The notes beneath the pieces were generated by a model. It ran no database searches. It was not told the DNA's origin and saw only the letters and a program-made list of their open reading frames with translations. Of a stretch of 64,000 nt of DNA, positions 1-64,000 are shown piece by piece (within the stretch, counting starts at the first letter, position 1; each line of letters begins with the position of its first letter). The translations under genes and the position numbers were made by a program. Source of the DNA: a virus; the IMG/VR virus record IMGVR_UViG_3300031772_000023, positions 3,985-67,984 of that record; one strand, written 5' to 3'.

Positions 1-684
1 GATATTGACATTCGCATAGGAGATAAAGTACATTTTCATCATTTTGTTGTTCAAGATGATATGAGAATAAAAGTTGGTGATAAATCATTATTTAAGTGTC
101 CAAGATTTCATATGTTTTGTGTGATAAAAAAGAAAAAAATAGTAATGTTGGATTCGTGGGTATTTGTTTCTCCTATACTTGAAAAAGAAGAGGATATTGT
201 AAAGACTTTTGGAACATTAAAATTATGGACAAAAGCAACTCCGGGGGAAATTCATTTAATGGGTACAGTTTCACATCTTTCAAACATGGCCAAGGCTCAG
301 GGATTGTCAAAAGGAGACACGATAATGTTTAAAAAAGATGCTGAATACCAAATGAATATTGAAGGTAAGGAATATTACAGAATGGATTTGGCTAATGTTA
401 TTGCTATTGTAAGAAATGAAAAATTATATCCGCTTAGAGATGAAATAATCGTTCAAAATAATAGCATAAAAGAACACGTACGTCCATCTGGATTAATCAT
501 ACCAATGAAGCCAGCAAGAGAACAAATAGAAAAAGTTGAGGCAGTAGGAATACAAGACGAAGAAAAACAATTTAAGGTGGGTAGTAAAATAATGTTTCAT
601 CATCACACAGGTTCAAAGGTGGAGTATAACAAACAAAAATATACGATACTCAGGCAGTTGGAGGTGATTGGAGCAATGATATAA
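1..684 (+). CDS. GroES/Cpn10-like co-chaperonin-fold protein, 5' end outside window
   Basis: Frame +1 is open from base 1. RPSGLIIP resembles the GroES mobile loop; repeated GDKV/GDTI/GSKI-x-F segments. Confidence 0.55.
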   Translation, partial: DIDIRIGDKVHFHHFVVQDDMRIKVGDKSLFKCPRFHMFCVIKKKKIVMLDSWVFVSPILEKEEDIVKTFGTLKLWTKATPGEIHLMGTVSHLSNMAKAQGLSKGDTIMFKKDAEYQMNIEGKEYYRMDLANVIAIVRNEKLYPLRDEIIVQNNSIKEHVRPSGLIIPMKPAREQIEKVEAVGIQDEEKQFKVGSKIMFHHHTGSKVEYNKQKYTILRQLEVIGAMI

Positions 685-913
685 TATCCACTTCAAAGGC
701 CATAGATAATCCAACCAAACTTAATAGTGTTACATTTTGAGACTTACCAGTTTCTAAACTATAAATTACAGAAGCTGATATCCCACTTCTAATTACAACA
801 TCCAATATTTCCCAATTTCTTTTCAATCGTTCTTCTTTTATTTTAATACCTATCGTATTTAATCTGCCAGATAATTTATACTGTGAGTCTTTGTGATTAA
901 ATATTTTATCCAT
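650..913 (-). CDS. XRE-family helix-turn-helix protein
   Basis: IGIKIKEERLKRNW...SGISASVIYSLETGK pattern. Confidence 0.75.
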   Translation of the reverse strand: MDKIFNHKDSQYKLSGRLNTIGIKIKEERLKRNWEILDVVIRSGISASVIYSLETGKSQNVTLLSLVGLSMAFEVDIISLLQSPPTA

Positions 914-947
914 TTTTATAAAAAAAAGTTCATGTAAAAATAAGAAT

Positions 948-955
948 TACCTTTG
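948..955 (+). promoter_or_regulatory. Bacteroidota sigma70-type -7 box (TAnnTTTG)
   Basis: TACCTTTG 20 nt before ORF 976. The same box precedes ORFs at 2756, 8990, 12644, 35323, 36119 and 62372. Confidence 0.6.
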
Positions 956-975
956 TATTACAAACAATACAAATC

Positions 976-1755
976 ATGCCAACTAATAATACTTCATTCT
1001 CGGTTACGCAAACATCATCAGGTGTTTCATTTGATATTAGTTCTGAAGATATAAATATAGTTATTGCAAGCGGAAGCGGAAGTAATATTTTTTACATGAT
1101 AAACAGGGCTACATCAGCAAATGTCATAGTAGATGAAAGCCACGCTGCTGTAAGTGCGGCATCTGGAAATTTAATTCCGCTTACTAATACTGAAAATACT
1201 GCTACTTTTTACATGAATCCCGATAAAATAGCAGAACTTATAGATAATGGAACTGGAACTAAGATATTATTTAATCTTGGAGATCAGACCACAGAAAGAT
1301 ATGTTGTTGATGAAAGCAGAGCGGTTATCAGGGCGTTAATAGCATCAAAAGGAGCGGTTCTCTCATCATTTAGGTATACTATCGGTGCGCCGGGAGTTGC
1401 TGGATGTGATTATAACTTCACTTCTGTTGCCAATACTACCGAACAATCAATACAACTTGGAGGAACAACAATAATTGGAGCTAATGATGCCGTTGTATCA
1501 ATGGTTGTTGTATGTATTACCGGGATGAACGGAATTATAACAGGAATATTGGATGTAGGGATTACTTCTGGTTCAGCCGAATATATAAATTCAAATCCAC
1601 TTCCTGTGCAGGGTGCTACAATGTCAGTAGGACAGGTTACATATCCTTTAACCACCGAATCATCAGTATACTTTAGCGTTACTCCTGATGCGAATTGGAG
1701 TACAATGACACAAGGTAAATGGAGTATAGAAGTTATCAGAGAAAACATATTATAA
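976..1755 (+). CDS. Putative virion structural protein (paralog of next gene)
   Basis: S/T/G-rich; N-terminal ~125 aa aligns by eye with 1776..2699. Confidence 0.45.
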   Translation: MPTNNTSFSVTQTSSGVSFDISSEDINIVIASGSGSNIFYMINRATSANVIVDESHAAVSAASGNLIPLTNTENTATFYMNPDKIAELIDNGTGTKILFNLGDQTTERYVVDESRAVIRALIASKGAVLSSFRYTIGAPGVAGCDYNFTSVANTTEQSIQLGGTTIIGANDAVVSMVVVCITGMNGIITGILDVGITSGSAEYINSNPLPVQGATMSVGQVTYPLTTESSVYFSVTPDANWSTMTQGKWSIEVIRENIL

Positions 1756-1775
1756 ACAATTAAAATAAATACACA

Positions 1776-2699
1776 ATGTCAGCAACATCAAATACATTTA
1801 GCGTAACAGACGCATCAACAGCAGCCACACAGGACATTAGTTCTATTAACATTGTAATGGTAACGGCAAATGGAAGTGGAAGTAAAATTTTGTATGCTAA
1901 CACGGCAAATGCAACTCCTATGCAACTTATTGTAACTCAAACCCCTGCTTCCATATCCAGCTCATCTCAATATCTTATTGCATTAACTGATACGGCAACT
2001 TCAGCGGTGTTTTATGTAAATGTTGATAGAATTAATCCAGATATTATAGATAGTGGCTCTGGAAGCATCGTATACTACGATCAAGGTAATGCTGAGGCAG
2101 TTAAACTAACCGTAAACGAATCAAGAACAGCTATTAGAACAGCTATCGCTTCGGTAGTATCTGGTGGTGGTGGTTCGGCTGGTGTAACTACACCAGTTGC
2201 AACAGTATCTATCGTTGAATATGGTGATGGTAGAGATTTTGTAACAGAACTTACGCTTACTGATTTTGTTGTAGGAGCATTAGCAGGAGCAGCAGCAGCT
2301 CTTGGAGTCGGTAATATTGTAGCAGCTTATCCGGCAGGACAACATTTTGAACTTGTTGATTCTTTTTCAGCACTTTCATTAAAATGTGCTGGTACAGCAG
2401 TAGCAACTAAACTTGGTCTTGGCTCTGTTATCGCATCAGGAGCAGTATCAGTACTTAGTGGAACAGCTACTTTTCAAGATAGGATTGCTGGTATTACAGC
2501 AAATACATCTTCAACAGGAGGCACAGCAGTATCAACAGTAGCTTGTACAACAGCAGGGATAGGAACTGGAATCGCGCTGAATATTTCTTCTAGTGTTAAG
2601 AACATATTTTTGAATTGTTCCGGAACTTGGAATGCGAATAATGTTTCAAACCTTACGGCAAGTGGAGTTGTAATTTTGAAATGGACTAAGTTATCTTAA
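1776..2699 (+). CDS. Putative virion structural protein
   Basis: A/S/T/G-rich; shares N-terminal domain with 976..1755. Confidence 0.45.
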   Translation: MSATSNTFSVTDASTAATQDISSINIVMVTANGSGSKILYANTANATPMQLIVTQTPASISSSSQYLIALTDTATSAVFYVNVDRINPDIIDSGSGSIVYYDQGNAEAVKLTVNESRTAIRTAIASVVSGGGGSAGVTTPVATVSIVEYGDGRDFVTELTLTDFVVGALAGAAAALGVGNIVAAYPAGQHFELVDSFSALSLKCAGTAVATKLGLGSVIASGAVSVLSGTATFQDRIAGITANTSSTGGTAVSTVACTTAGIGTGIALNISSSVKNIFLNCSGTWNANNVSNLTASGVVILKWTKLS

Positions 2700-2718
2700 G
2701 TAATTAATAAAACGATAC

Positions 2719-2751
2719 AAAAAAGCCAAGCAGTAATGTTTGGCTTTTTTT
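2719..2751 (+). terminator. Intrinsic terminator
   Basis: aaaaaagccaag-cagtaat-gtttggcttttttt hairpin with T tract. Confidence 0.75.
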
Positions 2752-2785
2752 GTTATATCTTTGTCTTAATTAAATTTAATTGATA

Positions 2786-2959
2786 ATGATTCCTTCCGAA
2801 AAACGTATTCCAAATAGTATTAATTATATAGGAGAAGGTGGATATAATTCATCAGGTCATATTTTTTGGGTAAGAGTAACATTAGGCATAAAACATGGAT
2901 GGATATGGTATTGGAATACCGAAGAGCAACAAGTTTTTGAAAAATATTTTAAAATATGA
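2786..2959 (+). CDS. Small hypothetical protein (57 aa, not in ORF track)
   Basis: MIPSEKRIPNS...; follows -7 box at 2756; ATGA overlap with next gene. Confidence 0.5.
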   Translation: MIPSEKRIPNSINYIGEGGYNSSGHIFWVRVTLGIKHGWIWYWNTEEQQVFEKYFKI

Positions 2960-3357
2960 AACGTCCTCAAATAAAAGATAAATCCGCACTAGCATATATT
3001 GAATATCTTGAAGATAGACTTCAACTATATGAAAAATCTCCATTTGTAAAATCATATTTAACAGTACTTGGTCAGATAAATGATTGGAATGACCAACTTA
3101 CAATAAAGAAAATAGAAACGTCCGAAGGAGACAAATTTTTAGGGAAAATAAATTTGTTTGCCGATGCTAGTTCAAAGGAATTCGATAGAGTACATAAATA
3201 TTTTACAGAAATGAAGCCATATTTTGAGCAATTAGCATATTTAAGGAAACAAATGACTACCGAAGAAAAAAATGAATTAACTAAAGAATTAAAGCCTCTT
3301 TCAGAAGATAGTGCTGAAAACTTTTTAATAAAAACAAATGCTACTTCCACAGTATAA
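2956..3357 (+). CDS. Putative terminase small subunit
   Basis: Small helical protein overlapping the terL start; positional inference only. Confidence 0.4.
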   Translation: MKRPQIKDKSALAYIEYLEDRLQLYEKSPFVKSYLTVLGQINDWNDQLTIKKIETSEGDKFLGKINLFADASSKEFDRVHKYFTEMKPYFEQLAYLRKQMTTEEKNELTKELKPLSEDSAENFLIKTNATSTV

Positions 3358-5503
3358 TAATTTCAATACTGAAAGGAAGGTTGGGGAACATACAATATTT
3401 TTGCCTAATCCTCCCAACTTAAAAGATATTTTATACAAGGATTTGCCTAAAGAACAACAATTTTTCAGAAGAACATATTTACCTAATGATTGGGCAACTT
3501 TGCCAAGGGAGGATAAGAATAAATTCGCCAATGAACAATGGGATATAAGGGGTAGGGAAGGAGAAAAAGGCAAAGGATTATGGTTCTGGAACAATGGCAA
3601 CTTAGAATGGATGTCTCCTAATCATTACTTCTACGGTAATTGGTGGAGGATAGGTAAAGTAAAAATTCCAAAAGAATATATATTAGACCCAAGAGATGCT
3701 TACTATCCATTCTTTACAGATGCTGATAGAGATTGGCATTATTTGGCTGATGATTGTTATTATAATAGAAGTTGTGGAGGGTTGTTTACTATCGAATTTC
3801 GCAGAGGTGGAAAAACTATGAGAGTTGGTGCTTATCAATACGAAAAGGTTTCCAAGACACATGATTCCAAGGGGGGAATACAATCAAGAGATGATACAGA
3901 TAGCTATAACGTATTTGAGAAAATAATTTACGCATGGAGAAATTTACCTCCATTTTTTAAGCCAGTAGATACAGGAAATAATAATCCAATAACTGATTTA
4001 GTATTTGATGAGCCAAAGAAGATAAGCACTAAAAACTTACAAAAGACGTATTCGGATATTCTGCATAGTTGGATAGATTATGGGAATGCAAGCGAGGGGT
4101 ATTATGATGGTAAAGAACAAATAATAAATATTCAAGATGAGATAGGAAAAATAAATTCAAAGCGCGGAATAGATTTACTAGAAAGAATACGAGTTGTTGT
4201 GGAATGTTGTTTTATCATGGGAGAAAAGGTAGGTATGGTATTAGGGACAACTACGGTGGAAGAGATGGAGAAAGCCGGAGGGAAACAAGCGAAAGATTTA
4301 TGGACAAGATGCACTACTTTAGATGAAGAGGCTAGTAGTTTAGGTAATATATTCCCAACAGGAAAAGCTCTTGACGAATTCGGTTTTACCCAGTCTAAAA
4401 TGAAACGATATTTTAGACCATCAAATTATGGTTATCTCGGGTTAGATATTGATGGAAAATGTTTAGTTGATAGATACGGATATTCTAATATTGAAAAAGC
4501 TACTGAGCATTTTTTAAAGAGAAGGGCTAGTAAAAAGGGAGCAGAGTTATCTTCTGAAAAAAGGAAGTTCCCATTAAAAATAGAAGACTGCTGGGTAAGT
4601 GATAGCAAAAAATCCGTATTTGATACTACTAGAATTGAACAACAAATAGAATACAATCAATCAATTCCAGTAAGTACACTTGTAAGAGGAAACTTTATGT
4701 GGAAGGATGGCATAAAGGATTCTACTGTTGATTGGAGTCCATCACCTGAAGGGAAGTGGCTAATAGCATGGCTACCTAAATTTGAAGATAGAAATAAATT
4801 TAATATTGTTTATGGCAAAAAAACTCCTGCAAATACTGATACGGGTTGTTTCGGGCTTGACCCTTATGATAATAAAATTACTGTTGATAATCGTAAGTCT
4901 GATGCGGCTAGTTATGGGTTCAGGAAATTCGACCCGATGAGTCCAAATGAATCTGGGATATTTATTTTAGAATATGTAAACAGGCCGAAATTGCCTGAGA
5001 TTATGTGGGAGGATATGATAATGCAAGCGGTATTTTTTGGATGGGAAATATTGATAGAAAATAACAAAATTGGCACAATTAACTATTTTAGGATGCGAGG
5101 ATATTATGATTATTTGATGGAAAGACCAGCAGAGACTAAAAACAATTCTAATTATGGCTCTACGAAGGAGCAGGAAAAAGGAATTGCACTTTCTGGGGAA
5201 GATGCCCGTATGGCACTTATTTACGCCACAGAGAGCTATATAGCGTCAAATGTTGGACTTATAGAGAAGCAAGGAGAAAAACCATATATGGGGAAGTGTT
5301 ATTTCGATAAATTACTTAATCAATGGCTTGATTTTGATTTTGATAAAAAATGGACTCAATTTGACTGTATGGTAGGTGCTGGACTAGCATTGCTTGGAGC
5401 AAGAAAGCATATTCCTAAGAAGATAGATTATGTACCCATTCAGTTATTCCAGAAATATAAAGCAAATGGTATGGGATATACAGCTATACATAATAAAAAA
5501 TGA
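3338..5503 (+). CDS. terL: Terminase large subunit
   Basis: Walker A-like RRGGKT, Walker B-like INIQDEIGK, nuclease GLDPYD, LIENN; 721 aa. Confidence 0.9.
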   Translation: MLLPQYNNFNTERKVGEHTIFLPNPPNLKDILYKDLPKEQQFFRRTYLPNDWATLPREDKNKFANEQWDIRGREGEKGKGLWFWNNGNLEWMSPNHYFYGNWWRIGKVKIPKEYILDPRDAYYPFFTDADRDWHYLADDCYYNRSCGGLFTIEFRRGGKTMRVGAYQYEKVSKTHDSKGGIQSRDDTDSYNVFEKIIYAWRNLPPFFKPVDTGNNNPITDLVFDEPKKISTKNLQKTYSDILHSWIDYGNASEGYYDGKEQIINIQDEIGKINSKRGIDLLERIRVVVECCFIMGEKVGMVLGTTTVEEMEKAGGKQAKDLWTRCTTLDEEASSLGNIFPTGKALDEFGFTQSKMKRYFRPSNYGYLGLDIDGKCLVDRYGYSNIEKATEHFLKRRASKKGAELSSEKRKFPLKIEDCWVSDSKKSVFDTTRIEQQIEYNQSIPVSTLVRGNFMWKDGIKDSTVDWSPSPEGKWLIAWLPKFEDRNKFNIVYGKKTPANTDTGCFGLDPYDNKITVDNRKSDAASYGFRKFDPMSPNESGIFILEYVNRPKLPEIMWEDMIMQAVFFGWEILIENNKIGTINYFRMRGYYDYLMERPAETKNNSNYGSTKEQEKGIALSGEDARMALIYATESYIASNVGLIEKQGEKPYMGKCYFDKLLNQWLDFDFDKKWTQFDCMVGAGLALLGARKHIPKKIDYVPIQLFQKYKANGMGYTAIHNKK

Positions 5504-5509
5504 TTATAC

Positions 5510-5534
5510 GTAACCTTTCCAGAAACATTGCGTA
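5510..5534 (+). promoter_or_regulatory. ECF-sigma-like promoter motif GTAACCTTT-N12-CGT, copy 1
   Basis: GTAACCTTTCCAGAAACATTGCGTA, just upstream of ORF 5553. Confidence 0.6.
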
Positions 5535-5552
5535 CAACTTGTAAATACTAAA

Positions 5553-7121
5553 ATGAAAACACTAATTTTAATTTTATTAATTACAATATCATCAATTTGC
5601 TTGTCTAATAATATTGCTCTTCACAATATTGCAATAAATGGACAAAACACTGCATCAGATTATACGATGATTCAGTTTGATATTACATGGGACAACTCAT
5701 GGAGAACATCAACCTATGAAAGTAATTGGGATGCAGCATGGGTATTTGCAAAATGGAGAAAACAAGGGCAAACGACATGGAACCACGCAACGCTTAACAC
5801 AAGTGGACATACTGCCCCATCAGGAGCTACTATTGACACACCTACCGACGATAAGGGCGTATTTATGTATAGAAGCGCAAATGGAATAGGCACAAATACG
5901 TGGAACAATGTTAAGTTACGTTGGAATTACGGAGTAGATGGGGTTGCTGATAATGACTTGGTTGAAGTTAAGTTGTACGCGATAGAAATGGTGTACATAC
6001 CACAGAATGCTTTTTATGTAGGAGATGGAAGCATAGGGGCTTCTGTATTGGGTCAATTTGAGAGCTGGAATACTAGCGTACCATTTCAGGTTACAAGTGA
6101 ATCTGCGCCATCTGTACTAGGAGGCGGTGGCATAGGTAGCATGGGCAATAATAACAGATCAGGGATGGATATATCTGGACTAGATGATTTTAATGATACA
6201 ACTTCTCAAACATTACCTGCTGCTTTTCCAAAAGGGTACAATGCCTTTTATATTATGAAATATGAAACAACCCAAGAGCAATATGTTGAATTTTTAAATA
6301 CCTTAACATACATACAGCAAGCAAGACGGACTCAAAGCTCCCCAAGTGCTGTTGGTGGCACAAAAGCATTTAATGCAGGTTATCGCAACGGCATAGCTAT
6401 AAAGATATCTGGAATAAGTACAAGTCAATCCGCCATTTATGGGTGTGACCTAAACGCAAACGGTACATTTAACGAAACTGATGACGGACAAAATGTTGCG
6501 TGTAATTGGATGCACTTTGCAGATTGCGAGGCATATATGGATTGGGCTGGATTGAGACCAATAACGGAATTGGAATATGAAAAATCATGTCGTGGTACTG
6601 TTGTTCCGGTTATTGGTGAATATGCTTGGGGAAACACAACTATAACAAGTGCTGTGGCTACAGGATGTACATCTGCTGGAACATCATTGGAAATACCTTC
6701 ATCCGGTTCTAATTGTGCCTATGCAGGAACATATACAGTCGGTTTTGGGCCTTTGCGTGTTGGCAGCTTTGCCCAGTCAGCAACCAACAGACAGCAATCA
6801 GGAGGATCATATTACGGAGTAATGGATTTAACTGGCAATGTTAGGGAAATGGTAATAACAGTAGGAAATGCAACAGGGAGAGCATTTACAGGTATTAATG
6901 GTGACGGAGCTATAGCAGCAAATGGAGAAGCTAATGTCACTAACTGGCCCTCTGGCTTTATAGCTGATTTCTCTAACGCTGTTGGTGCTGGATATAGGGG
7001 CAACGATTGGGGAGACCCATCTTCCACATACATGACGGTTAGTGGACGTAATGGAGCTGCTTATAATTATAAGTGGAGAGACCCTGATTACGGATTTAGA
7101 GGTGGAAGAACAGCACAATAA
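5553..7121 (+). CDS. Secreted FGE-sulfatase (SUMF1/C-type lectin fold) domain protein
   Basis: Signal peptide; FYIMKYETTQEQY, GLRPITELEYEKSCRG, YGVMDLTGNVREM, terminal YGFRG. Confidence 0.85.
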   Translation: MKTLILILLITISSICLSNNIALHNIAINGQNTASDYTMIQFDITWDNSWRTSTYESNWDAAWVFAKWRKQGQTTWNHATLNTSGHTAPSGATIDTPTDDKGVFMYRSANGIGTNTWNNVKLRWNYGVDGVADNDLVEVKLYAIEMVYIPQNAFYVGDGSIGASVLGQFESWNTSVPFQVTSESAPSVLGGGGIGSMGNNNRSGMDISGLDDFNDTTSQTLPAAFPKGYNAFYIMKYETTQEQYVEFLNTLTYIQQARRTQSSPSAVGGTKAFNAGYRNGIAIKISGISTSQSAIYGCDLNANGTFNETDDGQNVACNWMHFADCEAYMDWAGLRPITELEYEKSCRGTVVPVIGEYAWGNTTITSAVATGCTSAGTSLEIPSSGSNCAYAGTYTVGFGPLRVGSFAQSATNRQQSGGSYYGVMDLTGNVREMVITVGNATGRAFTGINGDGAIAANGEANVTNWPSGFIADFSNAVGAGYRGNDWGDPSSTYMTVSGRNGAAYNYKWRDPDYGFRGGRTAQ

Positions 7122-7131
7122 ATAAAACACT

Positions 7132-7797
7132 ATGAAAAACATAAAAACAACATTATCTCTTATGATAATAACTACTATGGCTGTAGCGCAAAACAATTCT
7201 ATATTTTCGGGAGGGTCTGCTGACGGATTTGCGATGGTGACAACTGGGCCTATTGATATTCCTCTACCAATAGAACTTGTATACTTTACGGCCAATAGAT
7301 CAAACAATGTTGTAGAAACAACATGGGAGACTGCTTCTGAATTTAATAGCGATTATTTTTTAGTTCAGCGTTCAGCAGACGGAATAATATTTGAAGAATT
7401 ACTTAGAGTAGAAGGCTCTGGAAATAGTAATACATCTAAAAAGTATTCTACTATAGATGAAATGCCTTTAATGGGAAGTAGTTTCTATAGATTGAAGCAA
7501 ATTGATTTTAATGGTAACTATGTATATTCAAAAACCGTAAATGTAATTTTTAAAAAAGAAGATTCTATAGTTATTATAAGTAAATATTTTATAGATTTAA
7601 ATGGATTCACTCCAATGGATAATTTAATTATTAAAACAATAGATATATCTGGAAAAGAATTATATTCAAACAATGTAACTACAGATAGTAATGGACATTA
7701 CGCTTTAATTAATAATAATGTTGCAGATGGATCGTATATAATATCAGTAATCTCCACTAGGGATATTAAGAATTATAAATTTATAATGTTTAATTAA
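7132..7797 (+). CDS. Secreted Bacteroidota-type protein with T9SS-cargo-like C-terminus
   Basis: Signal peptide, PLPIELVYFTA, WETASEFNSDYF, YRLKQIDFNG, DISGK...GSYII...KF end. Confidence 0.7.
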   Translation: MKNIKTTLSLMIITTMAVAQNNSIFSGGSADGFAMVTTGPIDIPLPIELVYFTANRSNNVVETTWETASEFNSDYFLVQRSADGIIFEELLRVEGSGNSNTSKKYSTIDEMPLMGSSFYRLKQIDFNGNYVYSKTVNVIFKKEDSIVIISKYFIDLNGFTPMDNLIIKTIDISGKELYSNNVTTDSNGHYALINNNVADGSYIISVISTRDIKNYKFIMFN

Positions 7798-7807
7798 ATA
7801 TTTAATA

Positions 7808-8197
7808 ATGAACTACCATCAAAATATAGATAAGTTATTAATAATATTAATCTTGCTGTCATTAGCTTATAGATGTTCAACTCCTATTGAAAGAACAACC
7901 TCTAGTAAAATAGCAGCTAAACCAACGTTAACACTTGCAAACTGCAACAAATATTACCCATGCGACAGCACAGTAATAGTCAAGGTACAAACCGATACTG
8001 TATTTGACATTATAAGACTTAAATCAATGTCTTTTATAGACAAGTTCTCGGATGCTTATGATGGTAAAACAAAGTCTGATTACATGGGAATAACAGTAAG
8101 TATAAAAAACGGGAAGTTTACAGTAACGGCAACGCTTGATGCAAGGATCATGGTTATAAAACGTAAAACATCAACGATAACAATAAAAAGATTATAA
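7808..8197 (+). CDS. Putative lipoprotein or membrane-anchored protein
   Basis: Hydrophobic N-terminus ending in Cys (LAYRCS). Confidence 0.45.
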   Translation: MNYHQNIDKLLIILILLSLAYRCSTPIERTTSSKIAAKPTLTLANCNKYYPCDSTVIVKVQTDTVFDIIRLKSMSFIDKFSDAYDGKTKSDYMGITVSIKNGKFTVTATLDARIMVIKRKTSTITIKRL

Positions 8198-8357
8198 AAT
8201 GATTACAATATCAATTATATCGCTAACAGTATTCCTAGCATTCACAACAGCTTATGAATGGTTTGAGTTCATCACAACATCAAGTAGTGAGCAAAATTTC
8301 ATTAAATATCTTATTCGTAAATACCTCAACTATAAGTGAATTTTAAGTCGAATTAAC

Positions 8358-8382
8358 GTAACCTTTCTATTTATCTTTCGTT
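8358..8382 (+). promoter_or_regulatory. ECF-sigma-like promoter motif, copy 2
   Basis: GTAACCTTTCTATTTATCTTTCGTT upstream of ORF 8416. Confidence 0.6.
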
Positions 8383-8415
8383 AAGATATGTAAATCAATA
8401 CTAAACTAAGACACA

Positions 8416-8883
8416 ATGAAAAACTCAATTTTAATTTCGGCTTTAATTGTAACATTTTTTTCATGCAAAAAAGAACCAATATCTATTGATTCTAATCCTG
8501 TAATAGCCAAAACTTGTTCGCCACTACCATTGCTGGAAGGGCAATGGAAGAGTGATTCTATAAGATTTGTGACAACATTACATGGAGTAGTTGATAATGA
8601 TACAATAATGGCTTACAATACTCCTAAGTCATTTATGAACCTGAATTTTTATTGTGACAACAATATAGCAACAATTAATGGAAGTACAGAAGCTGATATT
8701 ATTGATCCAACAAAATATAGCGTATTTAATAATACTATTTATATAGGTAATAATGGAGATACTTCTCAGATGGATAAAGCGATAATAATTAGTTTAATAA
8801 ATAATCATCTAATACTAAAAGGTAGTGTGTCGAATTCTGGAGATACATTAGTAGTATCTAGTTATTTATCTTTAAGGAAATAA
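8416..8883 (+). CDS. Lipoprotein, possibly lipocalin-like
   Basis: FFSCKKE lipobox typical of Bacteroidota; LEGQW motif. Confidence 0.6.
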   Translation: MKNSILISALIVTFFSCKKEPISIDSNPVIAKTCSPLPLLEGQWKSDSIRFVTTLHGVVDNDTIMAYNTPKSFMNLNFYCDNNIATINGSTEADIIDPTKYSVFNNTIYIGNNGDTSQMDKAIIISLINNHLILKGSVSNSGDTLVVSSYLSLRK

Positions 8884-9018
8884 TAATTATAGCTATGTAT
8901 AATAAGGGAATTACAATAGAATACATTGAATCCATTGCGAAGGATATTGATTTTAAGTTTCCTAAATATAAGTATTTATAAAATATTCCTACCTTTGTAG
9001 AATTATAACAAATTCTCA

Positions 9019-11376
9019 ATGGCAGAATCTGACAAGGAAATTAAAGGATTCCCAAATCCATTAGCATCACCAAACGAAAAAGTAAAAAAATCATACGGTT
9101 TAGCCTATGCTAAAGCTATATGGGCAGCTTATATTGGAAAGCAAGACTGGTGGAATAATACTAAGCAGCGTGATATTATCAATAGGAAATATGCTGAAGG
9201 GCTTGAATCTATTGATAAATATAAGGATCGTATGGATATGCAAGGAGATACGTCTTGGGTAAATTTAGATTTCAATCCTGTTACAAGAATAGCCAACTTA
9301 GTTGATAATGTTGTTGGGCGGCTTATGGCCCAAGAATATAAGATACAATGTAATCCTATTGATCCTGCTTCAAAAGTAAGACTTGATGATGAGATGGATA
9401 TAATGTATACTAATATGTATCTTAAACCATTAAGCGACCATATAGAAAAAGAAACTGGCATATCATTAGTTCCAAAGGATAAAAAAATTCCAGAATCTGA
9501 CGATGAGGCAGAGTTATTTTTTCAATTAAATTTAAAATTATCAGAATCTATTGCAATGGAAGAAGCGTTATCTGCTGTTTTATATAATGCAGATTTTGAA
9601 ACTGTAAAAAGAAAAGTAATACGAGATGCAGTTGTTCTAAAAAAGATGGCAATAAAGATAGGATACGATGAAAATTATAATATCATTCCTGAATATGCTG
9701 ATCCTGTAGATTTAATTACTCCGTATTCAAAATACGAAGATTTTAAAAATGTTCCATATCAATCAAGGATAAATAAATATACCATAGGAGAACTTGCTCA
9801 AATGACAAATGAATTTGATGAAGATACTTTATGGAAAATAGCTAAAACTCAATCTGGTAAAAATAATAATCCTAGTTGGCAGTCAAATTGGGGTAATACG
9901 TATGAGGGATATTATTGGAGTAATCAGATGGCTGGTAGACCTTGGGATGATTTTAATATAAGTATTCTTGAATTTTATTTCTTATGTGCTGATACTAAAA
10001 AATACGTTAAAAAACAAACTACTGGAGATAGATTTTATTTTGATGAAAAAAAAAATCCAGATTATAAATTACCTACAGATACGGAAGAATCTAAAAAGAA
10101 AGAAATGCTTGAAAGAGCAGTTCAGTATATTTATGAAGGATTTTGGATAATTGGAACTGATTATATTTATGGCTATAAGAAATCAGAAAATATTCCAAGA
10201 GAAATACAAATGGGTGCTTATTCTCCAAAAGCACAATTGCCAATTATAATGATATATCCTGATATTTATGATATGCAAAATAAGTCTATAGTAGAAAGAC
10301 TTATACCTCACGAAGATCAGATAAATCTTATCCATCAAAAACAACAGCAATTACTTATTATGGCTGTTCCTCCCGGCCATGCTATTGACTTAGAGGGTAT
10401 GGAAAACATATCTCAAGGCATGGGTAATGGTTCAACTGAGCCTATTGAGATAATGAAGATATACAAACAAACAGGAAGTTTTACATTTAGGAGTAAGGAT
10501 AAGGCTGGGAATCCTATTAATAGTTCTGTTATATCTCCACTTGCTAATGGTATAGGGAAAGACTTTGCTGTATTATTTGATGCGTATAATCAGGAGTTAA
10601 AGAAGATGAATGATGTTATAGGATTTAATTCTGCTACAGATGGAAGTACTCCCGATCCTAAAAGCCTTGTAGGAGTACAGAAGTTGTCCGTAAATGCTAC
10701 CAATTCTGCATTACGACCACTTAATATGCACTATCTTAAACTGATTGAAAGAGTAGCTAAAATGTTAACGTTAATGATACAGGATAGTATAGAGAATGAA
10801 AATAAAGCATTTATGAATTTAATAGGAGTTCAAGCAACTAAGGTGCTTGAAATTGGTAAAAATGTACCATTTGTTGAATTTGGAATAAAAGTAGAATTAT
10901 TGCCCGATGAAGAGGAAAGAGCGCAAATAAATCAAGATATTTCTATTGCACTTGCAAATAAACAAATAACAATGTCTGATGCTATTATGGTTAGACAAGC
11001 AGTAAGGCAAAATACAAAGTTAGCAGAACAGATGTTGGTTTTTAGAGAAAAAAAGAATTTAAAGGATAGTATGGATGAGGCGGCAAATAATGCTAAAATA
11101 AATGCAGATCAACAATCTAAATCTGCACAGGATGCAGCTGCGGCAAATACTGAATCAGAAAAAGCTATTGAATTGTTGAGACAAGAAACGTTGAAACTAG
11201 AATATAAACTTAAATCTGATTTGTCTGCTCAGGAGCATAATCAAAGGATGCCAGAGATAGCATTGGCAAATTCAGGTAAAGTTGATGTGAGTCACAAAAA
11301 TGGAGAGGCGCAAATAATAAAAGCTGGAGTTGCTGCTCATGCTTCAATGAATAAACCTGATAAGGAAGCGGATTAA
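9019..11376 (+). CDS. Portal protein
   Basis: 785 aa between terL and capsid genes; coiled-coil C-terminus; resembles Bacteroidota podovirus portals. Confidence 0.8.
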   Translation: MAESDKEIKGFPNPLASPNEKVKKSYGLAYAKAIWAAYIGKQDWWNNTKQRDIINRKYAEGLESIDKYKDRMDMQGDTSWVNLDFNPVTRIANLVDNVVGRLMAQEYKIQCNPIDPASKVRLDDEMDIMYTNMYLKPLSDHIEKETGISLVPKDKKIPESDDEAELFFQLNLKLSESIAMEEALSAVLYNADFETVKRKVIRDAVVLKKMAIKIGYDENYNIIPEYADPVDLITPYSKYEDFKNVPYQSRINKYTIGELAQMTNEFDEDTLWKIAKTQSGKNNNPSWQSNWGNTYEGYYWSNQMAGRPWDDFNISILEFYFLCADTKKYVKKQTTGDRFYFDEKKNPDYKLPTDTEESKKKEMLERAVQYIYEGFWIIGTDYIYGYKKSENIPREIQMGAYSPKAQLPIIMIYPDIYDMQNKSIVERLIPHEDQINLIHQKQQQLLIMAVPPGHAIDLEGMENISQGMGNGSTEPIEIMKIYKQTGSFTFRSKDKAGNPINSSVISPLANGIGKDFAVLFDAYNQELKKMNDVIGFNSATDGSTPDPKSLVGVQKLSVNATNSALRPLNMHYLKLIERVAKMLTLMIQDSIENENKAFMNLIGVQATKVLEIGKNVPFVEFGIKVELLPDEEERAQINQDISIALANKQITMSDAIMVRQAVRQNTKLAEQMLVFREKKNLKDSMDEAANNAKINADQQSKSAQDAAAANTESEKAIELLRQETLKLEYKLKSDLSAQEHNQRMPEIALANSGKVDVSHKNGEAQIIKAGVAAHASMNKPDKEAD

Positions 11377-11681
11377 ACTATTTTACTTCCCCATTTACCA
11401 TAAGCCTCACTATACGCTTCGATAGTCTTTCCTTCTTTTGTTACAAACTTACGATCAGCTCCTTCGCCTTCTACTTTTATCGCGCCATTTTCAATAATAA
11501 AATATTCGTTCTGCATCTCGTTTACTTCGCGCTTGAATATTCTAACCAATCCTTCATATTTATTTTTAAATTCTTTTATCTTACCTCTGTTAAAATATTG
11601 ATGTGCTTCATTCATCTGTGATATTTGAATATCAATATTAATTACATCATGTTTTGTAAGATTGATAGATTCTTTTGTCAT
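11373..11681 (-). CDS. Hypothetical protein
   Basis: 102 aa ORF convergent with portal. Confidence 0.5.
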   Translation of the reverse strand: MTKESINLTKHDVINIDIQISQMNEAHQYFNRGKIKEFKNKYEGLVRIFKREVNEMQNEYFIIENGAIKVEGEGADRKFVTKEGKTIEAYSEAYGKWGSKIV

Positions 11682-11892
11682 AGTTGTTATTTAATATTGC
11701 TTAGTGCTTTTATATTATTTTTTTTAGTGTTTTCTATTAGACCATCATAAGCAGATGTTTTTTGGGGGTACATGTTTTTTAATTCTGATACACTTAAATA
11801 CCTTTAAATAGAACATTAATAGTTTTTATTTTAGGATAATTGGAATATTGAGTTATAGTAAATATATTACCTGTTATAGGTAAATAAAAAAT

Positions 11893-12102
11893 TTACCCAC
11901 ACCTCATCGTTCTAAGTGTATTTACGTTTACGGCAAAGAAAATGGCATTCAAGATAATATTGAATAAGCCAAAGAACATTTTGCCTTCACACAGTTGATA
12001 AACTCCTATTGCAAATAGGATTACTTGAAATGCCATTAAAATCGGTATTACTATTCCCCTCTGCTTGATAATCTCGTCTCCGAGCCTGCCAAAAACTATC
12101 AT
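11893..12102 (-). CDS. Small two-helix membrane protein, possible cassette remnant
   Basis: Two hydrophobic segments; bounded by GTT at 11873 and a half-hairpin-like end at 12178. Confidence 0.4.
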   Translation of the reverse strand: MIVFGRLGDEIIKQRGIVIPILMAFQVILFAIGVYQLCEGKMFFGLFNIILNAIFFAVNVNTLRTMRCG

Positions 12103-12283
12103 TTAACAATGTATTTGTCGTTATTCATTTACACATTTTATTTTTCGGGAAGTAAATGAACAACGCAAATACTTACCGTTTGTTGTAATCTTAAAAAAGA
12201 ATCAATTCCAGAAGAAGCATCATGGATATAATCATCTTTCCCCGTGAATTCATACCATCCTAAATCTTGTAATTCCTGTTTTG

Positions 12284-12559
12284 TCATTTAACGAGTTCTG
12301 TTAGTGGTACATCAAGTGCTTTAGCAATTCTACCAAGAACATTTACTGTTATACCTATTTTTGATCTAAGTATATAGCTAACATGTCCTCTGTCTGATTT
12401 AATTGCGTAGGCTAATTCAGATTGGTTCATTTTTTTTTTCAATAACAATGTATTAATATTTTCCACTATAATATCCATGTTTTGTTTTAAAAGTTTTGAG
12501 GCTTCATTTTTAGAAATCTCAGGTGTATTATATCTTTCTTCTTTGTTTTTTTCTTTCAT
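12284..12559 (-). CDS. XRE-family helix-turn-helix protein
   Basis: MNQSELAYAI...VLGRIAKALDV. Confidence 0.8.
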   Translation of the reverse strand: MKEKNKEERYNTPEISKNEASKLLKQNMDIIVENINTLLLKKKMNQSELAYAIKSDRGHVSYILRSKIGITVNVLGRIAKALDVPLTELVK

Positions 12560-12679
12560 ATATTATGAGTTTAATTAATACAAAAATACTAATATTAATT
12601 ACATAGTGTGTTTTTACACGACAAAAGTTATTGTAAACTAACCTATTTTTGTATAAATAACAATTTAATTCAATTTAAA

Positions 12680-13786
12680 ATGATAACAGAAGAACAAGCA
12701 CTTAGAGAGCAGTTTGCTAAAACAGAATTTAAAGCAGATGCACCTACAGAGTTTCAAGCTGCTCCGATAGTTGAAAAGGAAAAAATAGAAAATAAAGCGA
12801 ACCCGCCAATTGCGGATAAGCTAGAAGATAAAGTTGTTCTTTCTAATACTGATAACAAATCAACTGCTGCACCGGAAGTAAAGGCAGAAGTCAAGGAGAT
12901 TAAAGTTCCATCATTTGAAGAATCCATTACAGAGCGTAGTGGAGGAAAATACAAGGGATGGGATGAAATCGAAGCTAAACTTAATAAACCAGAGATTAAA
13001 TTTGCTAATGAGCAAGTTCAAAAAATCAATGAATTTATTGAGAATGGTGGTAAAATTGATGAAAAATGGCTTTATTTCCAAAACACCGATTTTGACAAGA
13101 TTACTGATTCGTTTGAACTACTTTCCGAGGCCATGCGCTTAGAAGAGCCAGATATTACGGATGAGGAAATTGATTACAGAATCAAAACAGAATATAAGAT
13201 AGACGAATGGTCTGAAGATGAAGAACCTACTGAGATCGAGAAAATAATGTCTATAAAGGCTGGCAGAGATGCTAAAAAAGCCAGAAAAGCATTAAACGAT
13301 CATAAGTTAAAGACTTCATTTGCGCCCAATCAAAAATCTGAGGCTGATATTAAAAAAGAAGCCGAATTCAATGATTCTGCACAAAAAAATTGGGAAAAAG
13401 TAGTTGATGAAAGTGGTTTTGACAAATTATCTGTTAAAATTGATGAAAAAGAAGTGTTTGATGTTATTGTATCTGATGATGAGAGAAAATCTCTTAACGC
13501 AATGGTTAAACAAATGGGTAAAGATGGAATTAACAAGGTGCTGGTTCCTAAGTTTATTGGCCCAGATGGTAATATTGATGTGAAAAAACTCAGTAGTTAC
13601 ATATTTAAGGCAGAAAACTATGATAATGCAGTAAAAGCAGCTCTTACTCAAGGAATAGCCAAAGGTTCTCATGCAATAGTAAAAGACATTAAAGTAACTA
13701 ATTTTAATCCAGATTCTAAGACACAACAAGTCCAAAACCTAACGTTATCACAACAAGTAGGAAAACAAATCTTACAACACAAGTAA
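12680..13786 (+). CDS. Putative capsid scaffolding protein
   Basis: Acidic and helical, directly before MCP; ATG at 12680 follows a -7 box. Confidence 0.6.
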   Translation: MITEEQALREQFAKTEFKADAPTEFQAAPIVEKEKIENKANPPIADKLEDKVVLSNTDNKSTAAPEVKAEVKEIKVPSFEESITERSGGKYKGWDEIEAKLNKPEIKFANEQVQKINEFIENGGKIDEKWLYFQNTDFDKITDSFELLSEAMRLEEPDITDEEIDYRIKTEYKIDEWSEDEEPTEIEKIMSIKAGRDAKKARKALNDHKLKTSFAPNQKSEADIKKEAEFNDSAQKNWEKVVDESGFDKLSVKIDEKEVFDVIVSDDERKSLNAMVKQMGKDGINKVLVPKFIGPDGNIDVKKLSSYIFKAENYDNAVKAALTQGIAKGSHAIVKDIKVTNFNPDSKTQQVQNLTLSQQVGKQILQHK

Positions 13787-13812
13787 TATAAATAGTTTAA
13801 TAACTCAAAAAA

Positions 13813-15276
13813 ATGGCAAATATCCCAAGTGTGCTACAAGCACCAACAAATCATAACTGGATGACCTCTCAGTTTGTAATTACGTCTACAATAGATGCTG
13901 GTATTCTTGAACCAAGTGTTGATAAAACGCTAGTTCCTAAATATGGTAATCAAGATATGACAGGGTTTATGGAAATGCAAGGTTCTATGAATCCAGTAAA
14001 TCAACTTCAATATTTACACTTTGAAGAAGATTATTTGCATACAATCGTTAAGGTTTTGGGGCAAGGAGCAGCGGCAGCAAATGCCTCTGTTACATTTACT
14101 ATTGCAACTTCCCCAGCGTATATTTATACCTATCCTACTTCTGCACAAGCTCCTTATATATCTGTAGGGCCATCAAGCACAGCAGTAACAACCAATCCTG
14201 TAATTGAAAATGATTTAATGCAATTCCCAAATGGAACACAAGGCAGAGTAACAGCAGTAACATCCACAACTTTTGATATTTCACCGATTGTTCTTGGAGA
14301 AAACATCCCTGCTACAACTACGAATGTATCAGAACTTATCATTTATGGTAATTCTTGGGGTGAAGGAACGGATCAGCCGCTATCTTCAAATAGTCGTTTG
14401 CTTAAGTATACCAATAACCTACAAATATTTAAAGACACTCATACTACTACTGGTAGTGCAATGGGTGAAAAACTTTGGGTAAAAGTTAATGGTATCAATG
14501 GAACTGCTGGTTATTTGTGGTATTTTAAAGGTCAACTTGATGCTAGAAAGAGACTTCAGAACAAGCGAGAGGTGACACTAATGATTGGTCAAAAAACGAC
14601 CAATACAACATTAGCAAATCTTGCATCTCCTAATGAAAGTACCAATATCACCACAGAGGGTTTGATTCCATTTATCACAAACAATGGTAATATCACTACT
14701 TATTCGCTAATCAGCGGAATTTTGCTTTCTGACTTTGAAACAATGGTTGCAACACAACTTGACAAATTTGGAGGAGCTAAAGAAAATACATTATGGTGTG
14801 GAATTAATCTTTCTCAAGGTATTGATCGTTTTATGAGAGCTGAAATGAAAAATGGAGCTATTTCTTATGGTGCATTTGGTGGATCAAGAGAAAAAGCAAT
14901 TTCTTTCAACTTTGCTTCTTTTGAACTTACCGGATATACTTTCCATAAGAAAACTTATGATGTATTTAACTACCCACAACTGCTAGGAGCGGCAGGACAA
15001 GGATATACTAATCTTGGACTTGTTATTCCAGCGGATAATGTAGTAACATCTCTTGGCCCTAATAAGACAAAAGAAACAGTTCCTTCACTTCGTATGAACT
15101 ATCTTTCTCAAGAAGGTTCTGGTGGAACATATTCTCGTGAATGGAAAGAGTGGATGACAGGAGTTGGAGAAAACTTCGCTACTAATCAATCGGATAAGGT
15201 TGATTATAACATGTTGTCTCAAGTAGGACTGGAAGCGTTTGCTGGAAATCGTTATGTTAAAATAGTAGGAGCATAA
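13813..15276 (+). CDS. Major capsid protein
   Basis: 487 aa after scaffold; NNLQIFK and EGLIPFI HK97-fold-type segments; followed by terminator. Confidence 0.8.
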   Translation: MANIPSVLQAPTNHNWMTSQFVITSTIDAGILEPSVDKTLVPKYGNQDMTGFMEMQGSMNPVNQLQYLHFEEDYLHTIVKVLGQGAAAANASVTFTIATSPAYIYTYPTSAQAPYISVGPSSTAVTTNPVIENDLMQFPNGTQGRVTAVTSTTFDISPIVLGENIPATTTNVSELIIYGNSWGEGTDQPLSSNSRLLKYTNNLQIFKDTHTTTGSAMGEKLWVKVNGINGTAGYLWYFKGQLDARKRLQNKREVTLMIGQKTTNTTLANLASPNESTNITTEGLIPFITNNGNITTYSLISGILLSDFETMVATQLDKFGGAKENTLWCGINLSQGIDRFMRAEMKNGAISYGAFGGSREKAISFNFASFELTGYTFHKKTYDVFNYPQLLGAAGQGYTNLGLVIPADNVVTSLGPNKTKETVPSLRMNYLSQEGSGGTYSREWKEWMTGVGENFATNQSDKVDYNMLSQVGLEAFAGNRYVKIVGA

Positions 15277-15287
15277 TAAAAACAGAT

Positions 15288-15320
15288 AAAAGGGAGTGCA
15301 AATCGTACTCCCTTTATTTT
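15288..15320 (+). terminator. Intrinsic terminator after MCP
   Basis: aaagggagtgc-aaatc-gtactcccttt followed by T-rich tail. Confidence 0.75.
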
Positions 15321-15360
15321 GAAATTAAATTCAATATAAATAAATTAAATTCAATTAAAA

Positions 15361-16485
15361 ATGAACACACAAATTTTAGACACAGCGGAAAGAAAATATG
15401 GATCAATCGAAGATTGGAATCTTAAATCGAATAATTATTGGGATAAAAGATGGGTATTCGTATTAAAACATCACAATCCATCAGGATCAGTTGAAGGAAG
15501 AGGTTATCCGAATGTTTATTCTTATAAATTGGAAGATAGAATATTCGATAAAAATGCAAAAGATAAGGAGGGAAAACCAAAACCTATGAGTAGAATAATC
15601 AGAGTAGTTAATGGTGCTACATCTATATTTAAAGACGAACAAACAGAAGACGAGCAAAAACTAGAACCTATTAGAAAAGAATTTTCAAATAGAGGTGATT
15701 TAGTAGTTGAAGGAACTGAAGGGCTAGTTCTTGATTATTTATTGAAGTGTAATAAGAATGAAACTAATCCAGAAAGAGATAAAAATGTTGTTCCTTTATT
15801 TGGACTACTTGATTTGAAACAAGGATTGAAGCAAGACATGGAAAAAGACAAGAGTGATGCAAAAGCTGCAAGTTGGTGTTATGATGCAGAATTTAAACAT
15901 ATAAAACGCTATGCTAGAGTTCTTGGAGTAGACATAACTAAAGACCCAGAAGAAGTTCGTATGACTATGAGACACTTAGCCAGACATGATTCAAAACGAT
16001 TTAATGAAGGTCTTAATAATGAATTAACACAACGCAAGTTCTATGTTTTAGAATCCTCTGAAAGAGGTTATATAAGAATTGATTTACAATCAAATTCTCT
16101 CTATTGGGATAACAATAATTTGATTACAAATTCACCAGTTGGTAAACATCCGGTAGATCATTTTGTTGATTTAAGTAAATCAAATACGGATATGAATCTT
16201 GCATATCTTACTATTCAACGAAAAGTTGATGAGGAAGATAATTATGGAAAAGAACCTATTGCATCTGCTGTAGTCGCTGCTGATAGTTCAAGTACTACAA
16301 TAGATGTAAATACTGATTTAGAAAAACTTATTGATGTTGCTATTGGACTTGGTGTTATCCTTAATCAAAAACCTTGGTTCATATTTGCTGATAAAAAATA
16401 CATGGGCAAGCATAAGTTTATTGATGCAATTAGTAAAGATGCTTTATTGAAACAGGCTATATTGGATGTTTGTACAAATAAGTAG
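15361..16485 (+). CDS. Hypothetical phage protein after MCP
   Basis: 374 aa ORF in head module. Confidence 0.5.
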   Translation: MNTQILDTAERKYGSIEDWNLKSNNYWDKRWVFVLKHHNPSGSVEGRGYPNVYSYKLEDRIFDKNAKDKEGKPKPMSRIIRVVNGATSIFKDEQTEDEQKLEPIRKEFSNRGDLVVEGTEGLVLDYLLKCNKNETNPERDKNVVPLFGLLDLKQGLKQDMEKDKSDAKAASWCYDAEFKHIKRYARVLGVDITKDPEEVRMTMRHLARHDSKRFNEGLNNELTQRKFYVLESSERGYIRIDLQSNSLYWDNNNLITNSPVGKHPVDHFVDLSKSNTDMNLAYLTIQRKVDEEDNYGKEPIASAVVAADSSSTTIDVNTDLEKLIDVAIGLGVILNQKPWFIFADKKYMGKHKFIDAISKDALLKQAILDVCTNK

Positions 16486-16505
16486 ATCGTACTGATTTTT
16501 AATTT

Positions 16506-16549
16506 AAAGCCCATTATAGTTAATAATAAGTTTTCTATAATGGGCTTTT
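16506..16549 (+). terminator. Intrinsic terminator-like hairpin
   Basis: aaagcccattatag...ctataatgggctttt. Confidence 0.6.
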
Positions 16550-16586
16550 GTAATATACAAAAAAATATCTTTACAAATAAAATAAG

Positions 16587-18164
16587 ATGCCAACAATTAT
16601 AACAACACCTACTTGGGTAACAACATTTGATCTTACTACTAATCCAAAAACATTTCTTTTTAGCGATCTTACTAATTATTCTTCAAACAGTATACCTCTT
16701 ACTGGGGTTCGTGGTAATTTTCAAATAACCTCGCCAAGTGGAGTTGTAATATGGAATAATACTACTTATGGTTCAGGGAGTGATATAGTAGCTAATATAA
16801 GTATAAGTAATGGTACAATACCGTTACCCAATCTTTCAAATCAAGCACCTGAAAAAGGAGTATATACTGTTACATATACTGTTCGTATTATAGATGGAGT
16901 AAATCCTACTTATTATATAACGGGAACAGAAACGTATAATTTTATTTACGCTTCTCCTCTTGTGTGCATAATTCCACAAGTAGATTGTATAAGTCCGTTA
17001 TTTACTGCTAGTGATACAACTAACTATACAGTAAATTCAATAACTCCAACTATTACTAGGGATTTAGTATTACAATATCCTGCTAATAGTGGTCAATCGT
17101 CAATCATTAATTCAACATCAGCAACGATAACAACATCTAATGTATGGTCTGGATTAAATGTAGTTACTGTACAAAGTAGTTTAAGTTTTGCATATTCAAA
17201 TTTTTCAATTTCAGATTTGGTTATTGGAACTAAATCTATAAATGTTGATTGCGCTTTAACGTGTGAGTTATACTGTTGCCTTAAATCTTTGAATAATAGG
17301 ATGGATGCTGTTAGTGGAATAAATAATATTTTATTCCAACAATTATCAGCTCAGTTTAGTTTAGTAATGTCAAAAGTTACACTTCTTTATGAAGCAGTAT
17401 CTTGCGGTAAACAAGAAGATGCTAATTATTATATAAATCAAATAAAGATTATTGCTGACTGTAATGATTGTACTTGTACAGATGGCAACCCTTCTAGGGT
17501 TACTGGACTAGGTGGATTAACAAATGTAAACGTAGTTGTTGATTCTGCTGGTGCGCCAATAACGGTAACTCCGGTAACTGTTTCTGGTGTTACAACATAT
17601 ACAGTAGCTTTCGACAGTGCATTGGTGACAAAAATAAATAACAGTTATAATACTGTTGTGGTTTGTACTGATGGAACTATAAATGTTCTTCCATCGGGTA
17701 TTATTAGTGACGTTCAGACGTATAATATTGGAGCTAATTATGTGGTGGAGAATCGTATAGAATTTTTATGTAGAATACAATACTCTGTTCCGGGCGCACC
17801 TGTATGTACGATAACCGTATCAAGTACCTTAAATAGCGGAACTAATATAAGCTATCCTGCAAGTGTAGACAATACTACTATAGGACTTACATTTGGAAAG
17901 TTTCTTAACAATCTTTTTAATGTGTATGATTTTATGGTTTCTCCAGCTAACGATTATAAGGTAGATGTAGAAGCTGTTCTTATGGGATTGAATCCTTCTG
18001 TTAGTAATACTTATGACGTACCAAAGCAATTGATTTGTGAAGTATTAAATAAAGCATCAGGATCATTTGACTTTAGATTTACAGATATAAACGGAATGCC
18101 ACTAACAAACGATGCGATGACATCAACAACAGATATAGTAGTAAACATTAAAATCTCAGAATAA
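16587..18164 (+). CDS. Virion structural protein
   Basis: Beta-rich T/S/V composition with Cys cluster; in tail module. Confidence 0.5.
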   Translation: MPTIITTPTWVTTFDLTTNPKTFLFSDLTNYSSNSIPLTGVRGNFQITSPSGVVIWNNTTYGSGSDIVANISISNGTIPLPNLSNQAPEKGVYTVTYTVRIIDGVNPTYYITGTETYNFIYASPLVCIIPQVDCISPLFTASDTTNYTVNSITPTITRDLVLQYPANSGQSSIINSTSATITTSNVWSGLNVVTVQSSLSFAYSNFSISDLVIGTKSINVDCALTCELYCCLKSLNNRMDAVSGINNILFQQLSAQFSLVMSKVTLLYEAVSCGKQEDANYYINQIKIIADCNDCTCTDGNPSRVTGLGGLTNVNVVVDSAGAPITVTPVTVSGVTTYTVAFDSALVTKINNSYNTVVVCTDGTINVLPSGIISDVQTYNIGANYVVENRIEFLCRIQYSVPGAPVCTITVSSTLNSGTNISYPASVDNTTIGLTFGKFLNNLFNVYDFMVSPANDYKVDVEAVLMGLNPSVSNTYDVPKQLICEVLNKASGSFDFRFTDINGMPLTNDAMTSTTDIVVNIKISE

Positions 18165-18165
18165 A

Positions 18166-19950
18166 ATGGCAATGACATTGGCAACTTTAGGAAATGGTGC
18201 TGGGTTTGTATACATAACCGCAGCGGATGGGGTATCTATAATTTCAAATATAGAAAACGACCCACAAGTACGACAAAGCGTACAGAAGTTTGTTAATACA
18301 TCTGCATCTTTAATTGATCCTACTTTAGAAACAGATGCTGATTATGGCTATAGGATTTTTGGAAATACAGGAGGAAGTGCAGGAACTTTAGTCGGAGCAT
18401 CTGAGCTTACTAGATTTTTGGTAAATAGAGGTTCTCAAGCTGCTGCATATAAAAAATCAGTTACTATATCAACTGGAATTATTACGTTAAATAGAGTAGC
18501 TAATGATACAACATTGTATGTTTCTACTGAAGGTGGATTGGCAGATCAGTTAGACACTATAACCATGGCTGGTGTTGTGGATAATGATACTGTGACTATT
18601 GTTGGGGCTAATAGTGGAGGAGGAGGAATTATAACAGTTCCAGATGCAACAGGAAATATATTTCTGTCTAGCTCTACAAGTTTTACATCAGGAGTTAGAG
18701 GAGTTGCATTAGTTCTCAGATATTTTTCTGCTGCTACTGCTGGTTGGTATGAAGTATCAAGAAATGCCATATATCCTACTACTAATACTTCAAGATTAGC
18801 TGGCACATCTCAGCCAGTTCAGGGAGTAAACACTACTGCAATGGCAACTAGTGGTACTACTACTTATCAGCCCGGAGTTGATATAGGGTATCAGGTAATT
18901 ACAGGTTCTCCGGTTCTTATTGGAAGTGTGGTATTTGCGACTGGCGGTAGTCCTATAGATGGAGATCAATTTACTGTTGATTATCGTGCTACTCCAACAC
19001 TAGGAGGCAATACAGTTACAATATTTGGTATTACACTAACAACTGCACAAGCCAATCAAAAAGTTGTTGTAACAACAAAATATAGAACAGCAAATACAAC
19101 ATGGTACACAAGCATCTCTTCTAATACAAATGGTGTAGATTATGCTACGGGTACACAACTTGCTACAAAGCAAAATACTCTCCCTGCTTCTGGTGGTGAT
19201 ACTTTTGTTCTTCAGAAAACCATTTTAGGAGCGTTATCGTTTGTTCCTCAAGTAGCAAACAATGCTTGGGATTTATTAGGTAATTCTGGAACAACGGATA
19301 TAACAAATTTTATTGGAACAACAGACAATATCCCACTTACGATAAAAGTAAATAATCAGAAGTCAGGAAGAATAGACAATACTCTTAATAATACATTTTT
19401 TGGTTATCAGGCTGGTGAAATTACTACTGGTTCGGATAATATTGCAATAGGAACGATTGCTTTAAAATTAAATATAGGAGGCAGTAATAATGTGGCTGTG
19501 GGTGGAGGATACAGCAATACAACAGGAAGCTATAATACAGGAATTGGGCTTGGAAGCATATATTCCAATACAACAGGAAGCGATAATACTTCGATTGGAG
19601 CTTCTGCTTTATCTTCAAATATATCTGGAGATTTTAATACGGCATTAGGATATAGTGCCGATGTTGGGTCTGGAGCATTAACAAATGCAACTGCTATTGG
19701 TGCTAATGCTGTTGTAAATACTTCTAATTCAGTAGTCATAGGGTCTGGGTCTAGAGTTGGAATTGGTACATCATCTCCAAATGCTTCATCAATACTTGAT
19801 TTAACATCAACTACTGGTGCGCTTCTTTTGCCAAGAATGACTACTGCTCAAAAAAACCTTTTAACTCCTACAAATGGGATGTTAGTTTATGATTCAACTC
19901 TAAATAAGTTTCAAGGATATGAAAACGGAGCGTGGACATCGTTAATATAA
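18166..19950 (+). CDS. Tail fibre or spike-like protein
   Basis: Repeats NTTGSxNTxIG; W-L-GN...NFIGTTD; VGIGTSSP...LPRMTT C-terminus. Confidence 0.65.
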   Translation: MAMTLATLGNGAGFVYITAADGVSIISNIENDPQVRQSVQKFVNTSASLIDPTLETDADYGYRIFGNTGGSAGTLVGASELTRFLVNRGSQAAAYKKSVTISTGIITLNRVANDTTLYVSTEGGLADQLDTITMAGVVDNDTVTIVGANSGGGGIITVPDATGNIFLSSSTSFTSGVRGVALVLRYFSAATAGWYEVSRNAIYPTTNTSRLAGTSQPVQGVNTTAMATSGTTTYQPGVDIGYQVITGSPVLIGSVVFATGGSPIDGDQFTVDYRATPTLGGNTVTIFGITLTTAQANQKVVVTTKYRTANTTWYTSISSNTNGVDYATGTQLATKQNTLPASGGDTFVLQKTILGALSFVPQVANNAWDLLGNSGTTDITNFIGTTDNIPLTIKVNNQKSGRIDNTLNNTFFGYQAGEITTGSDNIAIGTIALKLNIGGSNNVAVGGGYSNTTGSYNTGIGLGSIYSNTTGSDNTSIGASALSSNISGDFNTALGYSADVGSGALTNATAIGANAVVNTSNSVVIGSGSRVGIGTSSPNASSILDLTSTTGALLLPRMTTAQKNLLTPTNGMLVYDSTLNKFQGYENGAWTSLI

Positions 19951-19956
19951 TAATAC

Positions 19957-20604
19957 GTGAACATAAACGAAGCATATCTTTTTCTTAATTTTATTTCCAA
20001 TAAAAATCAATCTGGAGAAGTTTCGCCATCTGAATTCAATCGAATGGCTACTCAGGCTCAATGGGAATATTTCTCTAAAGAATACGAGAAATGGCAGTTA
20101 ACTCAATCTATTACCGATGCTCTTAGTGTGTTTATAAAATCATTAGCTACAGCAGTATCTACTACTGGAAGATTGCCATATCCATCAGACTACGAACACG
20201 TAATTTCTACACGACATTATTATGTAAAAAACGACAATACAGGAATAGAAGTACCTATAACAGAGGTTGACAATAATGAATATGGAGACTACCTGCAAAG
20301 CGAAATAGTTAATCCAACGCTTAGATTTCCAATATGGACTGCATACTCTGATTATATGCAATTCAAGCCTAATAACGTAGGTCTTATAGCATTTGATTAT
20401 TTTAAAAAGCCTCTTAATCCTGTTTGGAGATTTACAATTATTAATAATAGGCCAGTGTATGATCCTACTACGAGCGTTGATTGGGAATTACCTCCTCAAT
20501 GTCACAACAAATTGGTGTTTATGATGTGTTCTTATTTAGGAATTAATTTAAAAGAGGCGGATTTGGTTCAATATTCAGAGATGCAAAAACAAGAATTAGA
20601 ATAA
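19957..20604 (+). CDS. Tail ring or head-tail adaptor protein
   Basis: NKNQSGEVSPSEFN N-terminus, size and position. Confidence 0.55.
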   Translation: MNINEAYLFLNFISNKNQSGEVSPSEFNRMATQAQWEYFSKEYEKWQLTQSITDALSVFIKSLATAVSTTGRLPYPSDYEHVISTRHYYVKNDNTGIEVPITEVDNNEYGDYLQSEIVNPTLRFPIWTAYSDYMQFKPNNVGLIAFDYFKKPLNPVWRFTIINNRPVYDPTTSVDWELPPQCHNKLVFMMCSYLGINLKEADLVQYSEMQKQELE

Positions 20605-20605
20605 G

Positions 20606-21220
20606 ATGGAACATTATAAAAATTTATCATTAGAAAATATTGAAGGTGAGATTTGGAAGGACATACCTGAATATGAAGGATATTATCAAGCCAGTACTTT
20701 TGGTAGGATAAAAAGATTAAGTGGATATGTAAAATGTTTAGGTAATACACACAAGTCTCATATGGAGAGAATATTGATGCAGTCTTATAATAAAACTGGA
20801 TATTTAAGTATAAGCTTATCTATGCTTGGTATTGCTAAATCAAGAAGAGTAAATAGGTTAATAGCTATTACTTTTATTATAAATCCAGAAAATAAACCAG
20901 CAGTTAATCATGTGAATGGAATAAAAACTGATAATAGAGTTTCTGAATTAGAATGGGTTACTAATTCTGAAAACGAATTACATTCTTTTCGTGTTTTAGG
21001 TAAAAAAAGTCCTATGATAGGAATGAGTGGAAATCTTAGTCCAGTATCTAAGTCAATAATACAAAAATCATTAAACGGTGGTTTTGTAAAAACATGGGAA
21101 TGTATTTCAGTAGCAGCTAGATATTTTAATAAGAAAAATAGCGGACATATTAGAAATGCTTGTGCTGGCATAAAGAAAACTGCTTATGGTTATAAATGGG
21201 AATATAATAAAGTAGCATAA
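20606..21220 (+). CDS. NUMOD4-HNH homing endonuclease
   Basis: EIWKDIPEYEGYYQAS, VNHVNGIKTDNRVSELEWVTNSEN, TAYGYKW. Confidence 0.92.
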   Translation: MEHYKNLSLENIEGEIWKDIPEYEGYYQASTFGRIKRLSGYVKCLGNTHKSHMERILMQSYNKTGYLSISLSMLGIAKSRRVNRLIAITFIINPENKPAVNHVNGIKTDNRVSELEWVTNSENELHSFRVLGKKSPMIGMSGNLSPVSKSIIQKSLNGGFVKTWECISVAARYFNKKNSGHIRNACAGIKKTAYGYKWEYNKVA

Positions 21221-21843
21221 TGCCAACCAAATTAAAACTCGCGCAACAGGCAAGAATGCTTCTCGGTAACCGCCCGAGTTTGCAGGAGATGATACTGGCA
21301 ACAAACCAAGCCTACGCTTATGTAGTTCGTACTAATTGGTGGACAAATAGAAATCAAGGGGAATTAGATTCTATTAATGGTAATTTTATTTACGCTTTTG
21401 ATGATAACGACATTTTACTGGATGTAAAAAAAAATATTTACTATTCTGTTTTGCCGTCTTCTTTTTTAGGCAATATTCCACATGAACAAGGGTTACATCA
21501 TGTTTCGTATATGGAAAGTTTAGACCAACCGTTTATAAGAATAAGTAATGGAATGTCAGCATTATTTCAGGGACTACAATCTTCAAACTTTGATGGGTAT
21601 GAAACATTCTTTGTTGAAAATAATAAGATTTATTTGCCAGATATAGATGTTCATACTGTTTGTACATCAAAACTGTTGATAAAGCTGGTAGTAGCATTAG
21701 AGGGTCTGGATGAACAAGCTGAAATTTCAATTCCTCCAGATTTGCAATATGAAATTGTCAATCTTGCTATAAAAATGTACTCACAAGAACAAAACAAATC
21801 TGTTATTCAATCTGCACCTGTAGAAGCTGGTAAAAAAACCTAA
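21220..21843 (+). CDS. Tail ring or structural protein
   Basis: Position and size in tail module. Confidence 0.45.
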   Translation: MPTKLKLAQQARMLLGNRPSLQEMILATNQAYAYVVRTNWWTNRNQGELDSINGNFIYAFDDNDILLDVKKNIYYSVLPSSFLGNIPHEQGLHHVSYMESLDQPFIRISNGMSALFQGLQSSNFDGYETFFVENNKIYLPDIDVHTVCTSKLLIKLVVALEGLDEQAEISIPPDLQYEIVNLAIKMYSQEQNKSVIQSAPVEAGKKT

Positions 21844-21847
21844 GTAA

Positions 21848-22624
21848 ATGGTACAACATACATTAAATTCAATATGCAGGGAGTGGTTGATCGAGCGTGG
21901 AGAATCGAATATGAACCGTTTAGCTAGAATCTATCAGATTGCCGTTAGTGGATTAAGGGAGTTGAACATGGACTCAGCAGGAGTACCATCAGTTGCTATA
22001 TTAGAAGCAAATGCTAACGACTCTATAAACTTACCAGTTGATTATATTAATTTCACGCGCATAGCTATTGTTGATTTTAATGGCAACCTACAGTCTTTAG
22101 GTCAAAATGATAACATAGCATTGCCAAGGTGGTTTAATTCGTGTGGCGCGCTTGTAAAGCAGCAACCAACGCAAGGGTTAATATCTAATCAATCGCAACC
22201 ATTTTTTAATGGATATGAAGGATATTCGGATAATTATAGAAACGGAGAAGCAGTAGGTAGGATGTTTGGTGTAGGTGGTGGAAATAATGTTTATGGAGAT
22301 TTTAGAATTGATAGACAAAGAGGAACTATAGTATTTGGACATTTATTGACTAATATCAGCCAAGTAGTTTTAGAATACCTCTCAGACTTATCAGTAGTAG
22401 ATGGGAAATACATGGTACATCCATTTGTTATAGAATCAATAAAGAGATGGATAGCATGGAGAGATATTAATGATAATGATAAAAAGGGTCTTGGAGAAAA
22501 ACAGATGTTGGAGCGACAATTTTATAATGCAGAAAAACAATGTAGGAGAAGATTTCAATCTCATACAGTTCAAGATTGGATGCAAGCCCTAAGAACTTCC
22601 AATAAAGCAGCAGTTAAATTCTAA
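21848..22624 (+). CDS. Tail tubular or ring protein
   Basis: LPVDYINF, VVLEYLSD, VHPF segments; directly precedes stabilisation protein. Confidence 0.55.
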   Translation: MVQHTLNSICREWLIERGESNMNRLARIYQIAVSGLRELNMDSAGVPSVAILEANANDSINLPVDYINFTRIAIVDFNGNLQSLGQNDNIALPRWFNSCGALVKQQPTQGLISNQSQPFFNGYEGYSDNYRNGEAVGRMFGVGGGNNVYGDFRIDRQRGTIVFGHLLTNISQVVLEYLSDLSVVDGKYMVHPFVIESIKRWIAWRDINDNDKKGLGEKQMLERQFYNAEKQCRRRFQSHTVQDWMQALRTSNKAAVKF

Positions 22625-22627
22625 TAT

Positions 22628-25600
22628 ATGCCATTAGAGAAGCATATATTTACAACAGGTGTAGATCAAGATTCTGAAGATAGGATGGTTGCCCCTACTT
22701 CATGGCGTTATGCTTTGAATATAAGGTCTATGTCCTCTGATGGGCAAAATGAAGGGTTAATAACTAATGCAAAAGGCAATACATTAGTACAATTTAATCT
22801 TCCAAGTGGAATAAATAAAGTAATAGGTTCTTATGAAGACAAAACACGAGGGAAAGTTTATTATGATGTGTACAATTCGTTTTCTAATCATTCTATTTTA
22901 GAATATACATCATCTACAAATACAATAGTAACAGTAATACAAAGTCCTGTACTTAATTTTGATCCTAATTTTTTAATAACAGGGATTGATATAGTAGAGA
23001 TAGATGAAAATACCCATCTAAAATATTGGACTGACGATAATGAAGAGCCTAAGAAAATAAACATAGAAAAAGGCATATTACATTCTCAAGGTGATTTTAT
23101 TAATGGCTATCCATCACCATTTTTGAATGAATATATCTATAGAATAAAGCGACCAGATTTACATCCACCTGTTACTTCTTATCAAAGTGATCCTACAAGA
23201 AATGTCAATCTTTTAGAAGGACATCTTTATCAATTTGCTACCCAATATGTTTATGATGACCATGAGAGGTCAGCTAAATCACCTATATCAGTACCTCCAT
23301 TAAATACTATTGTATGCGGTGGAACACCAGCCACTAATATTGATAACAATATCAAAATAACTTTTCAGACAGGAACAGGAATTGTTAATAAAATAATTGT
23401 ACTGGCCAGAGATGGTAATTTGGGAGACTTTTTTCAAATAGCATTATTAGATAAATCAATTCTAAACATTCCAAGTAATTCTTCTTATTCATATAATTTC
23501 TATAATGATGAAGTGTATAATTTTATAGATATTAATGAAAGCATAAAGTTATTTGATAATATACCACTAAAAGCAAAAGCAGAAGAATTAGTGGATGGTG
23601 TTAGGGGAGTATTTGGAAATATTTTAGAAGGAGAAGATAATGTAGATATAAATGCGAAGTTGTCTTTAACTATTTTAGGAGACCCATCCCCATCTACTTT
23701 ATTTGGATGGAGTGGTAAAATAAACATAGGAAATTTATTTGTAAATACTGCGGCTTATCAATGGCAACAACCAATACATTCACTTGATGGAAATGAAGCT
23801 AATGCGGTATTCGGTGGTTTTGGGCCATCTGATATTGTTAATACTGTTGGAACTGGATTTGCTCAAACGATTCCATTAGGAGGATGGGTAGTTTATTTAG
23901 TCGGAACACCATATTATACTATATCACAACAGACAAGTCCATCTAATGTTACATTTTGTGGAACAACTACTATATTTAATAGTGATACAGGAGGAAATAA
24001 AAGATCAGCTATACGTAATGCTATAGAATCATCAAGTCAAGATCAGGTATATAGTTTTTATGTATTTACTGGTGTTCCTCCGGGTAAATATATAATGAGA
24101 ATTGCTTCTCATTTGACAACACAAGCAGAGTTAGGTTCTGGGAATATAGATTGGCAAAGGTCTAGTACGAATACTCTTCTTGTTGGCGAATGGAATAATC
24201 ACGAATGTCCAGTTGAAGTAACAACAAATGGAACTATTATAGCAGGTAATGTAACTACTACTAATGGTGGAGAGATAGGAAGATCACTAATAGTTGACTT
24301 AACAAACCCTAAATTAATATCAACTTATACTAAAGCATCAGCAATAACAGGATATGTAACAGATAAAGACATTAGTCCTATTAGTCCGGGAACTGTATCA
24401 TATTTAGCAGATACTAGAATAGAGTTAGCTAAAACAAATTTTAAATCATCAGGCCCTACGGGGTGGTCATTAAGTAGTAGCTGGAATGATATTATGGGTG
24501 TTTCTGGTTTTAATCAAGGCATAGCAATTAATATTCCTGTATTTGATTTTACAAATCATTGGACGTATTCAGATCATAATGGTTATATATACTTTAGCGC
24601 AGCGGCTGATAATTTTCATTTAGTTATACAAGATACTATTAGTGGAATATATGGATTAGATACTAATGATTTTAAATATGATGATCCTCCGACTGCTTTT
24701 ATAAATCCTCCTCCAAATGGTATGACTATGGGAATATTTAGAAGTGCTGATTCATCAGGTAATGTAGAAGCATATTCAAGAACATTATTTAATGGTAATG
24801 TACAATATAATGGAGTTGGGGTGTCTGGTATTTCAATTACAACAACTCAGGGTGGTAGTGCAAAAACAATTATAAATGGGCAGTTTGAATTACCAGTATA
24901 TGTAGACACAAGAAGAAGTGGTTATTTATCAAGGGAGGGGACAGTTTTTTATAATGTTTCAGATAATTGTATCGCTACATTCTCTCCATCATCGGATTAT
25001 TACAGTATAAGTATATTAACTCCATCATCTCCACAATCTGTATTTGTAAGTCCCTATAATGGTACTTATGATTACATTAATAACACATTATTACTTCAAA
25101 CGTGCAATATATTAGTTATACTAGGTGCTGGATCAACAGCTTCGTTTAAAAGAGGTAGTATAGAACAATTTGGAATAGTTTATTACGATCATGGTAATAG
25201 AAGTGGTCTTACTAATACAAATGATAATAATTATAATACTCTTAATCAAAAAGGGTTAAATGGAAGTAAATTAATTATACCTTTTTTTACTGAAATAGAC
25301 CCAAATACATCTGCTATTTATGGTGGAGCGCAACCAGTTATTTCATGGGAAATATTTAATCAACCCCCAATATGGGCTACACATTATCAATGGGTAAGGA
25401 CACTTAATAGTGTACCAAATAGATATTTACAATTTACGGCAAAAGATGTTCAATATACAGATAATTCTAGGGCAGTTGTTACTTATACTCAGGCTACCTT
25501 AATTGCTATAAATATGCAAAATATAGCAAATTATGCTAATTTGCATGGAGACTCTGTTCTGAATTTTGGCTCAACTGCAACTGCTATAACATATTTACCA

Positions 25601-27172
25601 GCCGTAGGAGATAGAATAAGATTTATAAAAGATGTTAATGGTATATTTTTTAATAAATATGTTGATTTAAAAATAGTATTTGTTGATCCTGCTGGGATAG
25701 CTTATGTTGACAATGATTTTACACTTGGCGTGATTCACTCAGGATGCTTATTTGAAATATATACTCCTAAATTAAAATCTCCAACGCAAATTTATTATGA
25801 AATAGGAGAGTGTTATGATATTGGAGACGCTGGACTGAGTACCAGATATCATAAAGGTCAGACAGGAGATCAAAGTTCTGTATTTGTTGCTAATCCTTTT
25901 GGTCAATTAGTGTCAACCGTACCAGCAATAGGAACATTTTCAAGTGGAGATACTTATTGGAGATTACGTAATATTCCTTATGGAATAACATCACCTCCTG
26001 ATCCGCTTCAATGCGCTCATATAAAATCGTGGTATATAGAGGATTCTAATTTTAGTGATTTTTACAAAAGTCAAGTTCAAAATATAGGTAGGCCAAACAA
26101 GGTAGATCGGGATTTTAAACAAATTAGAAGAAAGAGTACTATTTATTATACAGAAAAATTTATTCCAGAGACTCAAATAAATGGATTAAGTTCTGTTTAT
26201 GATACTAGTTTCAAAACGTACGAATCAAGATATGGAGGAATTCAGAAATTATTTAATTACAATCTAAGATTAGATTGCTATCAAGAATTAAAAGTTGGCA
26301 CTATTCCTATTAATCAGATACAAATGCAAAGTACCGCTCCACAAGGAGCTGATGTTGTCGGAACAACCTCTAATGTTCTTAATCCGATTCAGTATTATCA
26401 AGGTGAATTTGGCATTGGCTTAAATCCGGAAAGTTTTGCTAACTACGCCAATTCTTGTTACTTTTTTGACTTAAAAAGAGGAGCAGTTTTAAGGAAGTCA
26501 AATGATGGAATATTTGCAATAAGTAACTATAAGAAAAATGATTATTTTACAGAATTATCCAATACAATCTTATCTAATGGTATTAGGCCAAATGTTTATG
26601 GAGTCTATGATTTTAGAATAGGAGAGTATATTATGGCATTTGAAACAAATTCAAACATCCCTGATGTTACGCTTTCATTTAGCGAAGACAAAAACTCGTG
26701 GAGTACTGATTACGACTACCTCCCAGAAGGGCTTTGTACTAATGGAGTTGATTTTGTTGCTTTTAAGGATGGTAATTTATACCTAGATAATAACAATCCT
26801 GTCCATAATAACTTTTTTGGAGTTCAATATAATTCAGAAGTCTGGGTGGTAATTAATGGAGAACCTAGCAAGAATAAGGTATTGGCAGCAATAAGCTTAG
26901 AGTCTACTGATGTATGGGAGGCGTATGAGATATTAACTCCTAATGGTCAAAAATCAAATCTTATAGTTTCAGATTTTGCTATGAAACAAAATATGTGGTA
27001 TGCGGCAGTTAAGAGGGATGAAAACACTCCTAATGTAATAAATCCTCTTATAGAAGGAGATGTATTGGTAGATACGACATTTTTAATAAAATTAAGGAAC
27101 ACATCAACATCGTTAGTTAAGTTATTTGCTGTTAATGCTTATTGGCAAGCACAGGAGAGAAGCAATAAATGA
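22628..27172 (+). CDS. Tail stabilisation (muzzle) protein with large insertion
   Basis: 1514 aa; YALNIR N-terminus and GIGLNPESFA...YFFD C-terminal region. Confidence 0.7.
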   Translation: MPLEKHIFTTGVDQDSEDRMVAPTSWRYALNIRSMSSDGQNEGLITNAKGNTLVQFNLPSGINKVIGSYEDKTRGKVYYDVYNSFSNHSILEYTSSTNTIVTVIQSPVLNFDPNFLITGIDIVEIDENTHLKYWTDDNEEPKKINIEKGILHSQGDFINGYPSPFLNEYIYRIKRPDLHPPVTSYQSDPTRNVNLLEGHLYQFATQYVYDDHERSAKSPISVPPLNTIVCGGTPATNIDNNIKITFQTGTGIVNKIIVLARDGNLGDFFQIALLDKSILNIPSNSSYSYNFYNDEVYNFIDINESIKLFDNIPLKAKAEELVDGVRGVFGNILEGEDNVDINAKLSLTILGDPSPSTLFGWSGKINIGNLFVNTAAYQWQQPIHSLDGNEANAVFGGFGPSDIVNTVGTGFAQTIPLGGWVVYLVGTPYYTISQQTSPSNVTFCGTTTIFNSDTGGNKRSAIRNAIESSSQDQVYSFYVFTGVPPGKYIMRIASHLTTQAELGSGNIDWQRSSTNTLLVGEWNNHECPVEVTTNGTIIAGNVTTTNGGEIGRSLIVDLTNPKLISTYTKASAITGYVTDKDISPISPGTVSYLADTRIELAKTNFKSSGPTGWSLSSSWNDIMGVSGFNQGIAINIPVFDFTNHWTYSDHNGYIYFSAAADNFHLVIQDTISGIYGLDTNDFKYDDPPTAFINPPPNGMTMGIFRSADSSGNVEAYSRTLFNGNVQYNGVGVSGISITTTQGGSAKTIINGQFELPVYVDTRRSGYLSREGTVFYNVSDNCIATFSPSSDYYSISILTPSSPQSVFVSPYNGTYDYINNTLLLQTCNILVILGAGSTASFKRGSIEQFGIVYYDHGNRSGLTNTNDNNYNTLNQKGLNGSKLIIPFFTEIDPNTSAIYGGAQPVISWEIFNQPPIWATHYQWVRTLNSVPNRYLQFTAKDVQYTDNSRAVVTYTQATLIAINMQNIANYANLHGDSVLNFGSTATAITYLPAVGDRIRFIKDVNGIFFNKYVDLKIVFVDPAGIAYVDNDFTLGVIHSGCLFEIYTPKLKSPTQIYYEIGECYDIGDAGLSTRYHKGQTGDQSSVFVANPFGQLVSTVPAIGTFSSGDTYWRLRNIPYGITSPPDPLQCAHIKSWYIEDSNFSDFYKSQVQNIGRPNKVDRDFKQIRRKSTIYYTEKFIPETQINGLSSVYDTSFKTYESRYGGIQKLFNYNLRLDCYQELKVGTIPINQIQMQSTAPQGADVVGTTSNVLNPIQYYQGEFGIGLNPESFANYANSCYFFDLKRGAVLRKSNDGIFAISNYKKNDYFTELSNTILSNGIRPNVYGVYDFRIGEYIMAFETNSNIPDVTLSFSEDKNSWSTDYDYLPEGLCTNGVDFVAFKDGNLYLDNNNPVHNNFFGVQYNSEVWVVINGEPSKNKVLAAISLESTDVWEAYEILTPNGQKSNLIVSDFAMKQNMWYAAVKRDENTPNVINPLIEGDVLVDTTFLIKLRNTSTSLVKLFAVNAYWQAQERSNK

Positions 27173-27195
27173 AATAAATAATGTATTTTTGTAAA

Positions 27196-27507
27196 ATGAT
27201 AAATTTCATCATATTTTTATTTGCAACATCTGGATTTGTTTTTATTCTAAATAAATCTAGTTTGTTTAAGCCTATTAGAGAATTTATAACAAAAAAACAT
27301 TATGAAAAACAAAGCAAAAATAAGATTTTAGGATTTTTGCACGATTTATTTTCTTGTTCTTTATGTATGGGATTTTGGGTATCAATTCCTATATTTTTAA
27401 TTATTTATTCTGAAGATAGCCTTAAAATAATGTTCCCATTAATGTTATCGGGGTCTATGGTATCATATTTAATCTCTTCGATAATAGAAATGATTAATAG
27501 AAAATGA
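27196..27507 (+). CDS. Membrane protein (DUF1360-like)
   Basis: Three hydrophobic segments, LFSCSLCMGFW. Confidence 0.55.
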   Translation: MINFIIFLFATSGFVFILNKSSLFKPIREFITKKHYEKQSKNKILGFLHDLFSCSLCMGFWVSIPIFLIIYSEDSLKIMFPLMLSGSMVSYLISSIIEMINRK

Positions 27508-28046
27508 TTATAGTAGAAGATAAAAAAAAGCAAATAAATGAAGTTGAAAGAAAAAACTTCAGGATTAATATTTATGCTTTAGAAAAGAAAATAATGGAAC
27601 AAGCTGATGCTATGATTGGGGATTCTGATATTACACCATTAAAGCATATTTTTACAGATGGCATTTATACGAGACAAATATTTATCCCAAAAGGAAAGGT
27701 GCTAACAGGAAAAATTCACCTACATGAACATCCGAATATGCTTATGGCTGGTAAAGTATTGGTGGCAACTGAAGATGGAGGTAGGGAAATATTAGAAGCT
27801 CCTGTATTAATGGCATCTCCATCTGGAACAAAAAGAATGGTATATGCTATTGAAGATTGCATTTGGATAACAGTTCATGCTAATCCAACTAATACAACTG
27901 ATCTTAAGGAACTTGAAGAAATTATAATAGCCCCGTCTTATAATTCCTATGAAAATTATATGATTGAAAATAAGGATTCTTTTAAGAAGAAAATAATGAT
28001 TGACGAGAAATCGGTATTTATGACCAATAATATACAAAACACATGA
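27504..28046 (+). CDS. Cupin-like phage protein
   Basis: HIFTDGIYTRQIFIPKG..LTGKIH...WITVHANP. Confidence 0.6.
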   Translation: MIIVEDKKKQINEVERKNFRINIYALEKKIMEQADAMIGDSDITPLKHIFTDGIYTRQIFIPKGKVLTGKIHLHEHPNMLMAGKVLVATEDGGREILEAPVLMASPSGTKRMVYAIEDCIWITVHANPTNTTDLKELEEIIIAPSYNSYENYMIENKDSFKKKIMIDEKSVFMTNNIQNT

Positions 28047-28756
28047 CTTGGGTAGCAGCAGTATCAGCATCTGTAGCAGGGACAGCAGGGGCAATACAAT
28101 ATTATAAAGGACAAAAATTAGCCAAGGCTAATAAACGTCCTAAATATGAAGTACCACAAGGTATAAAAGATAATTTATCTCAAGCACAACAAATGGCTCT
28201 TGAGGGATTACCTCCTGAACAAAAACAACAATATGTAGAAAACGTACAGAGACAGGAAAATGCTGGACTTAATGCTCTTGGAGATAGAAGTGCTGGATTA
28301 GCTGGAATAGCTACTTTGACACAACAAGGAAATGATGCTAATAAGAATTTATTGTCTATGGATTCTCAGGCTAGACAAACTAATCTAAATAACTTAATGG
28401 GGGCTAGATCAGAAGAGGCCGGATATTCAGATAAGCAGTTTCAATTAAATAAATTATTACCATTTCAACAAACAGCAGCTGCCGCAGAAGCATTGAAAGG
28501 AGCAGGATTACAAAATATTGCTGGTGGTATGAAATCAGCAGGACAAGCTATAGGAAATGCTAAAATGGCAAAAAGTAATGAATCTTCTAGTTCTTCTGTT
28601 GCTCAAGGGCAAGGACTTAGTGCTAGTAATGCACAACAAACTCAGGGATTTGGTAATGCGCCACAAAGAACAGATACACTTAATCAATATCAAATAGCAA
28701 AATTATCTAATCCAAATTTAAGCTATCTTGATTTTATTAAATCTCAAGGAGGATAA
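28043..28756 (+). CDS. Putative ejection (internal virion) protein
   Basis: A/G/Q-rich with hydrophobic AG N-terminus. Confidence 0.5.
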   Translation: MTWVAAVSASVAGTAGAIQYYKGQKLAKANKRPKYEVPQGIKDNLSQAQQMALEGLPPEQKQQYVENVQRQENAGLNALGDRSAGLAGIATLTQQGNDANKNLLSMDSQARQTNLNNLMGARSEEAGYSDKQFQLNKLLPFQQTAAAAEALKGAGLQNIAGGMKSAGQAIGNAKMAKSNESSSSSVAQGQGLSASNAQQTQGFGNAPQRTDTLNQYQIAKLSNPNLSYLDFIKSQGG

Positions 28757-30117
28757 TGGCAACAGATGCTTTAAATATTTCAACTGGTATAGGACAAGGG
28801 GATGCTCAGGTATTTGATCTGTATGATCCAAGAAATGCCGAAAGAATAGCAGCTGCTAATGAGGATAAGAGAAATAAAGAAAATAAAAATATTGGACAAG
28901 TTTATGATGAGTTAGATAAAATAAAGACATCAGGAATTTTTTATAAACATCAACCAATATTTGCTGAAAAACAAAAAGAATTGTATGATTATGCGAAATC
29001 AAATATTAAAGCATTAAAAAGTGGTGATGCTAAAGCAACAATAGATTTCAGAGAAAAGATAAATAAATTAGGTAATGATATAGCTATGTCAAAAGGAGTA
29101 GCAGATAGCTATGGAGATGTAGCTAAAGAATATATTCGAAATCTATATAAATATCGTCCTGAAGTAAAAGATAAATTGAAGGATTTTCAGGGATATGACA
29201 TAAAGACGGATCAGTTTGAAAATGTTGATCCTTCTATAATGAAACAACATACTGATTTATCAAAAAATTTCAATGAAACAATTCTTCCAAATTTAAAACA
29301 ATCAATTCAAGAAGGTCAAAAAGCATTTAATATTGGTAATAAAGGACAAATAAGAACAGATGAATTTAAAAAACTTCCAGAAACAATCATAAGAAACAAA
29401 ATTGATACATGGATTTCTGACCCAGTAATACACGAACAAGCTTATACTAATTATAAGCAAAATAATCCTGACAAAGAGCCTAGTCTTGATGATTTAAAGG
29501 ATGACTTATATAAAAAATATGGAGAATCTTATGTTAAAGATGAGCATAAAATAGGACTTACTCAAGGATTTAATCCTAAAGAAGGTAAGGATGAAACTAA
29601 TAACTATACCATTACACCTATTGATAAAAAAGTTACTCTTAATGATAAGACCCAAGAAGAAGACCCAACTTATACTCCTGTTGAAACTAATGTAAAGTCG
29701 TGGGAATTAAAGCAAAATATACCTATTCAAAAGGAAATATCTGAAGTATATAATCCACAAACCTTTGAAAAGGAAACTCCGGTCGGAAGTCAGAAGTTTT
29801 CAATGTCGAGCATTGTCGAGCATGTAATTGATAAAAAAACAGGACAACCAGTAATGGTTTACGATCAAAATGTTATTGATAAGCATCCTGAGTTGTATGA
29901 GAAAAAGAAATTCGCAAGTGGAGTTATGGGAACTGGTAAAGAAGCTCATCCGGTATACATTCCATTTGATGTTGTGCAGCCAACTCTAAAGGAGAGAAAA
30001 ATTAATCTCAATGGTGTAGATGAGTTAAATAAAACACCAAAAACAATTACATCAAAATCTAAAAGTGGTAAAGATATATTTTCAGAAGATGGTGGTAAAA
30101 CATGGCAATATAAATAA
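28756..30117 (+). CDS. Putative ejection (internal virion) protein
   Basis: Translationally coupled within a three-gene block. Confidence 0.45.
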   Translation: MATDALNISTGIGQGDAQVFDLYDPRNAERIAAANEDKRNKENKNIGQVYDELDKIKTSGIFYKHQPIFAEKQKELYDYAKSNIKALKSGDAKATIDFREKINKLGNDIAMSKGVADSYGDVAKEYIRNLYKYRPEVKDKLKDFQGYDIKTDQFENVDPSIMKQHTDLSKNFNETILPNLKQSIQEGQKAFNIGNKGQIRTDEFKKLPETIIRNKIDTWISDPVIHEQAYTNYKQNNPDKEPSLDDLKDDLYKKYGESYVKDEHKIGLTQGFNPKEGKDETNNYTITPIDKKVTLNDKTQEEDPTYTPVETNVKSWELKQNIPIQKEISEVYNPQTFEKETPVGSQKFSMSSIVEHVIDKKTGQPVMVYDQNVIDKHPELYEKKKFASGVMGTGKEAHPVYIPFDVVQPTLKERKINLNGVDELNKTPKTITSKSKSGKDIFSEDGGKTWQYK

Positions 30118-33100
30118 TGGGAAACGGAACTAAGATAGTACCTAAAAGTGATTTACCTGAATCAATTAATGTTGTTCCTTCTGACGATTTACCCATAGCA
30201 TTAAAAAAAAAAGACTCATCCGAATCATTACCGACTACTTCGCCAGAGCCATTAGCACCATCCGAAGAAACCGCGCCTACAACCGTTACTGGTGGGAATG
30301 AAATTTTAAAACCACAAGGAGGGTTAGAATATCAATTTCAGAAGACAGGTCAAGTAGGGAAAACTGAATTTCCAGAAACAGTTGAAGATGCTAAAAAAAT
30401 AGGTAAAAAACCAACATTTACTAATTATATAAATTCAACAGTTAAAAGTACTGGAGAATATATCGCTAATCATGCTACACAGGCCGTAGAAGGAGCTAAA
30501 GAGTTTGGACAAGGAATAAAGCATGGAGGAGTAGAAGGTGCTTTAGATGTAATTAAAGGAGGAGCAGGAGCAGCATTTGGAGCAGCATCATTTACTCCTA
30601 TTGGAGTTGGATTTAATGTAGCAACAGAAGCATTAGTACCTGAATCTTGGAATAAATGGTTATTCGCTCCTGCAACTACATTAGCAGAAATTGCTGGATA
30701 TAAACCTAAAGAAGGAACATTAGGAGAAAAAGCACTATCAACCGCTGATATAGTTGTTTCTCTTTTAGCTATGCACAAAGCAGGTAAAATTGTTAAAGGA
30801 GCTACTTCAATAGAAGGAATTACACCAGAAGATATTAATAAAGCAGGGGTTGAATTAAAAAATGAAGATTCTGCATTATTACAAGAAAAACTCAAAAATC
30901 AAGAATCTCTTAATGCAAATGAATCCCAACAAGTAAAATCAGTTATTGATAATGCTACTCCTGAAGATTTAAAACAAGCACTTGATGAAAATAAGAATCT
31001 TAATCCACAACATCATTTTGAAAATAAAGTAGTAAATGTTGTAGAAAAAGCAAAGGAAGATAAAAATGTAGTTAAAGATATTGCAAAGTTAGATGTTGAT
31101 AAAGATACATTTAACAAGGTTGTTGATACTGCAATTCAAGGCGAACATTTAACAGAGGATCAAGCAACTGATTTGAAAAAATCATTCGATAATGTACAAA
31201 AAGCAAAAGAAACTATACCGGACGAACACAAGGAAAATCCAAAAGTAGTAAGTCTTATCACAGAAAAGAATGATTTACTAGAAAAGAAATCTAACACAGA
31301 TAAGGTATTTCACGAATCTATTGATAAACAAATAGAAACGATTGATGAAAAGATAAAAATAGAGTTGGGAATGCCCAAAGAGGAAAAAGTAGCTGCCAAG
31401 ACAGAAACTACGATTCCTAAAGTTGAAGAAAAATCAATTCCTACTATAAAAACAGAACCTACACCAACCATAAGCAAAGAAGATTTCGTTAATAAACACG
31501 TAGATGAAATCGTTAATTCTGGCGAATTAAGCGCATCCATCCCTTTAGAGAGATATAAAGAATATTTTCGTAACTATTACGATACAAAAAACGTAAACAA
31601 ACTAACACCAATAGACAATGGAACAGGAACTACCGTTGAAGGAACAAATAAAGGCGTTGAAAATAATCCTATCCAAAGCGGAGACGGAAGAGGACAAAAC
31701 GTATTGCCAGATGCAATTGGAGGAAGCGGAACAGAGATTAAAGGAGCAGAAGTAAATCCGAACAGTAAAGTATTATCAGAAGCGCATCCTAAAGAGAATA
31801 TAGACTTTGCAAATGAACTAATAGATGAAGGATGGTTTCATTCAACTGGTAATGTATATGAGCGTAGACCAGATTTAGGATTATCAACGGCAGAGGTAAA
31901 TAAGGCAATCGCTGATATTAAGGCAGGGAAAAATACTGCTCCTGCAAAACATTTGATTGAAAAATTAAATGAAGTAAAAGATAAAGGCGAAATGCCAATG
32001 ATACAAGGCAGCGGAGGCCAGATAGATAGGTTTGGAATGCCATTAGAAGAAACAAGACGATCTAACATTTCTATACCAAAAGAAATTACAGATGCACAGG
32101 CAAAAGAAGCAACAAAAACAAAAATATCCGAAACGATAGATAAAGAAGGAATCACTTTAGATAATATTGATGAATTTGCAAAAGAAAATGATTGGCTATA
32201 TACACCAGAAGAAATAAAATCAATAAAAGATTATATCAATGAAACCAAAAACCAGACAGGAGGAGATTTACCTTCAAGCGTTGCAACTGAAAATAAAGGC
32301 GAAGAACTGGCACAACCTGCAAAAGTTAAAGAACCCCCACTTGCAGAACCTCCAACGGGAGAAGAAAAAGTAGAACCTACAAACCCACTTCATAAGATTA
32401 CTCACGCTGCTATTGAAGATAGAAGAAAAGAATCTGGACTACCACCTATTGAAAAATTACCAACAAATATTAAGCAAGATTTTATTGATGCAGCAAGAGA
32501 ATTTGAAGGTAAGCATAAGGATTTAGCGCAAAAAATAGCAAATAGCGATAAACCACTAGAAAGTAGAAAAGATGCTTATGTATTAGGATTAGGAAGAGTA
32601 GAATTAATTAAAGAAGCCACTAAAACAAGATTAGCTATTTCCGAAGCATTAAAATCTGGAGATATTAAGAATGCCGAAGAATTAAAAGGAGAATTAAAGA
32701 TCATTACAGATAATCTCGATACAAACGAAAAGGCTATTAAACATGCCTCTTCTGAAGCTGGTAAAGCACTCCAATCATTTCAAACTGCATTTGCAGAAGA
32801 TATGTCATTAGAGAATACGTTACTTACAGCAAGGGCGTATTCAAAGACAGGAGAACTTACGGAAAAACAGACAAAAGCCTTTACAGAAATAACGGCAAGG
32901 TTAGATGAAGCTCAAAAAAAACTAGACCAACACGAAGAGCGCATATCTAAAGCAGAAGCGCAAAAAGCCATTGATGATTTAGCTATTGAAGAGCGAATTA
33001 AAAAAGGTATTGATGAAGGTGTAGCTAAAAAGAAATTCACAATAAAAGCAAAAGCCGTAGCGGATGAATTCAGAAAATTAAAAACAAAACCACCTACATT

Positions 33101-35306
33101 TAAAGATGCTAATGGGAATGAAATAAAAGTATTTACTGCTGGAATAACGTGGAATGATATTATTGAAGTTGGGGCTAAAGGAATCGAGTTGGCCGGAGAA
33201 GGAGCTGATTTTGCAACGGAGGCTATAAAAGCTATTAGAGATAAATACAAAGACGAAGATTGGTATACTAAACTTACCGATGAAAATAAATCCATATTAG
33301 AAAATCAAGTAACCAAACATTTTGAATCAGTTAAACCAAAAGAAGAGGATGCTATAACAGGACTTGGTTCTGCTATAAAGGCAATGATTAGAGATGGCAT
33401 TACAAAAGAATCTGATATTGTTGCAAAATTAAAAGAGAACAATCCTGAGATGACCGAAAGACAAATTAGAGATGAAATATCTGGGTATGGTAAATCAGTT
33501 AAATTAAATCAAGACCCTGTTGAAATAAAATATAGGGAAGTAAAACGAGTATCTGGACTTATCTCTAAACTTGAAGATATAGAATCAGGAATTTCTCCTA
33601 TTAAAAAAGTTCAAGGACAAGCAGAGCGCACACCTCAAGAAATTGATTTAAGGAATCAGATTAATGAATGGATGCAAAAATTAGGTATTGAAAAAGAAAA
33701 GAAAAGTGTTACGGATGAAGAACGATGGAAAACAAATCTTGAGAGATATAAGTCAAGACTTAAAAATGAACTAAAGGAATTGCAGCGAAAAAGAGAGGCT
33801 AATATTTTTGAGAATAAAAAGCGTGAAATAACAAAACTTGATGAAGAAGGATTAGCACTAAAAAGAAAGGTAGATAAAGAGAAAGGAATAAGGACCAGAG
33901 AACTTGCAAAAATAGAACAGCAAAACAGAACTCCATTTGAAAAGGTTAGTGAAGGAATAATTAAATTTATGAAGTTCGGGATATTGGCAGGATTACAAAA
34001 ACCAATATTAAAATTAGGTATTGCAGGAGCAGCCAAAGGATATTTACAAACACCTGTTAATACATTAATTGCTGGTATATATTCACATACCCCATTCATA
34101 CGAAATATTATGAATCAATCTCCAAGATGGAGGTCTAAAGGTGCATTAAAGGCATACACTAAGGGCATGGCTGAGGCGTGGAGTAAAAAAACCTTACAGG
34201 ATATTATTAATCAAGCTAAAGGAGGAAAGCGATCTGACGAGATTAATTATCTAACGGATAAAGGCTATCTACCTCCTACTTTCTGGCAGATGTGGAATAT
34301 AGAGCATAAGATATTAAAAACTCCACTTATGAATCAGGAGTTTAGGACATCTATGGAAAAGAACCTTGAATTTTTGCATGATAAAGGAGAGGATATATCC
34401 AAGCCTCACATTATACAACTAGCCGCAAATGCTGCTACGTTAGATGCTAATAGGGCTGTATTTTTAGGTAAAAATCCATTAATAACAGCATATCAAACAG
34501 GGCTACGATCACTTGGGGCTAAAATGAAAGACGGTAGTAATGGAGGAAAGTTAATACAAAAAATGTTAGAAGGAGAAAATCTGATTGTTAGTGTTCCTAC
34601 AAATTTTGCATTACAGGAATTAGCTAGTACTCCTATTGGATTTGCTCAAGCAATAGCTACTGAAGGATTTATGAAAAACTTGAAAAAAGGAGTTAATAGT
34701 CTTTCTCCTGAAGTAGCTGATAGGATATCTGGAAAATTAGTAAATGCTACATCTGGAACTATTGCGTTAGCTTTAGGGTATATGTATTATAGACATCATT
34801 TTGGAGGCAATGTGTATGTTAAAGATAAAAGCCCTGCACCTATTAATGGAGATAAAATGAAAGAAGGAGAAATGAAAATAGCAGATTTAGATATACCTCC
34901 ATATATGCAGCATTTTATGACGGCTCAAATGATTCAATTTGGAGCAGGGATAGCAAGGATGGAAGATTATTACAACAAACTTGATAGAAAGGCTGCTAAT
35001 AAAAAAGAAAATCATTTATTAAAATCTTCTTTAAAAGCTGCTGGGTCTACTATATCTAAAATACCTATGGTATCATCAGGGGTTTCTATTGGTAAAGCAT
35101 TAACAGAAGATTATGCGGCGGATAAGTTAATTGAAAAAACTATAGATGCCATAATGGTTCTTCCCGGAAGCCTTGCAAAGAGAATGGATGAGAATACAAA
35201 AGGAGAAGTAGTTAAAAGAAAGCGAAAAACATTTACAGAGAAAATACAATATAATATTCCTGTTTGGAGACAGAAATTAAAAAAGATAGGAACTAAAGCA
35301 CCATAA
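30117..35306 (+). CDS. Large putative ejection protein
   Basis: 1729 aa, coiled-coil rich, last of three coupled genes; no RNAP motif recognised. Confidence 0.5.
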   Translation: MGNGTKIVPKSDLPESINVVPSDDLPIALKKKDSSESLPTTSPEPLAPSEETAPTTVTGGNEILKPQGGLEYQFQKTGQVGKTEFPETVEDAKKIGKKPTFTNYINSTVKSTGEYIANHATQAVEGAKEFGQGIKHGGVEGALDVIKGGAGAAFGAASFTPIGVGFNVATEALVPESWNKWLFAPATTLAEIAGYKPKEGTLGEKALSTADIVVSLLAMHKAGKIVKGATSIEGITPEDINKAGVELKNEDSALLQEKLKNQESLNANESQQVKSVIDNATPEDLKQALDENKNLNPQHHFENKVVNVVEKAKEDKNVVKDIAKLDVDKDTFNKVVDTAIQGEHLTEDQATDLKKSFDNVQKAKETIPDEHKENPKVVSLITEKNDLLEKKSNTDKVFHESIDKQIETIDEKIKIELGMPKEEKVAAKTETTIPKVEEKSIPTIKTEPTPTISKEDFVNKHVDEIVNSGELSASIPLERYKEYFRNYYDTKNVNKLTPIDNGTGTTVEGTNKGVENNPIQSGDGRGQNVLPDAIGGSGTEIKGAEVNPNSKVLSEAHPKENIDFANELIDEGWFHSTGNVYERRPDLGLSTAEVNKAIADIKAGKNTAPAKHLIEKLNEVKDKGEMPMIQGSGGQIDRFGMPLEETRRSNISIPKEITDAQAKEATKTKISETIDKEGITLDNIDEFAKENDWLYTPEEIKSIKDYINETKNQTGGDLPSSVATENKGEELAQPAKVKEPPLAEPPTGEEKVEPTNPLHKITHAAIEDRRKESGLPPIEKLPTNIKQDFIDAAREFEGKHKDLAQKIANSDKPLESRKDAYVLGLGRVELIKEATKTRLAISEALKSGDIKNAEELKGELKIITDNLDTNEKAIKHASSEAGKALQSFQTAFAEDMSLENTLLTARAYSKTGELTEKQTKAFTEITARLDEAQKKLDQHEERISKAEAQKAIDDLAIEERIKKGIDEGVAKKKFTIKAKAVADEFRKLKTKPPTFKDANGNEIKVFTAGITWNDIIEVGAKGIELAGEGADFATEAIKAIRDKYKDEDWYTKLTDENKSILENQVTKHFESVKPKEEDAITGLGSAIKAMIRDGITKESDIVAKLKENNPEMTERQIRDEISGYGKSVKLNQDPVEIKYREVKRVSGLISKLEDIESGISPIKKVQGQAERTPQEIDLRNQINEWMQKLGIEKEKKSVTDEERWKTNLERYKSRLKNELKELQRKREANIFENKKREITKLDEEGLALKRKVDKEKGIRTRELAKIEQQNRTPFEKVSEGIIKFMKFGILAGLQKPILKLGIAGAAKGYLQTPVNTLIAGIYSHTPFIRNIMNQSPRWRSKGALKAYTKGMAEAWSKKTLQDIINQAKGGKRSDEINYLTDKGYLPPTFWQMWNIEHKILKTPLMNQEFRTSMEKNLEFLHDKGEDISKPHIIQLAANAATLDANRAVFLGKNPLITAYQTGLRSLGAKMKDGSNGGKLIQKMLEGENLIVSVPTNFALQELASTPIGFAQAIATEGFMKNLKKGVNSLSPEVADRISGKLVNATSGTIALALGYMYYRHHFGGNVYVKDKSPAPINGDKMKEGEMKIADLDIPPYMQHFMTAQMIQFGAGIARMEDYYNKLDRKAANKKENHLLKSSLKAAGSTISKIPMVSSGVSIGKALTEDYAADKLIEKTIDAIMVLPGSLAKRMDENTKGEVVKRKRKTFTEKIQYNIPVWRQKLKKIGTKAP

Positions 35307-35334
35307 ATTAATCAATAATAACTAATTTTGTAAT

Positions 35335-36090
35335 ATGCCATTTTCCTCAAAAGCCCAGATGCGCAAGTTTTTTTCTCTTGAAAGACAAGGGAAATTAAAG
35401 AAAGGAACTGCCGAAAAATGGGCGCATGAAACACCAAACATAAAATCGTTACCTATGAGACTTAAGAAGAAATCAACCGTAAAAAAGAAAATGTCTAAAT
35501 ACGCAACCGGAGGTAGTGTTGGACAGGATAGTGGAAAAAAAGTTGTGGTTGGGTTTGCTAAAAAAGCTTACGACAATGTTGAGCCAACAACCGCTAAATA
35601 CATGTATGACAATAAAGGAAATAAGTATCCTACTGATTCTGCCGTAGATAAAGAAGGCAAGGAAGTACCACTATACTCTCCTGCTTCTAAACCATCACCA
35701 CGATTTAGTTCAAATACTGTTACAGGAGCATTAAAGAAGAAATATGCTACAATATCCACTCCGCAAAAAAAGAAAGATGGAGGTGTGGTCAAAGGCGAGG
35801 GTACTGAAGAATCAGATTCAAATGAAGCTGAAATTAAGGTTGGATCATTTGTTATTCCAGCAAAGATTAGGGAAAAACTTAAAATGTTGTTAAATTCTAA
35901 AGGTAAGGCTAATTTAAAACAGAAAGATGGATATAGTGTTGAATTAAGTAAAGGAGAAGAAGTAGTTGATCCAAATGATGCTGAAGAAATAAATGATGGA
36001 ATGAAATCAGGTGGAATTAAGAGAGGAATAGATATATTTGCTCCAAAGTCAAAGAAAAAGTTTAATAAAAAATATTTTACAAAAAAGTAA
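35335..36090 (+). CDS. Basic hypothetical phage protein
   Basis: MPFSSKAQMRKFF start; YATGG and KDGG..G.GT..SDS motifs. Confidence 0.5.
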   Translation: MPFSSKAQMRKFFSLERQGKLKKGTAEKWAHETPNIKSLPMRLKKKSTVKKKMSKYATGGSVGQDSGKKVVVGFAKKAYDNVEPTTAKYMYDNKGNKYPTDSAVDKEGKEVPLYSPASKPSPRFSSNTVTGALKKKYATISTPQKKKDGGVVKGEGTEESDSNEAEIKVGSFVIPAKIREKLKMLLNSKGKANLKQKDGYSVELSKGEEVVDPNDAEEINDGMKSGGIKRGIDIFAPKSKKKFNKKYFTKK

Positions 36091-36142
36091 TTAAAATATG
36101 AAAATAAAAATAAATAATTAACTTTGTAACAAATTAAGTATA

Positions 36143-36826
36143 ATGGCTAACAACAAAAATACAGTTACATACGCTGTTACATCAAAAGTTACAGTTCCAG
36201 CAAGTGTGACAAAACAAGGAACAATAAATAGTTTAGGTACTAATATCCAAGGAAGTGATACTTTAACATATAATACTCTTGTAGGGGCATTTACAATAGG
36301 GGCTAAAGTTATAGGAACTACCAGTAAAGCGTATGGAACTATATATGCAGATAGTGGAACTGTATTAAAACTAACTGATATTAACGGAGTATTTGTAAAC
36401 ACAGAAGTTCTTACCGATAATGCTACTGCTGTTACTGCTGCTGTTAATGGTGTTCCTACATATACTTTATTTACAAAACAATGTAAAGTGGGGGATTTTT
36501 TATACAATGCAGCACAAACAGAAATACATAAAATAGTTTATATTTCAAATGATTTAAGTATGCAAATACAAGAGGCATTTGGGTCTGTTTTAGCTAATCA
36601 GGCAGTTATTGTTGTGCCATTTATACCACATCCAAAAGAAATATCTGTAATTATTCCTACTGGTTCTGCTGCTGGATTAATTGATGGGGTTACTTGGCCA
36701 GTAAACACTCAATATAAAGCATCAAAATTGAATCAAAGTATGACATCTTCTGGAATTGGACAATTCGTTGATCCAATAATTATAGATGGAACAGGAACAA
36801 CAATGATTGTTAATATAAATTACTAA
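36143..36826 (+). CDS. Putative structural protein
   Basis: T/V/G-rich beta composition. Confidence 0.45.
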   Translation: MANNKNTVTYAVTSKVTVPASVTKQGTINSLGTNIQGSDTLTYNTLVGAFTIGAKVIGTTSKAYGTIYADSGTVLKLTDINGVFVNTEVLTDNATAVTAAVNGVPTYTLFTKQCKVGDFLYNAAQTEIHKIVYISNDLSMQIQEAFGSVLANQAVIVVPFIPHPKEISVIIPTGSAAGLIDGVTWPVNTQYKASKLNQSMTSSGIGQFVDPIIIDGTGTTMIVNINY

Positions 36827-36831
36827 AACAC

Positions 36832-38220
36832 ATGAAAAAGCTATTATTTCTTATTTTATTTCTCCCATTATTTGTTTTTGGACAACCAACATCAGGACAG
36901 ATAGATGCTTGTAGTGGTAGTGCAACTGGACAAAATAGCTATTCTGTATCTATAACTTGTAATGGCTATCCAACAAGTCCAGCTGTAAGAGAAAAAATAT
37001 GTGTAACATTTACTATTACCAATACAGGAGCATCTACATTAAAAGTAAATAGCAGATCAGCAATAGGAATAACTTTAGGAGGAACAGCTTTAACATCTAG
37101 TGATATAGTAGCTAATCAACCATATATAATGATATATGATGTGATAAATAATAAATGGACTTTACAAAAACCTTCTGGAAGTGGAGGGGTGGCAGTTAGT
37201 TCAGTTTCGGCAACTAGTCCATTATCTTCGAGTGGAGGAACAACACCAACTATTACTATAACCTCCCCGTTACCTGCGGTTAATGGTGGAACAAATTCAA
37301 CATTAGGTTCATGGAATATTGATGGTAACTCTAATGGTATTGAAAGATGGATAGGTACTTCATCTAATTTTGATTTCCCAATAAAAGCTAACAATACTAC
37401 TATAATGAATATTGCAAAGGGTGGTCACGTAGGTATTGGTACTGGAACTGTTACTCCACTACAAGATTTAACAATTAATCCATTGACAAATGCTGGTGGA
37501 TTTGCTATTATGGCTCAAAATGGAACAGACATTACAACACAAATACAACATAATAGTGGACAGACAGATGTATTTTCAATGTATGCAAATGCAAGTGCTA
37601 CGGCTCTTATTCAATTAGTGGCTGGTACAGGAGGTACTTGTTATATAAATAATGCTGGAAAATTGGGGTTAGGTACAGATAGTCCTCTTGATGGATATAC
37701 TATGACAATTGACGATGCTGCTACTGGATGGGTTGAATATACTGGAAGCAATGGAGCATATCACTACATGAAAATGGAGTTGCTTGGAAGTGGTGTTGTA
37801 GCTATGCACAATGGAAGTGGAATAGTTGGATTGGCTTTAGGAACTAATGCAGTAAAAGATTTGCTTTATTTAGATAATATTACAAATTTTGTTGGAATTG
37901 GAACAACAATCCCTGCTTCAAATTTTGAAGTTGTTGGTAATGTAGCGATAGATGCTACTAAGACAGTAGTAAATGCCTCTACAAGTGGATCGGTAACTTA
38001 TTCTCAACCACTATCAGGAACATCATGGAAAACAGTTGTAATACATTGTACAGCAGCTTTAGGAACTGCAAGTTATACTTATCCTGTAGCTTTTACAAAT
38101 ACACCATCTATTATAGCAACTTCTACCTTGGCAGCTGGAATAGTTACTACATTAACAACTACTTCAGTTACCGTAACTGGTGCAACAAGTACGGGAGACC
38201 TTTTATTAACCGGATATTAA
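36832..38220 (+). CDS. Fibre-like protein with N-terminal signal peptide
   Basis: MKKLLFLILFLPLFVFGQ; NTGASTL and repeated VGIGT motifs. Confidence 0.55.
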   Translation: MKKLLFLILFLPLFVFGQPTSGQIDACSGSATGQNSYSVSITCNGYPTSPAVREKICVTFTITNTGASTLKVNSRSAIGITLGGTALTSSDIVANQPYIMIYDVINNKWTLQKPSGSGGVAVSSVSATSPLSSSGGTTPTITITSPLPAVNGGTNSTLGSWNIDGNSNGIERWIGTSSNFDFPIKANNTTIMNIAKGGHVGIGTGTVTPLQDLTINPLTNAGGFAIMAQNGTDITTQIQHNSGQTDVFSMYANASATALIQLVAGTGGTCYINNAGKLGLGTDSPLDGYTMTIDDAATGWVEYTGSNGAYHYMKMELLGSGVVAMHNGSGIVGLALGTNAVKDLLYLDNITNFVGIGTTIPASNFEVVGNVAIDATKTVVNASTSGSVTYSQPLSGTSWKTVVIHCTAALGTASYTYPVAFTNTPSIIATSTLAAGIVTTLTTTSVTVTGATSTGDLLLTGY

Positions 38221-38255
38221 ACATAAACATAAACATAAATAAAAACAAAACACAA

Positions 38256-38525
38256 ATGACATTCGTACAACCATTAATTACAGTAACCCCAACAATTATT
38301 CCACCACAACCAGTAGGAGTTCCCGGTTCTGTTCAACTTATTTGTTCAACAAATGGAGTTGCCCCATTCAACTTTTCAACTAATCTACATCCTCTTCCAC
38401 TAGGATTTAGTCTTGGAGCGCATGGATTGCTTTCATGGGATGGCTCTCAATTAGTTGAAACACAATACATCATTGATTTGACAGTAATTGATAGTGATGG
38501 ACGTATTGGGTTTAAGATTTATTAA
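38256..38525 (+). CDS. Small Ig-like domain protein
   Basis: Likely start MTFVQP at 38256; LPLGFSL..G.L motif. Confidence 0.4.
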   Translation: MTFVQPLITVTPTIIPPQPVGVPGSVQLICSTNGVAPFNFSTNLHPLPLGFSLGAHGLLSWDGSQLVETQYIIDLTVIDSDGRIGFKIY

Positions 38526-38531
38526 ATATAA

Positions 38532-38822
38532 GTGAATAGCCATATAAAGAAGATAAAAGACTTCTATGATAGCTATAAAGTAGTAATATGGCTATTCACT
38601 TTATTTGGTGGAGGATGGGGATATGACAGAATTTATAATTTTTGGAATATTCCAACAAGACTTGCGCAAGATGAAATAAGATTTATTGAAACAAGAAAAA
38701 TGGATAGTATAAGGTTTCAAGATCACGTATTATATTCAGCGGCTTTAAGTGCTGAGATTAAAAATGAAATTAAAATTTTTAAGGATAGTTTAAAATCAAC
38801 TAATAAATCAAAACGCAAATGA
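38532..38822 (+). CDS. Single-pass membrane protein
   Basis: One hydrophobic segment; lysis region. Confidence 0.45.
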   Translation: MNSHIKKIKDFYDSYKVVIWLFTLFGGGWGYDRIYNFWNIPTRLAQDEIRFIETRKMDSIRFQDHVLYSAALSAEIKNEIKIFKDSLKSTNKSKRK

Positions 38823-39073
38823 ATACTATAACTAATTTATGGAATTGGTTGGACGGTAAAAAGACAACCATAGGAGCTGTATTATTATTTTTGTCTACAT
38901 TTCTATCAGAAGTTATTGTAAGCAAATGGGGTGTAACAGCTGCTTGGATGACACCAAGTATTGAAACGCTTAATTGGTTAGGGATGGCTCTTACAGGACT
39001 TGGACTTGGACACAAGGCTTTAAAGCCAACTGTTAATCCCGATAAAGATAAATTTCCAGACGGAAAAGGATGA
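38819..39073 (+). CDS. Putative holin
   Basis: 84 aa, two TM segments, WLDGKKT..G and GLGHK. Confidence 0.55.
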   Translation: MNTITNLWNWLDGKKTTIGAVLLFLSTFLSEVIVSKWGVTAAWMTPSIETLNWLGMALTGLGLGHKALKPTVNPDKDKFPDGKG

Positions 39074-39444
39074 AAAGAGTATTAGAAATACTTAGTGTTT
39101 TAAGCACTATTTTATTTGTAGGAAATTACTCTTTGTGTGATTATTTTTACTTTAACGATCACGATAATTGGTGGAAATTGAAACAAAATATTTACAATGT
39201 GGATTTAATTTTAGACAGAACGACATTGTTTTTGTTGATAATATTTTTTTGCAATTACCTTAAGCTAAGACGTTTAGCAGCATTGACTTTACTAGGTCTT
39301 CTTTTAAACTTATCTAATATTATAGATAGATTGCTTTTTGATATAAATACATTTGAGAAAGACGATATAGTAATGATTATTTTAGCAATACTATTATCAA
39401 GTACATGTTATTTATCTTATGGCAGAAACAGATCAAATATATAA
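39070..39444 (+). CDS. Multi-pass membrane protein
   Basis: Several hydrophobic segments. Confidence 0.5.
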   Translation: MKRVLEILSVLSTILFVGNYSLCDYFYFNDHDNWWKLKQNIYNVDLILDRTTLFLLIIFFCNYLKLRRLAALTLLGLLLNLSNIIDRLLFDINTFEKDDIVMIILAILLSSTCYLSYGRNRSNI

Positions 39445-39697
39445 GCAATTAGAGGCATTATCTTCTGATTTAAAAAATCACATGAGTAAAAGCACATCTG
39501 ATGCGAATGATATGAAGTTATCTCTACAGGAAATAAAACAGTATCAGGAATCAGATAGAAATCTTTTACATGAGCATGATGAGAAGCTTAAAGAATGGGA
39601 TTCTATAAGAGATTTTGGTAAGGGAATATTTTTTATCGTTGGAGCATTGTGGTTAGGGATTACCGGATTTGTTTCTTGGGTATTTTCTAAACACTAA
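39419..39697 (+). CDS. Coiled-coil protein with C-terminal TM helix
   Basis: Composition and position in lysis region. Confidence 0.5.
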   Translation: MAETDQIYKQLEALSSDLKNHMSKSTSDANDMKLSLQEIKQYQESDRNLLHEHDEKLKEWDSIRDFGKGIFFIVGALWLGITGFVSWVFSKH

Positions 39698-39700
39698 GAA

Positions 39701-40357
39701 ATGAATAAATACATCTACATTTCCATTGCAATTATTGTTATAGCATTAATATTATCCATAAAAATGTGTGGAGATGCTAATGCTAAATATGAAGATGCCA
39801 AGGACTATATAGAAAACCTTAATGATAGCCTTATACATTTAAAGAACGGAGTAGTAAAGCAGACAGCTAATGAAGTTGATAAAAACCTACTAGAAACTAT
39901 CGTAAAAGAGAATTCCGATCTTAAAAAGGCTTTATCCGATGCAAATATTAAGATAAAGAACGCAAAAACGATAACAAGGGTAATTACCAAAACAGAGATA
40001 GGTGATCCAATAACAATACGGCTTACTGATAGCATCCCATGTCCAGCATTTAATCCGATTGATTTTAAGGCCGAAAATAACGATTACAGCATCTCAGGAA
40101 GCGTAAATAAGTCATCGGTCAGGATTAGTAAGATTTCGTTCCCTGATTCGTTATACGTCATTACAGCGTATAAAAAGCACGTATTTAAAAACAATGAGTA
40201 CAATGTGCTTATAAAACACTCAAATCCACTAATAAAGACAGTAGGAGCAATGAATCTTACTGTTACCGATAAGAAGAGGTTTTGGGATATAGGATGGTTT
40301 AAGATTGGAGTAGGATTTGTGGCTGGAAGTTTTTTAACTTATGAGATAACGAAATAG
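39701..40357 (+). CDS. Putative spanin-like protein
   Basis: N-terminal TM, coiled coil, C-terminal GVGFVAG segment. Confidence 0.45.
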   Translation: MNKYIYISIAIIVIALILSIKMCGDANAKYEDAKDYIENLNDSLIHLKNGVVKQTANEVDKNLLETIVKENSDLKKALSDANIKIKNAKTITRVITKTEIGDPITIRLTDSIPCPAFNPIDFKAENNDYSISGSVNKSSVRISKISFPDSLYVITAYKKHVFKNNEYNVLIKHSNPLIKTVGAMNLTVTDKKRFWDIGWFKIGVGFVAGSFLTYEITK

Positions 40358-40669
40358 TTTATCATCACCCACACTTCCCTATCATCATGACTATTGTAAC
40401 TAATAGAAATTTTATTATGACAAAAATCATGGGAATATAAAATATGCTTTTCTTCTTTTTCTTCTTTTTATTCTTTTTCATAGTATATTCCTAATCTCAT
40501 ACAAAGAGAAGGAAACATACTGAATAAGTTAGGGTATAAATAGTGTCGAAATTGACATTAGAGGATGAGAAGTATATTTTTTATAAACAAAACATTTCCT
40601 GTTCAAAAATATCAACATGGACAGGATTATTCATATTTGTGTTTGATTATTAGTTAGTTATACTGTTGG

Positions 40670-40685
40670 AATACATATACATGTT
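40670..40685 (+). repeat. attI-like site, partial copy
   Basis: AATACATATACATGTT identical to 44706-44721 and 59658-59673. Confidence 0.75.
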
Positions 40686-41167
40686 AGCAGAAATGGCTAC
40701 GACCCTACTAACAAGGATAACCATCGTGTAAGTTATCTTTCTTGTCTGTATAAAAAGAACCCGAAACACTGTGCATTGAACTATCACAAGTAATTTCTTC
40801 CCAAATTGTAACACCTAAATCTTCAATCTTTCTTTCTGTACGTTTTAAAAATTCATTAGCTAACTCTTCACTTTCAAATCCTTCGTTGTTTGGGCATCTG
40901 TAAATACGACCTAACACTTCGCCTGATTGGTGCAAAGCAAGATAACCCCAAGCACCTCCGTCTTGTAAATCACTTCCGCAAATTGGACATTCCATTGTAT
41001 AAAATTTAAAATTAATACCCTTGTAAATTAACCGCCACTTCTGCTAACAAGGGTTTGTAGCAATAGGGGCAGAAGGAACTAAATTGAGCCTTAGTACTTC
41101 TATTAGGCTGCGGTGCTATATTGAACAGTAGTGCTATAAATCCCCACTGCTACAAGCCCCAAACGTT
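40683..41167. mobile_element. Solo satellite gene cassette
   Basis: GTTAGCAGAAAT...ACTTCTGCTAAC inverted ends, then hairpin 41046-41167 (gggtttgtagca / tgctacaagccc). Confidence 0.85.
40708..40995 (-). CDS. Cassette gene, Cys-containing hypothetical protein
   Basis: CPICG start; fills the cassette. Confidence 0.7.
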   Translation of the reverse strand: MECPICGSDLQDGGAWGYLALHQSGEVLGRIYRCPNNEGFESEELANEFLKRTERKIEDLGVTIWEEITCDSSMHSVSGSFYTDKKDNLHDGYPC

Positions 41168-41189
41168 AGGTGCAATTTAATATTTTAAA

Positions 41190-41591
41190 TTAATAAAATT
41201 TTTCTACTTCTTTTCTTATCAAATCCGGGGAACTACTCATATCATTAGAAATAATATCAATAGTTATATTATACCATTTTTCAAAAGTTTCTGCACTCAT
41301 TTTATCGAAAGATAATGATTGTGGAAAATAATAGTGAAGCCCATCTTTACCTTCGAATTCATCATAATAACCACATCTTATTGTAAGTATTTTTCTATAG
41401 ATTTCTAGCGTAGCATATTTATCTTGATTTTCAAATCCAATATTAAGTAGTGCGAATCCTTTTCTATGAAACTGTACATTTCTGGCTATGGTTGCTTTTA
41501 CTTCAGCACCTACTTTTATCTTATTAGATTGATCTATACTTTCTGAATCAACAGGAGCATAATGACCAGATTTTAGTTTAGTAAGAAACAT
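41190..41591 (-). CDS. DUF1367/NinB-like protein
   Basis: RNVQFHRKGFALL...SLSFDKM...FE. Confidence 0.6.
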   Translation of the reverse strand: MFLTKLKSGHYAPVDSESIDQSNKIKVGAEVKATIARNVQFHRKGFALLNIGFENQDKYATLEIYRKILTIRCGYYDEFEGKDGLHYYFPQSLSFDKMSAETFEKWYNITIDIISNDMSSSPDLIRKEVEKFY

Positions 41592-41963
41592 TTATAATTT
41601 ATAAAAACTAGGTTCGAAATGTCCATTTCCTTTTTCATCTTCTACCCAATGATGTGATTCCCATTTTTTTCTCTTATTGTGTTCTTCTTGGTAAAGCAAC
41701 TGTCTTTTTTTATGAATGGAAATATATTCTTTATTTGACTTATCAGATTTTACTTTTTCATTTAATTCCTCCTCCTCCTTATTCTTTACCCATAACTCTA
41801 CATCAACAATCGTTTTTCCTATTGCCCATGAATACATTTCATAATCGGTTACATATTCTATTTTACCGTTAAATACTTGAAAGCAACACCAACTTTCAAA
41901 CGCTTCGATGCGATACTCTTCAGAATAGCATTGCACTAAAGATGGTATTTTGGTTATTGTCAT
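41592..41963 (-). CDS. Hypothetical protein
   Basis: Abuts downstream gene. Confidence 0.55.
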   Translation of the reverse strand: MTITKIPSLVQCYSEEYRIEAFESWCCFQVFNGKIEYVTDYEMYSWAIGKTIVDVELWVKNKEEEELNEKVKSDKSNKEYISIHKKRQLLYQEEHNKRKKWESHHWVEDEKGNGHFEPSFYKL

Positions 41964-42147
41964 TTTAATTTAAAATAAACCGGAAGGTTTTTTACTCCCT
42001 CCGGTTCTCAGTTAGCGACACCATCCAAGCTATCCACTACTTTTTTTTCATATACCGTGTAAATAGCGTGTCAGTATAAGTATGCCCTTTGGTTTATAGG
42101 TGTCTAGTGGTTTTCTTTAATTATATAACTAATTAATTATCAATAAG

Positions 42148-42762
42148 TTAAAATGGTAAATCTGAATGACTATCTTGATTAACTTCTGCTTCTTGTGGAT
42201 TAAAAAATGCTTTATATTCCTTAGATTCAATTATTTTTTTTCTTAACCATTCCGGCAATGCGCTGAATTTTTTATCATCAAAAGTTTCTAAGGAAAATTC
42301 AAAATTAGGATTTATCTGTGGTGGACATATTACACCTTTGGGAAGACCGGATATTGATGCAATCGTAGCGTATTCTTTTCCACTTGATTTTGATTTTGAA
42401 TATACAATATTAAGCATACAAGGGACACTCAATAGATTTGTTACATCAAATGCTTTTATTTCATCGGCAGTAAATGCCTTGCCGCGCCAACTATATAAAT
42501 CTTTCGATAGATTTGATTTTTCATACATTGATAATGTATATTCCTTTGAGACAGAATAAGGCTCTTCTCCTTTTTCTGGATTAAAAACTTTTTTTTCAGT
42601 TGGAAGCTCCCATGTTATTCTTACCTTGTTTAGGCCCTTAGTCTCTCCCTTAATTATTTCTTTAACAGTTCCGATATGAACCATTGAATAACATCTTGCA
42701 ATGTGATTTCCTGCTGGTGGTAAGTCAGCTATTTTACCTTCGTTTGTTGCTGTGATTGACAT
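42148..42762 (-). CDS. Putative single-stranded DNA-binding or replication protein
   Basis: Acidic tail ending DLPF; PAGNHIARCY N-terminus. Confidence 0.6.
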   Translation of the reverse strand: MSITATNEGKIADLPPAGNHIARCYSMVHIGTVKEIIKGETKGLNKVRITWELPTEKKVFNPEKGEEPYSVSKEYTLSMYEKSNLSKDLYSWRGKAFTADEIKAFDVTNLLSVPCMLNIVYSKSKSSGKEYATIASISGLPKGVICPPQINPNFEFSLETFDDKKFSALPEWLRKKIIESKEYKAFFNPQEAEVNQDSHSDLPF

Positions 42763-43288
42763 TGTTTTTTTTGTTTAATTGTTTATATATTGGTTTATTT
42801 ATTATTTTCTAATAAGCGGCCATTCTATCCCTTTTTCTTTAGCACAAATTTCACAGGCTTGGTGATAGTTGCAATCACATTTAAATCCAAACAGATTCAT
42901 AATATCATCTACTGTTCTTTCTGGGAATTCTGAATTCCTAGCTAAAATCTTTATTACTTCAACTCTTTTTTCTTGGCGTGTCATATTGTTTATATTAATT
43001 TTACAGCCCTGTTGCATCTTCTTTCGTATCCTTCGTCAATTAGGGTGTAGTTTATTGGTGATTCTTTTATAAGTTAGTTGTTTTTCTCCACGTAGGAGTT
43101 CCATAATTCTTGATTTTTCATTTTGACCATATTAAAATTTTAGTTATATCTTCCTATGCATATTTCATCTATAGTTCTCTTTGCTTCTTTTCTCTTGGCA
43201 AATCCAATTGGTATAGCGATTGATAGGAGAAATACGATTGTGATTAGTGTGTCCATAGTTATTTTTTTGTTATAGGTTTTGATATTGA

Positions 43289-43313
43289 TACGTGAGAAAT
43301 TTTAAAAGGTTAC
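43289..43313 (-). promoter_or_regulatory. ECF-sigma-like promoter motif, copy 3
   Basis: Minus strand GTAACCTTTTAAAATTTCTCACGTA. Confidence 0.6.
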
Positions 43314-43816
43314 AATATTTTTTTAATTATTATTTCAACTCTCTGATTTTTTCTTCTACACTTAAACTGCTCAGGTGGAATTGATTTAATAAATTCTGGA
43401 CTATCTCCGGAAATTATACCCAAAGTAGAGAAACAGTCATAAAGTACTTTTCTTTTACTTGGCAAGTTATCTTCTGTATCAGAAAGTTGCGACACGAATG
43501 ACTTGAACGAAATCGAAACTATATCTTTAAATTTAGGAGGATTTAAAGCCGTTAATCTCCACATCATTGCTTTTTTTCTCTTTAATCTATTAGTCCAATG
43601 CTCAGACATTAATCCATTTCTTCCATTAAGCCCCGGTATAAGCCCAGCAAGTGTTATTTTAACCCAACCTTCACCTATCTCTATTGTATCGCTTACGGTG
43701 GTCTCGCTGAGTGAACTACGGCCTAGTTTTACGGCCCTAGGAACAGATATAGGCTTTATAATAGCTTTTCGTCCGTATTTGGCTTGATATTCGGAAGCGG
43801 ACATTTGTTCGGTCAT
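43310..43816 (-). CDS. RusA-like Holliday junction resolvase
   Basis: PGLN...DTEDNL...K.LYD...GII.GDS...RVEI. Confidence 0.55.
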   Translation of the reverse strand: MTEQMSASEYQAKYGRKAIIKPISVPRAVKLGRSSLSETTVSDTIEIGEGWVKITLAGLIPGLNGRNGLMSEHWTNRLKRKKAMMWRLTALNPPKFKDIVSISFKSFVSQLSDTEDNLPSKRKVLYDCFSTLGIISGDSPEFIKSIPPEQFKCRRKNQRVEIIIKKIL

Positions 43817-43826
43817 TATGTTGATT

Positions 43827-44666
43827 TTAAAAGTTTATATTGTTTATTGGAGACTGTATTTTTGAAATTAAGTTGTGTGAGATATGAGTATAGATTTCAG
43901 TCGTTCTTACGTCTGAATGACCAGCTAGTCTTTTTATAAGTAAAATATCTGTACCCATTTCTACCATGTGTGTGAAAGTGCAATGACGGATAAGGTGTGT
44001 ATAAACTCTTTTAGAAAGTCCTGCCGATTTAGCGAGTTGTTTTATTACCTCGCCAACTGATCTTGCCGAATATTGCAAATCATTTTGTCCATTAAAAACA
44101 TAAATAACGGATTTGTATTCTCTGTAATATTTTTCGAGCAATGGGATAACGTTAGGATTCAATCCTACCTGCCTGTCCTTTTTACCCTTTGCTTGAATAA
44201 TATTTATTATCATCCTACTTCTATCAATATGTGACCATTTTAAATTTATTATCTCAGATACACGAAGGCCGCATGAATATAGTAAAGCAAAAATAGTTTT
44301 GTGTTTCAGATTCTCACATACATTAAACATTCTCTGTATTTCCTCTTGAGATAAAACTATTGGCAGCTTTTTAGATTTCCTCGGACGCTCTATATATTTG
44401 AATTTCTCAATTCCAACATGAGCGACCTTTTCATAATAAATCTTTATTGCCGAATGATAACCGGAATGGGTTGATGGTTCTTGAAATTGACCAAGGAATT
44501 GAATTATCATTTCGTGATTAATTCTATCGGGATGAGTAACTTCTTTCCTTTCAAAGTGCGCAAGGAATCCAGTAAAGTTACTACAATAATTACTTACTGA
44601 TCTAGGAGAGTATTTTCTAAACTCCATATACTTTCTGAGTTGATTGGTATGCTCTGAAATATTCAT
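43827..44666 (-). CDS. Tyrosine recombinase, integron-integrase-like but without the IntI-specific insertion
   Basis: SAM-like N-terminus (YSPRSVSNY), KKLPIVLSQEE, catalytic GLRVSE / AKGKKDR / HLIRH / AGH / IYTH. Confidence 0.92.
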   Translation of the reverse strand: MNISEHTNQLRKYMEFRKYSPRSVSNYCSNFTGFLAHFERKEVTHPDRINHEMIIQFLGQFQEPSTHSGYHSAIKIYYEKVAHVGIEKFKYIERPRKSKKLPIVLSQEEIQRMFNVCENLKHKTIFALLYSCGLRVSEIINLKWSHIDRSRMIINIIQAKGKKDRQVGLNPNVIPLLEKYYREYKSVIYVFNGQNDLQYSARSVGEVIKQLAKSAGLSKRVYTHLIRHCTFTHMVEMGTDILLIKRLAGHSDVRTTEIYTHISHNLISKIQSPINNINF

Positions 44667-44697
44667 TTGATTACTGTTTAATTATTAGATAGTTACA

Positions 44698-44721
44698 TAA
44701 TATGTAATACATATACATGTT
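44698..44721 (+). repeat. attI-like primary site
   Basis: TAATATGTAATACATATACATGTT, 31 bp upstream of the recombinase start; ends in the first GTT of the array; no hairpin. Confidence 0.8.
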
Positions 44722-44733
44722 CTACGCAATTGT

Positions 44734-45012
44734 TCAAGGGGCAACAGCCACAGCCGTTTTACTATTCTGTATTTCTTCATGCTTTTCAAGTTCCTCTTTG
44801 AAATTGTGCATTGCAGAAATCATACAAGTTAATCCCCCTTCGTAGTTTGCAATCCATTCTTCCCAACCATACGAGCGTTTAATATCGTGCATCTTACCTC
44901 TCGTTCTATCTATCTCACATCTGAGTTCTTCAATTAATTCACTCATCGGTTTATCCATTTCATCTGCACTTTTGTAGTAAATTGGATTTTGGTCTTTGTT
45001 TTTTCTTTCCAT
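44734..45012 (-). CDS. Cassette 1 hypothetical protein
   Basis: Inside GTTCTACGCAATTGTTCAAGGGGC / GCCCCTTGAACAACTGACGTAGAAC inverted ends. Confidence 0.7.
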   Translation of the reverse strand: MERKNKDQNPIYYKSADEMDKPMSELIEELRCEIDRTRGKMHDIKRSYGWEEWIANYEGGLTCMISAMHNFKEELEKHEEIQNSKTAVAVAP

Positions 45013-45070
45013 TGTGTTTTATTTTTTAGTTATTAATTTCTTACAGCCGCCCCTTGAACAACTGACGTAG

Positions 45071-45151
45071 AACAAGCGGGTTTAATTCCATTGTCAAAAT
45101 CATTTCATCGTTGCGGGATATTTTGCCAACGAAATAAACCCGCAGGACGTT
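45071..45151 (+). repeat. attC-like hairpin 1
   Basis: AAC-aa-gcgggttta...taaacccgc-aggac-GTT. Confidence 0.8.
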
Positions 45152-45180
45152 ATATTCAATTCGTTTTTTCAATTTAAAAA

Positions 45181-45558
45181 TTAAGAGGTTGCTTCGTTGT
45201 GGCAACTGCAATCACATATACTTTTTGGAAACTCTCCGCAATCGCAATTTTCGCAAGTTCTCCATTTGGGTAATTTTTTTGTGCCTTTAATAAACTTCTG
45301 CCATTCATAATTATTTTTTGGTTCATAGTTCCATGCTTTTCTCAATTCATCTTCGGTGAAAAGTGTTTTGTTTTCGGTAATGATGCGATTGAGCATATCA
45401 ATTTTGTCCTCATAGTATTTTGCCCTGCCATTATCATCTTCAAATTGTAGTGCAAATTCATTCATCGCATCTAAAACTTCTTTCGTGAAGTATTCTGTAT
45501 TGCCACTTACATTTTTGAACGGACAATGTTTCTCTAAAATTTCTTTTGCTGTTTTCAT
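45181..45558 (-). CDS. Cassette 2 hypothetical protein
   Basis: MKTAKEIL..., Cys-rich C-terminus. Confidence 0.7.
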   Translation of the reverse strand: MKTAKEILEKHCPFKNVSGNTEYFTKEVLDAMNEFALQFEDDNGRAKYYEDKIDMLNRIITENKTLFTEDELRKAWNYEPKNNYEWQKFIKGTKKLPKWRTCENCDCGEFPKSICDCSCHNEATS

Positions 45559-45616
45559 TTTGATTGTAGTTTATATTGTGAAAGTATTTTTAAATTGAAA
45601 AAACGAACTGGAATAT

Positions 45617-45678
45617 AACAAGGGATTAAAAGAAATTGGCTGAAAAAAGAAGCCAACTTCTTTAATCCCCGATGCGTT
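45617..45678 (+). repeat. attC-like hairpin 2
   Basis: AAC-aa-gggattaaa...ttggct / agccaa...tttaatccc-cgatgc-GTT. Confidence 0.85.
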
Positions 45679-45728
45679 GTGCGCAATTTTTTGTGTATTA
45701 AAATGGGCAACAGCCACAGCCTGCATAC

Positions 45729-46346
45729 TTAAAATAGTTTTACCTGCATTGTTCGTTCTTTAAAATTTTTCATTGCATCATCATAATATCCTTTGTCAAT
45801 TTCACACGCCACCAAATCAAATTCTTTATAGTGGCAAGCAATGGCAATGTTTCCGCTTCCCAAATGTGTATCGAGTATTTTGTTTCCCTGCTCTGCATAT
45901 TCCTTTAGCAAAAATTCATATACTCTTATTGGCTTTTGGCATGGATGAACTTTGCCTCTGTAATCTCCTTTTGCCAATGGGTCACGCTTGTAAATTTTTG
46001 CGCATCTATCAAATGAAGTCCATGCCATTTCACATTCGGCATAAGTTCTATTTTTGAAACCTTCGCCTTTATCCCAAATCACAAAGCATCTTGTCGGTGG
46101 CAATCCAAAATAATTTCCACCCCATATAATTTGATTTTTGCTAACTCTAAATAGTTCATCAAAATATGCTTTGTCTGGGATTGCCTTATCCCAATCCTTC
46201 TTTTCAAAATTATTGAAGCCTTTATATCCAACATTGCCACCATCCATTCCAATTCCATAAGGCGGGTCAACTATTGCCAAATCAAAATGCTGGTCAGGAT
46301 ATTCTGCCATTAACTTCATGCAGTCTATGTTTCTAATATCAATCAT
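45729..46346 (-). CDS. Cassette 3 DNA methyltransferase (N6/N4, beta order)
   Basis: DPPYG before ILDTHLGSG; HPCQKP; likely start MIDIRNIDCM. Confidence 0.9.
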   Translation of the reverse strand: MIDIRNIDCMKLMAEYPDQHFDLAIVDPPYGIGMDGGNVGYKGFNNFEKKDWDKAIPDKAYFDELFRVSKNQIIWGGNYFGLPPTRCFVIWDKGEGFKNRTYAECEMAWTSFDRCAKIYKRDPLAKGDYRGKVHPCQKPIRVYEFLLKEYAEQGNKILDTHLGSGNIAIACHYKEFDLVACEIDKGYYDDAMKNFKERTMQVKLF

Positions 46347-46397
46347 AACAGCCGCCCATTTTAATACACAAAAAACTGTAAAGGCTAAAGCCCGCAC

Positions 46398-46504
46398 AAC
46401 ATAGGGTTTGCACTAATTTTCCTTCAACTTTTTTATTCTGTTTCATTTGTTTCAGTCAAACCGTTTGAGGCAAACGCCCTTCGGGTAGTCAAACCCTTGA
46501 ACTT
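46398..46504 (+). repeat. attC-like hairpin 3 (core CTT)
   Basis: AAC-at-agggtttg...caaaccct-tgaa-CTT. Confidence 0.7.
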
Positions 46505-46778
46505 AAATGCAATAGCTACGACCCCGCTCCGTAAGTTCAACTTTGCCATTTTTGCGTTCAACCAATTTATAATCCTCAAGTTTGTATATTGTTGCCCAAC
46601 TAATGTTTTTCATAGCATTATTTGAGTAAAAACATATTGCGTTAATGCCAGATAGATAGTATATAATCTCGTTAGCTTGTAAAGTTGATATTACTTCCTT
46701 TTGAGCTTTAGATAATTTAACCGCTACTGCATTTAACACGGGTTTGGCAAAAAAGCCGTTTTGGTCTTCGTTTGACAT
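46503..46778 (-). CDS. Cassette 4 winged-helix-like protein; starts inside hairpin loop
   Basis: LSKAQKEVI...LVE...ELTERG. Confidence 0.65.
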   Translation of the reverse strand: MSNEDQNGFFAKPVLNAVAVKLSKAQKEVISTLQANEIIYYLSGINAICFYSNNAMKNISWATIYKLEDYKLVERKNGKVELTERGRSYCI

Positions 46779-46852
46779 ATTGTTCTAATTTTTAAGTTTT
46801 GTAATTCTATTTGACTTTTCGTTTCGGCTTCTTCGCCAAGCCCGCAACCGTT
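46735..46852 (+). repeat. attC-like hairpin 4
   Basis: AAC-a-cgggtttggc...gccaagcccg-caacc-GTT. Confidence 0.85.
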
Positions 46853-46980
46853 GCACCGCAAGGCGGTGCAACTAAGTCCGCGTACCGCGTGCCGCCCTGC
46901 GGGCAACATCCCGTTTGATGCCAGCGCCGGGCATTGATGTGAAGCCACATCTGCCCGCGCCCGCACAAACGCGGACAGTT
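46850..46980. mobile_element. Cassette 5, gene-less GC-rich mini-cassette
   Basis: GTTGCACCGC-AAG-GCGGTGCAAC directly followed by hairpin gtccgcgt...acgcggac-a-GTT. Confidence 0.7.
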
Positions 46981-46999
46981 GGGCGCAATTTGTATTTGT

Positions 47000-47206
47000 T
47001 CAAAGGGGGCTAACAGCCAACGACACCTCATGGTCTATATAGTTATACATTTTCATTTTAAATTTCTCTTTCCCTCCCAATAATTTTATACTGCTTTTTT
47101 TAACCCACAAAAAAGATAATGGAATTGCTTTGTCCTTTATCGGCTTTCTTCCTGCACCTTTTCGTGCGCCCCCTCGTTTTGATTTTTTCATGTTCTCTGT
47201 CCGCAT
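47000..47206 (-). CDS. Cassette 6 small basic protein (GGARKGAGRKP motif)
   Basis: Same motif type as 60576..60767. Confidence 0.6.
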   Translation of the reverse strand: MRTENMKKSKRGGARKGAGRKPIKDKAIPLSFLWVKKSSIKLLGGKEKFKMKMYNYIDHEVSLAVSPL

Positions 47207-47264
47207 TGAAGCGCACGGCTGAACCGCAGAGAAACCGTCCTACTGACTTAGCAGAACAGCAGGA

Positions 47265-47693
47265 TTACGCTTCAACTGAATTATTCTTTTTCAGTAATTC
47301 TACAAGCTCCTCCATTGAATTTTTAAGCCGACTAATTTCATCTTTCAAATCGTCAATGATTGGCTCTTTATAAACATGGTATTTATTATAATTTGACCAG
47401 CCGATTGAATAAAGAAGTGACTGAATTTTGTAGGTGCTTCCCATGATTTTGCATTTATCTACATGAGAATAGTCGAGTTTATTCGGGTCTCTTTCTTCTT
47501 CTGGAGTACCATACTGATAATCCTTACCAAATTCAATCTGTTCAATAATAATATCATCCAAATCATCATTGGTTTCAATTATAAAAGAGGAATTATAATC
47601 CTCAATAAATAATGATTCACCTGTTTCAGTGATGACTCTGAATCCACATTCGTGTGGATGTTTTTTCCATGAAATAATCTTTTTTGTTTTCAT
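47265..47693 (-). CDS. Cassette 6 hypothetical protein
   Basis: Likely start MKTKKII, downstream of near-consensus -7 box at 47733-47740. Confidence 0.65.
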   Translation of the reverse strand: MKTKKIISWKKHPHECGFRVITETGESLFIEDYNSSFIIETNDDLDDIIIEQIEFGKDYQYGTPEEERDPNKLDYSHVDKCKIMGSTYKIQSLLYSIGWSNYNKYHVYKEPIIDDLKDEISRLKNSMEELVELLKKNNSVEA

Positions 47694-47855
47694 TGTGCTA
47701 AGTTTTAATTGTTGATGTTTTGATTTGTAACGTAAAGATAAGTATTTAATTTGAATTGGCAATAGGTTTAATCAAATATATTTTCAATACAAGAATAGTG
47801 CCAAAACAGCCGCCCCCTTTGAACAAATACAAACTGCAAGGGCTAAAGCCCGCCC

Positions 47856-47965
47856 AACATAGGATTTGCAGTAATTGGTCATTTCCTTTTTTATTTTTTT
47901 CATATTGATAAATGCCCAACCAAAACGAGGCGTTTTGCCCTTCGGGTACTCAAACCCTCACCATT
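47856..47965 (+). repeat. attC-like hairpin 6 (core ATT)
   Basis: AAC-at-aggatttg...caaaccct-cacc-ATT; related to hairpin 3. Confidence 0.7.
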
Positions 47966-48317
47966 ATCCGCAAGCGTTCAAAGGGGCAACAGCCTCCCAG
48001 CCAATCCCATTCGCCATTTCTTCTTTCAACATTTTCTGTAATGCAGGTAATATTTTCTCCGCAAATCTGTTACAAGCTGTTTCGCATTTTTTGCCATACA
48101 AAATGTAAGCCATTCCTGTGTACATTTTAGTTCCGAAGTAACCAATATTTAAACCGATTAGAAAATCTCGGAAATCTTTATCTCCGTAACTTCTCCAAGC
48201 AAAGGAAAGGTTTCCCCAATCCGTAACCGATGCGAACATTCCATCTGATGTTAGAACTATTTGTCCTAACCATTCTCCATTGTCGCCTTTCAGCGAGTAA
48301 CTTTTTGATTGTACCAT
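47964..48317 (-). CDS. Cassette 7 hypothetical protein
   Basis: Stop codon overlaps the junction core. Confidence 0.7.
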   Translation of the reverse strand: MVQSKSYSLKGDNGEWLGQIVLTSDGMFASVTDWGNLSFAWRSYGDKDFRDFLIGLNIGYFGTKMYTGMAYILYGKKCETACNRFAEKILPALQKMLKEEMANGIGWEAVAPLNACG

Positions 48318-48383
48318 TTTGTTTTTATGTTTTAGTTATTGTTTCAAGTTTCTTACAGCCGCCCCTTTGAACGCCAGACGGAT

Positions 48384-48462
48384 AACATCGGATATAGTCA
48401 AGTAAAATTTCCTTCTCATAGTTGCTATTGATAAATTTTCCCTGCCCATATCCGTCAGCGTT
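48384..48462 (+). repeat. attC-like hairpin 7
   Basis: AAC-at-cggatat...atatccg-tcagc-GTT. Confidence 0.75.
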
Positions 48463-48533
48463 AGCAGACATTGTAATTATTAAAAAAACAAAAGCCACCG
48501 CACTCTTTAAATTTTTCAAATTTATAAAATGTT

Positions 48534-49079
48534 TTATTTCGTAATCGTTTCAAACACTATCTTCTTTGGTAAAATATCCTTCGTAACATACACACTTGAA
48601 AACGGAGGGTTCAAACTCGGTTTTTGGTCTGCATAGCTTTTAAAGTAGCTTATCCGTTTATTAAAATACATTATTTCAAATTCGTTATCCTTAAACATAT
48701 TAAATCGTTTTTGGCTTTCAAACAATCCAACTACTCCAACAAGCATCGCAAATGGTTTTCCAAGTTCAAATAGTTTTTGGAATACTTCTGCTTTAATTGA
48801 GTAGGGCGGATTTGAAATAATGTAATCAAAGTTCACAAGAAATTCAGTTGTAAAAAAATCTCTACCATCTGAAATATGTGAGCAAATAGCATCGTGTCCT
48901 TGTTCTCTAAGCATTTTTACAAAGTTACTTTCTTCCGTATCAAACGGACACCACACAATACTTTTTGGCTTCAAGTATTTCATAAGCGGTTCTATTGCAT
49001 ATCTTGGTGTATAAAATTCATCATTCGGATTTATTTCTCCGTTCATTTCTGCTTTGTTTGTAATCTCGTCCAGTTTCAT
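48534..49079 (-). CDS. Cassette 8 small adenine methyltransferase-like protein
   Basis: DEFYTP, VWCPFD, DFF, IISNPPYS. Confidence 0.75.
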   Translation of the reverse strand: MKLDEITNKAEMNGEINPNDEFYTPRYAIEPLMKYLKPKSIVWCPFDTEESNFVKMLREQGHDAICSHISDGRDFFTTEFLVNFDYIISNPPYSIKAEVFQKLFELGKPFAMLVGVVGLFESQKRFNMFKDNEFEIMYFNKRISYFKSYADQKPSLNPPFSSVYVTKDILPKKIVFETITK

Positions 49080-49176
49080 ATTTCTTAGTTTAAATTAAGA
49101 GCCGACACACACCTTCCCTTTTTGTTTTTTTAATAATTACAACGAGCCTACGCTCAAAATCCCACCGCACTCTGCT

Positions 49177-49235
49177 AACACTGGGTTTAACGTCAGTTTG
49201 CGAAAAGCAAACCGAACGTAAACCCAGATACCGTT
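49177..49235 (+). repeat. attC-like hairpin 8
   Basis: AAC-a-ctgggttta...taaacccag-atacc-GTT. Confidence 0.85.
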
Positions 49236-49458
49236 ATGCGTAATTATTCAGCAACGCCACTACCTTAACCGCCATTTCTCTATCACCCCAAAAGCCCTCA
49301 CACACTCTACGGTCACACCATAAATCTAAATGTGTTCGTGGCTTATCGTGTTCACCAATTTCATAGTATCTAACCTTCCCTCTAACCACTTCTCTGAACA
49401 CATAACTGCGCATAACAGGAAGATTAGAAGAAATTTCTTTTTTGTTTTCAGTTTCCAT
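49234..49458 (-). CDS. Cassette 9 hypothetical protein; starts inside hairpin loop
   Basis: ISSNLPVMRS is encoded by the hairpin arm. Confidence 0.65.
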   Translation of the reverse strand: METENKKEISSNLPVMRSYVFREVVRGKVRYYEIGEHDKPRTHLDLWCDRRVCEGFWGDREMAVKVVALLNNYA

Positions 49459-49546
49459 ATTGAGTTTTGTTTTTAATTATTAGCATTTCGTTTTCAATCA
49501 AAGTTTGCGGAGACAAAAAAGAAACTTCTCTAATCTCCGATGCGTT
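49414..49546 (+). repeat. attC-like hairpin 9
   Basis: AAC-a-ggaagattagaagaaatttc...gaaacttctctaatctcc-gatgc-GTT. Confidence 0.85.
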
Positions 49547-49575
49547 ACCCAAAATAAAAGTGGGCAATTAGCATC

Positions 49576-49725
49576 CTACTTTGAAAATGCTTTTATATAT
49601 TGTTTAATCGTTGCCTTTTTAAATCCTCGTCTCATTAATTGGCTAACGATTACACCATTTGTTTTTCCGTCTCCGAGCAAGTATCTTACTTGCCATTGGA
49701 GGTCTCGCTTTTCTTCGTTTGTCAT
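49576..49725 (-). CDS. Cassette 10 small protein (49 aa, not in ORF track)
   Basis: MTNEEKRDLQWQVRYLLGDGKTNGVIVSQLMRRGFKKATIKQYIKAFSK. Confidence 0.6.
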   Translation of the reverse strand: MTNEEKRDLQWQVRYLLGDGKTNGVIVSQLMRRGFKKATIKQYIKAFSK

Positions 49726-49775
49726 AATATTTATTTTAAAAGTTAATTTTCGTTTTGCCCACTTTTACTTCGGGT

Positions 49776-49868
49776 AACATAGTTTTGTGTGCCAGTTGGC
49801 TTCACCATTTTATTTTCTTCAATTTGTTTCATCCAACCGTTCCCTTCGGGCAACAAAACTTGTCCGTT
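49776..49868 (+). repeat. attC-like hairpin 10
   Basis: AAC-at-agttttgt...acaaaact-tgtcc-GTT. Confidence 0.75.
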
Positions 49869-49886
49869 ATCGGTCAGCACTACATT

Positions 49887-50138
49887 TCATTGAAAAGATA
49901 ATGATTCTAACTCCCACTTAGCGGACTTATGCGAAAAAACTAATGCTGTACCCCATCCTGCATGTGGGACTAAAACATCATAACTAATATACTTCCAATT
50001 TTCAAAGTATGTTTGTAAAAACACTACATACCCATCAATTTCTATTGGTATCCAAGCAAACTTCTTTGCTTTACATACTTGTCCAATAAAATAATTTTCT
50101 TTAACAAGTATCTTTTTTTCTCTTTTTTTAAACTTCAT
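49887..50138 (-). CDS. Cassette 11 hypothetical protein
   Basis: KFAWIPI..G..VFLQ.Y. Confidence 0.65.
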   Translation of the reverse strand: MKFKKREKKILVKENYFIGQVCKAKKFAWIPIEIDGYVVFLQTYFENWKYISYDVLVPHAGWGTALVFSHKSAKWELESLSFQ

Positions 50139-50199
50139 AAAACATTAATTTTTGACGTTAGCAATAACTCCTCTATAATTTTACCCGTGCCGAACCGAT

Positions 50200-50326
50200 A
50201 ACAAGGGGTTTTGTGCTATTGCGGCTTGACGTTCTTAATTTCAACATTTGTTTTTCAATCGGGCTGCATCTGTGGTTTGAACTGCGGTAATTCTATTTCC
50301 GCAACAGACACAAAGCCCTGTTCGTT
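50200..50326 (+). repeat. attC-like hairpin 11
   Basis: AAC..gggttttgtgctattgcgg...ccgcaacagacacaaagccc..GTT. Confidence 0.85.
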
Positions 50327-50350
50327 ATAAAACATTGCCATTCCAGTTCA

Positions 50351-50521
50351 TCAATGAAAGTGGGTGCATCTATAACATTCAACATTTCTATTTTCACATT
50401 CCCTATGCCAAAAGGAATGGCAACGCTTTATAACAGGAAGATTTGAAGAAATTTTATTTACTTCCTTATCTGCTTTTTTAGGCGTTTTTGCTTTAACTTT
50501 CTTTACTGCTTTTTTCATCAT
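50351..50521 (-). CDS. Cassette 12 small Cys/His protein (56 aa, not in ORF track); starts inside hairpin loop
   Basis: MMKKAVKK...ISSNLPVIKRCHSFWHRECENRNVECYRCTHFH. Confidence 0.55.
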   Translation of the reverse strand: MMKKAVKKVKAKTPKKADKEVNKISSNLPVIKRCHSFWHRECENRNVECYRCTHFH

Positions 50522-50569
50522 TTGTGCTTTTAAGTCGTAAATAAAACATTCTCAAATCTCCGATGCGTT
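50432..50569 (+). repeat. attC-like hairpin 12
   Basis: Same arm family as hairpin 9. Confidence 0.85.
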
Positions 50570-50580
50570 AGTGGCAAGTG

Positions 50581-50766
50581 CTACATTTCGTCTTCGTAAA
50601 AACATTTGCCTTTAGTGCTAAAATATTCTTTTGCCCACTCTTTACCTTTCCCGTTCAATAATGCTTCTACAAAATCAGCTATGATATTTGCACCGTCACA
50701 ATGTCCATCTGGACCATCGTTAATCATTATGTCGCTAATAATATTTTCAATTTGTTCTTTGTTCAT
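50581..50766 (-). CDS. Cassette 13 hypothetical protein
   Basis: DGPDGHCDG motif; fills the cassette. Confidence 0.65.
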   Translation of the reverse strand: MNKEQIENIISDIMINDGPDGHCDGANIIADFVEALLNGKGKEWAKEYFSTKGKCFYEDEM

Positions 50767-50795
50767 TTTTCGTTTAATTTACCGCACCAGCCACT

Positions 50796-50890
50796 AACAG
50801 TGGTTTTGTGCTATTATTTTGGCTATAAAATTTATCTTTAAAGGTAAGTGTCTGCAAGCCAAAATAACAGACACAAAGCCACGAAACGTT
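50796..50890 (+). repeat. attC-like hairpin 13
   Basis: AAC-a-gtggttttgtgctattattttggct...agccaaaataacagacacaaagccac-gaaac-GTT. Confidence 0.9.
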
Positions 50891-50901
50891 GTAGGCAATG
50901 G

Positions 50902-51168
50902 CTAAGAGTGTTCAATCATTGCCTGTGCTATAAAAATTGTTTCCTCTCCCTTATGCACAAATTGTTGATTAGGTATTACTTTCATCACATAGCCACTTGT
51001 GTATTCAAGCACCGTGTCTGTTTCACTATCATAGTCGGCAACAATTTTATCCGACCACTCAAATAGCACTTGCACAGGCAAATTAACTATTCGGATGTCG
51101 CCACTGCCTACAACATTGTGTTGCTGCAATTGTGGCAATTCCCACTTAAATTCATCTTTGTTTTTCAT
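50902..51168 (-). CDS. Cassette 14 hypothetical protein; starts inside hairpin loop
   Basis: Likely start MKNKDEF; LPQLQQHNVVGS is encoded by the arm. Confidence 0.65.
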   Translation of the reverse strand: MKNKDEFKWELPQLQQHNVVGSGDIRIVNLPVQVLFEWSDKIVADYDSETDTVLEYTSGYVMKVIPNQQFVHKGEETIFIAQAMIEHS

Positions 51169-51237
51169 ATCAAGTTTTTGTTTGTTATTCAACTTTTGTC
51201 TTTCAAATGCCACAACTGACAGCAACACCTTACCGTT
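51112..51237 (+). repeat. attC-like hairpin 14
   Basis: AAC..gtgttgctgcaattgtggca...tgccacaactgacagcaacac..GTT. Confidence 0.85.
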
Positions 51238-51260
51238 ATACGCAAGGCTACCATTCATTT

Positions 51261-51752
51261 TCATATTGAGCATTTCGGTAAGGTTTTAAAGATTGTATCA
51301 CCCTCCCATCCACGCTTCATTTCTAAAATACAGGTTTGAACTCTGCTTCCTTTGAAAGTGCTTCGTGGCAAATGTGTAATTGATTTTAGCCCCCATTCCA
51401 TAATATCCTTTGTCCTTTTCTCTCCGTTTATAATTGCCAAATAAGGCATCAGAGCAATTATATTATCCGTCATATCCATACACTTGTAAAGGATATCATA
51501 CCCTTGCTTCATTGGGCTAAATGGTGGGTTCATCACTATCCATTCAAATTGGCTTTCCACCATTTTATTAAAATCATTTGGCACAATCACTTTTCCGTAT
51601 TGCTCTAATGCCTTTACAAGTTTTCCTTTGCCAGCAGTGGGCTCTAAAATCAAACCTGTATTTCCAATAAGAAATGAAGCCATATACTCACACACATTTT
51701 CGGGTGTTTGAAAATTATCGCCCCAATCTTTAAAATCTTTTTCTTCTTCCAT
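51261..51752 (-). CDS. Cassette 15 small adenine methyltransferase-like protein
   Basis: FQTP, ILEPTAGKG, IVMNPPF. Confidence 0.8.
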   Translation of the reverse strand: MEEEKDFKDWGDNFQTPENVCEYMASFLIGNTGLILEPTAGKGKLVKALEQYGKVIVPNDFNKMVESQFEWIVMNPPFSPMKQGYDILYKCMDMTDNIIALMPYLAIINGEKRTKDIMEWGLKSITHLPRSTFKGSRVQTCILEMKRGWEGDTIFKTLPKCSI

Positions 51753-51787
51753 ATCAATATTTTCTCTTAATTAACCGCCCAGCGTAT

Positions 51788-51876
51788 AACACGGTATTTG
51801 TGCTATTTTGCCATTGGGCTTTATCTATAATTTGAACATTTGTGCAAGGCAAAACAGACACAAATACCCATCCGTT
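51788..51876 (+). repeat. attC-like hairpin 15
   Basis: AAC-ac-ggtatttgtgctattttgcc...ggcaaaacagacacaaatacc-catcc-GTT. Confidence 0.9.
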
Positions 51877-51905
51877 AGTTACCTGCAAGTGCTACGATAC
51901 TGCTA

Positions 51906-52631
51906 CTATTGAACATTTGTGGGAGAAAATTTAAAAAGTTTTTCCACGCTCTTAAAATTATTCTGTTTACTTAACGTGTTACTTAATTCCATCTCCCAAA
52001 CACATTCAAAGTCAATAGGTGCGTTATATTCACTCACAAATACTGTGCGTCCTTCTTTTGATTTATCCCTACACCATTCCCAAAATTCAATATGGTCTAT
52101 TCCGTTTTTGTATTTTATAGTCCCTTCGTATGGTGGGTCGCAATAAATGATTGAGTTTGGTGGTATTTCTAAATTCTTATAATCAGATTGAACAAAATGA
52201 ACTGATATTAAATTAGGTATTTGCTTTATCAAACCACGTCTTGCTTCATCTTGATGATTAGGTAATTTTCCGTTTTTTAATCTTTTTGATTCTTGATAGT
52301 CACTCAAATAACCACCAAACCATTTCCCTCCATAGCTACAACATATTCCTGCCCATACAGTCATTTTACTATCTCTATCTTGGTTTTGTTTAATATATTC
52401 ATATTCATCCCTACTTATTCTTAATGGTGGTGTCCATCCATCTTGCAATGCTTTATAAAATTCAATTAAATGTTTGTTATAATCAGAAGCAAGTCTTAAA
52501 CCTTCAACTTTATCGGTGATGTTTGCTCCACCAACAAAAGGCTCAACAAACCATTGATTAGGTTTTCTATCATTTAGTATTATTGGTAAAATGTGTTTTG
52601 CAATTCTACTTTTATTTCCTGTATATCTCAT
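51906..52631 (-). CDS. Cassette 16 Dam/D12-class DNA adenine methyltransferase
   Basis: YTGNKS, FVEPFVGG, IYCDPPY, VFVSEY. Confidence 0.9.
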   Translation of the reverse strand: MRYTGNKSRIAKHILPIILNDRKPNQWFVEPFVGGANITDKVEGLRLASDYNKHLIEFYKALQDGWTPPLRISRDEYEYIKQNQDRDSKMTVWAGICCSYGGKWFGGYLSDYQESKRLKNGKLPNHQDEARRGLIKQIPNLISVHFVQSDYKNLEIPPNSIIYCDPPYEGTIKYKNGIDHIEFWEWCRDKSKEGRTVFVSEYNAPIDFECVWEMELSNTLSKQNNFKSVEKLFKFSPTNVQ

Positions 52632-52702
52632 ACTCTAAAACTTTTTTAATTTTCTATTCGTTTTCAAATCAAAATCCTGCTAAATTAACCGCACCAGCAG
52701 GT

Positions 52703-52766
52703 AACAGCACCCTTAACGCAAGTGGGCTGAAAAAAGAAGCCCACCAGCGTAAGGCTGCAATCCGTT
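52703..52766 (+). repeat. attC-like hairpin 16
   Basis: AAC-a-gcacccttaacgc..gtgggct / agcccac..gcgtaaggctgc-aatcc-GTT. Confidence 0.8.
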
Positions 52767-53028
52767 ATAGGAAATTTATGGATTTTAGGTATTTCTCAAC
52801 ACCTTCCTTTATTCCTAAACTTTGGTTGTGTATTCCTTCACATTCCATTGATTGACAAAAATCCATAAACATTCCTATAACATCGGGTTTATGAAATTTT
52901 TTAACCTCACTTTCTGCAAACTCCGAGAGTAGGTCTTCTAATCTAAAGTAGTTTTCAGGTGCGGTTTCATCAGCAACATTTGCACCTACATAAATCTTTT
53001 TGCTTCTTAAAAATTCTCTTGTATTCAT
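52765..53028 (-). CDS. Cassette 17 hypothetical protein; about half encoded inside the hairpin
   Basis: VKKFHKPDVIG is encoded by the arm. Confidence 0.65.
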   Translation of the reverse strand: MNTREFLRSKKIYVGANVADETAPENYFRLEDLLSEFAESEVKKFHKPDVIGMFMDFCQSMECEGIHNQSLGIKEGVEKYLKSINFL

Positions 53029-53077
53029 TTTGTTATATTTAAACGGTTAAAAAACTATCATAAACCCGAATCACGTT
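52879..53077 (+). repeat. attC-like hairpin 17 (longest, 199 bp)
   Basis: AAC-a-tcgggtttatga..ttttttaacc...ggttaaaaaa..tcataaacccga-atcac-GTT. Confidence 0.85.
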
Positions 53078-53085
53078 ATGCGTAA

Positions 53086-53376
53086 TTAAAAGAACTCGTT
53101 AATCATAGCATCTACTGTTGGCTTTAAGAACCTGAAATACTCTCTTTTGTGTTCAGCAATATCTTCTTCATTTATCCCAAACCAAAAGATAATTGGCAAA
53201 GGAATTTCAAACTCTTTTGATATTGTTTCTAATACGCTAATGTTTGGAGTTTTTGCTCCAGTTTCAATTTGTGATAAGTATGTTTGAGTTATACCTATCA
53301 ATTTTGCAAACTCCGACTGATTTAATTGCGGTGTTCGCTCTTTTCTAATGTTTCTAATTGCTATTCCTACATTCAT
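53086..53376 (-). CDS. Cassette 18 XRE-family HTH regulator with its own promoter
   Basis: NQSEFAKLIGITQTYLSQIETG; TACCTTTG -7 box at 53398-53405. Confidence 0.85.
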   Translation of the reverse strand: MNVGIAIRNIRKERTPQLNQSEFAKLIGITQTYLSQIETGAKTPNISVLETISKEFEIPLPIIFWFGINEEDIAEHKREYFRFLKPTVDAMINEFF

Positions 53377-53478
53377 AATTTTATGTTATTTATTAAGCAA
53401 AGGTAATAATTATTTCTGACAAAACAAATTTATCTTAAAAATATTAACTACGCATAATAGCAGAAATAAAAAATTTGC

Positions 53479-53861
53479 TCATAGCGTTCTGTGCTTCGGT
53501 TCAACATACGCCACGCCAATCCTATCAAACAGGTCTTTTTCCTCACGCACTTCATAGCTTTTGCCATTCTGCATAAGGTAGCCACCTTCGCTTTTTGCCA
53601 TTGGTTCACTATCTCCGCTATGCCATCCTGAAAAAGACCAGCTTGATAGGGCTTTGGAATTGCTACTATCTCAATGTCCTTTACTTCGCTTTTCTCCCTG
53701 CGTATGCTTCCTGCAATCTCACATCTTATGCAATGTGGTTGTAGCAATTCCAACACACGCACCGCTATCGAATGGGCTTCATCGTAAGCAAATTTTTTAC
53801 TATCCGCTAACACACCATTGGAAGTAATGGCGGTCTTTTCGGTATCATTTTGCTTTTTCAT
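53479..53861 (-). pseudogene. Cassette 19 family X DNA polymerase-like gene with internal deletion and frameshift
   Basis: IAGSIRR..VKDIEIV in one frame; EEKDLFDRIGVAYVEPKHR-stop in another frame; middle missing. Confidence 0.75.
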
Positions 53862-53928
53862 ATTATTTATCTTTTAGTTGTTAATCAAAATTATCTTTTC
53901 TATTCCGCCACTACTCCAATGGTCGGTT
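53809..53928 (+). repeat. attC-like hairpin 19
   Basis: AAC..accattggaagtaatggcgg...ccgccactactccaatggt..GTT. Confidence 0.85.
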
Positions 53929-54154
53929 AGCCGCCATTTAAAAGACGCTTTATCGTTCTATAATCTTCAACCTCTTTATGTAATGCTTTTAATCCTTCAA
54001 TTTGCATTTCTAAGTCTTGTTTTACCACTTCGTTTGTTTGTCTAACCAGTTCTTTTTGTAAGTCTGCTGCAATCCGTAACAATAAACGGCTGCTAACAAC
54101 ACCTAAACAAGATGGCTGGTTTTCGTTTTCTAATGAAGTTTTGTCTGTATTCAT
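53927..54154 (-). CDS. Cassette 20 coiled-coil protein; starts inside hairpin loop
   Basis: QPSCLGVVSSR is encoded by the arm. Confidence 0.65.
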   Translation of the reverse strand: MNTDKTSLENENQPSCLGVVSSRLLLRIAADLQKELVRQTNEVVKQDLEMQIEGLKALHKEVEDYRTIKRLLNGG

Positions 54155-54217
54155 AATTTTGTGATTTTAATTAAGTTTTGTGGTGGAATACGCCACCTCG
54201 TTTAGCTGCAAAATGTT
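54095..54217 (+). repeat. attC-like hairpin 20
   Basis: AAC..ctaaacaagatggc...gccacctcgtttag..GTT. Confidence 0.75.
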
Positions 54218-54227
54218 AGCACCAATA

Positions 54228-54413
54228 CTACTTTAGTGCTTCGTCCAATCTTCCGAGAACAACTAACAATGTTTTGCGTTTAATATCGCATTTCATTGCA
54301 GCTTCAAAATCCTCTGCTTTTTTATAGTCTTCAATGTGGTTGTATAGTTGCTCTATTCGATTAACCATATCCATTCTCATTCTTTCAATGTTTTCTCTTA
54401 ATGTTTCTTTCAT
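54228..54413 (-). CDS. Cassette 21 hypothetical protein
   Basis: Inside GTTAGCACCAATAC / GTACTGGTGCTAAC inverted ends. Confidence 0.65.
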   Translation of the reverse strand: MKETLRENIERMRMDMVNRIEQLYNHIEDYKKAEDFEAAMKCDIKRKTLLVVLGRLDEALK

Positions 54414-54451
54414 CGTTTTTAATTTTATCGTTAATAATCCGTACTGGTGCT

Positions 54452-54500
54452 AACAGCGTATAAAAGCCATTGAAAAAACGGCTCTTATACGCCAACCGTT
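54452..54500 (+). repeat. attC-like hairpin 21 (shortest, 49 bp; end of array)
   Basis: AAC-a-gcgtataaaagcc...ggctcttatacgc-caacc-GTT. Confidence 0.85.
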
Positions 54501-54542
54501 CCAGTAAATCTGTTTTTGATAGTTAACTTAGTTTTCATAGTA

Positions 54543-54743
54543 TTAATTTTTATAAAAATATTTAGTGATCTTACGCATATCTTTTGAAAAGGTTACGCTA
54601 AATCCATTTTTAATATCTAATTTCCAGTTTATGATTATTTTTATTGCCTCCTTTTGATGTTCGTTTATGTAATGCCATTCTCCCATATTCATTTTAATGA
54701 GTTCCTGAAGCAAACCGTTTTTATAATCTGAAGATATATTCAT
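54543..54743 (-). CDS. Hypothetical protein after dnaB
   Basis: ATGA overlap with the dnaB stop. Confidence 0.55.
   Translation of the reverse strand: MNISSDYKNGLLQELIKMNMGEWHYINEHQKEAIKIIINWKLDIKNGFSVTFSKDMRKITKYFYKN
54572..54596 (-). promoter_or_regulatory. ECF-sigma-like promoter motif, copy 4, facing the cassette array
   Basis: Minus strand GTAACCTTTTCAAAAGATATGCGTA. Confidence 0.55.
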
Positions 54744-56140
54744 TTATAATGGTTTTCTGTTATGTTCCTATCGTAAAATATTGTCATAGATTTATTGCAA
54801 CCATAAAAAACACTTCCAGTATCACCATTTCGATGTTTCTCTATTATCAATTCCCCTTCACCTACAAGTGATCTTCCATCTTCGCTAGTAATTCCGTCTT
54901 TATGAGGATAATAAATAAAAATTACAATATCGGCATCTTGCTCGATCGCGCCTGATTCTCGAAGATCAGAAAGTTTTGGCCTCATACTTCCCCCCCTCTT
55001 TTCTACATCTCGCGAAAACTGAGATAGTGCAATTATGCAAACATTAAATTCTTTTGCAATTGATTTTAAGTTTTTGGAAATATACGCTACTTCGTTTTCT
55101 CTATTATTAATAGTCTTTTCGTTAGGAACAGTCATTAATTGCAAATAATCAACGCCAACTAAAACAACTTTATGATCTCTAACTAATCTTTTAATGCGCT
55201 TTCTCAATTCAAATATTGAAAGAGATGGAGTATCATCAAGGTATATTGGCAATTTAGCTAATTCTATTTCCTTGGATTTTAAGTGTTCTAGTTGATAATG
55301 CTGCAGGTCTCCATCACGATAATTATAAGAATTTACAGCTGTTTCTCCCAATATGGCCCTATCTGTAATGTTAATATTTTCCATTTCTAAAGAAAATAAA
55401 GCGGACGGCTTACCTAACCTAGCAGCACTTTTAATAAAATGTATAACCAGCGCAGACTTACCTCTTCCGGGTCGAGCTGCTAATATTACCAATGTTTTCT
55501 TCTTCCACCCACCAGTAAATTTATCCAAATCTGTTAGTCCAGTTGGAATCCCAATCACTCTACCATGTTTAAATGCCTCTATTCGCTCAGAAAGGGCTAT
55601 TGCGGAGGCGTTCAGCGATTCAGCAAATGTTTGTATTGTTTTTGCTGTAGAGTTGTCTATTTCGCTTAAAAAGCGGCTGGAACTATTAATCAATTCAAAT
55701 ACATCGGTAGTATCGTCATAAGCCTTTTGTACAGTTTCGGTTGCAATTCTTATTATTTCTCGTTTGTAGTACTTTTCTAAAATGATTCTGCAATGCACTT
55801 GAATATTAGATGCTGAAGCTATGTTATTAGTTAGTTTTGTGACATAATGCGCTCCTCCAGCTATATCTAAAGTTCCCAATTTTAGTAATTCTTGCGTTGT
55901 AGTTAAAATGTCAATAGAATCACCCCTATTTTTTTGCTTCAAACTAAATATTGCCTTGCAGATTTCCTGATGCGCTTCTTTGTAGAAAGCATCTGGTTTT
56001 ATTATCTCCAGTGCATTTTCCAAACCTTCTTTGTCCAACATCATTGCTCCAAGAACTGCTTCTTCAATATCTAAAGCCTGTGGAGGAATTTTACCAAGTT
56101 CAATAAGTTGCTGAGGTGTTATATTTTGTTTGTATTTCAT
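54740..56140 (-). CDS. dnaB: Replicative DNA helicase
   Basis: PPQALDIEEAVLG, AARPGRGKS, FSLEM, VDYLQL, LSDLRESGAIEQDAD, KHRNG. Confidence 0.97.
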   Translation of the reverse strand: MKYKQNITPQQLIELGKIPPQALDIEEAVLGAMMLDKEGLENALEIIKPDAFYKEAHQEICKAIFSLKQKNRGDSIDILTTTQELLKLGTLDIAGGAHYVTKLTNNIASASNIQVHCRIILEKYYKREIIRIATETVQKAYDDTTDVFELINSSSRFLSEIDNSTAKTIQTFAESLNASAIALSERIEAFKHGRVIGIPTGLTDLDKFTGGWKKKTLVILAARPGRGKSALVIHFIKSAARLGKPSALFSLEMENINITDRAILGETAVNSYNYRDGDLQHYQLEHLKSKEIELAKLPIYLDDTPSLSIFELRKRIKRLVRDHKVVLVGVDYLQLMTVPNEKTINNRENEVAYISKNLKSIAKEFNVCIIALSQFSRDVEKRGGSMRPKLSDLRESGAIEQDADIVIFIYYPHKDGITSEDGRSLVGEGELIIEKHRNGDTGSVFYGCNKSMTIFYDRNITENHYK

Positions 56141-56299
56141 TTAAAAAGGGGTTTTATTTGTTTCTGAAATTGACCTATTAGCCGATTCTTCATTTTTAAG
56201 TACTTGATATAAAGCGTTACATATTTGAGAATTATATGATACTCCATATCTTTTCTTTTCTTCCATCCATTTACTGAAATCAGAATGTATTCTAATGTT
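56141..56299 (-). pseudogene. Ribbon-helix-helix-like small gene whose 5' end is interrupted by a cassette
   Basis: NIRIHSDFSKWMEEKKRYGVSYNSQICNAL; stop abuts the dnaB ATG. Confidence 0.4.
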
Positions 56300-56762
56300 A
56301 GCGGTAATACTGCGACATCGCTTCGTAGAAAGTTTTTGCCATATTTTCAAATTCTGCCAAATCAATGTTTTTGCTTACACACATATCAATTCTATCTTCA
56401 CCTAAAACCATACACTCATACATTATTCCTATTCTGTTTGCGTATGGGTCACGGTCTGCGTACTTTCTAAAATCATAAAACAATATGCCTATTTGATAAA
56501 TTTTATCTTCACCATTTTTTAAAGTTTTCCAATAACAGAAATCCTCGTTTTTATGATTTTGAACGTATCTTCTATATCCTATTTCTTTTAGTTTAGTTTC
56601 CGTTTCAGATAACCATTCATCCCAAGAAGTACTACCGCTAACATCCGCTATAAGTAATGGCGGTTGAAGTGGTAAATCAATGTTTGTGCTTTTTATTGTC
56701 ATTTGTACTGAATTTAAAGTGAGTAGTTCTAAATCCGCCACTACTCATAGCGGAGTACCGTT
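56297..56762. mobile_element. Satellite cassette upstream of dnaB
   Basis: GTTAGCGGTAATAC / GTACTACCGCTAAC ends; hairpin 56640-56762. Confidence 0.85.
56298..56702 (-). CDS. Cassette gene, hypothetical protein; starts inside hairpin loop
   Basis: Likely start MTIKSTN; PPLLIADVSGS is encoded by the arm. Confidence 0.65.
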   Translation of the reverse strand: MTIKSTNIDLPLQPPLLIADVSGSTSWDEWLSETETKLKEIGYRRYVQNHKNEDFCYWKTLKNGEDKIYQIGILFYDFRKYADRDPYANRIGIMYECMVLGEDRIDMCVSKNIDLAEFENMAKTFYEAMSQYYR

Positions 56763-56908
56763 AGCGGTCATTTTTAGACAGCCTCAAATTTGTAAATGCT
56801 ATTTTTTGTTCTGAATGTATTTTCGTCAATTATTTCTGTTACAGTGCTGGTTCTAAAACACTTGTCTTCACTTAAATATGTTATTGGTTAATTTATTAAT
56901 TTAAAATA

Positions 56909-57628
56909 TTATTTCTTTCCCCATTCAGCAGAAAGAGTAAATGGTTTTGTTTCTTCTTTTGTTAATGCTTCGTATTTAGCTTTCCAGTTTTCTTGTTCCC
57001 ACGGAAATAATTTTGTGTTTTCATCACGTTCTACAAAAGATTTAAAAGAATGTGTAATTTGTTTTGACTTTTCTTTGAATAGTTTATAATATTTAAAAGC
57101 CTCGTTGAACTCATCAAGCCGCGCGGAATCTTGAATTTCTCCAATGAAGTTATTTATGCTTCGCCATTGGTTGTAGTATTTGGAGTTTTCAAATCCAAAG
57201 TATAGTTTTATGGAATCAAAAGTTACTGGATCGAACAAACATTTAACATGTTGTTTATTTATAACACTATCACTTACACTAACACTAACACTAACAGCTT
57301 CGTTTGCTTCGTCTTGCTTCGATAATGAAGCATTTGCTTCGTCTTGCTTCATTTTGCTTCGTCTTGCTTCTCCGCTTTTTAATCCTCCTAAATGACCTGA
57401 TTTTGAACGTTCTACCTTTGTATTTTCCCAATTTATCAAATCTCTTTTTAAACTTTGCTTAATAGGCTCAAAAGCAATTTGAGTCAATTTGTCCGGCGGT
57501 TCTGGGTTTAGATCATTAATATAACGTAAGTAGTGTTTAATCAACCTTCCGGCCTCAGCATCGTCCAGAGCTTCAAATGTGTGTATTATATCAACATAAA
57601 GTATTACAGACTTTTTATTCTCCGCCAT
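56909..57628 (-). CDS. Putative replication initiator (DUF6291-type N-terminus)
   Basis: KKSVILYVD...LDDAEAGRLIK, G.LGGLKSGEARR, low-complexity linker; upstream of dnaB. Confidence 0.75.
   Translation of the reverse strand: MAENKKSVILYVDIIHTFEALDDAEAGRLIKHYLRYINDLNPEPPDKLTQIAFEPIKQSLKRDLINWENTKVERSKSGHLGGLKSGEARRSKMKQDEANASLSKQDEANEAVSVSVSVSDSVINKQHVKCLFDPVTFDSIKLYFGFENSKYYNQWRSINNFIGEIQDSARLDEFNEAFKYYKLFKEKSKQITHSFKSFVERDENTKLFPWEQENWKAKYEALTKEETKPFTLSAEWGKK
57298..57370. repeat. Iteron-like direct repeats, candidate replication origin
   Basis: Six TTGCTTC units in 10-bp register within the initiator linker. Confidence 0.6.
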
Positions 57629-57981
57629 TATATTTTTTATTTAAAAAATAATTATCAACATCTTTTCTTTCGATGTGCTTACAAACAAGGTCTATAATTT
57701 TCTGGGTTCTTCCAACAGCGTTCTTCGTGATTAATCATTGCGTGATTTCTTTTCAATTCCTTTTTTCAGAAATCACACTTATAAATAGTTATATTATATA
57801 GTACTTTCATATATAAAGTGCCTCTTCGGGTCGGGGCGGCTTGCGGTTAGCGGCTTAAGCAACTGAGAGCGCATCCCCTTCCCTAAAGGACTTTTATCTT
57901 AAATATTTTTTTGTTGAATCATTTGCTTAAGCCTTAATTAATGGACAAATATACTAATTACTTTAACACTACAACTTTATT

Positions 57982-58323
57982 TTAAATATTTACAGGTAAT
58001 TTAATTCCTAATTTTTTACACATTTCAATACCTTCGTTAATAGCATTAGGAAATTTATTTAATCTTTCTTTTGCCTTTAATATTGTGTTTTTTTTACTCG
58101 AATTATTTACCAATCTCATTCCTGTTTCTAAGTGAGAAACATTGTAGCCTATAATTTTACCCTGTATAGTTTCCTCTTCCTCCTTAAAAATAAAACATGG
58201 AATATTATTAATTGTTACTGGATGACCTTCAACTTCCTTAAATATTATCTCTCTTTTGATAGCCATTTCAGATAATAATTCTTGGGGAATAGGAGAATTA
58301 AATGTAGTAATTTTATATTTCAT
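57982..58323 (-). CDS. Hypothetical protein
   Basis: YNVSHLETGMR segment. Confidence 0.6.
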   Translation of the reverse strand: MKYKITTFNSPIPQELLSEMAIKREIIFKEVEGHPVTINNIPCFIFKEEEETIQGKIIGYNVSHLETGMRLVNNSSKKNTILKAKERLNKFPNAINEGIEMCKKLGIKLPVNI

Positions 58324-58327
58324 ATAT

Positions 58328-58918
58328 TTATTTTAAATATTTATCATAATCAATTTTTTCATTCCAACAAATAATCTGACCAGAGAAGGGATGAGGATAT
58401 TTAAACCAATCCAACATATCAGTACTAGATAGTCCATCATTTTTAGCTATTTCAGCAAAAAATTCATTATCCGGTAAATCAATACTAGTAATTATTTTTT
58501 GCTTACCAGTATTATTTTTTATAAATATATTTCCCTGAAATATGCTGAAATCCCACAGCTTTTTGATTTGTGTATCTGGGGCAAAAGTTATTTGTTTGCT
58601 ATGATAAGCACCTTTTCTTCCTGACTTAAGATTAATATTATCACCCCAAACTCTAGGAGAGAAAAAATCTCCAACTTTCCATTTGTTGCCATTTCTTATA
58701 GTAGTATACTTTGTCTGGTCATTATGTCTGTGGTCGATGAAATTTAAAGATTCTATTGGAAGTTCATCCGTAAAAATACTTGGAACTGCATCTTTTCCTT
58801 CCCAAATCTTTTCCACAAAATAAGTAGGTTCTTTTTTTCGAGAATGATATGATGGATATGTTCTTGAGAATGAAATTACTTTTGACATATTATAGATTTT
58901 CTTAATGAATAAAGCCAC
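58328..58918 (-). CDS. Hypothetical phage protein (ASCH-like)
   Basis: TKYTTIR..WKVGD...IAKNDG. Confidence 0.5.
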   Translation of the reverse strand: MALFIKKIYNMSKVISFSRTYPSYHSRKKEPTYFVEKIWEGKDAVPSIFTDELPIESLNFIDHRHNDQTKYTTIRNGNKWKVGDFFSPRVWGDNINLKSGRKGAYHSKQITFAPDTQIKKLWDFSIFQGNIFIKNNTGKQKIITSIDLPDNEFFAEIAKNDGLSSTDMLDWFKYPHPFSGQIICWNEKIDYDKYLK

Positions 58919-59172
58919 GCATCAAAGTTGGCTTCTTCTTTAATATCTCTCTTTAATCTACTTTCTACATACTGCCTTGGGCTTATATCATCAGGCTTGT
59001 GTGTGAAAAAATCAAATTCGAGATAATATACCTCTTGTCCATTAACTGTGTCAAATATAAATACTCGTTCTCCGTCTAAGAAATCACGTATTTTGTCAGA
59101 CAATTCCCAGTCTTTATCTTTTCTTGCATATTCTCGGAGTTGTATTAACTGATCTATTGGAGTGATTTTCAT
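58876..59172 (-). CDS. Stand-alone CysRS C-terminal-like domain protein
   Basis: LREYARKDKDWELSDKIRDFL...IFDT..G. Confidence 0.6.
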   Translation of the reverse strand: MKITPIDQLIQLREYARKDKDWELSDKIRDFLDGERVFIFDTVNGQEVYYLEFDFFTHKPDDISPRQYVESRLKRDIKEEANFDAWLYSLRKSIICQK

Positions 59173-59558
59173 TAATTAATTGATTTACCTAGCACAAACA
59201 TTTCTACAAAATATATATCGTTGTATTGATTCCTTTTTAAAATGTCAATTTCTTTTTGAACAGAGTCTATTATAAGTTTATAATCAATGTATGACTCCAG
59301 TCCCCTTTCCGCGAAAGATAAGAAAGCTTCTATTTTCTTCCTAGTTGAAATAATATTGGTGTGTCTCCTAAGTTTGAATTCTTGGGCTAATTTCTGCTGG
59401 GAAATGCTTATATTTTTCTCGCATAAGAACATGGAGATATGTTTGTGCTTTATAATTAGCCCGACTCTTTTATTTGACTCGAATTCCGAAGCAGTCGCGC
59501 CCATTGCTTTGGCGACCATCTTTTTAATGTCAAGTGGCGTGACTTTGTTTGTTTTCAT
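59172..59558 (-). CDS. DnaA C-terminal HTH-like protein
   Basis: HISMFLC...SQQKLAQEF..RRHTNII..RKKI. Confidence 0.6.
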   Translation of the reverse strand: MKTNKVTPLDIKKMVAKAMGATASEFESNKRVGLIIKHKHISMFLCEKNISISQQKLAQEFKLRRHTNIISTRKKIEAFLSFAERGLESYIDYKLIIDSVQKEIDILKRNQYNDIYFVEMFVLGKSIN

Positions 59559-59649
59559 AGTTAAAGATTTATATTGGTTATATTCCTGTTAAATATTTGT
59601 TACATGAACAGGAATATTAACATTAACTCGCATATTTACAACTACTTAC

Positions 59650-59673
59650 TAATATGTAATACATATACATGTT
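59650..59673 (+). repeat. attI-like site, full 24-bp copy
   Basis: Identical to 44698-44721. Confidence 0.8.
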
Positions 59674-59681
59674 AGCCACAA

Positions 59682-59903
59682 TTATAGTGGAAGATACACA
59701 CCATTTTTTACATTAAAATCGAAATCGTGTTTATCTATACTCAAATAAAATTCCTTTTTACCGCTAATCTTATTAGCTTTCTTTTTACACCACAACACAA
59801 TAATAAAATCATCAACAACACCTCTGACTTCACACGAATCTATGTTGTTAATGTTGTTTTCATTGAAATACTTTTTGAATTTTAATCCTACTTTTAATTC
59901 CAT
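59682..59903 (-). CDS. Cassette gene, hypothetical protein
   Basis: Fills the cassette. Confidence 0.65.
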   Translation of the reverse strand: MELKVGLKFKKYFNENNINNIDSCEVRGVVDDFIIVLWCKKKANKISGKKEFYLSIDKHDFDFNVKNGVYLPL

Positions 59904-60047
59904 TTTATTTTCGTTTTAAATTGTTAATAATCAAATAACTGTGGCTAACAGCGTATATAAGAAATGGCACATAAACATTCGTGCTTAATTTTAACATTCT
60001 ACAAGTGCCACTTCTCATATACGCAAAACGTTAAACGCAAATAAAAA

Positions 60048-60218
60048 TTAACCATTGGCTTTCGTTTCCAGTTCAACAATTTTGGCATCTGTTTTGTCGA
60101 GTTTATCGCTCAAACTTCTAAACATAAACTCATCGCAATATGGATTTGCCATCATATCCAAAATTGTTTTCCTTACCTCTTTAAATTCTTCTATTGTCTT
60201 CGGCATTTCTACTTTCAT
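60048..60218 (-). CDS. Cassette gene, 56 aa (not in ORF track)
   Basis: MKVEMPKTIEEFKEVRKTILDMMANPYCDEFMF... Confidence 0.55.
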   Translation of the reverse strand: MKVEMPKTIEEFKEVRKTILDMMANPYCDEFMFRSLSDKLDKTDAKIVELETKANG

Positions 60219-60307
60219 ATTGTGTAGTTTTTAATCCGTAAAAAATAACTTCGCCAAGCCCGATATACGTTATATGCCTATTGTAACGCAAGAATCATAA
60301 TAAGGTT

Positions 60308-60511
60308 TCACTTATTTGAATATTTATTTCTACTCTTAAATATTATCAATGAATCCGGATTGTTTCTCAATACTAATCTATCGCATTTGCCACATCTAGG
60401 GCAAGTAAGCCACACCACCTCATAAGTAGGCTCTATTTGACCCACAGGCTTCATATAGGCCACGTTTAGGCTAATTGGGTACATTAGTATCATTAGGAGG
60501 TATGCGCGCAT
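60308..60511 (-). CDS. Hypothetical protein with CxxC
   Basis: CPRCG. Confidence 0.4.
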   Translation of the reverse strand: MRAYLLMILMYPISLNVAYMKPVGQIEPTYEVVWLTCPRCGKCDRLVLRNNPDSLIIFKSRNKYSNK

Positions 60512-60575
60512 TTGCGTGTAGTTTAAATTTCGTTCATTATCACCATTTTTCTATTAGATCAGCCTTGTGAAGTAG

Positions 60576-60767
60576 CTAAAAGCGCACATTTTTTCGGGCT
60601 TTGGAGATTACTGCACGAATTGAAATTTCTTTCGCTTCGTCTATTCCTCCGCAATCCTTGACAAACTTTTCTTCGATAAAAAAACGGACAGGAATTTTTA
60701 TCAAGCCCCTATCCGCCAAAGGGTCGCGTCCAGCCCCTTTTCTTTTTCCTCCTTGTGTTTTTTTCAT
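60576..60767 (-). CDS. Small basic protein (GGKRKGAGR motif)
   Basis: Motif shared with 47000..47206. Confidence 0.6.
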   Translation of the reverse strand: MKKTQGGKRKGAGRDPLADRGLIKIPVRFFIEEKFVKDCGGIDEAKEISIRAVISKARKNVRF

Positions 60768-60973
60768 TATTTATTATTTACGATTTTTGTAATTTCCTCG
60801 ACATAAGCCCATTCTCCTAATTGGGCTGCTGCTTTTTTTGCTTCGTTTTCATTTTCAAAAACAGTCATTGGGCAAAAAGTTTCTGAATTTCTACCTCTCC
60901 CCATGTCAGTTAGATACTGACCACCATTTGAAGATGAATCGCAAAGAGTGAAAAATCTTTTTTGTATTTTCAT
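60767..60973 (-). CDS. Hypothetical protein
   Basis: Coupled to downstream gene. Confidence 0.55.
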   Translation of the reverse strand: MKIQKRFFTLCDSSSNGGQYLTDMGRGRNSETFCPMTVFENENEAKKAAAQLGEWAYVEEITKIVNNK

Positions 60974-60977
60974 GTTA

Positions 60978-61232
60978 TTAAAAATTAAAATATTTTTTCA
61001 GATAAAAAAACATCTCATCACAAGACCTAACTACTATATTTATGTCAGTATCTTCGTGAATTAATGAACTATACCCACCAGAAGCATGATTTGATATTCT
61101 AACGGTTTGTCCGTTATAATTAAAATATGAACTACCGCAAGATTGTGCGAATTGCTCACCACCCATTGATTTAATGAATGAACAGAGCCTATCTGTGTTC
61201 CTGTTTATTTTTGAGATTTCTTTGTAGTTCAT
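60978..61232 (-). CDS. Hypothetical protein
   Basis: SSYF...VRISNH motif. Confidence 0.6.
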   Translation of the reverse strand: MNYKEISKINRNTDRLCSFIKSMGGEQFAQSCGSSYFNYNGQTVRISNHASGGYSSLIHEDTDINIVVRSCDEMFFYLKKYFNF

Positions 61233-61392
61233 TTTAGTTTGTTTATTTTGTTCGTTTGTTTCTTAATGTAAATATACGAACATTTTTGAATATGGTGCAT
61301 TAAAATTGCATTATTTTCTTATAACTCTGTAACTCTTTGATTATCAATACGATTAATCATTGGTAGAAGTATAAGTTGGTTTATGCTATTGA

Positions 61393-61417
61393 TACGCGAT
61401 AGGATTTAAAAGGTTAC
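61393..61417 (-). promoter_or_regulatory. ECF-sigma-like promoter motif, copy 5
   Basis: Minus strand GTAACCTTTTAAATCCTATCGCGTA, intergenic. Confidence 0.6.
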
Positions 61418-61553
61418 GATATTAGAAAATATTTTTTTTATTGCTATTAATATGATTTATTATTCGTATCAGTAGTCCTACTGAAAAAATCAGTACTTAA
61501 ATACTACTTAACTACTCAGAACACTATCGAGAGTTCACTTACTTAAATTAAAC

Positions 61554-61751
61554 TTATTTTAATTTAGGCTTCGCTCCTCTTTGACGAACGGTAAAGAGTT
61601 CTACCGGGTAGGTATTGGTATCTATTACGTAAGTAGGGTTACCGTGCCTCATTTCTATCTCGCATACAATATCCTCTTCTTTGATTCTATTGTATATTGA
61701 TTGGCGGCTCACCTTGCAAGCAATGGCGAATTCTGTTACTGTTAAATTCAT
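61554..61751 (-). CDS. Excisionase-like HTH protein
   Basis: LTVTEFAIACKVSRQSIYNRIKE. Confidence 0.7.
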   Translation of the reverse strand: MNLTVTEFAIACKVSRQSIYNRIKEEDIVCEIEMRHGNPTYVIDTNTYPVELFTVRQRGAKPKLK

Positions 61752-61799
61752 AACAGCGAATATATTAATAAAATCAATTGAAGATATTAAATTAATTTT

Positions 61800-61824
61800 G
61801 TAACCTTTTTAAATTTGTGTCGTA
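61800..61824 (+). promoter_or_regulatory. ECF-sigma-like promoter motif, copy 6
   Basis: GTAACCTTTTTAAATTTGTGTCGTA upstream of ORF 61858. Confidence 0.6.
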
Positions 61825-61857
61825 ATAATACCATAAACCAATTTAAAATCAAACAAA

Positions 61858-62070
61858 ATGAACACAGACAAATCAAGTGAATTTACCATTAAGGAAATGG
61901 CGGACAAAGTAGCAAAACGTAGAGAAAAAAGCGTTTATCTTTTAGGAAAAAACAAAAACGGAAACAATGTTTATTTCGTTGGCGATTACAAAGATGCTAT
62001 GAAAAAGGCAGGGAGTTATTCTGTATCAAGTAACGGAACGAGAGATAGTCGTTTGCCAAAAAGAAAGTAA
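61858..62070 (+). CDS. Hypothetical protein
   Basis: 70 aa ORF after promoter motif. Confidence 0.55.
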   Translation: MNTDKSSEFTIKEMADKVAKRREKSVYLLGKNKNGNNVYFVGDYKDAMKKAGSYSVSSNGTRDSRLPKRK

Positions 62071-62225
62071 TGGAACTATCTGTAACAGAATATGCAAAGC
62101 GGTTGGGCGTAACTCGTTCAGCCGTTTTGTTACAGATAAAAGAAAAGAGATTGCCGAAAAATGTTACGGTTAAAAAAATTGGTAATACTTATTCTTTATC
62201 TGTGCGAGGGCAAAAAAACAAATAA
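62070..62225 (+). CDS. Excisionase-like HTH protein (51 aa, not in ORF track)
   Basis: MELSVTEYAKRLGVTRSAVLLQIKE; TAATG coupling; resembles 61554..61751. Confidence 0.65.
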   Translation: MELSVTEYAKRLGVTRSAVLLQIKEKRLPKNVTVKKIGNTYSLSVRGQKNK

Positions 62226-62406
62226 AAAGTTTTAACCACAAATGCTAATTCGGAGCGATAAACCTTTTTTTCTTAAAACTTTTTAGGGAGGGTTTTAAAA
62301 TCTTTCTTAATCATTATCAAGTAGTTACGAAAATAAGTGAAAATAAATTTGCAGGAATGAAACTATTGTGTTACATTTGTAGTATAAATAACAAAAACAA
62401 AACATT

Positions 62407-62649
62407 ATGTACGGAGCAAAAAGAATAACAATCGAAAAAACAGGAATGATAGTTTTAGCAGGAAACAAAAGCTACATACCAGTTGGAAGATACTACAACA
62501 TTGAAGGTATGCTTGTAGGTAAACTTCGCAAGGTGGAAAATCCATTTGAAACAAAATTGGATGAAACAAATTCAGTTGATTTCAAATTTGCCAATGTTTC
62601 TGAATTAAGAAAATTTGTAAAAGCAACTTATGCAAACGAACTAAACTAA
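62407..62649 (+). CDS. Hypothetical protein
   Basis: Follows TACATTTG -7 box at 62372. Confidence 0.6.
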   Translation: MYGAKRITIEKTGMIVLAGNKSYIPVGRYYNIEGMLVGKLRKVENPFETKLDETNSVDFKFANVSELRKFVKATYANELN

Positions 62650-62655
62650 AACACT

Positions 62656-62967
62656 ATGAAAACTTTAGCCAATGTACTTGGATATTCAAATGAAGAAATT
62701 GAAAAAATCCGCAAACAAGACAGGGAAGAAATACTTTCTAAATTTGGAAACGAATATGTGGTATTTGATTTTAAAAACAAAACTATGTTCTCTCCAAAAG
62801 ATGCTGAATTTTATCCTACTACTGCATTTCCAGTTGTCGTATCTTATAAAAGAGAAGTAGATGCTTGGGGACAAATGAGTGCTATTGAAAAATGGCTGAA
62901 TAAAAAAGACAACGAAATAAGCGTTATTACTTTGAATGATGCAAATGAAATTTTAAATGGGAAATAA
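62656..62967 (+). CDS. Hypothetical protein
   Basis: In operon with neighbours. Confidence 0.6.
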   Translation: MKTLANVLGYSNEEIEKIRKQDREEILSKFGNEYVVFDFKNKTMFSPKDAEFYPTTAFPVVVSYKREVDAWGQMSAIEKWLNKKDNEISVITLNDANEILNGK

Positions 62968-63160
62968 GATGGCATACGAAACACTAACATTCCGACCAAG
63001 CAAGGAAAATAGCGAACTCCTTGCTCAACTGGCTGAACTTGCAAAACAGGACAACCGAAAGTTGAATAATTATATTGAAACGATTTTACTCAATTGGATT
63101 AAAAATAATCCTCTTAATCTTCCTGCGGGTGGGCAAAAAAGTTTTAAGAAAAAAAGATAA
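62957..63160 (+). CDS. Ribbon-helix-helix (Arc-like) protein
   Basis: LTFRP...LAELAKQDNRKLNNYIETIL. Confidence 0.7.
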   Translation: MGNKMAYETLTFRPSKENSELLAQLAELAKQDNRKLNNYIETILLNWIKNNPLNLPAGGQKSFKKKR

Positions 63161-63293
63161 TGAATTAAATGATTTAAGATCAGATATAGGAACAACCCTT
63201 TTTTTTCTGATCTTCCGGTTGATAATAAAAGAGATTACTATAAAGTTATGGATTCAATAAAAACATTAATTGATAACCTTAAATAGCTAACCA

Positions 63294-63575
63294 ATGAACA
63301 AAGAAGCTATTAAAGTCCACTTTCCATTAACCATCATACTAATGGTTTTGGTTATAATAATCTGCCTAACAAGCTGCAAGCCATCAAAAATGGTAATTAT
63401 AAATCATAACGGACTAAGAGAATTGAATTTTTCAGTAATTTCGTATGATAATCAATTGAAACAGCTAATAAAACGTAGTGCTGGGATAGATTGTGTAAGT
63501 TATCGGTACTACAAACGCCATCCTGAAGAGTTTAAGATTGATAATTCTGTGCGAAAGCAAATGATTGAAAATTGA
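63294..63575 (+). CDS. Putative lipoprotein
   Basis: Hydrophobic stretch plus LTSC lipobox. Confidence 0.5.
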   Translation: MNKEAIKVHFPLTIILMVLVIIICLTSCKPSKMVIINHNGLRELNFSVISYDNQLKQLIKRSAGIDCVSYRYYKRHPEEFKIDNSVRKQMIEN

Positions 63576-63793
63576 AATGACCATAAATTCATATAATTAT
63601 AGCTTATGAATTAGAATTTTAATTATATTTGCCACATGAATCTAGGAATATTAAAAGCCGAACGTCTTAGACAAGACGATATCAAATCAAAAGAAGTAAA
63701 TAAAAACAATAGTAAAGTAATTAAAGATTTTGCACAAATAAAGACGATCATAGATATTAATAAAAAAGAACCAATAACACCTAATACCACAAA

Positions 63794-63934
63794 ATGAAAA
63801 CTATCCTTACTCTCTCCTCTATCTGCCTAATACTATCCTCTTGCTCTTCACCTTCTAACACAGAAACAAAAATAGTTGTAAGCGACTCTTCTTCAAGAAA
63901 TATCGTCGTTGGTGACTCTCTAAGAGTAAAATAA
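63794..63934 (+). CDS. Small putative lipoprotein (46 aa, not in ORF track)
   Basis: MKTILTLSSICLILSSC lipobox. Confidence 0.45.
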   Translation: MKTILTLSSICLILSSCSSPSNTETKIVVSDSSSRNIVVGDSLRVK

Positions 63935-64000
63935 GCTACTTCAAGCCTCCAAATATACTCTTCTTCCCAATCTCTCCCTTAATCCTTTCTGTAGGCATCG

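Follow-up and report, generated by a model that had tools for sequence, protein, structure and literature searches.

Paired cassette ends with a fixed A/C mismatch as the probable outer arm of folded, attC-like recombination sites in a phage

Small accessory-gene cassettes of a phage lie in an integron-like array, and in every cassette that keeps both arms the start is complementary to its own end, with an A at start position 11 opposite a C (22/22 cassettes). Judging from sequence, we consider it fairly probable that each pair of ends forms the outer arm to which the recombinase binds in a folded, attC-like recombination site. The most likely explanation for the design is that the end stem with its wobble completes the folded site for an Xer-like recombinase and marks the strand to be cut. 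The window, i.e. the whole stretch of 64,000 nt that was analysed, represents a phage genome of 68 kb with a 279-aa recombinase, three attI-like sites and about 24 cassettes. An earlier note had described the terminal repeats and proposed a role for them in the excised circle; its interpretation as a whole is partly supported.

Cassettes and their arms

A common layout was found: a start arm opening with G|TT, a minus-strand gene, an end arm closing in AAC, a hairpin, and then the G|TT of the next cassette. In the arrays the first start arm abuts an attI-like site, while the far end is a hairpin and then GTT. All the cassettes are annotated on the minus strand, on which every cassette gene lies, and their coordinates were curated by eye. 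In the brackets below, the cassette span is followed by the start arm, end arm and hairpin.

Array B has 21 cassette slots, 19 of which show the start/end pairing and the A at start position 11 facing C. The range given in the earlier note, 44719..54454, has as its exact limits the attI-like site's crossover G and the AAC belonging to the last cassette in this array. Cassettes B1 (44719..45148; 44719-44742, 45049-45073, 45074-45148) and B2 (45149..45675; 45149-45181, 45586-45619, 45620-45675) each have one additional base in the end arm, following position 8 in B1; the arms of B2 had been quoted as the pair of "cassette 2" and are present. B3, with an N6/N4 DNA methylase (45676..46501; 45676-45708, 46354-46400, 46401-46501), has a 14-nt mini-hairpin inserted in its end arm following position 8, and B6 (46978..47962; 46978-47010, 47812-47858, 47859-47962) also has a 14-nt mini-hairpin insert in the end arm. 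In the start arm, C replaces G in B4 (46502..46849; 46502-46516, 46723-46737, 46738-46849) and A replaces G in B7 (47963..48459; 47963-47987, 48361-48386, 48387-48459). The empty cassette B5 (46850..46977) is a 23-nt stem-loop (46850-46872; 10-bp stem, 3-nt loop), too short in the stem to reach position 11, followed by a G+C-rich hairpin (46873-46977). The end arm of the methylase-like B8 (48460..49232; 48460-48493, 49120-49179, 49180-49232) has a 26-nt insert, and the ends of B8 are common to cassettes of other phages.

The array continues with B9 (49233..49543; 49233-49247, 49402-49416, 49417-49543), B10 (49544..49865; 49544-49567, 49755-49778, 49779-49865), B11 (49866..50323; 49866-49880, 50187-50202 with one extra base, 50203-50323) and the gene-less, 111-nt B12 (50324..50566; 50324-50344, 50414-50434, 50435-50566). 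Then come B13 (50567..50887; 50567-50581, 50784-50798, 50799-50887), B14 (50888..51234; 50888-50902, 51100-51114, 51115-51234), B15 (51235..51873; 51235-51248, 51777-51790, 51791-51873) and B16, encoding a D12 adenine methylase (51874..52763; 51878-51892, 52691-52705, 52706-52763), whose pairing start arm begins 4 nt past the first GTT. B17 (52764..53074; 52764-52786, 52858-52881 with one extra base, 52882-53074) has a 193-nt hairpin with the ORF start inside it. B18, encoding an HTH protein (53075..53485; 53075-53089, 53444-53458, 53459-53485), has a short hairpin and an end arm terminating in AAT instead of AAC. For slot B19 (53486..53925), whose hairpin (53812-53925) lies between CCGCTAAC and GTTAGCCG, no end arm pairing with its own start was recognised. 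The array ends with B20 (53926..54214; 53926-53940, 54083-54097, 54098-54214) and B21 (54215..54497; 54215-54228, 54441-54454, 54455-54497).

Beyond 44719-54454 the same pairing exists in A1 (40683..41164; 40683-40697, 41034-41048, 41049-41164), in the solitary cassette X, which lies between the genes for DnaB and DUF6291 (56297..56759; 56297-56311, 56628-56642, 56643-56759) and in C1 (59671..60029; 59671-59685, 59935-59949, 59950-60029), which brings the two-armed cassettes to 22. The pairs quoted in the earlier note for B14, B21 and C1 are present as written; that of C1 belongs to the third array and so falls outside the range given there. Besides A11/C, the pairing includes A10/A in B7, B13, B15 and B16, A8/C in B10, A9/C in B12 and C7/T in B20.

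Pairing of the ends and the invariant position 11

The complementarity extends beyond the 7-bp R box, as had been claimed, in all 22 cassettes with both arms: the start pairs with its own end over 14-15 nt in 13 of them and over 21-34 nt in the other 9. The pairing exceeds chance: when positions 4-10 and 12-15 were scored, with B5 left out and B6 scoring 8 because its end was placed one base off, cognate arms paired at 10/11 or better in 20/22 cassettes, compared with 2/462 non-cognate pairs. The ends can be called "private" only with reservations: the start arms have the consensus GTTAKNNGCAAT, and other phages contain one of the end families as well. In single-stranded DNA, a cassette's two ends might likewise pair with each other, with the gene between them.

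A detector blind to position 11 was run over 429,719 nt, comprising the window and 29 related loci (L005-L033). It requires Watson-Crick pairs at positions 4-8 plus 5/6 further positions, so the pairing rates at those positions follow by construction and only position 11 and the variety of pairs are informative. Of 71 unique end pairs, 57 have A/C, none has the flipped G/T and 14 have other combinations; the last figure is at background level, as reversed-sequence controls gave 17 matches. All four base-pair types were seen at positions 4-9 and 12-15. The conserved A/C mismatch of the earlier note is confirmed.

These counts bear on the idea that each pair of ends consists of inverted repeats that serve DNA inversion (gene switches), or of the terminal repeats of a small transposon. 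Inverted repeats of 14-34 nt do flank each gene and a tyrosine recombinase is encoded nearby; however, the flipped state, with G at start position 11, occurs in 0/71 pairs, the genes all face one way, target-site duplications are absent, and the units abut through hairpins in arrays that each start at a conserved attI-like site. We regard this idea as highly improbable.

One end family is found in the window, L005 and L023, where three R-box changes and several long-arm changes are mirrored in the partner arm, as is a one-base insertion among the three phages; three cassettes with homologous ends encode unrelated proteins. Contigs from two samples match both ends of B21 and skip its interior. 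In a 13.5-kb contig of a different sample, the match is confined to 49763-49869, where the last 16 nt of an end arm are followed by its hairpin and GTTA; like the layout of the arrays, this bears on the side of the crossover. The sequencing runs with this DNA are available as contigs, in which no recombination product was seen and which cannot reveal rare circle junctions. The complementarity might be mainly a relic of cassette making, in which genes were put into the loop of a pre-existing, empty hairpin cassette and the arms were kept alike by copying, the A and C of position 11 being separate double-stranded contacts and arm pairing not being needed in recombination. The existence of the empty B5 and the gene-less B12, the homologous ends around unrelated proteins, the indels mirrored in both arms and the B21 contigs all agree with such a history. 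On the other hand, the A/C difference would be lost by copying alone, and 57/57 pairs retain it; the minimal arm of 14-15 nt is uniform over unrelated cassettes and has the size of a tyrosine-recombinase arm; and the hairpin stem, which is certainly paired, has the same design. As the main account of the pairing we find the relic rather unlikely, while for the origin of the cassettes it may well hold, and there it is compatible with a folded recombination site.

The hairpin between cassettes

In the inter-cassette hairpin, an A/C mismatch lies 15-16 nt inside the AAC and the outer-arm consensus is repeated in mirror orientation. The earlier note had pointed to inner-stem A/C mismatches in a few hairpins, among them its "59947 hairpin", which is that of C1 (A/C at +10 and +15); the feature is real and general. 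A/C at +15 or +16 after AAC was found in 30/45 junctions, and the mismatches across the hairpin stems comprise 48 A/C, 1 G/T and 0 C/A. A stricter test of the same 45 junctions gave 28 A/C, 1 C/A and 0 G/T; in 15-17 of the 45 the inner A/C mismatch was not found.

When the inner arm is aligned on the mismatch, T2, G7, A9 and T11 are common with the outer arm. About six nt separate the arms on one strand, and the start-arm strand has 2-5 extra nt (4 in 13/28 junctions). The 11-bp arm and 6-nt spacer come from this mismatch-based alignment of the two arms, not from footprints. Together, the inner and outer mismatches represent the two predicted halves of one dyad-symmetric site, and with its mirrored arm consensus and mismatch the hairpin makes the folded circle junction resemble a two-armed, dif-like core site; the arms themselves may resemble those of dif. 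The mirrored A/C mismatch and arm consensus in the inter-cassette hairpin are new. This dyad symmetry had escaped the earlier note, as had the orientation of the genes, opposite to that in classical cassettes, and the nature of the recombinase, which is no IntI.

Folding and strand bias of the circle junctions

We reconstructed 23 circle junctions, and DNA folding gave a single continuous hairpin. On the minus strand the circle junction is 9.6 kcal/mol more stable than the in-array junction, where the outer arm is non-cognate; the break of the outer stem upon integration, which the earlier note had proposed, is a fact of the sequence, and it might, as suggested there, favour insertion over excision. 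The note's proposal that, in the excised circle, the stem reaches beyond the core in both directions is supported by computation, through the 23 folded junctions and the compensating changes in three phages.

The minus strand is the more stable one in 19/23 circle-form sites (mean -31.3 versus -27.3 kcal/mol). On it, both the inner and the outer mismatches become G-T wobbles and AAC stands at the crossover. There are 3.22 G-T pairs per site on the minus strand and 0.74 on the plus strand, a bias which could equally be a G-U bias of RNA structure because the former strand doubles as the mRNA strand. These figures support the suggestion that a T/G wobble may select the strand. Strand marking by G-T pairs has already been published for classical attC sites, where they are enriched on the strand with AAC at the crossover (1.24 versus 0.39 G:T mispairs in favour of the bottom strand, in the data of Nivina et al. 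2016, PMC5027507).

The stems might instead act in RNA: the untranslated cassette ends would pair through G-U wobbles in a long leftward transcript and act as signals for its processing or stability, and only the hairpin with a 7-bp R box would serve as the DNA recombination site. The minus-strand position of every cassette gene and the G-T wobbles precisely on that strand would fit, as would the long arms that overlap untranslated regions; in the B8 family they adjoin GGAGG just before the start codon. Nevertheless, pairing begins exactly at the GTT/AAC crossover triplets, the gene-less B5 and B12 still pair, and the wobble-to-crossover distance is fixed in 57/57 pairs. Moreover, the arm consensus exists without a partner at attI-like sites and array ends, and the crossover forms the dyad axis between inner and outer mismatches, as two recombinase subunits would need. 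A function in RNA therefore seems to us quite improbable.

For the folded recombination site, the following course can be proposed. Excision of the circle would make the end arm, hairpin and start arm contiguous, and the minus strand would fold into one long hairpin mimicking a double-stranded, dif-like core site, with an 11-bp arm, a short central region and another 11-bp arm. Two copies of the phage Xer-like recombinase, without the IntI insertion, would bind the two arms and cleave the start-arm strand at AA|C; this one strand would then be exchanged with the double-stranded attI-like site, like in integrons and CTX-phi. On the reactive strand, pairing of the stem would be preserved by the fixed T-G wobble at position 10 of the arm (start position 11). 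A C-A mismatch would occupy this place on the complementary strand, and the end arm would have C where the cleavable arm has T, so that the substrate would be one strand and one of the two AAC triplets and the orientation of the cassette would be fixed.

Recombinase and attI-like sites

The tyrosine recombinase P0001 (279 aa; 43827..44666, minus strand) is Xer/IntI-like and matches Pfam PF00589 (E 3.2e-35). Against NCBIfam it scored 177 bits with XerA, 163 bits with integron integrase (in two stretches) and 152 bits with XerD, all under the cut-offs. Its alignment to VchIntIA (2a3v) covers stretches 8-179 and 249-319 of 2a3v, and query residues 180-205 therefore stand in for 2a3v residues 180-248. 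Judged by this alignment, the phage enzyme lacks the IntI-specific segment and is not an IntI.

The attI-like site B (44680..44721, plus strand) lies just upstream of the recombinase gene, with the crossover taken as after G 44719. Sites A (40671..40685) and C (59659..59673), also on the plus strand, were recognised by a 15-mer, ATACATATACATGTT, which has 3 copies in the genome and 0 in the backwards control. The likeness among these copies stops past GTT. Relatives have a similar attI-like site in the same location.

Comparison with known systems

As in integrons, the recombinase gene points away from the adjacent attI-like site, which is followed by the array; the cassettes are bounded by G|TT; AAC/GTT closes each site, which forms an imperfect hairpin and leaves nucleotides next to the crossover unpaired; and the first cassette bases pair with the AAC end of their own site. 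Relative to those of classical cassettes, the phage genes run antisense, which places the hairpin 5' of the gene, frequently with the start codon inside it. The outer stem measures 14-34 bp in the phage and has an invariant wobble at position 11, whereas the described R box of integrons has 7 bp. In a control of 13 classical cassettes, pairing extended over 8-12 bp with no fixed mismatch, so part of the extension may be general to integrons. As unpaired spacer, the phage sites have a bulge of 2-5 nt on one side and classical integrons a two-sided loop, and instead of the conserved G and T extrahelical bases the phage sites have an optional extra base or mini-hairpin in the end arm.

Rows of attC-like sites with DNA methylases as cargo are also described for the CALINs of virulent phages, including one with a Bacteroidota host (Qi et al. 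2023, PMC9892861). Those CALINs were detected with classical attC models, reported without an integrase and tested with IntI1, whereas the array here adjoins its own Xer-like recombinase. Section 3.4 of that paper makes no mention of extended end pairing or a fixed mismatch.

A close parallel for the proposed folding comes from what PMC4792948 reports on CTX-phi, in which XerCD, an Xer-type enzyme without an I2-like domain, recombines a hairpin of attP(+) with dif. There too, a single strand folds so as to imitate a double-stranded core site with two arms, and single-strand exchange with a double-stranded partner would be expected in both cases. In contrast to CTX-phi, the recombinase here is single and phage-encoded, the phage is tailed and has double-stranded DNA, gene cassettes take the place of the phage genome as substrate, and one arm of the site is built from two cassette ends.

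Layout of the arrays and attI-like sites

The 15-mer ATACATATACATGTT occurs three times in the window (40671, 44707 and 59659) and never in a backwards control. Rows of cassettes stand behind these attI-like sites: array A holds one cassette, array B has 21 slots (B1-B21), and in array C truncated cassettes come after a single intact one. A solitary cassette, X, lies between replication genes. Only the copy at 44707 adjoins the recombinase gene, 40 nt upstream of it, and the likeness between the three copies stops past GTT. An attI site by the integrase gene, with an array running from its G↓TT, is how an integron is recognized, and this arrangement is present here. A similar upstream site was found at 17 of the 19 related loci with upstream sequence, by close comparison at all but L007 and L018.

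On the plus strand, each unit to the right of an attI-like copy consists of G↓TT with the start arm, a minus-strand gene and an end arm ending in AAC, where the two arms are the cassette ends that pair together. The AAC is followed by 1-2 nt, a hairpin of 27-193 nt, about 5 nt and the next G↓TT. The succession of AAC, stem-loop, spacer and GTT is seen at 23 junctions of the window, with the cassette start complementary to the cognate inverse core; these are the features of an attC site, namely an imperfect hairpin closed by RYYYAAC/GTTRRRY and a cassette start complementary to the inverse core.

At the left edge of an array the start arm comes straight after the attI-like sequence, and at the right edge a hairpin is followed by GTT, which is the pattern that insertion of circles opened at G↓TT would leave. 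A 13.5-kb contig of a different sample is consistent with the same process, since it has only 49763-49869 in common with the window (end arm for 16 nt, then the hairpin and GTTA). In the probable source sample, contigs break at hairpins, and hence the hairpins recur in other contexts of that community. These two observations were kept as evidence, while low-likeness contig joints with short sides (20-32 nt) were left out. What the contigs show is the presence of hairpins in several contexts, and not recombination itself. One sequencing run contains the window and may be its source, nine further runs contain 5-9% of the window's words, and the contigs considered here come from four of the runs. 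All that the window shares with the 20 related viral loci is hairpins and, for one cassette family, the ends; no whole cassette was found in common.

Pairing of the cassette ends

It was found that the start pairs with its own end in all 22 cassettes of the window having both arms. The four pairs quoted in the earlier note are present in the sequence exactly as given, and the A/C mismatch that it had reported for many pairs extends to every one, with A at start position 11 facing C in 22 of 22 cassettes. The paired length is 14-15 nt in 13 cassettes and 21-34 nt in nine (B1, B2, B3, B6, B7, B8, B10, B12 and B17). Cognate arms match at no fewer than 10 of 11 positions (4-10 and 12-15) in 20 of 22 cassettes, and non-cognate arms in 2 of 462 combinations; this count leaves out B5, and B6 scores 8 in it as its end was placed one base off. 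An extra single base is present in the end arm near position 8 in five cassettes (B1, B2, B7, B11 and B17), and a second mismatch, A10/A, in four (B7, B13, B15 and B16). The end arm of B19 is absent.

Some cassettes depart from this plan in other ways. The end arms of B3 and B6 contain 14-nt mini-hairpins (46379-46392 and 47837-47850), and that of B8 contains a 26-nt insert (49143-49168) with a small GAGC/GCTC stem. They occupy the exact place of the single extra base of other cassettes, and a three-way junction would result. B5 (46850-46977) is an empty cassette of 23 nt, with a 10-bp stem and a 3-nt loop, followed by a G+C-rich hairpin in a phage of 33% G+C; the cassette at 50324-50434 is also gene-less, with 111 nt. 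Some cassettes of the window and of relatives have conserved flanks just past the 15-bp stem that are not complementary (for example 40695-40700 and 41028-41036), with TAC behind the start arm and TTAACCGC ahead of the end arm.

Conservation of pairing and mismatch among related loci

The window and 29 related loci (429,719 nt) were searched with a detector blind to position 11, in which positions 4-8 were all paired, five of the six positions 9, 10 and 12-15 were paired, and 0-2 extra bases were allowed, so that the pairing rates at these positions are forced. An earlier detector (at least 9 of 12 at positions 9-20) was dropped as noisy, giving 33 matches in the related loci against 47 in reversed controls. 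The final detector returned 91 pairs, 71 of them unique. A/C occupies position 11 in 57 of the 71, drawn from 19 sources, so the mismatch position noticed in the window is conserved when the relatives are aligned; the remaining 14 compare with 17 unique matches on reversed sequences. The flipped form, G/T, was found in 0 of the 71 unique pairs. Readings of the cassettes by inversion or as transposons were rejected on this count and because the genes all point the same way, target-site duplications are absent, neighbouring units adjoin through hairpins and every array starts at a conserved attI-like site.

All four Watson-Crick pair types are seen at positions 4-9 and 12-15, and therefore it is the pairing that is kept there and not the sequence. 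Pairing continues past position 15 in only about a third of the pairs. The earlier note had called the repeats private to each cassette. This holds in that each cassette pairs with its own end, but it is only relative, since the start arm has the consensus GTTAKNNGCAAT.

Covariation can be followed directly in the B8 end family, which also occurs in two related loci, L005 and L023. Across the three sequences, the partner arm shows the matching change for each of three differences in the R box, several in the long arm and an insertion of one base. The cassettes concerned lie at 48460-49232 of the window, at 6314-7301 of L005 and at 10882-11399 of L023 (both reverse complement). The homology covers about 55-85 nt of the cassette starts and about 70 nt of the cassette ends, with the long arm and the 26-nt insert inside it, and the cargoes are unrelated (a methylase-like protein, a protein with a CxxxCxxC motif and a 136-aa protein). 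For B21, contigs of two samples match both ends and skip the interior. Such common ends with unrelated cargo, together with the interior-skipping contigs, may bear on how cassettes are made.

Inner stem and core-site layout

At 45 junctions, of which 22 belong to the window and 23 to relatives, the two arms of the hairpin were aligned with each other. Among the mismatches of the inner stem, A/C with A on the 5' arm dominates with 48 counts, and the others are T/G (9), C/C (9), A/A (8), T/C (6) and various types (6), with no C/A at all. Of the 48, 30 lie at +15 or +16 after AAC. Under a stricter test that needs four pairs beyond the mismatch, A/C is found in 28 of 45 junctions, C/A in one, and G/T, T/G and A/G in none; 15-17 of the 45 hairpins do not have the inner mismatch.

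When the arms are aligned on their mismatches, the same bases recur in the inner and the outer arms: T at arm position 2 (25/28 inner, 57/57 outer), G at position 7 (19/28 and 43/57), A at position 9 (18/28 and 41/57) and T at position 11 (20/28 and 41/57). In both arms the A of the mismatch is on the strand running 5' to 3' away from the centre, and thus the two mismatches are dyad-related; an optional extra base is on the C-bearing strand in both. On the end-arm strand the arms are separated by 6 nt in 18 of 28 junctions and by 7 nt in 7 of 28. The start-arm strand is longer by 2-5 nt, and by 4 in 13 of 28 junctions. For most of the 45, the spacer next to AAC has 1-2 nt and that next to GTT has 5-6 nt.

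A core site of the Xer/dif type comprises two inverted arms of about 11 bp around a central region of 6-8 bp. Judged by sequence, the inner and outer arms have the apparent layout of such a two-armed tyrosine-recombinase core site with a bulged central region. The start arm may resemble the XerD arm of E. coli dif, but this likeness is not used as evidence. In 9 of the 45 hairpins, those of a GGGTTTG type (for example 41049-41164, 46738-46849, 50203-50323 and 50799-50887), a T/G pair stands at +6 or +7 after AAC, where the presumed central region has its inner edge. This pair is a plus-strand wobble and reads as an A-C mismatch on the minus strand, and so has a polarity opposite to all other mismatches.

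Strand asymmetry of the circle junction

The end arm, hairpin and start arm of 23 junctions were joined as they would be in an excised cassette circle and folded with DNA parameters. The earlier note had suggested that in the circle the stem extends on both sides of the core, and each folded junction indeed forms one continuous hairpin; the circle form beats the array form by 9.6 kcal/mol. Folding both strands also bore out the suggested asymmetry: in 19 of 23 junctions the minus strand gives the more stable fold (on average -31.3 against -27.3 kcal/mol for the plus strand), and the minus-strand folds are richer in G-T pairs (3.22 per site against 0.74). Moreover, A directly follows AAC in 55 of 57 pairs and C directly precedes GTT in 36 of 57, which gives a further A/C, that is, a G-T on the minus strand.

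From its sequence context, the crossover would lie at the start arm, and enzymes of the recombinase's family cut 5'-AA↓C-3' (PMC5027507). Together with the strand asymmetry, these points suggest that the minus strand is the reactive one. The minus strand is also the coding strand, with the genes reading toward the recombinase gene and a hairpin 5' of each, so that the genes are inverted relative to classical integrons. For the same reason the main rival reading, in which the stems are RNA structure, keeps a small chance on sequence alone: the mRNA strand and the reactive strand coincide. We consider it improbable and favour, with moderate confidence, the reading as a folded DNA site. In several cassettes the start codon is in the hairpin loop (for example at 46778, 49458, about 51168, 53028, 53861 and about 56701), with one arm of the hairpin and the end arm then forming part of the coding sequence.

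The recombinase

The tyrosine recombinase (43827-44666, minus strand) scores below all curated cut-offs. The integron integrase model TIGR02249 gives 162.7 bits against a cut-off of 265, split over two stretches, and the scores for XerA, XerD and XerC are 177.3 (cut-off 220), 152.1 (329.6) and 151.8 bits (335.15). Among solved structures the top match is VchIntIA (2a3v, E 5e-28), with archaeal XerA-type proteins close behind. The alignment to 2a3v omits its residues 180-248 (69 residues), a region that contains the integron-specific helix, and the query has 26 residues there. From the alignment and the profile scores, the additional domain of the IntI clade (the I2 helix near patch III) is absent from the phage recombinase.

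The best 120 clusters of similar proteins are all short (237-315 aa, mostly 275-286) and at least 62% identical to the phage recombinase, and they are called XerD wherever the source names them; the family as a whole numbers several thousand proteins. The relatives used here comprise 20 on viral contigs (55-77% identity) and 9 on contigs binned into genomes, mostly Bacteroidota. Among isolated phages, the 50,697 records searched contain no recombinase that exceeds 33% identity across the greater part of its length.

Comparison with classical integrons

Classical sites carry two extrahelical bases, a G and a T, close to the L box, and their unpaired central spacer is two-sided. The phage sites have neither feature, and their conserved irregularities are A/C mismatches instead of single extrahelical bases. 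Classical cassette genes point away from intI and have attC on their 3' side; the phage cassettes are opposite in both respects. The idea in the earlier note that a mismatch marks the strand is already an established principle for classical sites, and the phage arrays show it in an extreme, position-fixed form.

The R box is usually described as 7 bp. In two classical control arrays (L034, reverse complement, 2200-6968, and L035, 12849-17247), the cassette start pairs with bases ahead of the inverse core over 8-12 nt. Perfect start/end runs are 8-12 nt in nine cassettes followed in a Shewanella phage integron and 12, 12, 8 and 12 nt in a class 1 array, this being a small sample with cassette limits deduced from the chain, and neither control array has a fixed mismatch. 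Some pairing past 7 bp seems general, but stems of 14-34 bp that combine an invariant wobble with a mirrored inner arm are not.

A search of openly available full texts, main articles only, gave no account of cassette ends that pair farther than the R box, of a mismatch at a fixed position or of cassette arrays accompanied by this recombinase family. In published work, CTX-phi is a known hairpin imitating double-stranded DNA for Xer enzymes without an I2-like domain, and a viral origin of integrons is put forward as speculation (PMC4792948); integrase-less attC clusters with methylase cassettes are reported in phages, one with a Bacteroidota host (PMC9892861).

Proposed mechanism and significance

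Starting from the observed anatomy, covariation, mismatch invariance, strand asymmetry, dyad symmetry and missing IntI segment, we put forward a mechanism that we hold with moderate confidence. The circle junction would fold on the minus strand, two recombinase subunits would occupy the two arms, and AA↓C of the start-arm strand would be cut and exchanged with the attI-like site, with T or C at arm position 10 determining which AAC serves as substrate. In the array the outer arm is non-cognate; a cassette might leave it by pairing of its two ends over the intervening gene while the DNA is single-stranded, which would produce a junction with a hairpin on either side. A further-reaching proposal is held only tentatively, and we rate it somewhat short of even. 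The circle junction may self-assemble a complete dif-like core site, whose two dyad-symmetric 11-bp arms, each tagged by a T-G wobble, would be read by an Xer-type recombinase without I2. The wobble would act as a one-base code (T for the cleavable arm, C for the dead arm) in place of the extrahelical bases and I2 helix of integrons.

In the integron field, strand choice, and hence cassette orientation, is ascribed to extrahelical bases read by the IntI-specific helix, which is regarded as the adaptation enabling single-strand recombination. Here a large phage recombinase family without this helix (at least 120 clusters at 62% identity or more) adjoins arrays with different and very regular sites, in which the device is full-length paired arms with one fixed wobble apiece. 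If the system works as we infer, it would offer a second and simpler way of selecting the strand, stand as a natural intermediate between integrons and reactions of the Xer/dif or CTX-phi type, and provide a clean experimental handle with one mutable base pair. If the dif-like self-assembly is true, cassettes came to be captured as single strands, or still are, in phages that have no integron-specific domain, and one end pair re-used for unrelated genes would show how cassettes are made. The feature also explains why tools with IntI and classical attC models miss such arrays.

Genome context and cargo

The viral record has 67,984 nt, of which the window covers 64 kb, and was judged 91% complete. 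The virion and packaging genes (terminase, portal and structural proteins) are on the plus strand at positions 1-40,357. From 40.7 to 61.2 kb all genes with a family match are on the minus strand, and their products include DnaB, a DnaA-like HTH protein, NinB-like and RusA-like proteins, four DNA-methylase-like proteins and the tyrosine recombinase. An Rfam scan of the entire window gave 0 matches.

The four methylase-like cassette genes lie at 45729-46397, 48534-49079, 51261-51752 and 51906-52631 (minus strand; three clear Pfam matches and one weak), and their products are probably anti-restriction cargo; an HTH protein is encoded by the cassette gene at 53086-53376 (minus strand). Phages would thus shuffle anti-restriction methylases and other small genes as cassettes. 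Cassette X (56297-56759) is between the DnaB and DUF6291 genes, at a place only weakly similar to the attI-like site, and behind its hairpin the initial 9 nt of the cassette's own start arm occur again. Two junctions are degenerate: in array C (60245-60268) only the 3' half of the hairpin is left and the end arm of the preceding cassette is missing, and at B18 (53444-53485) the end arm ends in AAT, followed by a 27-nt hairpin. The cassettes with such junctions are probably fixed in place.

Follow-up and report, generated by a model that had tools for sequence, protein, structure and literature searches.

The question raised by this locus is whether a recombination site can at the same time be part of the genes that it mobilizes. 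The 64,000-nt stretch analysed here, which we call the window, comes from the 68-kb record of an uncultivated phage, probably of Bacteroidota. The record bears an integron-like array of about 22 swappable gene cassettes on the minus strand, and this platform sits in the early and replication region of the phage. The array genes include DNA methyltransferases and an HTH regulator. A preliminary description of the window proposed that the hairpins between these genes are recombination sites which also supply translation starts and stops. We think it likely that this is an integron-like phage cassette platform whose hairpins are recombination sites and, in about a third of the cassettes, also the translation start and first codons. 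The recombination site itself would then be part of protein-coding sequence in a third of the cassettes.

Read on the coding (minus) strand, each cassette body lies between an R' box (GTT-N5-xAGT) and an R'' box (ATT-x-N5-AAC), and the two boxes of a body are mutually complementary over at least 14 nt. Complementary ends (score >10 over at least 14 nt) are found in 18 of the 22 bodies. Of the remaining four, three show a fusion, an offset from a second AAC, or an insert that breaks the body up. Between the AAC of one body and the GTT of the next is an imperfect hairpin. It opens with 5 unpaired nt; the stem, often with a bulged base, is 10-25 bp long, the loop is variable, and 1-2 unpaired nt ending in T follow. 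We curated 22 such sites of the form R''(..TAAC)-5 nt-stem-loop-stem-T-R'(GTTA..), 20 from our own heuristic scan, which requires an AAC core, at a looser threshold and two with variant cores (hairpins 17 and 20) placed by eye. On the minus strand of the 15.5-kb array, the stricter scan finds 18 non-overlapping AAC-stem-GTT hairpins; each of five shuffles gives 0-1, and the other 40 kb have 1-2 per strand. When folded as DNA, 15 of these 18 have z <= -3.0; the remaining three (z -0.72, -0.88 and -1.87), two of which have a start in the loop, are no better than shuffles. Across a wider set of 80 non-identical hairpins from 17 sources, AAC is preceded by T in 67 and followed by G in 72, and GTT is preceded by T in 76 and followed by A in 70. 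Five unpaired nt follow AAC in 50 of them, and 1-2 nt precede GTT in 66. The features are these, in the direction of transcription:

59947..60032, minus: hairpin 1 (AAC..GTT), 86 nt, z -4.0; ORF start after GTT
59650..59683, minus: attI-like site, second copy (88% identity), preceded by a single cassette
56640..56762, minus: hairpin 2, 123 nt, z -6.2; ATG 56702 in loop
56298..56702, minus: ORF, 134 aa; leader ..LLIADV from loop, arm and core; ends at the TAA in GCTAAC
54452..54500, minus: hairpin 3, 49 nt, z -4.3; recombinase-distal end of the main array
54095..54217, minus: hairpin 4, 123 nt, z -3.1; ATG 54154 in loop
53927..54154, minus: ORF, 75 aa; leader ..SCLGVV; ends at the TAA in GCTAAC
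53809..53928, minus: hairpin 5, 120 nt, z -7.0; ATG 53861 in loop
53448..53861, minus: ORF, 137 aa, PolB-thumb (PF14791)-like family; leader ..TSNGV, then LADSKKF; C-terminus truncated, running into the degenerate R' (ATT) of the HTH cassette
52879..53077, minus: hairpin 6, 199 nt; ATG 53028 and 49 codons in loop
52765..53028, minus: ORF, 87 aa; leader ..FHKPDV; stop is the TAA of CTATAAC
52703..52766, minus: hairpin 7, 64 nt, z -5.4
51876..52705, minus: cassette body with a D12-class DNA methyltransferase gene (51906-52631)
51788..51876, minus: hairpin 8, 89 nt, z -3.2
51112..51237, minus: hairpin 9, 126 nt, z -3.8; ATG 51168 in loop
50902..51168, minus: ORF, 88 aa; leader ..LQQHNV
50796..50890, minus: hairpin 10, 95 nt, z -4.9
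50432..50569, minus: hairpin 11, 138 nt, weak fold, z -0.72; ATG 50521 in loop
50351..50521, minus: ORF, 56 aa; Lys-rich leader ..SSNLPV, then a Cys/His-rich tail; body of 111 nt only
50200..50326, minus: hairpin 12, 127 nt, branched loop without a start, z -1.9
49776..49868, minus: hairpin 13, 93 nt, z -3.0
49414..49546, minus: hairpin 14, 133 nt, z -3.1; ATG 49458 in loop
49234..49458, minus: ORF, 74 aa; leader ..SSNLPV, then M; stop is the TAA of GCATAAC
49177..49235, minus: hairpin 15, 59 nt, z -5.3
48384..48462, minus: hairpin 16, 79 nt, z -3.8
47856..47965, minus: hairpin 17, 110 nt, core AAT not AAC, overlapped by the TAA stop of ORF 47964-48317
46905..46980, minus: hairpin 18, 76 nt, rich in G+C; the 58-nt body behind it has no ORF
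46735..46852, minus: hairpin 19, 118 nt, weak fold, z -0.88; ATG 46778 in loop
46503..46778, minus: ORF, 91 aa; leader ..FAKPV, then LNA, GTT in phase 2; stop is the TAA of TTTAAG
46398..46504, minus: hairpin 20, 107 nt, core AAG not AAC
45617..45678, minus: hairpin 21, 62 nt, z -7.0
45071..45151, minus: hairpin 22, 81 nt, z -3.4
44698..44731, minus: last R'' box (AAC 44721-44719), then the attI-like site; 34-nt repeat, about 50 nt upstream of the recombinase start
43827..44666, minus: tyrosine recombinase, 279 aa, Xer/IntI-like (Pfam Phage_integrase, 3.2e-35)

The recombinase gene closes the array at its 3' end and points the same way as the cassette genes. Against NCBIfam its product scores 177 bits with XerA and 162.7 bits, in two stretches, with the integron integrase TIGR02249, both under the cut-offs. 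Its best PDB match is VchIntIA (2a3v), again in two stretches, with query residues 180-205 opposite 180-248 of the chain. Fifteen of the 16 loci listed (window included) and 7 of 8 MAG loci have an AAC with an A/T-rich ..TATATGT.. motif after it, and in those loci the recombinase gene always lies directly behind the array and a conserved attI-like site. Counted over the viral loci on the strand of the recombinase gene, the 126 kb of upstream sequence hold 48 hairpins against 2 in the 164 kb of downstream sequence; one or more upstream hairpins occur in 16 of 21 viral loci. Polaribacter phage Freya has the same layout as the window.

The proposal that the hairpins are recombination sites is supported by cassette differences between near-identical phages, which stop exactly at the cores. 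Lillamy9-1 and 9-3 are otherwise 99.9-100% identical, and between them a 439-nt hairpin-plus-gene unit has moved to the attI-like end. Freya_10 differs from Freya_9 by the gain or loss of a 304-nt hairpin-plus-ORF unit, the ORF of which starts in the loop. Both cassettes lie at the junction of array and attI-like site. A metagenome contig of run X2 is without hairpin 4 and its body, joining 53926 to 54215 through AAC, and Hemulen/lillamy indels break at AAC as well. Since the crossover between close variants is at AAC, the cassette is the hairpin plus its downstream body, and the start codon travels with its own gene instead of being offered by a resident site. Deeper comparisons of conserved bodies have breaks at both the GTT and AAC flanks, so hairpin modules and bodies also reassort. 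The 118-nt body from GTT 52881 to AAC 52766 recurs in another locus, L028, behind a different hairpin, and a 635-kb phage record has the methyltransferase block 51876..52705, GTT through AAC, at 90% identity with other hairpins at either side.

The coding overlap is found in 8 of the 22 cassettes: an A-rich leader and an ATG lie in the loop, from which the ORF continues through the 3' arm and GTT. All eight starts listed in the preliminary description (46778, 49458, 50521, 51168, 53028, 53861, 54154 and 56702, minus strand) do lie between the stem arms, each of the ORFs runs across the 3' arm and the GTT core, and the eight peptides it gave are present in frame at the arm and core. With loop, arm and core read as codons, the same DNA would therefore be both recombination structure and N-terminal coding sequence. 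The peptides had been called related, but they are alike only via the conserved T-GTT-A, save for two SSNLPV peptides that derive from one hairpin family. The shared peptide is only a by-product of T-GTT-A, which reads as Val with GTT in frame and as V/M-L with GTT in phase 2; the peptide is too degenerate for the protein marker that had been suggested. The six stops (46503, 47964, 49234, 52765, 53927 and 56298) are as described: the TAA shares its AA with the left core, which is TAAC in four, TAAT in one and TAAG in one. Six in 22 is about what the TAAC consensus gives in one frame of three; these stops end 5 of the 8 loop-start ORFs versus 1 of the 14 others (Fisher p = 0.011). GenBank annotation of hemulen6-1 has 8 of 16 array CDS beginning within a hairpin, including four methyltransferases.

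The further claim was that the site supplies start and stop and that captured DNA might in this way become a gene at once. This reading is supported in part. The 3' arm and core are probably coding, several bodies (the PolB-thumb-like and 134-aa families among them) have no usable start of their own, and in four protein families the hairpin-encoded leader differs among homologues and meets, at the GTT codon, a body without a start. However, the three differences between close variants are of hairpin plus downstream gene with the junction at AAC, and 13 of the 22 cassettes have their own ATG 32-165 nt past GTT. The leader family ..NG.FAKPV precedes two unrelated bodies. Alignment of the PolB-thumb-like body begins a few residues before the Met of chromosomal homologues. 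Leaders of the 134-aa family vary among homologues, and leaders in general are poorly conserved; the leader peptide is weakly constrained. The N-termini compared here are gene-caller predictions, which may favour the longest ORF, and the underlying DNA was examined for L028 only.

It could be argued that translation begins at or just after the core, and that the loop ATGs are idle and the leaders are untranslated loop into which gene callers extended. In phase-2 cassettes the start would then be an NTG that shares the G of GTT, and at 49458 it would be the ATG after GTT. Three of the eight loop-start ORFs do have such alternatives, a GTG across the core at 46778 and 53861 and an in-frame ATG (residue 16) right after GTT at 49458. 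Because 76 of the 80 sites have T ahead of GTT, the site itself provides an NTG codon, the codon at the core is ATG in some homologues (..AKPML, ..SNGML), the homologue P0136 has no leader, and poor leader conservation points the same way. Even so, we consider this decidedly unlikely. GTT, the core codon of the six phase-0 ORFs, is no start codon, and except for 49458 their next in-frame starts are far downstream, at residue 74 (56702), 25 (54154), 53 (53028) and 30 (51168), with none for 50521. The 134-aa family is conserved from W27, and its next in-frame ATG is at residue 94. Upstream of GTT 15-57 codons are open, only in cassettes without a downstream ATG. A caveat is that two frames are open beyond the loop start, that of 51168 to ATG 51273 and that of 56702 to GTG 56741. 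In the wider set, among frames open for at least 30 codons downstream of GTT, an ATG comes ahead of any stop on the way upstream from GTT in 28 of 46 cases (0.61), against a mean of 0.21 and a maximum of 0.36 with shuffled interiors (n=200). The 25 nt before the loop ATGs contain 18-22 A+T.

The recombination itself can be read in other ways. The hairpin arms belong to a few sequence families repeated within and between phages, and homologous recombination has been proposed for the promoter-stem-loop repeats of T4-type phages, so the mosaics might come from homologous recombination between hairpin families without any site-specific event. The chimera P0002, broken inside the loop-encoded part and not at the core, would fit this. 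We find it very improbable: junctions fall on 3-5 nt cores also when the hairpins beside them are unrelated, the attI-like target of the lillamy move shares only ATAAC with the donor, and the box ends are body-specific and mutually complementary. That the hairpins are instead RNA-level signals, whether terminators, processing stems or translation-control stems, seems to us extremely improbable. They are intergenic on the coding strand and would fold in mRNA too with the start codon in the loop, but they end in GTTA with no T-run after it, no Rfam family matches them, the breakpoints lie at their cores, and they are linked to the recombinase and attI-like site. They may act in RNA besides recombination. 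More plausible, but still unlikely in our opinion, is that the acting enzyme is a host Xer, an integron integrase or that of a co-infecting element, the arrays being CALIN-type clusters and the 279-aa enzyme serving lysogeny. The window's recombinase could be a lysogeny integrase, and the authors of the Freya phages took the integrase there to indicate a temperate lifestyle (PMC8776804). A six-frame search finds PF00589 in none of three Lillamyvirus records though the same hairpins and cassette movement are present, and P12002L has the same hairpins with no integrase annotated among 82 CDS; the enzyme may therefore come from elsewhere. Of two P12002L attC sites assayed, IntI1 recombined one (the bottom strand of attC2), and it also recombined four sites from two other phages (Qi et al. 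2023, PMC9892861). Against this stand the recombinase gene directly behind array and attI-like site in nearly all loci, the 48 to 2 distribution of hairpins on its strand, and the position of the Freya and lillamy cassettes at the junction of array and attI-like site.

An integron-like platform of this kind would work as follows. By analogy with integron attC sites, the hairpin would fold on single-stranded DNA, and a recombinase, presumably the 279-aa enzyme, would exchange strands at the core. The hairpin plus downstream body would be the unit that moves, as in the one move that landed at the attI-like site, and over deeper divergence breaks at GTT would let hairpin modules and bodies reassort. 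The loop of roughly one cassette in three would have turned into a translation initiation region, with its A-rich leader and ATG. From there the ribosome would pass the 3' arm, T and GTT, read as Val or, in phase 2, as V/M-Leu, and go on through the body, often as far as the TAA that the next TAAC contains.

Phage attC clusters are already published; the 279-aa recombinase, the array layout and the coding overlap were not found in our literature search. The sites in the window differ from attC in having spacers of 5 nt, where those of integron attC are 1-2 nt, and R boxes of 12-15 bp. Unlike attC cassettes, the ORFs of this array point towards the recombinase, and that recombinase is without the IntI-specific insert that IntI has.

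Eight genes of this phage start in the loops of hairpins and six stop at a TAA overlapping the left core, all located where the preliminary description placed them, and the eight peptides it listed are present in the frames it gave. The confirmed observation leads to something larger: Bacteroidota phages with a cassette platform that resembles an integron without being of the IntI kind, and whose recombination hairpins regularly form part of genes.

The record is 67,984 bp long with a completeness rated at 91%, and the window covers its bases 3985-67984. Structural genes occupy the plus strand from 1 to 40 kb. An early and replication block lies on the minus strand from 40 to 62 kb; besides a tyrosine recombinase and several DNA methyltransferases it encodes DnaB, a replication initiator and a DnaA-like HTH protein. 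Segments of this block match phages of the Flavobacterium-infecting genus Lillamyvirus at 88-95% identity, and another segment matches a 635-kb uncultured phage at 90%. The small cassette ORFs are mostly without a match in Pfam and NCBIfam, and an Rfam search over 40-64 kb returned no credible family. A 353-nt intergenic region at 57640-57980 has a core that is G+C-rich and apparently structured (..GGGAAGGGGATGCGC..CCGACCCGAAGAGGC..) and matches nothing in Rfam. Within the DUF6291 gene, at 57303-57370, an 18-nt direct repeat, TTTGCTTCGTCTTGCTTC, occurs four times (D4).

The intergenic regions of the minus strand are built alike. An R'' box closes with (T)AAC and is followed by some 5 unpaired nt; next come an arm, a loop and the complementary arm; then 1-2 unpaired nt ending in T lead into an R' box beginning GTT(A). 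We located these sites with a purpose-written AAC-stem-GTT scan at a looser and a stricter threshold. The looser one gives 34 minus-strand matches from 60.5 to 43.5 kb, and the 20 that chain with one another were kept. The stricter one gives 18 non-overlapping sites on the minus strand of the 15.5-kb array and 8 on its plus strand (the sites are near-palindromic); the controls gave 1-2 per strand over the other 40 kb and 0-1 in each of five shuffles. Two additional sites, with AAT and AAG in place of AAC, were spotted by eye and their positions then fixed. This makes 22 sites in total, 20 in a single run from 54,500 to 45,071 and lone cassettes at 56.7 and 60.0 kb. On DNA folding, 15 of 18 sites have a z of -3.0 or lower (the exceptions are -0.72, -0.88 and -1.87), and the predicted stem is present in the minimum-energy or centroid structure of all 18. 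The consensus was drawn from 80 non-identical hairpins.

Conserved features of the pooled hairpins, taken from 16 loci besides the window (hairpins with the feature)
T before AAC: 67/80
G after AAC: 72/80
5 unpaired nt after AAC: 50/80
1-2 unpaired nt before GTT: 66/80
T before GTT: 76/80
A after GTT: 70/80
A at -9 from AAC: 57/80
T at -8 from AAC: 71/80

A bulged base is found in the 5' arm at 35/80 sites and in the 3' arm at 20/80, the spacers are 5 nt versus 1-2 nt, and the boxes are complementary over 14-15 nt or more. The ends of the cassette bodies, which run from GTT to the next AAC, are mutually complementary in 18 of 22 (score >10, at least 14 nt), typically as GTT-N5-xAGT against ATT-x-N5-AAC with a recurrent T.G position, and in some bodies the paired ends (inverted repeats I2-I5, I7 and I10) reach 25-35 nt. 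Four bodies have weaker end complementarity: a fused PolB-thumb/HTH cassette, the D12 methyltransferase body, which a second AAC puts out of register, and two with an insert interrupting an arm. In the flanking boxes the ATT of the AAC side recurrently stands opposite the AGT of the GTT side, so that the coding strand has a T.G pair where its complement has an A.C mismatch; this asymmetry may mark the choice of strand. Our initial model, a gene within one giant hairpin, has been superseded by the description of alternating boxes and hairpins. The idea that longer genes have longer flanking arms is also rejected; end complementarity correlates negatively with body length (Spearman -0.53) because small, fully palindromic bodies drive the correlation.

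How far do the hairpins belong to the genes? In 8 of the 22 cassettes the frame is open upstream of GTT, for 15-57 codons in the seven measured, and a loop ATG lies 13-49 codons before GTT, which is in frame in six of these ORFs and in phase 2 in two. In 13 others a stop closes the main frame at GTT or beyond it, and 32-165 nt separate GTT from the first downstream ATG. The remaining body is a 58-nt stretch without its own ORF. Together with hairpin 18 and the beginning of hairpin 19 it lies in about 200 nt of G+C-rich sequence (46800-47000) in a genome of about 33% G+C, a region that may be a cassette remnant of a high-G+C donor. The TAA of the next TAAC is the stop for 5/8 loop-start ORFs versus 1/14 others (Fisher p = 0.011), and in those five cassettes the ORF occupies the unit from the loop through the last base. 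Of 46 relevant frames in the pooled set of 80, 28 have an ATG ahead of any stop, against a mean fraction of 0.21 and a maximum of 0.36 in 200 shuffles of the interiors. The independent annotation of hemulen6-1, a related Flavobacterium phage, places the starts of 8 of its 16 array CDS within hairpins, four methyltransferases among them.

The eight peptides had also been called related; their likeness comes from the T-GTT-A core. Read in phase 0 it is xxT GTT and so encodes P, D, N or G followed by V; read in phase 2 it is NTG TTA and so encodes V or M followed by L. A closer likeness occurs only within one hairpin family, as in the two SSNLPV peptides (direct repeat D15). Since T precedes GTT in 76/80 sites, phase-2 reading places an NTG codon across the core. 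Alternative starts at the core exist in 3 of the 8 loop-start ORFs.

The close variants tell us what moves. The Flavobacterium phages lillamy9-1 and lillamy9-3 are 99.9-100% identical across all four aligned blocks, and a 439-nt unit lies mid-array in one and at the array end site (..TTATAAC|TACAATATTACATGAT..) in the other, with junctions that share only ATAAC. Of two Polaribacter phage isolates, Freya_10 equals Freya_9 plus a 304-nt unit beside the integrase; a shared AAC forms the junction and the ORF of the unit begins in the hairpin loop. One contig of metagenome run X2 (depth 2.9) joins 53926 | AAC | 54215 and thus is without hairpin 4 and its body; the runs were taken as contigs, which have no bearing on expression or on rare excision circles, and this is the one clean joint used from an output that also has many loose ends (24 of 404 listed). 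In all three differences the junction is at AAC and the unit is a hairpin with the gene 3' of it. The indels between hemulen and lillamy break at AAC too. Among the ten Freya isolates (L038-L042 among our loci) genome length runs from 44.0 to 48.9 kb. Their integrase start ranges from 74 to 4171, which places the greater part of the variation in length in the array upstream of the integrase. At 45978-46309, 50626-50957 and 53946-54600, contigs of other sediment and freshwater metagenome runs stack on single hairpins and a methyltransferase motif, not on whole genes, so these hairpin families are common repeats in those samples.

Deeper comparisons break at GTT as well as at AAC. The HTH cassette common to the window and Lillamyvirus (94.6% identical) spans R' to R'' only. 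The metagenome locus L028 has the 118-nt body of the 87-aa ORF at about 96% identity (mismatches counted by hand), with an unrelated hairpin in front. The 635-kb phage has the D12 methyltransferase body at 90% identity, between hairpins that are unrelated on both flanks. Hairpins therefore reassort with bodies, and junctions fall at either core. A strict model with crossovers at AAC only is rejected on the GTT breaks around conserved bodies and on the leader mosaics of the 87-aa family.

There is evidence that leaders, the N-termini encoded by loop, arm and core, are exchanged with bodies in frame. It comes from four families whose homologue N-termini are gene-caller predictions, the underlying DNA having been seen for L028 only; the search of viral contigs with alignment A1 returned nothing and the metagenome scan returned that single locus. 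In the 87-aa family, P0003 shares the loop-encoded N-part and has a different C-part, and P0002 and P0004 have other N-parts on the same C-part. P0003 and P0004 break at the Val codon, P0002 within the loop part, and some of these N-parts may be diverged alleles, not unrelated modules. Members of the PolB-thumb-like family, P0030, P0066 and P0095 among others, begin M-E/K-x-x-E-A. The cassette versions have no start near this family N-terminus and carry variable leaders of 9-18 residues ending V/M/L|LADSKKF. There are at least three types of these leaders, and the ..NGNFAKPV type also fronts an unrelated 91-aa body in the window. The leaders of the 91-aa family are far more variable than the body in 9/10 members, and one member is leaderless. 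The 134-aa family has a conserved core from W27, and in P0141 another leader meets it at V|SGSTSW. The PolB-thumb-like gene of the window is shortened, 137 aa versus 162-190 in its relatives, and stops at 53448-53470 within the degenerate R' of the HTH cassette behind it, which has ATT for GTT; loss of one hairpin appears to have fused the pair.

The preliminary description proposed that the site supplies start and stop, so that captured DNA can become a gene at once. The mosaics of the four families support this mechanism in part. Against it, the hairpin travels with its own gene in every difference between close variants, and three ORFs have alternative starts.

The tyrosine recombinase is the ORF at 43827-44666 on the minus strand. 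Among NCBIfam models, XerA and the integron integrase family fit it best, neither reaching its cut-off. It scores 162.7 bits against 265 for TIGR02249, in two stretches, and 98.5 against 435 for PRK15417; on the Xer side it scores 177.3 against 220 for XerA, 152.1 against 329.6 for XerD and 151.8 against 335.2 for XerC. The closest solved structure is the Vibrio integron integrase VchIntIA, which aligns in two pieces and skips the IntI-specific region, 26 residues versus 69. The recombinase thus lacks the additional domain by which an integron integrase is recognized. An A/T-rich motif (..ATGTATATGTATTACAT..) separates the last AAC (44721-44719) from the start of the recombinase gene. This arrangement, with the motif 45-70 nt ahead of the gene, is seen in 15 of the 16 loci listed (the window included) and 7/8 MAG contigs. 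A second copy (D10) lies at 59,650-59,683, behind a lone cassette; adjoining it, at 59560-59650, is an 'empty' pair of boxes without a gene, GTTAATATTCCTGTT + 16 nt + AACAGGAATATAAC. There is thus an attI-like conserved site beside the recombinase; the lillamy cassette relocated to the equivalent site, and the additional cassette of Freya_10 is there.

This layout is not peculiar to the window. We surveyed 21 viral loci with a recombinase homologue at 24-77% identity (20 of them at 55-77%). Hairpins on the recombinase strand number 48 in 126 kb upstream versus 2 in 164 kb downstream, and 16/21 loci have at least one upstream. Freya, a cultured Polaribacter phage, shares the layout, and its recombinase is 31% identical. 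The Lillamyvirus arrays have 12-13 hairpins each (two thresholds), and a tyrosine recombinase was found in 0/3 Lillamyvirus records, with controls positive 14/14. Polaribacter phage P12002L has at least 9 hairpins of this same architecture around methyltransferase genes in our scan at the looser threshold, and its annotation of 82 CDS lists no integrase. By analogy, we infer that the recombinase would act on folded single strands of these sites.

Tentatively, and leaning somewhat against it ourselves, we put forward the reading that this is a platform of the phages' own, with an Xer-like recombinase lacking the strand-selecting IntI domain, crossovers at both AAC and GTT, and hairpin modules (initiation region, ATG and leader) that reassort in frame independently of the bodies. 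If true, this would be exon-shuffling by site-specific recombination within coding sequence. Alternatively or in addition, the platform could survive from a stage intermediate between Xer/dif systems and integrons. An IntI-like recombinase without the signature domain, together with attC-like hairpins and an attI-like site, bears on two questions, the making of cassettes and the descent of integrons from systems of Xer type, and the hairpins are a regular case of one stretch of DNA under the dual constraint of recombination hairpin and protein start. The arrays are stocked with orphan DNA methyltransferases. In passages of a study of related Flavobacterium phages, the authors tie methyltransferase gene differences to plating efficiency (PMC7077304). 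A cassette platform would explain rapid change of anti-restriction equipment in virulent phages, and so touches host range. The cultured phages Freya and lillamy open the platform to bench work.

An integron is recognized by an integrase with the additional IntI domain, attI beside the integrase, attC 3' of the ORF, ORFs reading away from intI, and a crossover at G|TT of R'. Its attC sites have 7-bp R boxes, unpaired central spacers similar on both arms, and extrahelical bases on one arm. The likenesses are these: a primary site with a tyrosine recombinase beside it, arrayed cassettes that are short, mostly hold one gene and have complementary ends, re-insertion at the primary site in lillamy, and hairpins in which structure and cores are conserved and sequence is not. 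By our scan, folding and consensus the hairpins of the window are of attC type, imperfect, with R''/L''/L'/R' boxes and AAC/GTT cores. However, the recombinase has no IntI-specific insert and is below the IntI cut-offs, the ORFs are co-oriented with its gene and read towards it, and the hairpin is 5' of the ORF. The crossover in moved units is at the coding-strand AAC (G|TT on the other strand), breaks occur on either side of the hairpin, and the loops carry start codons. The geometry too appears to depart from that of attC, with R boxes of 12-15 bp in which a T.G position is conserved and with spacers of 5 versus 1-2 nt.

Translation signals in integron sites are described in the review PMC8876359, passages of which cover ORF-11, ORF-17 and ORF-18 in attI1, short ORFs in attC, cassettes without an initiation region (~20%) and occasional fusions, such as aac(6')-Ib with the N-terminus of OXA-1. 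As far as those passages go, the likeness is that the site bears a ribosome-binding region and start codon, an ORF crosses the crossover point, and the core gives a stop codon. On the same passages, integron site ORFs are short, act by translational coupling, and fuse in frame exceptionally, whereas here read-through from loop to gene is regular, in 8/22 cassettes of the window and 8/16 of hemulen6-1.

Parts of Qi et al. 2023 (PMC9892861) describe phage attC clusters, including methyltransferase cassettes in P12002L, for which two attC sites and no recombinase are listed; IntI1 recombined 5/6 of the phage attC sites tested. The abstract, section 3.4 and searched passages of that paper mention no linked Xer-like recombinase, attI-like site, moves between isolates or ORF starts inside sites, and 'start codon' and 'Xer' occur 0 times. 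The window has no bona fide IntI and shares its hairpin architecture with P12002L, a published CALIN (a cluster of two or more attC sites with no IntI nearby), but that label disregards the related recombinase present here. In passages of PMC8776804 'hairpin' and 'cassette' occur 0 times, and neither is mentioned in the searched passages on Flavobacterium and Polaribacter phages. In the open-access papers searched, supplements aside, we found no description of recombinase-linked arrays or of ORF starts inside such sites.

Xer/dif-exploiting elements include CTX phage, which integrates through a single-stranded hairpin, and the dif modules of Acinetobacter plasmids. Like them, the present system has an Xer-type recombinase on short sites, a hairpin-folded single strand as the putative substrate, and modules bounded by alternately oriented sites. 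Unlike them, its sites are long hairpins of variable sequence, and its recombinase falls below the cut-offs of XerC, XerD and XerA.
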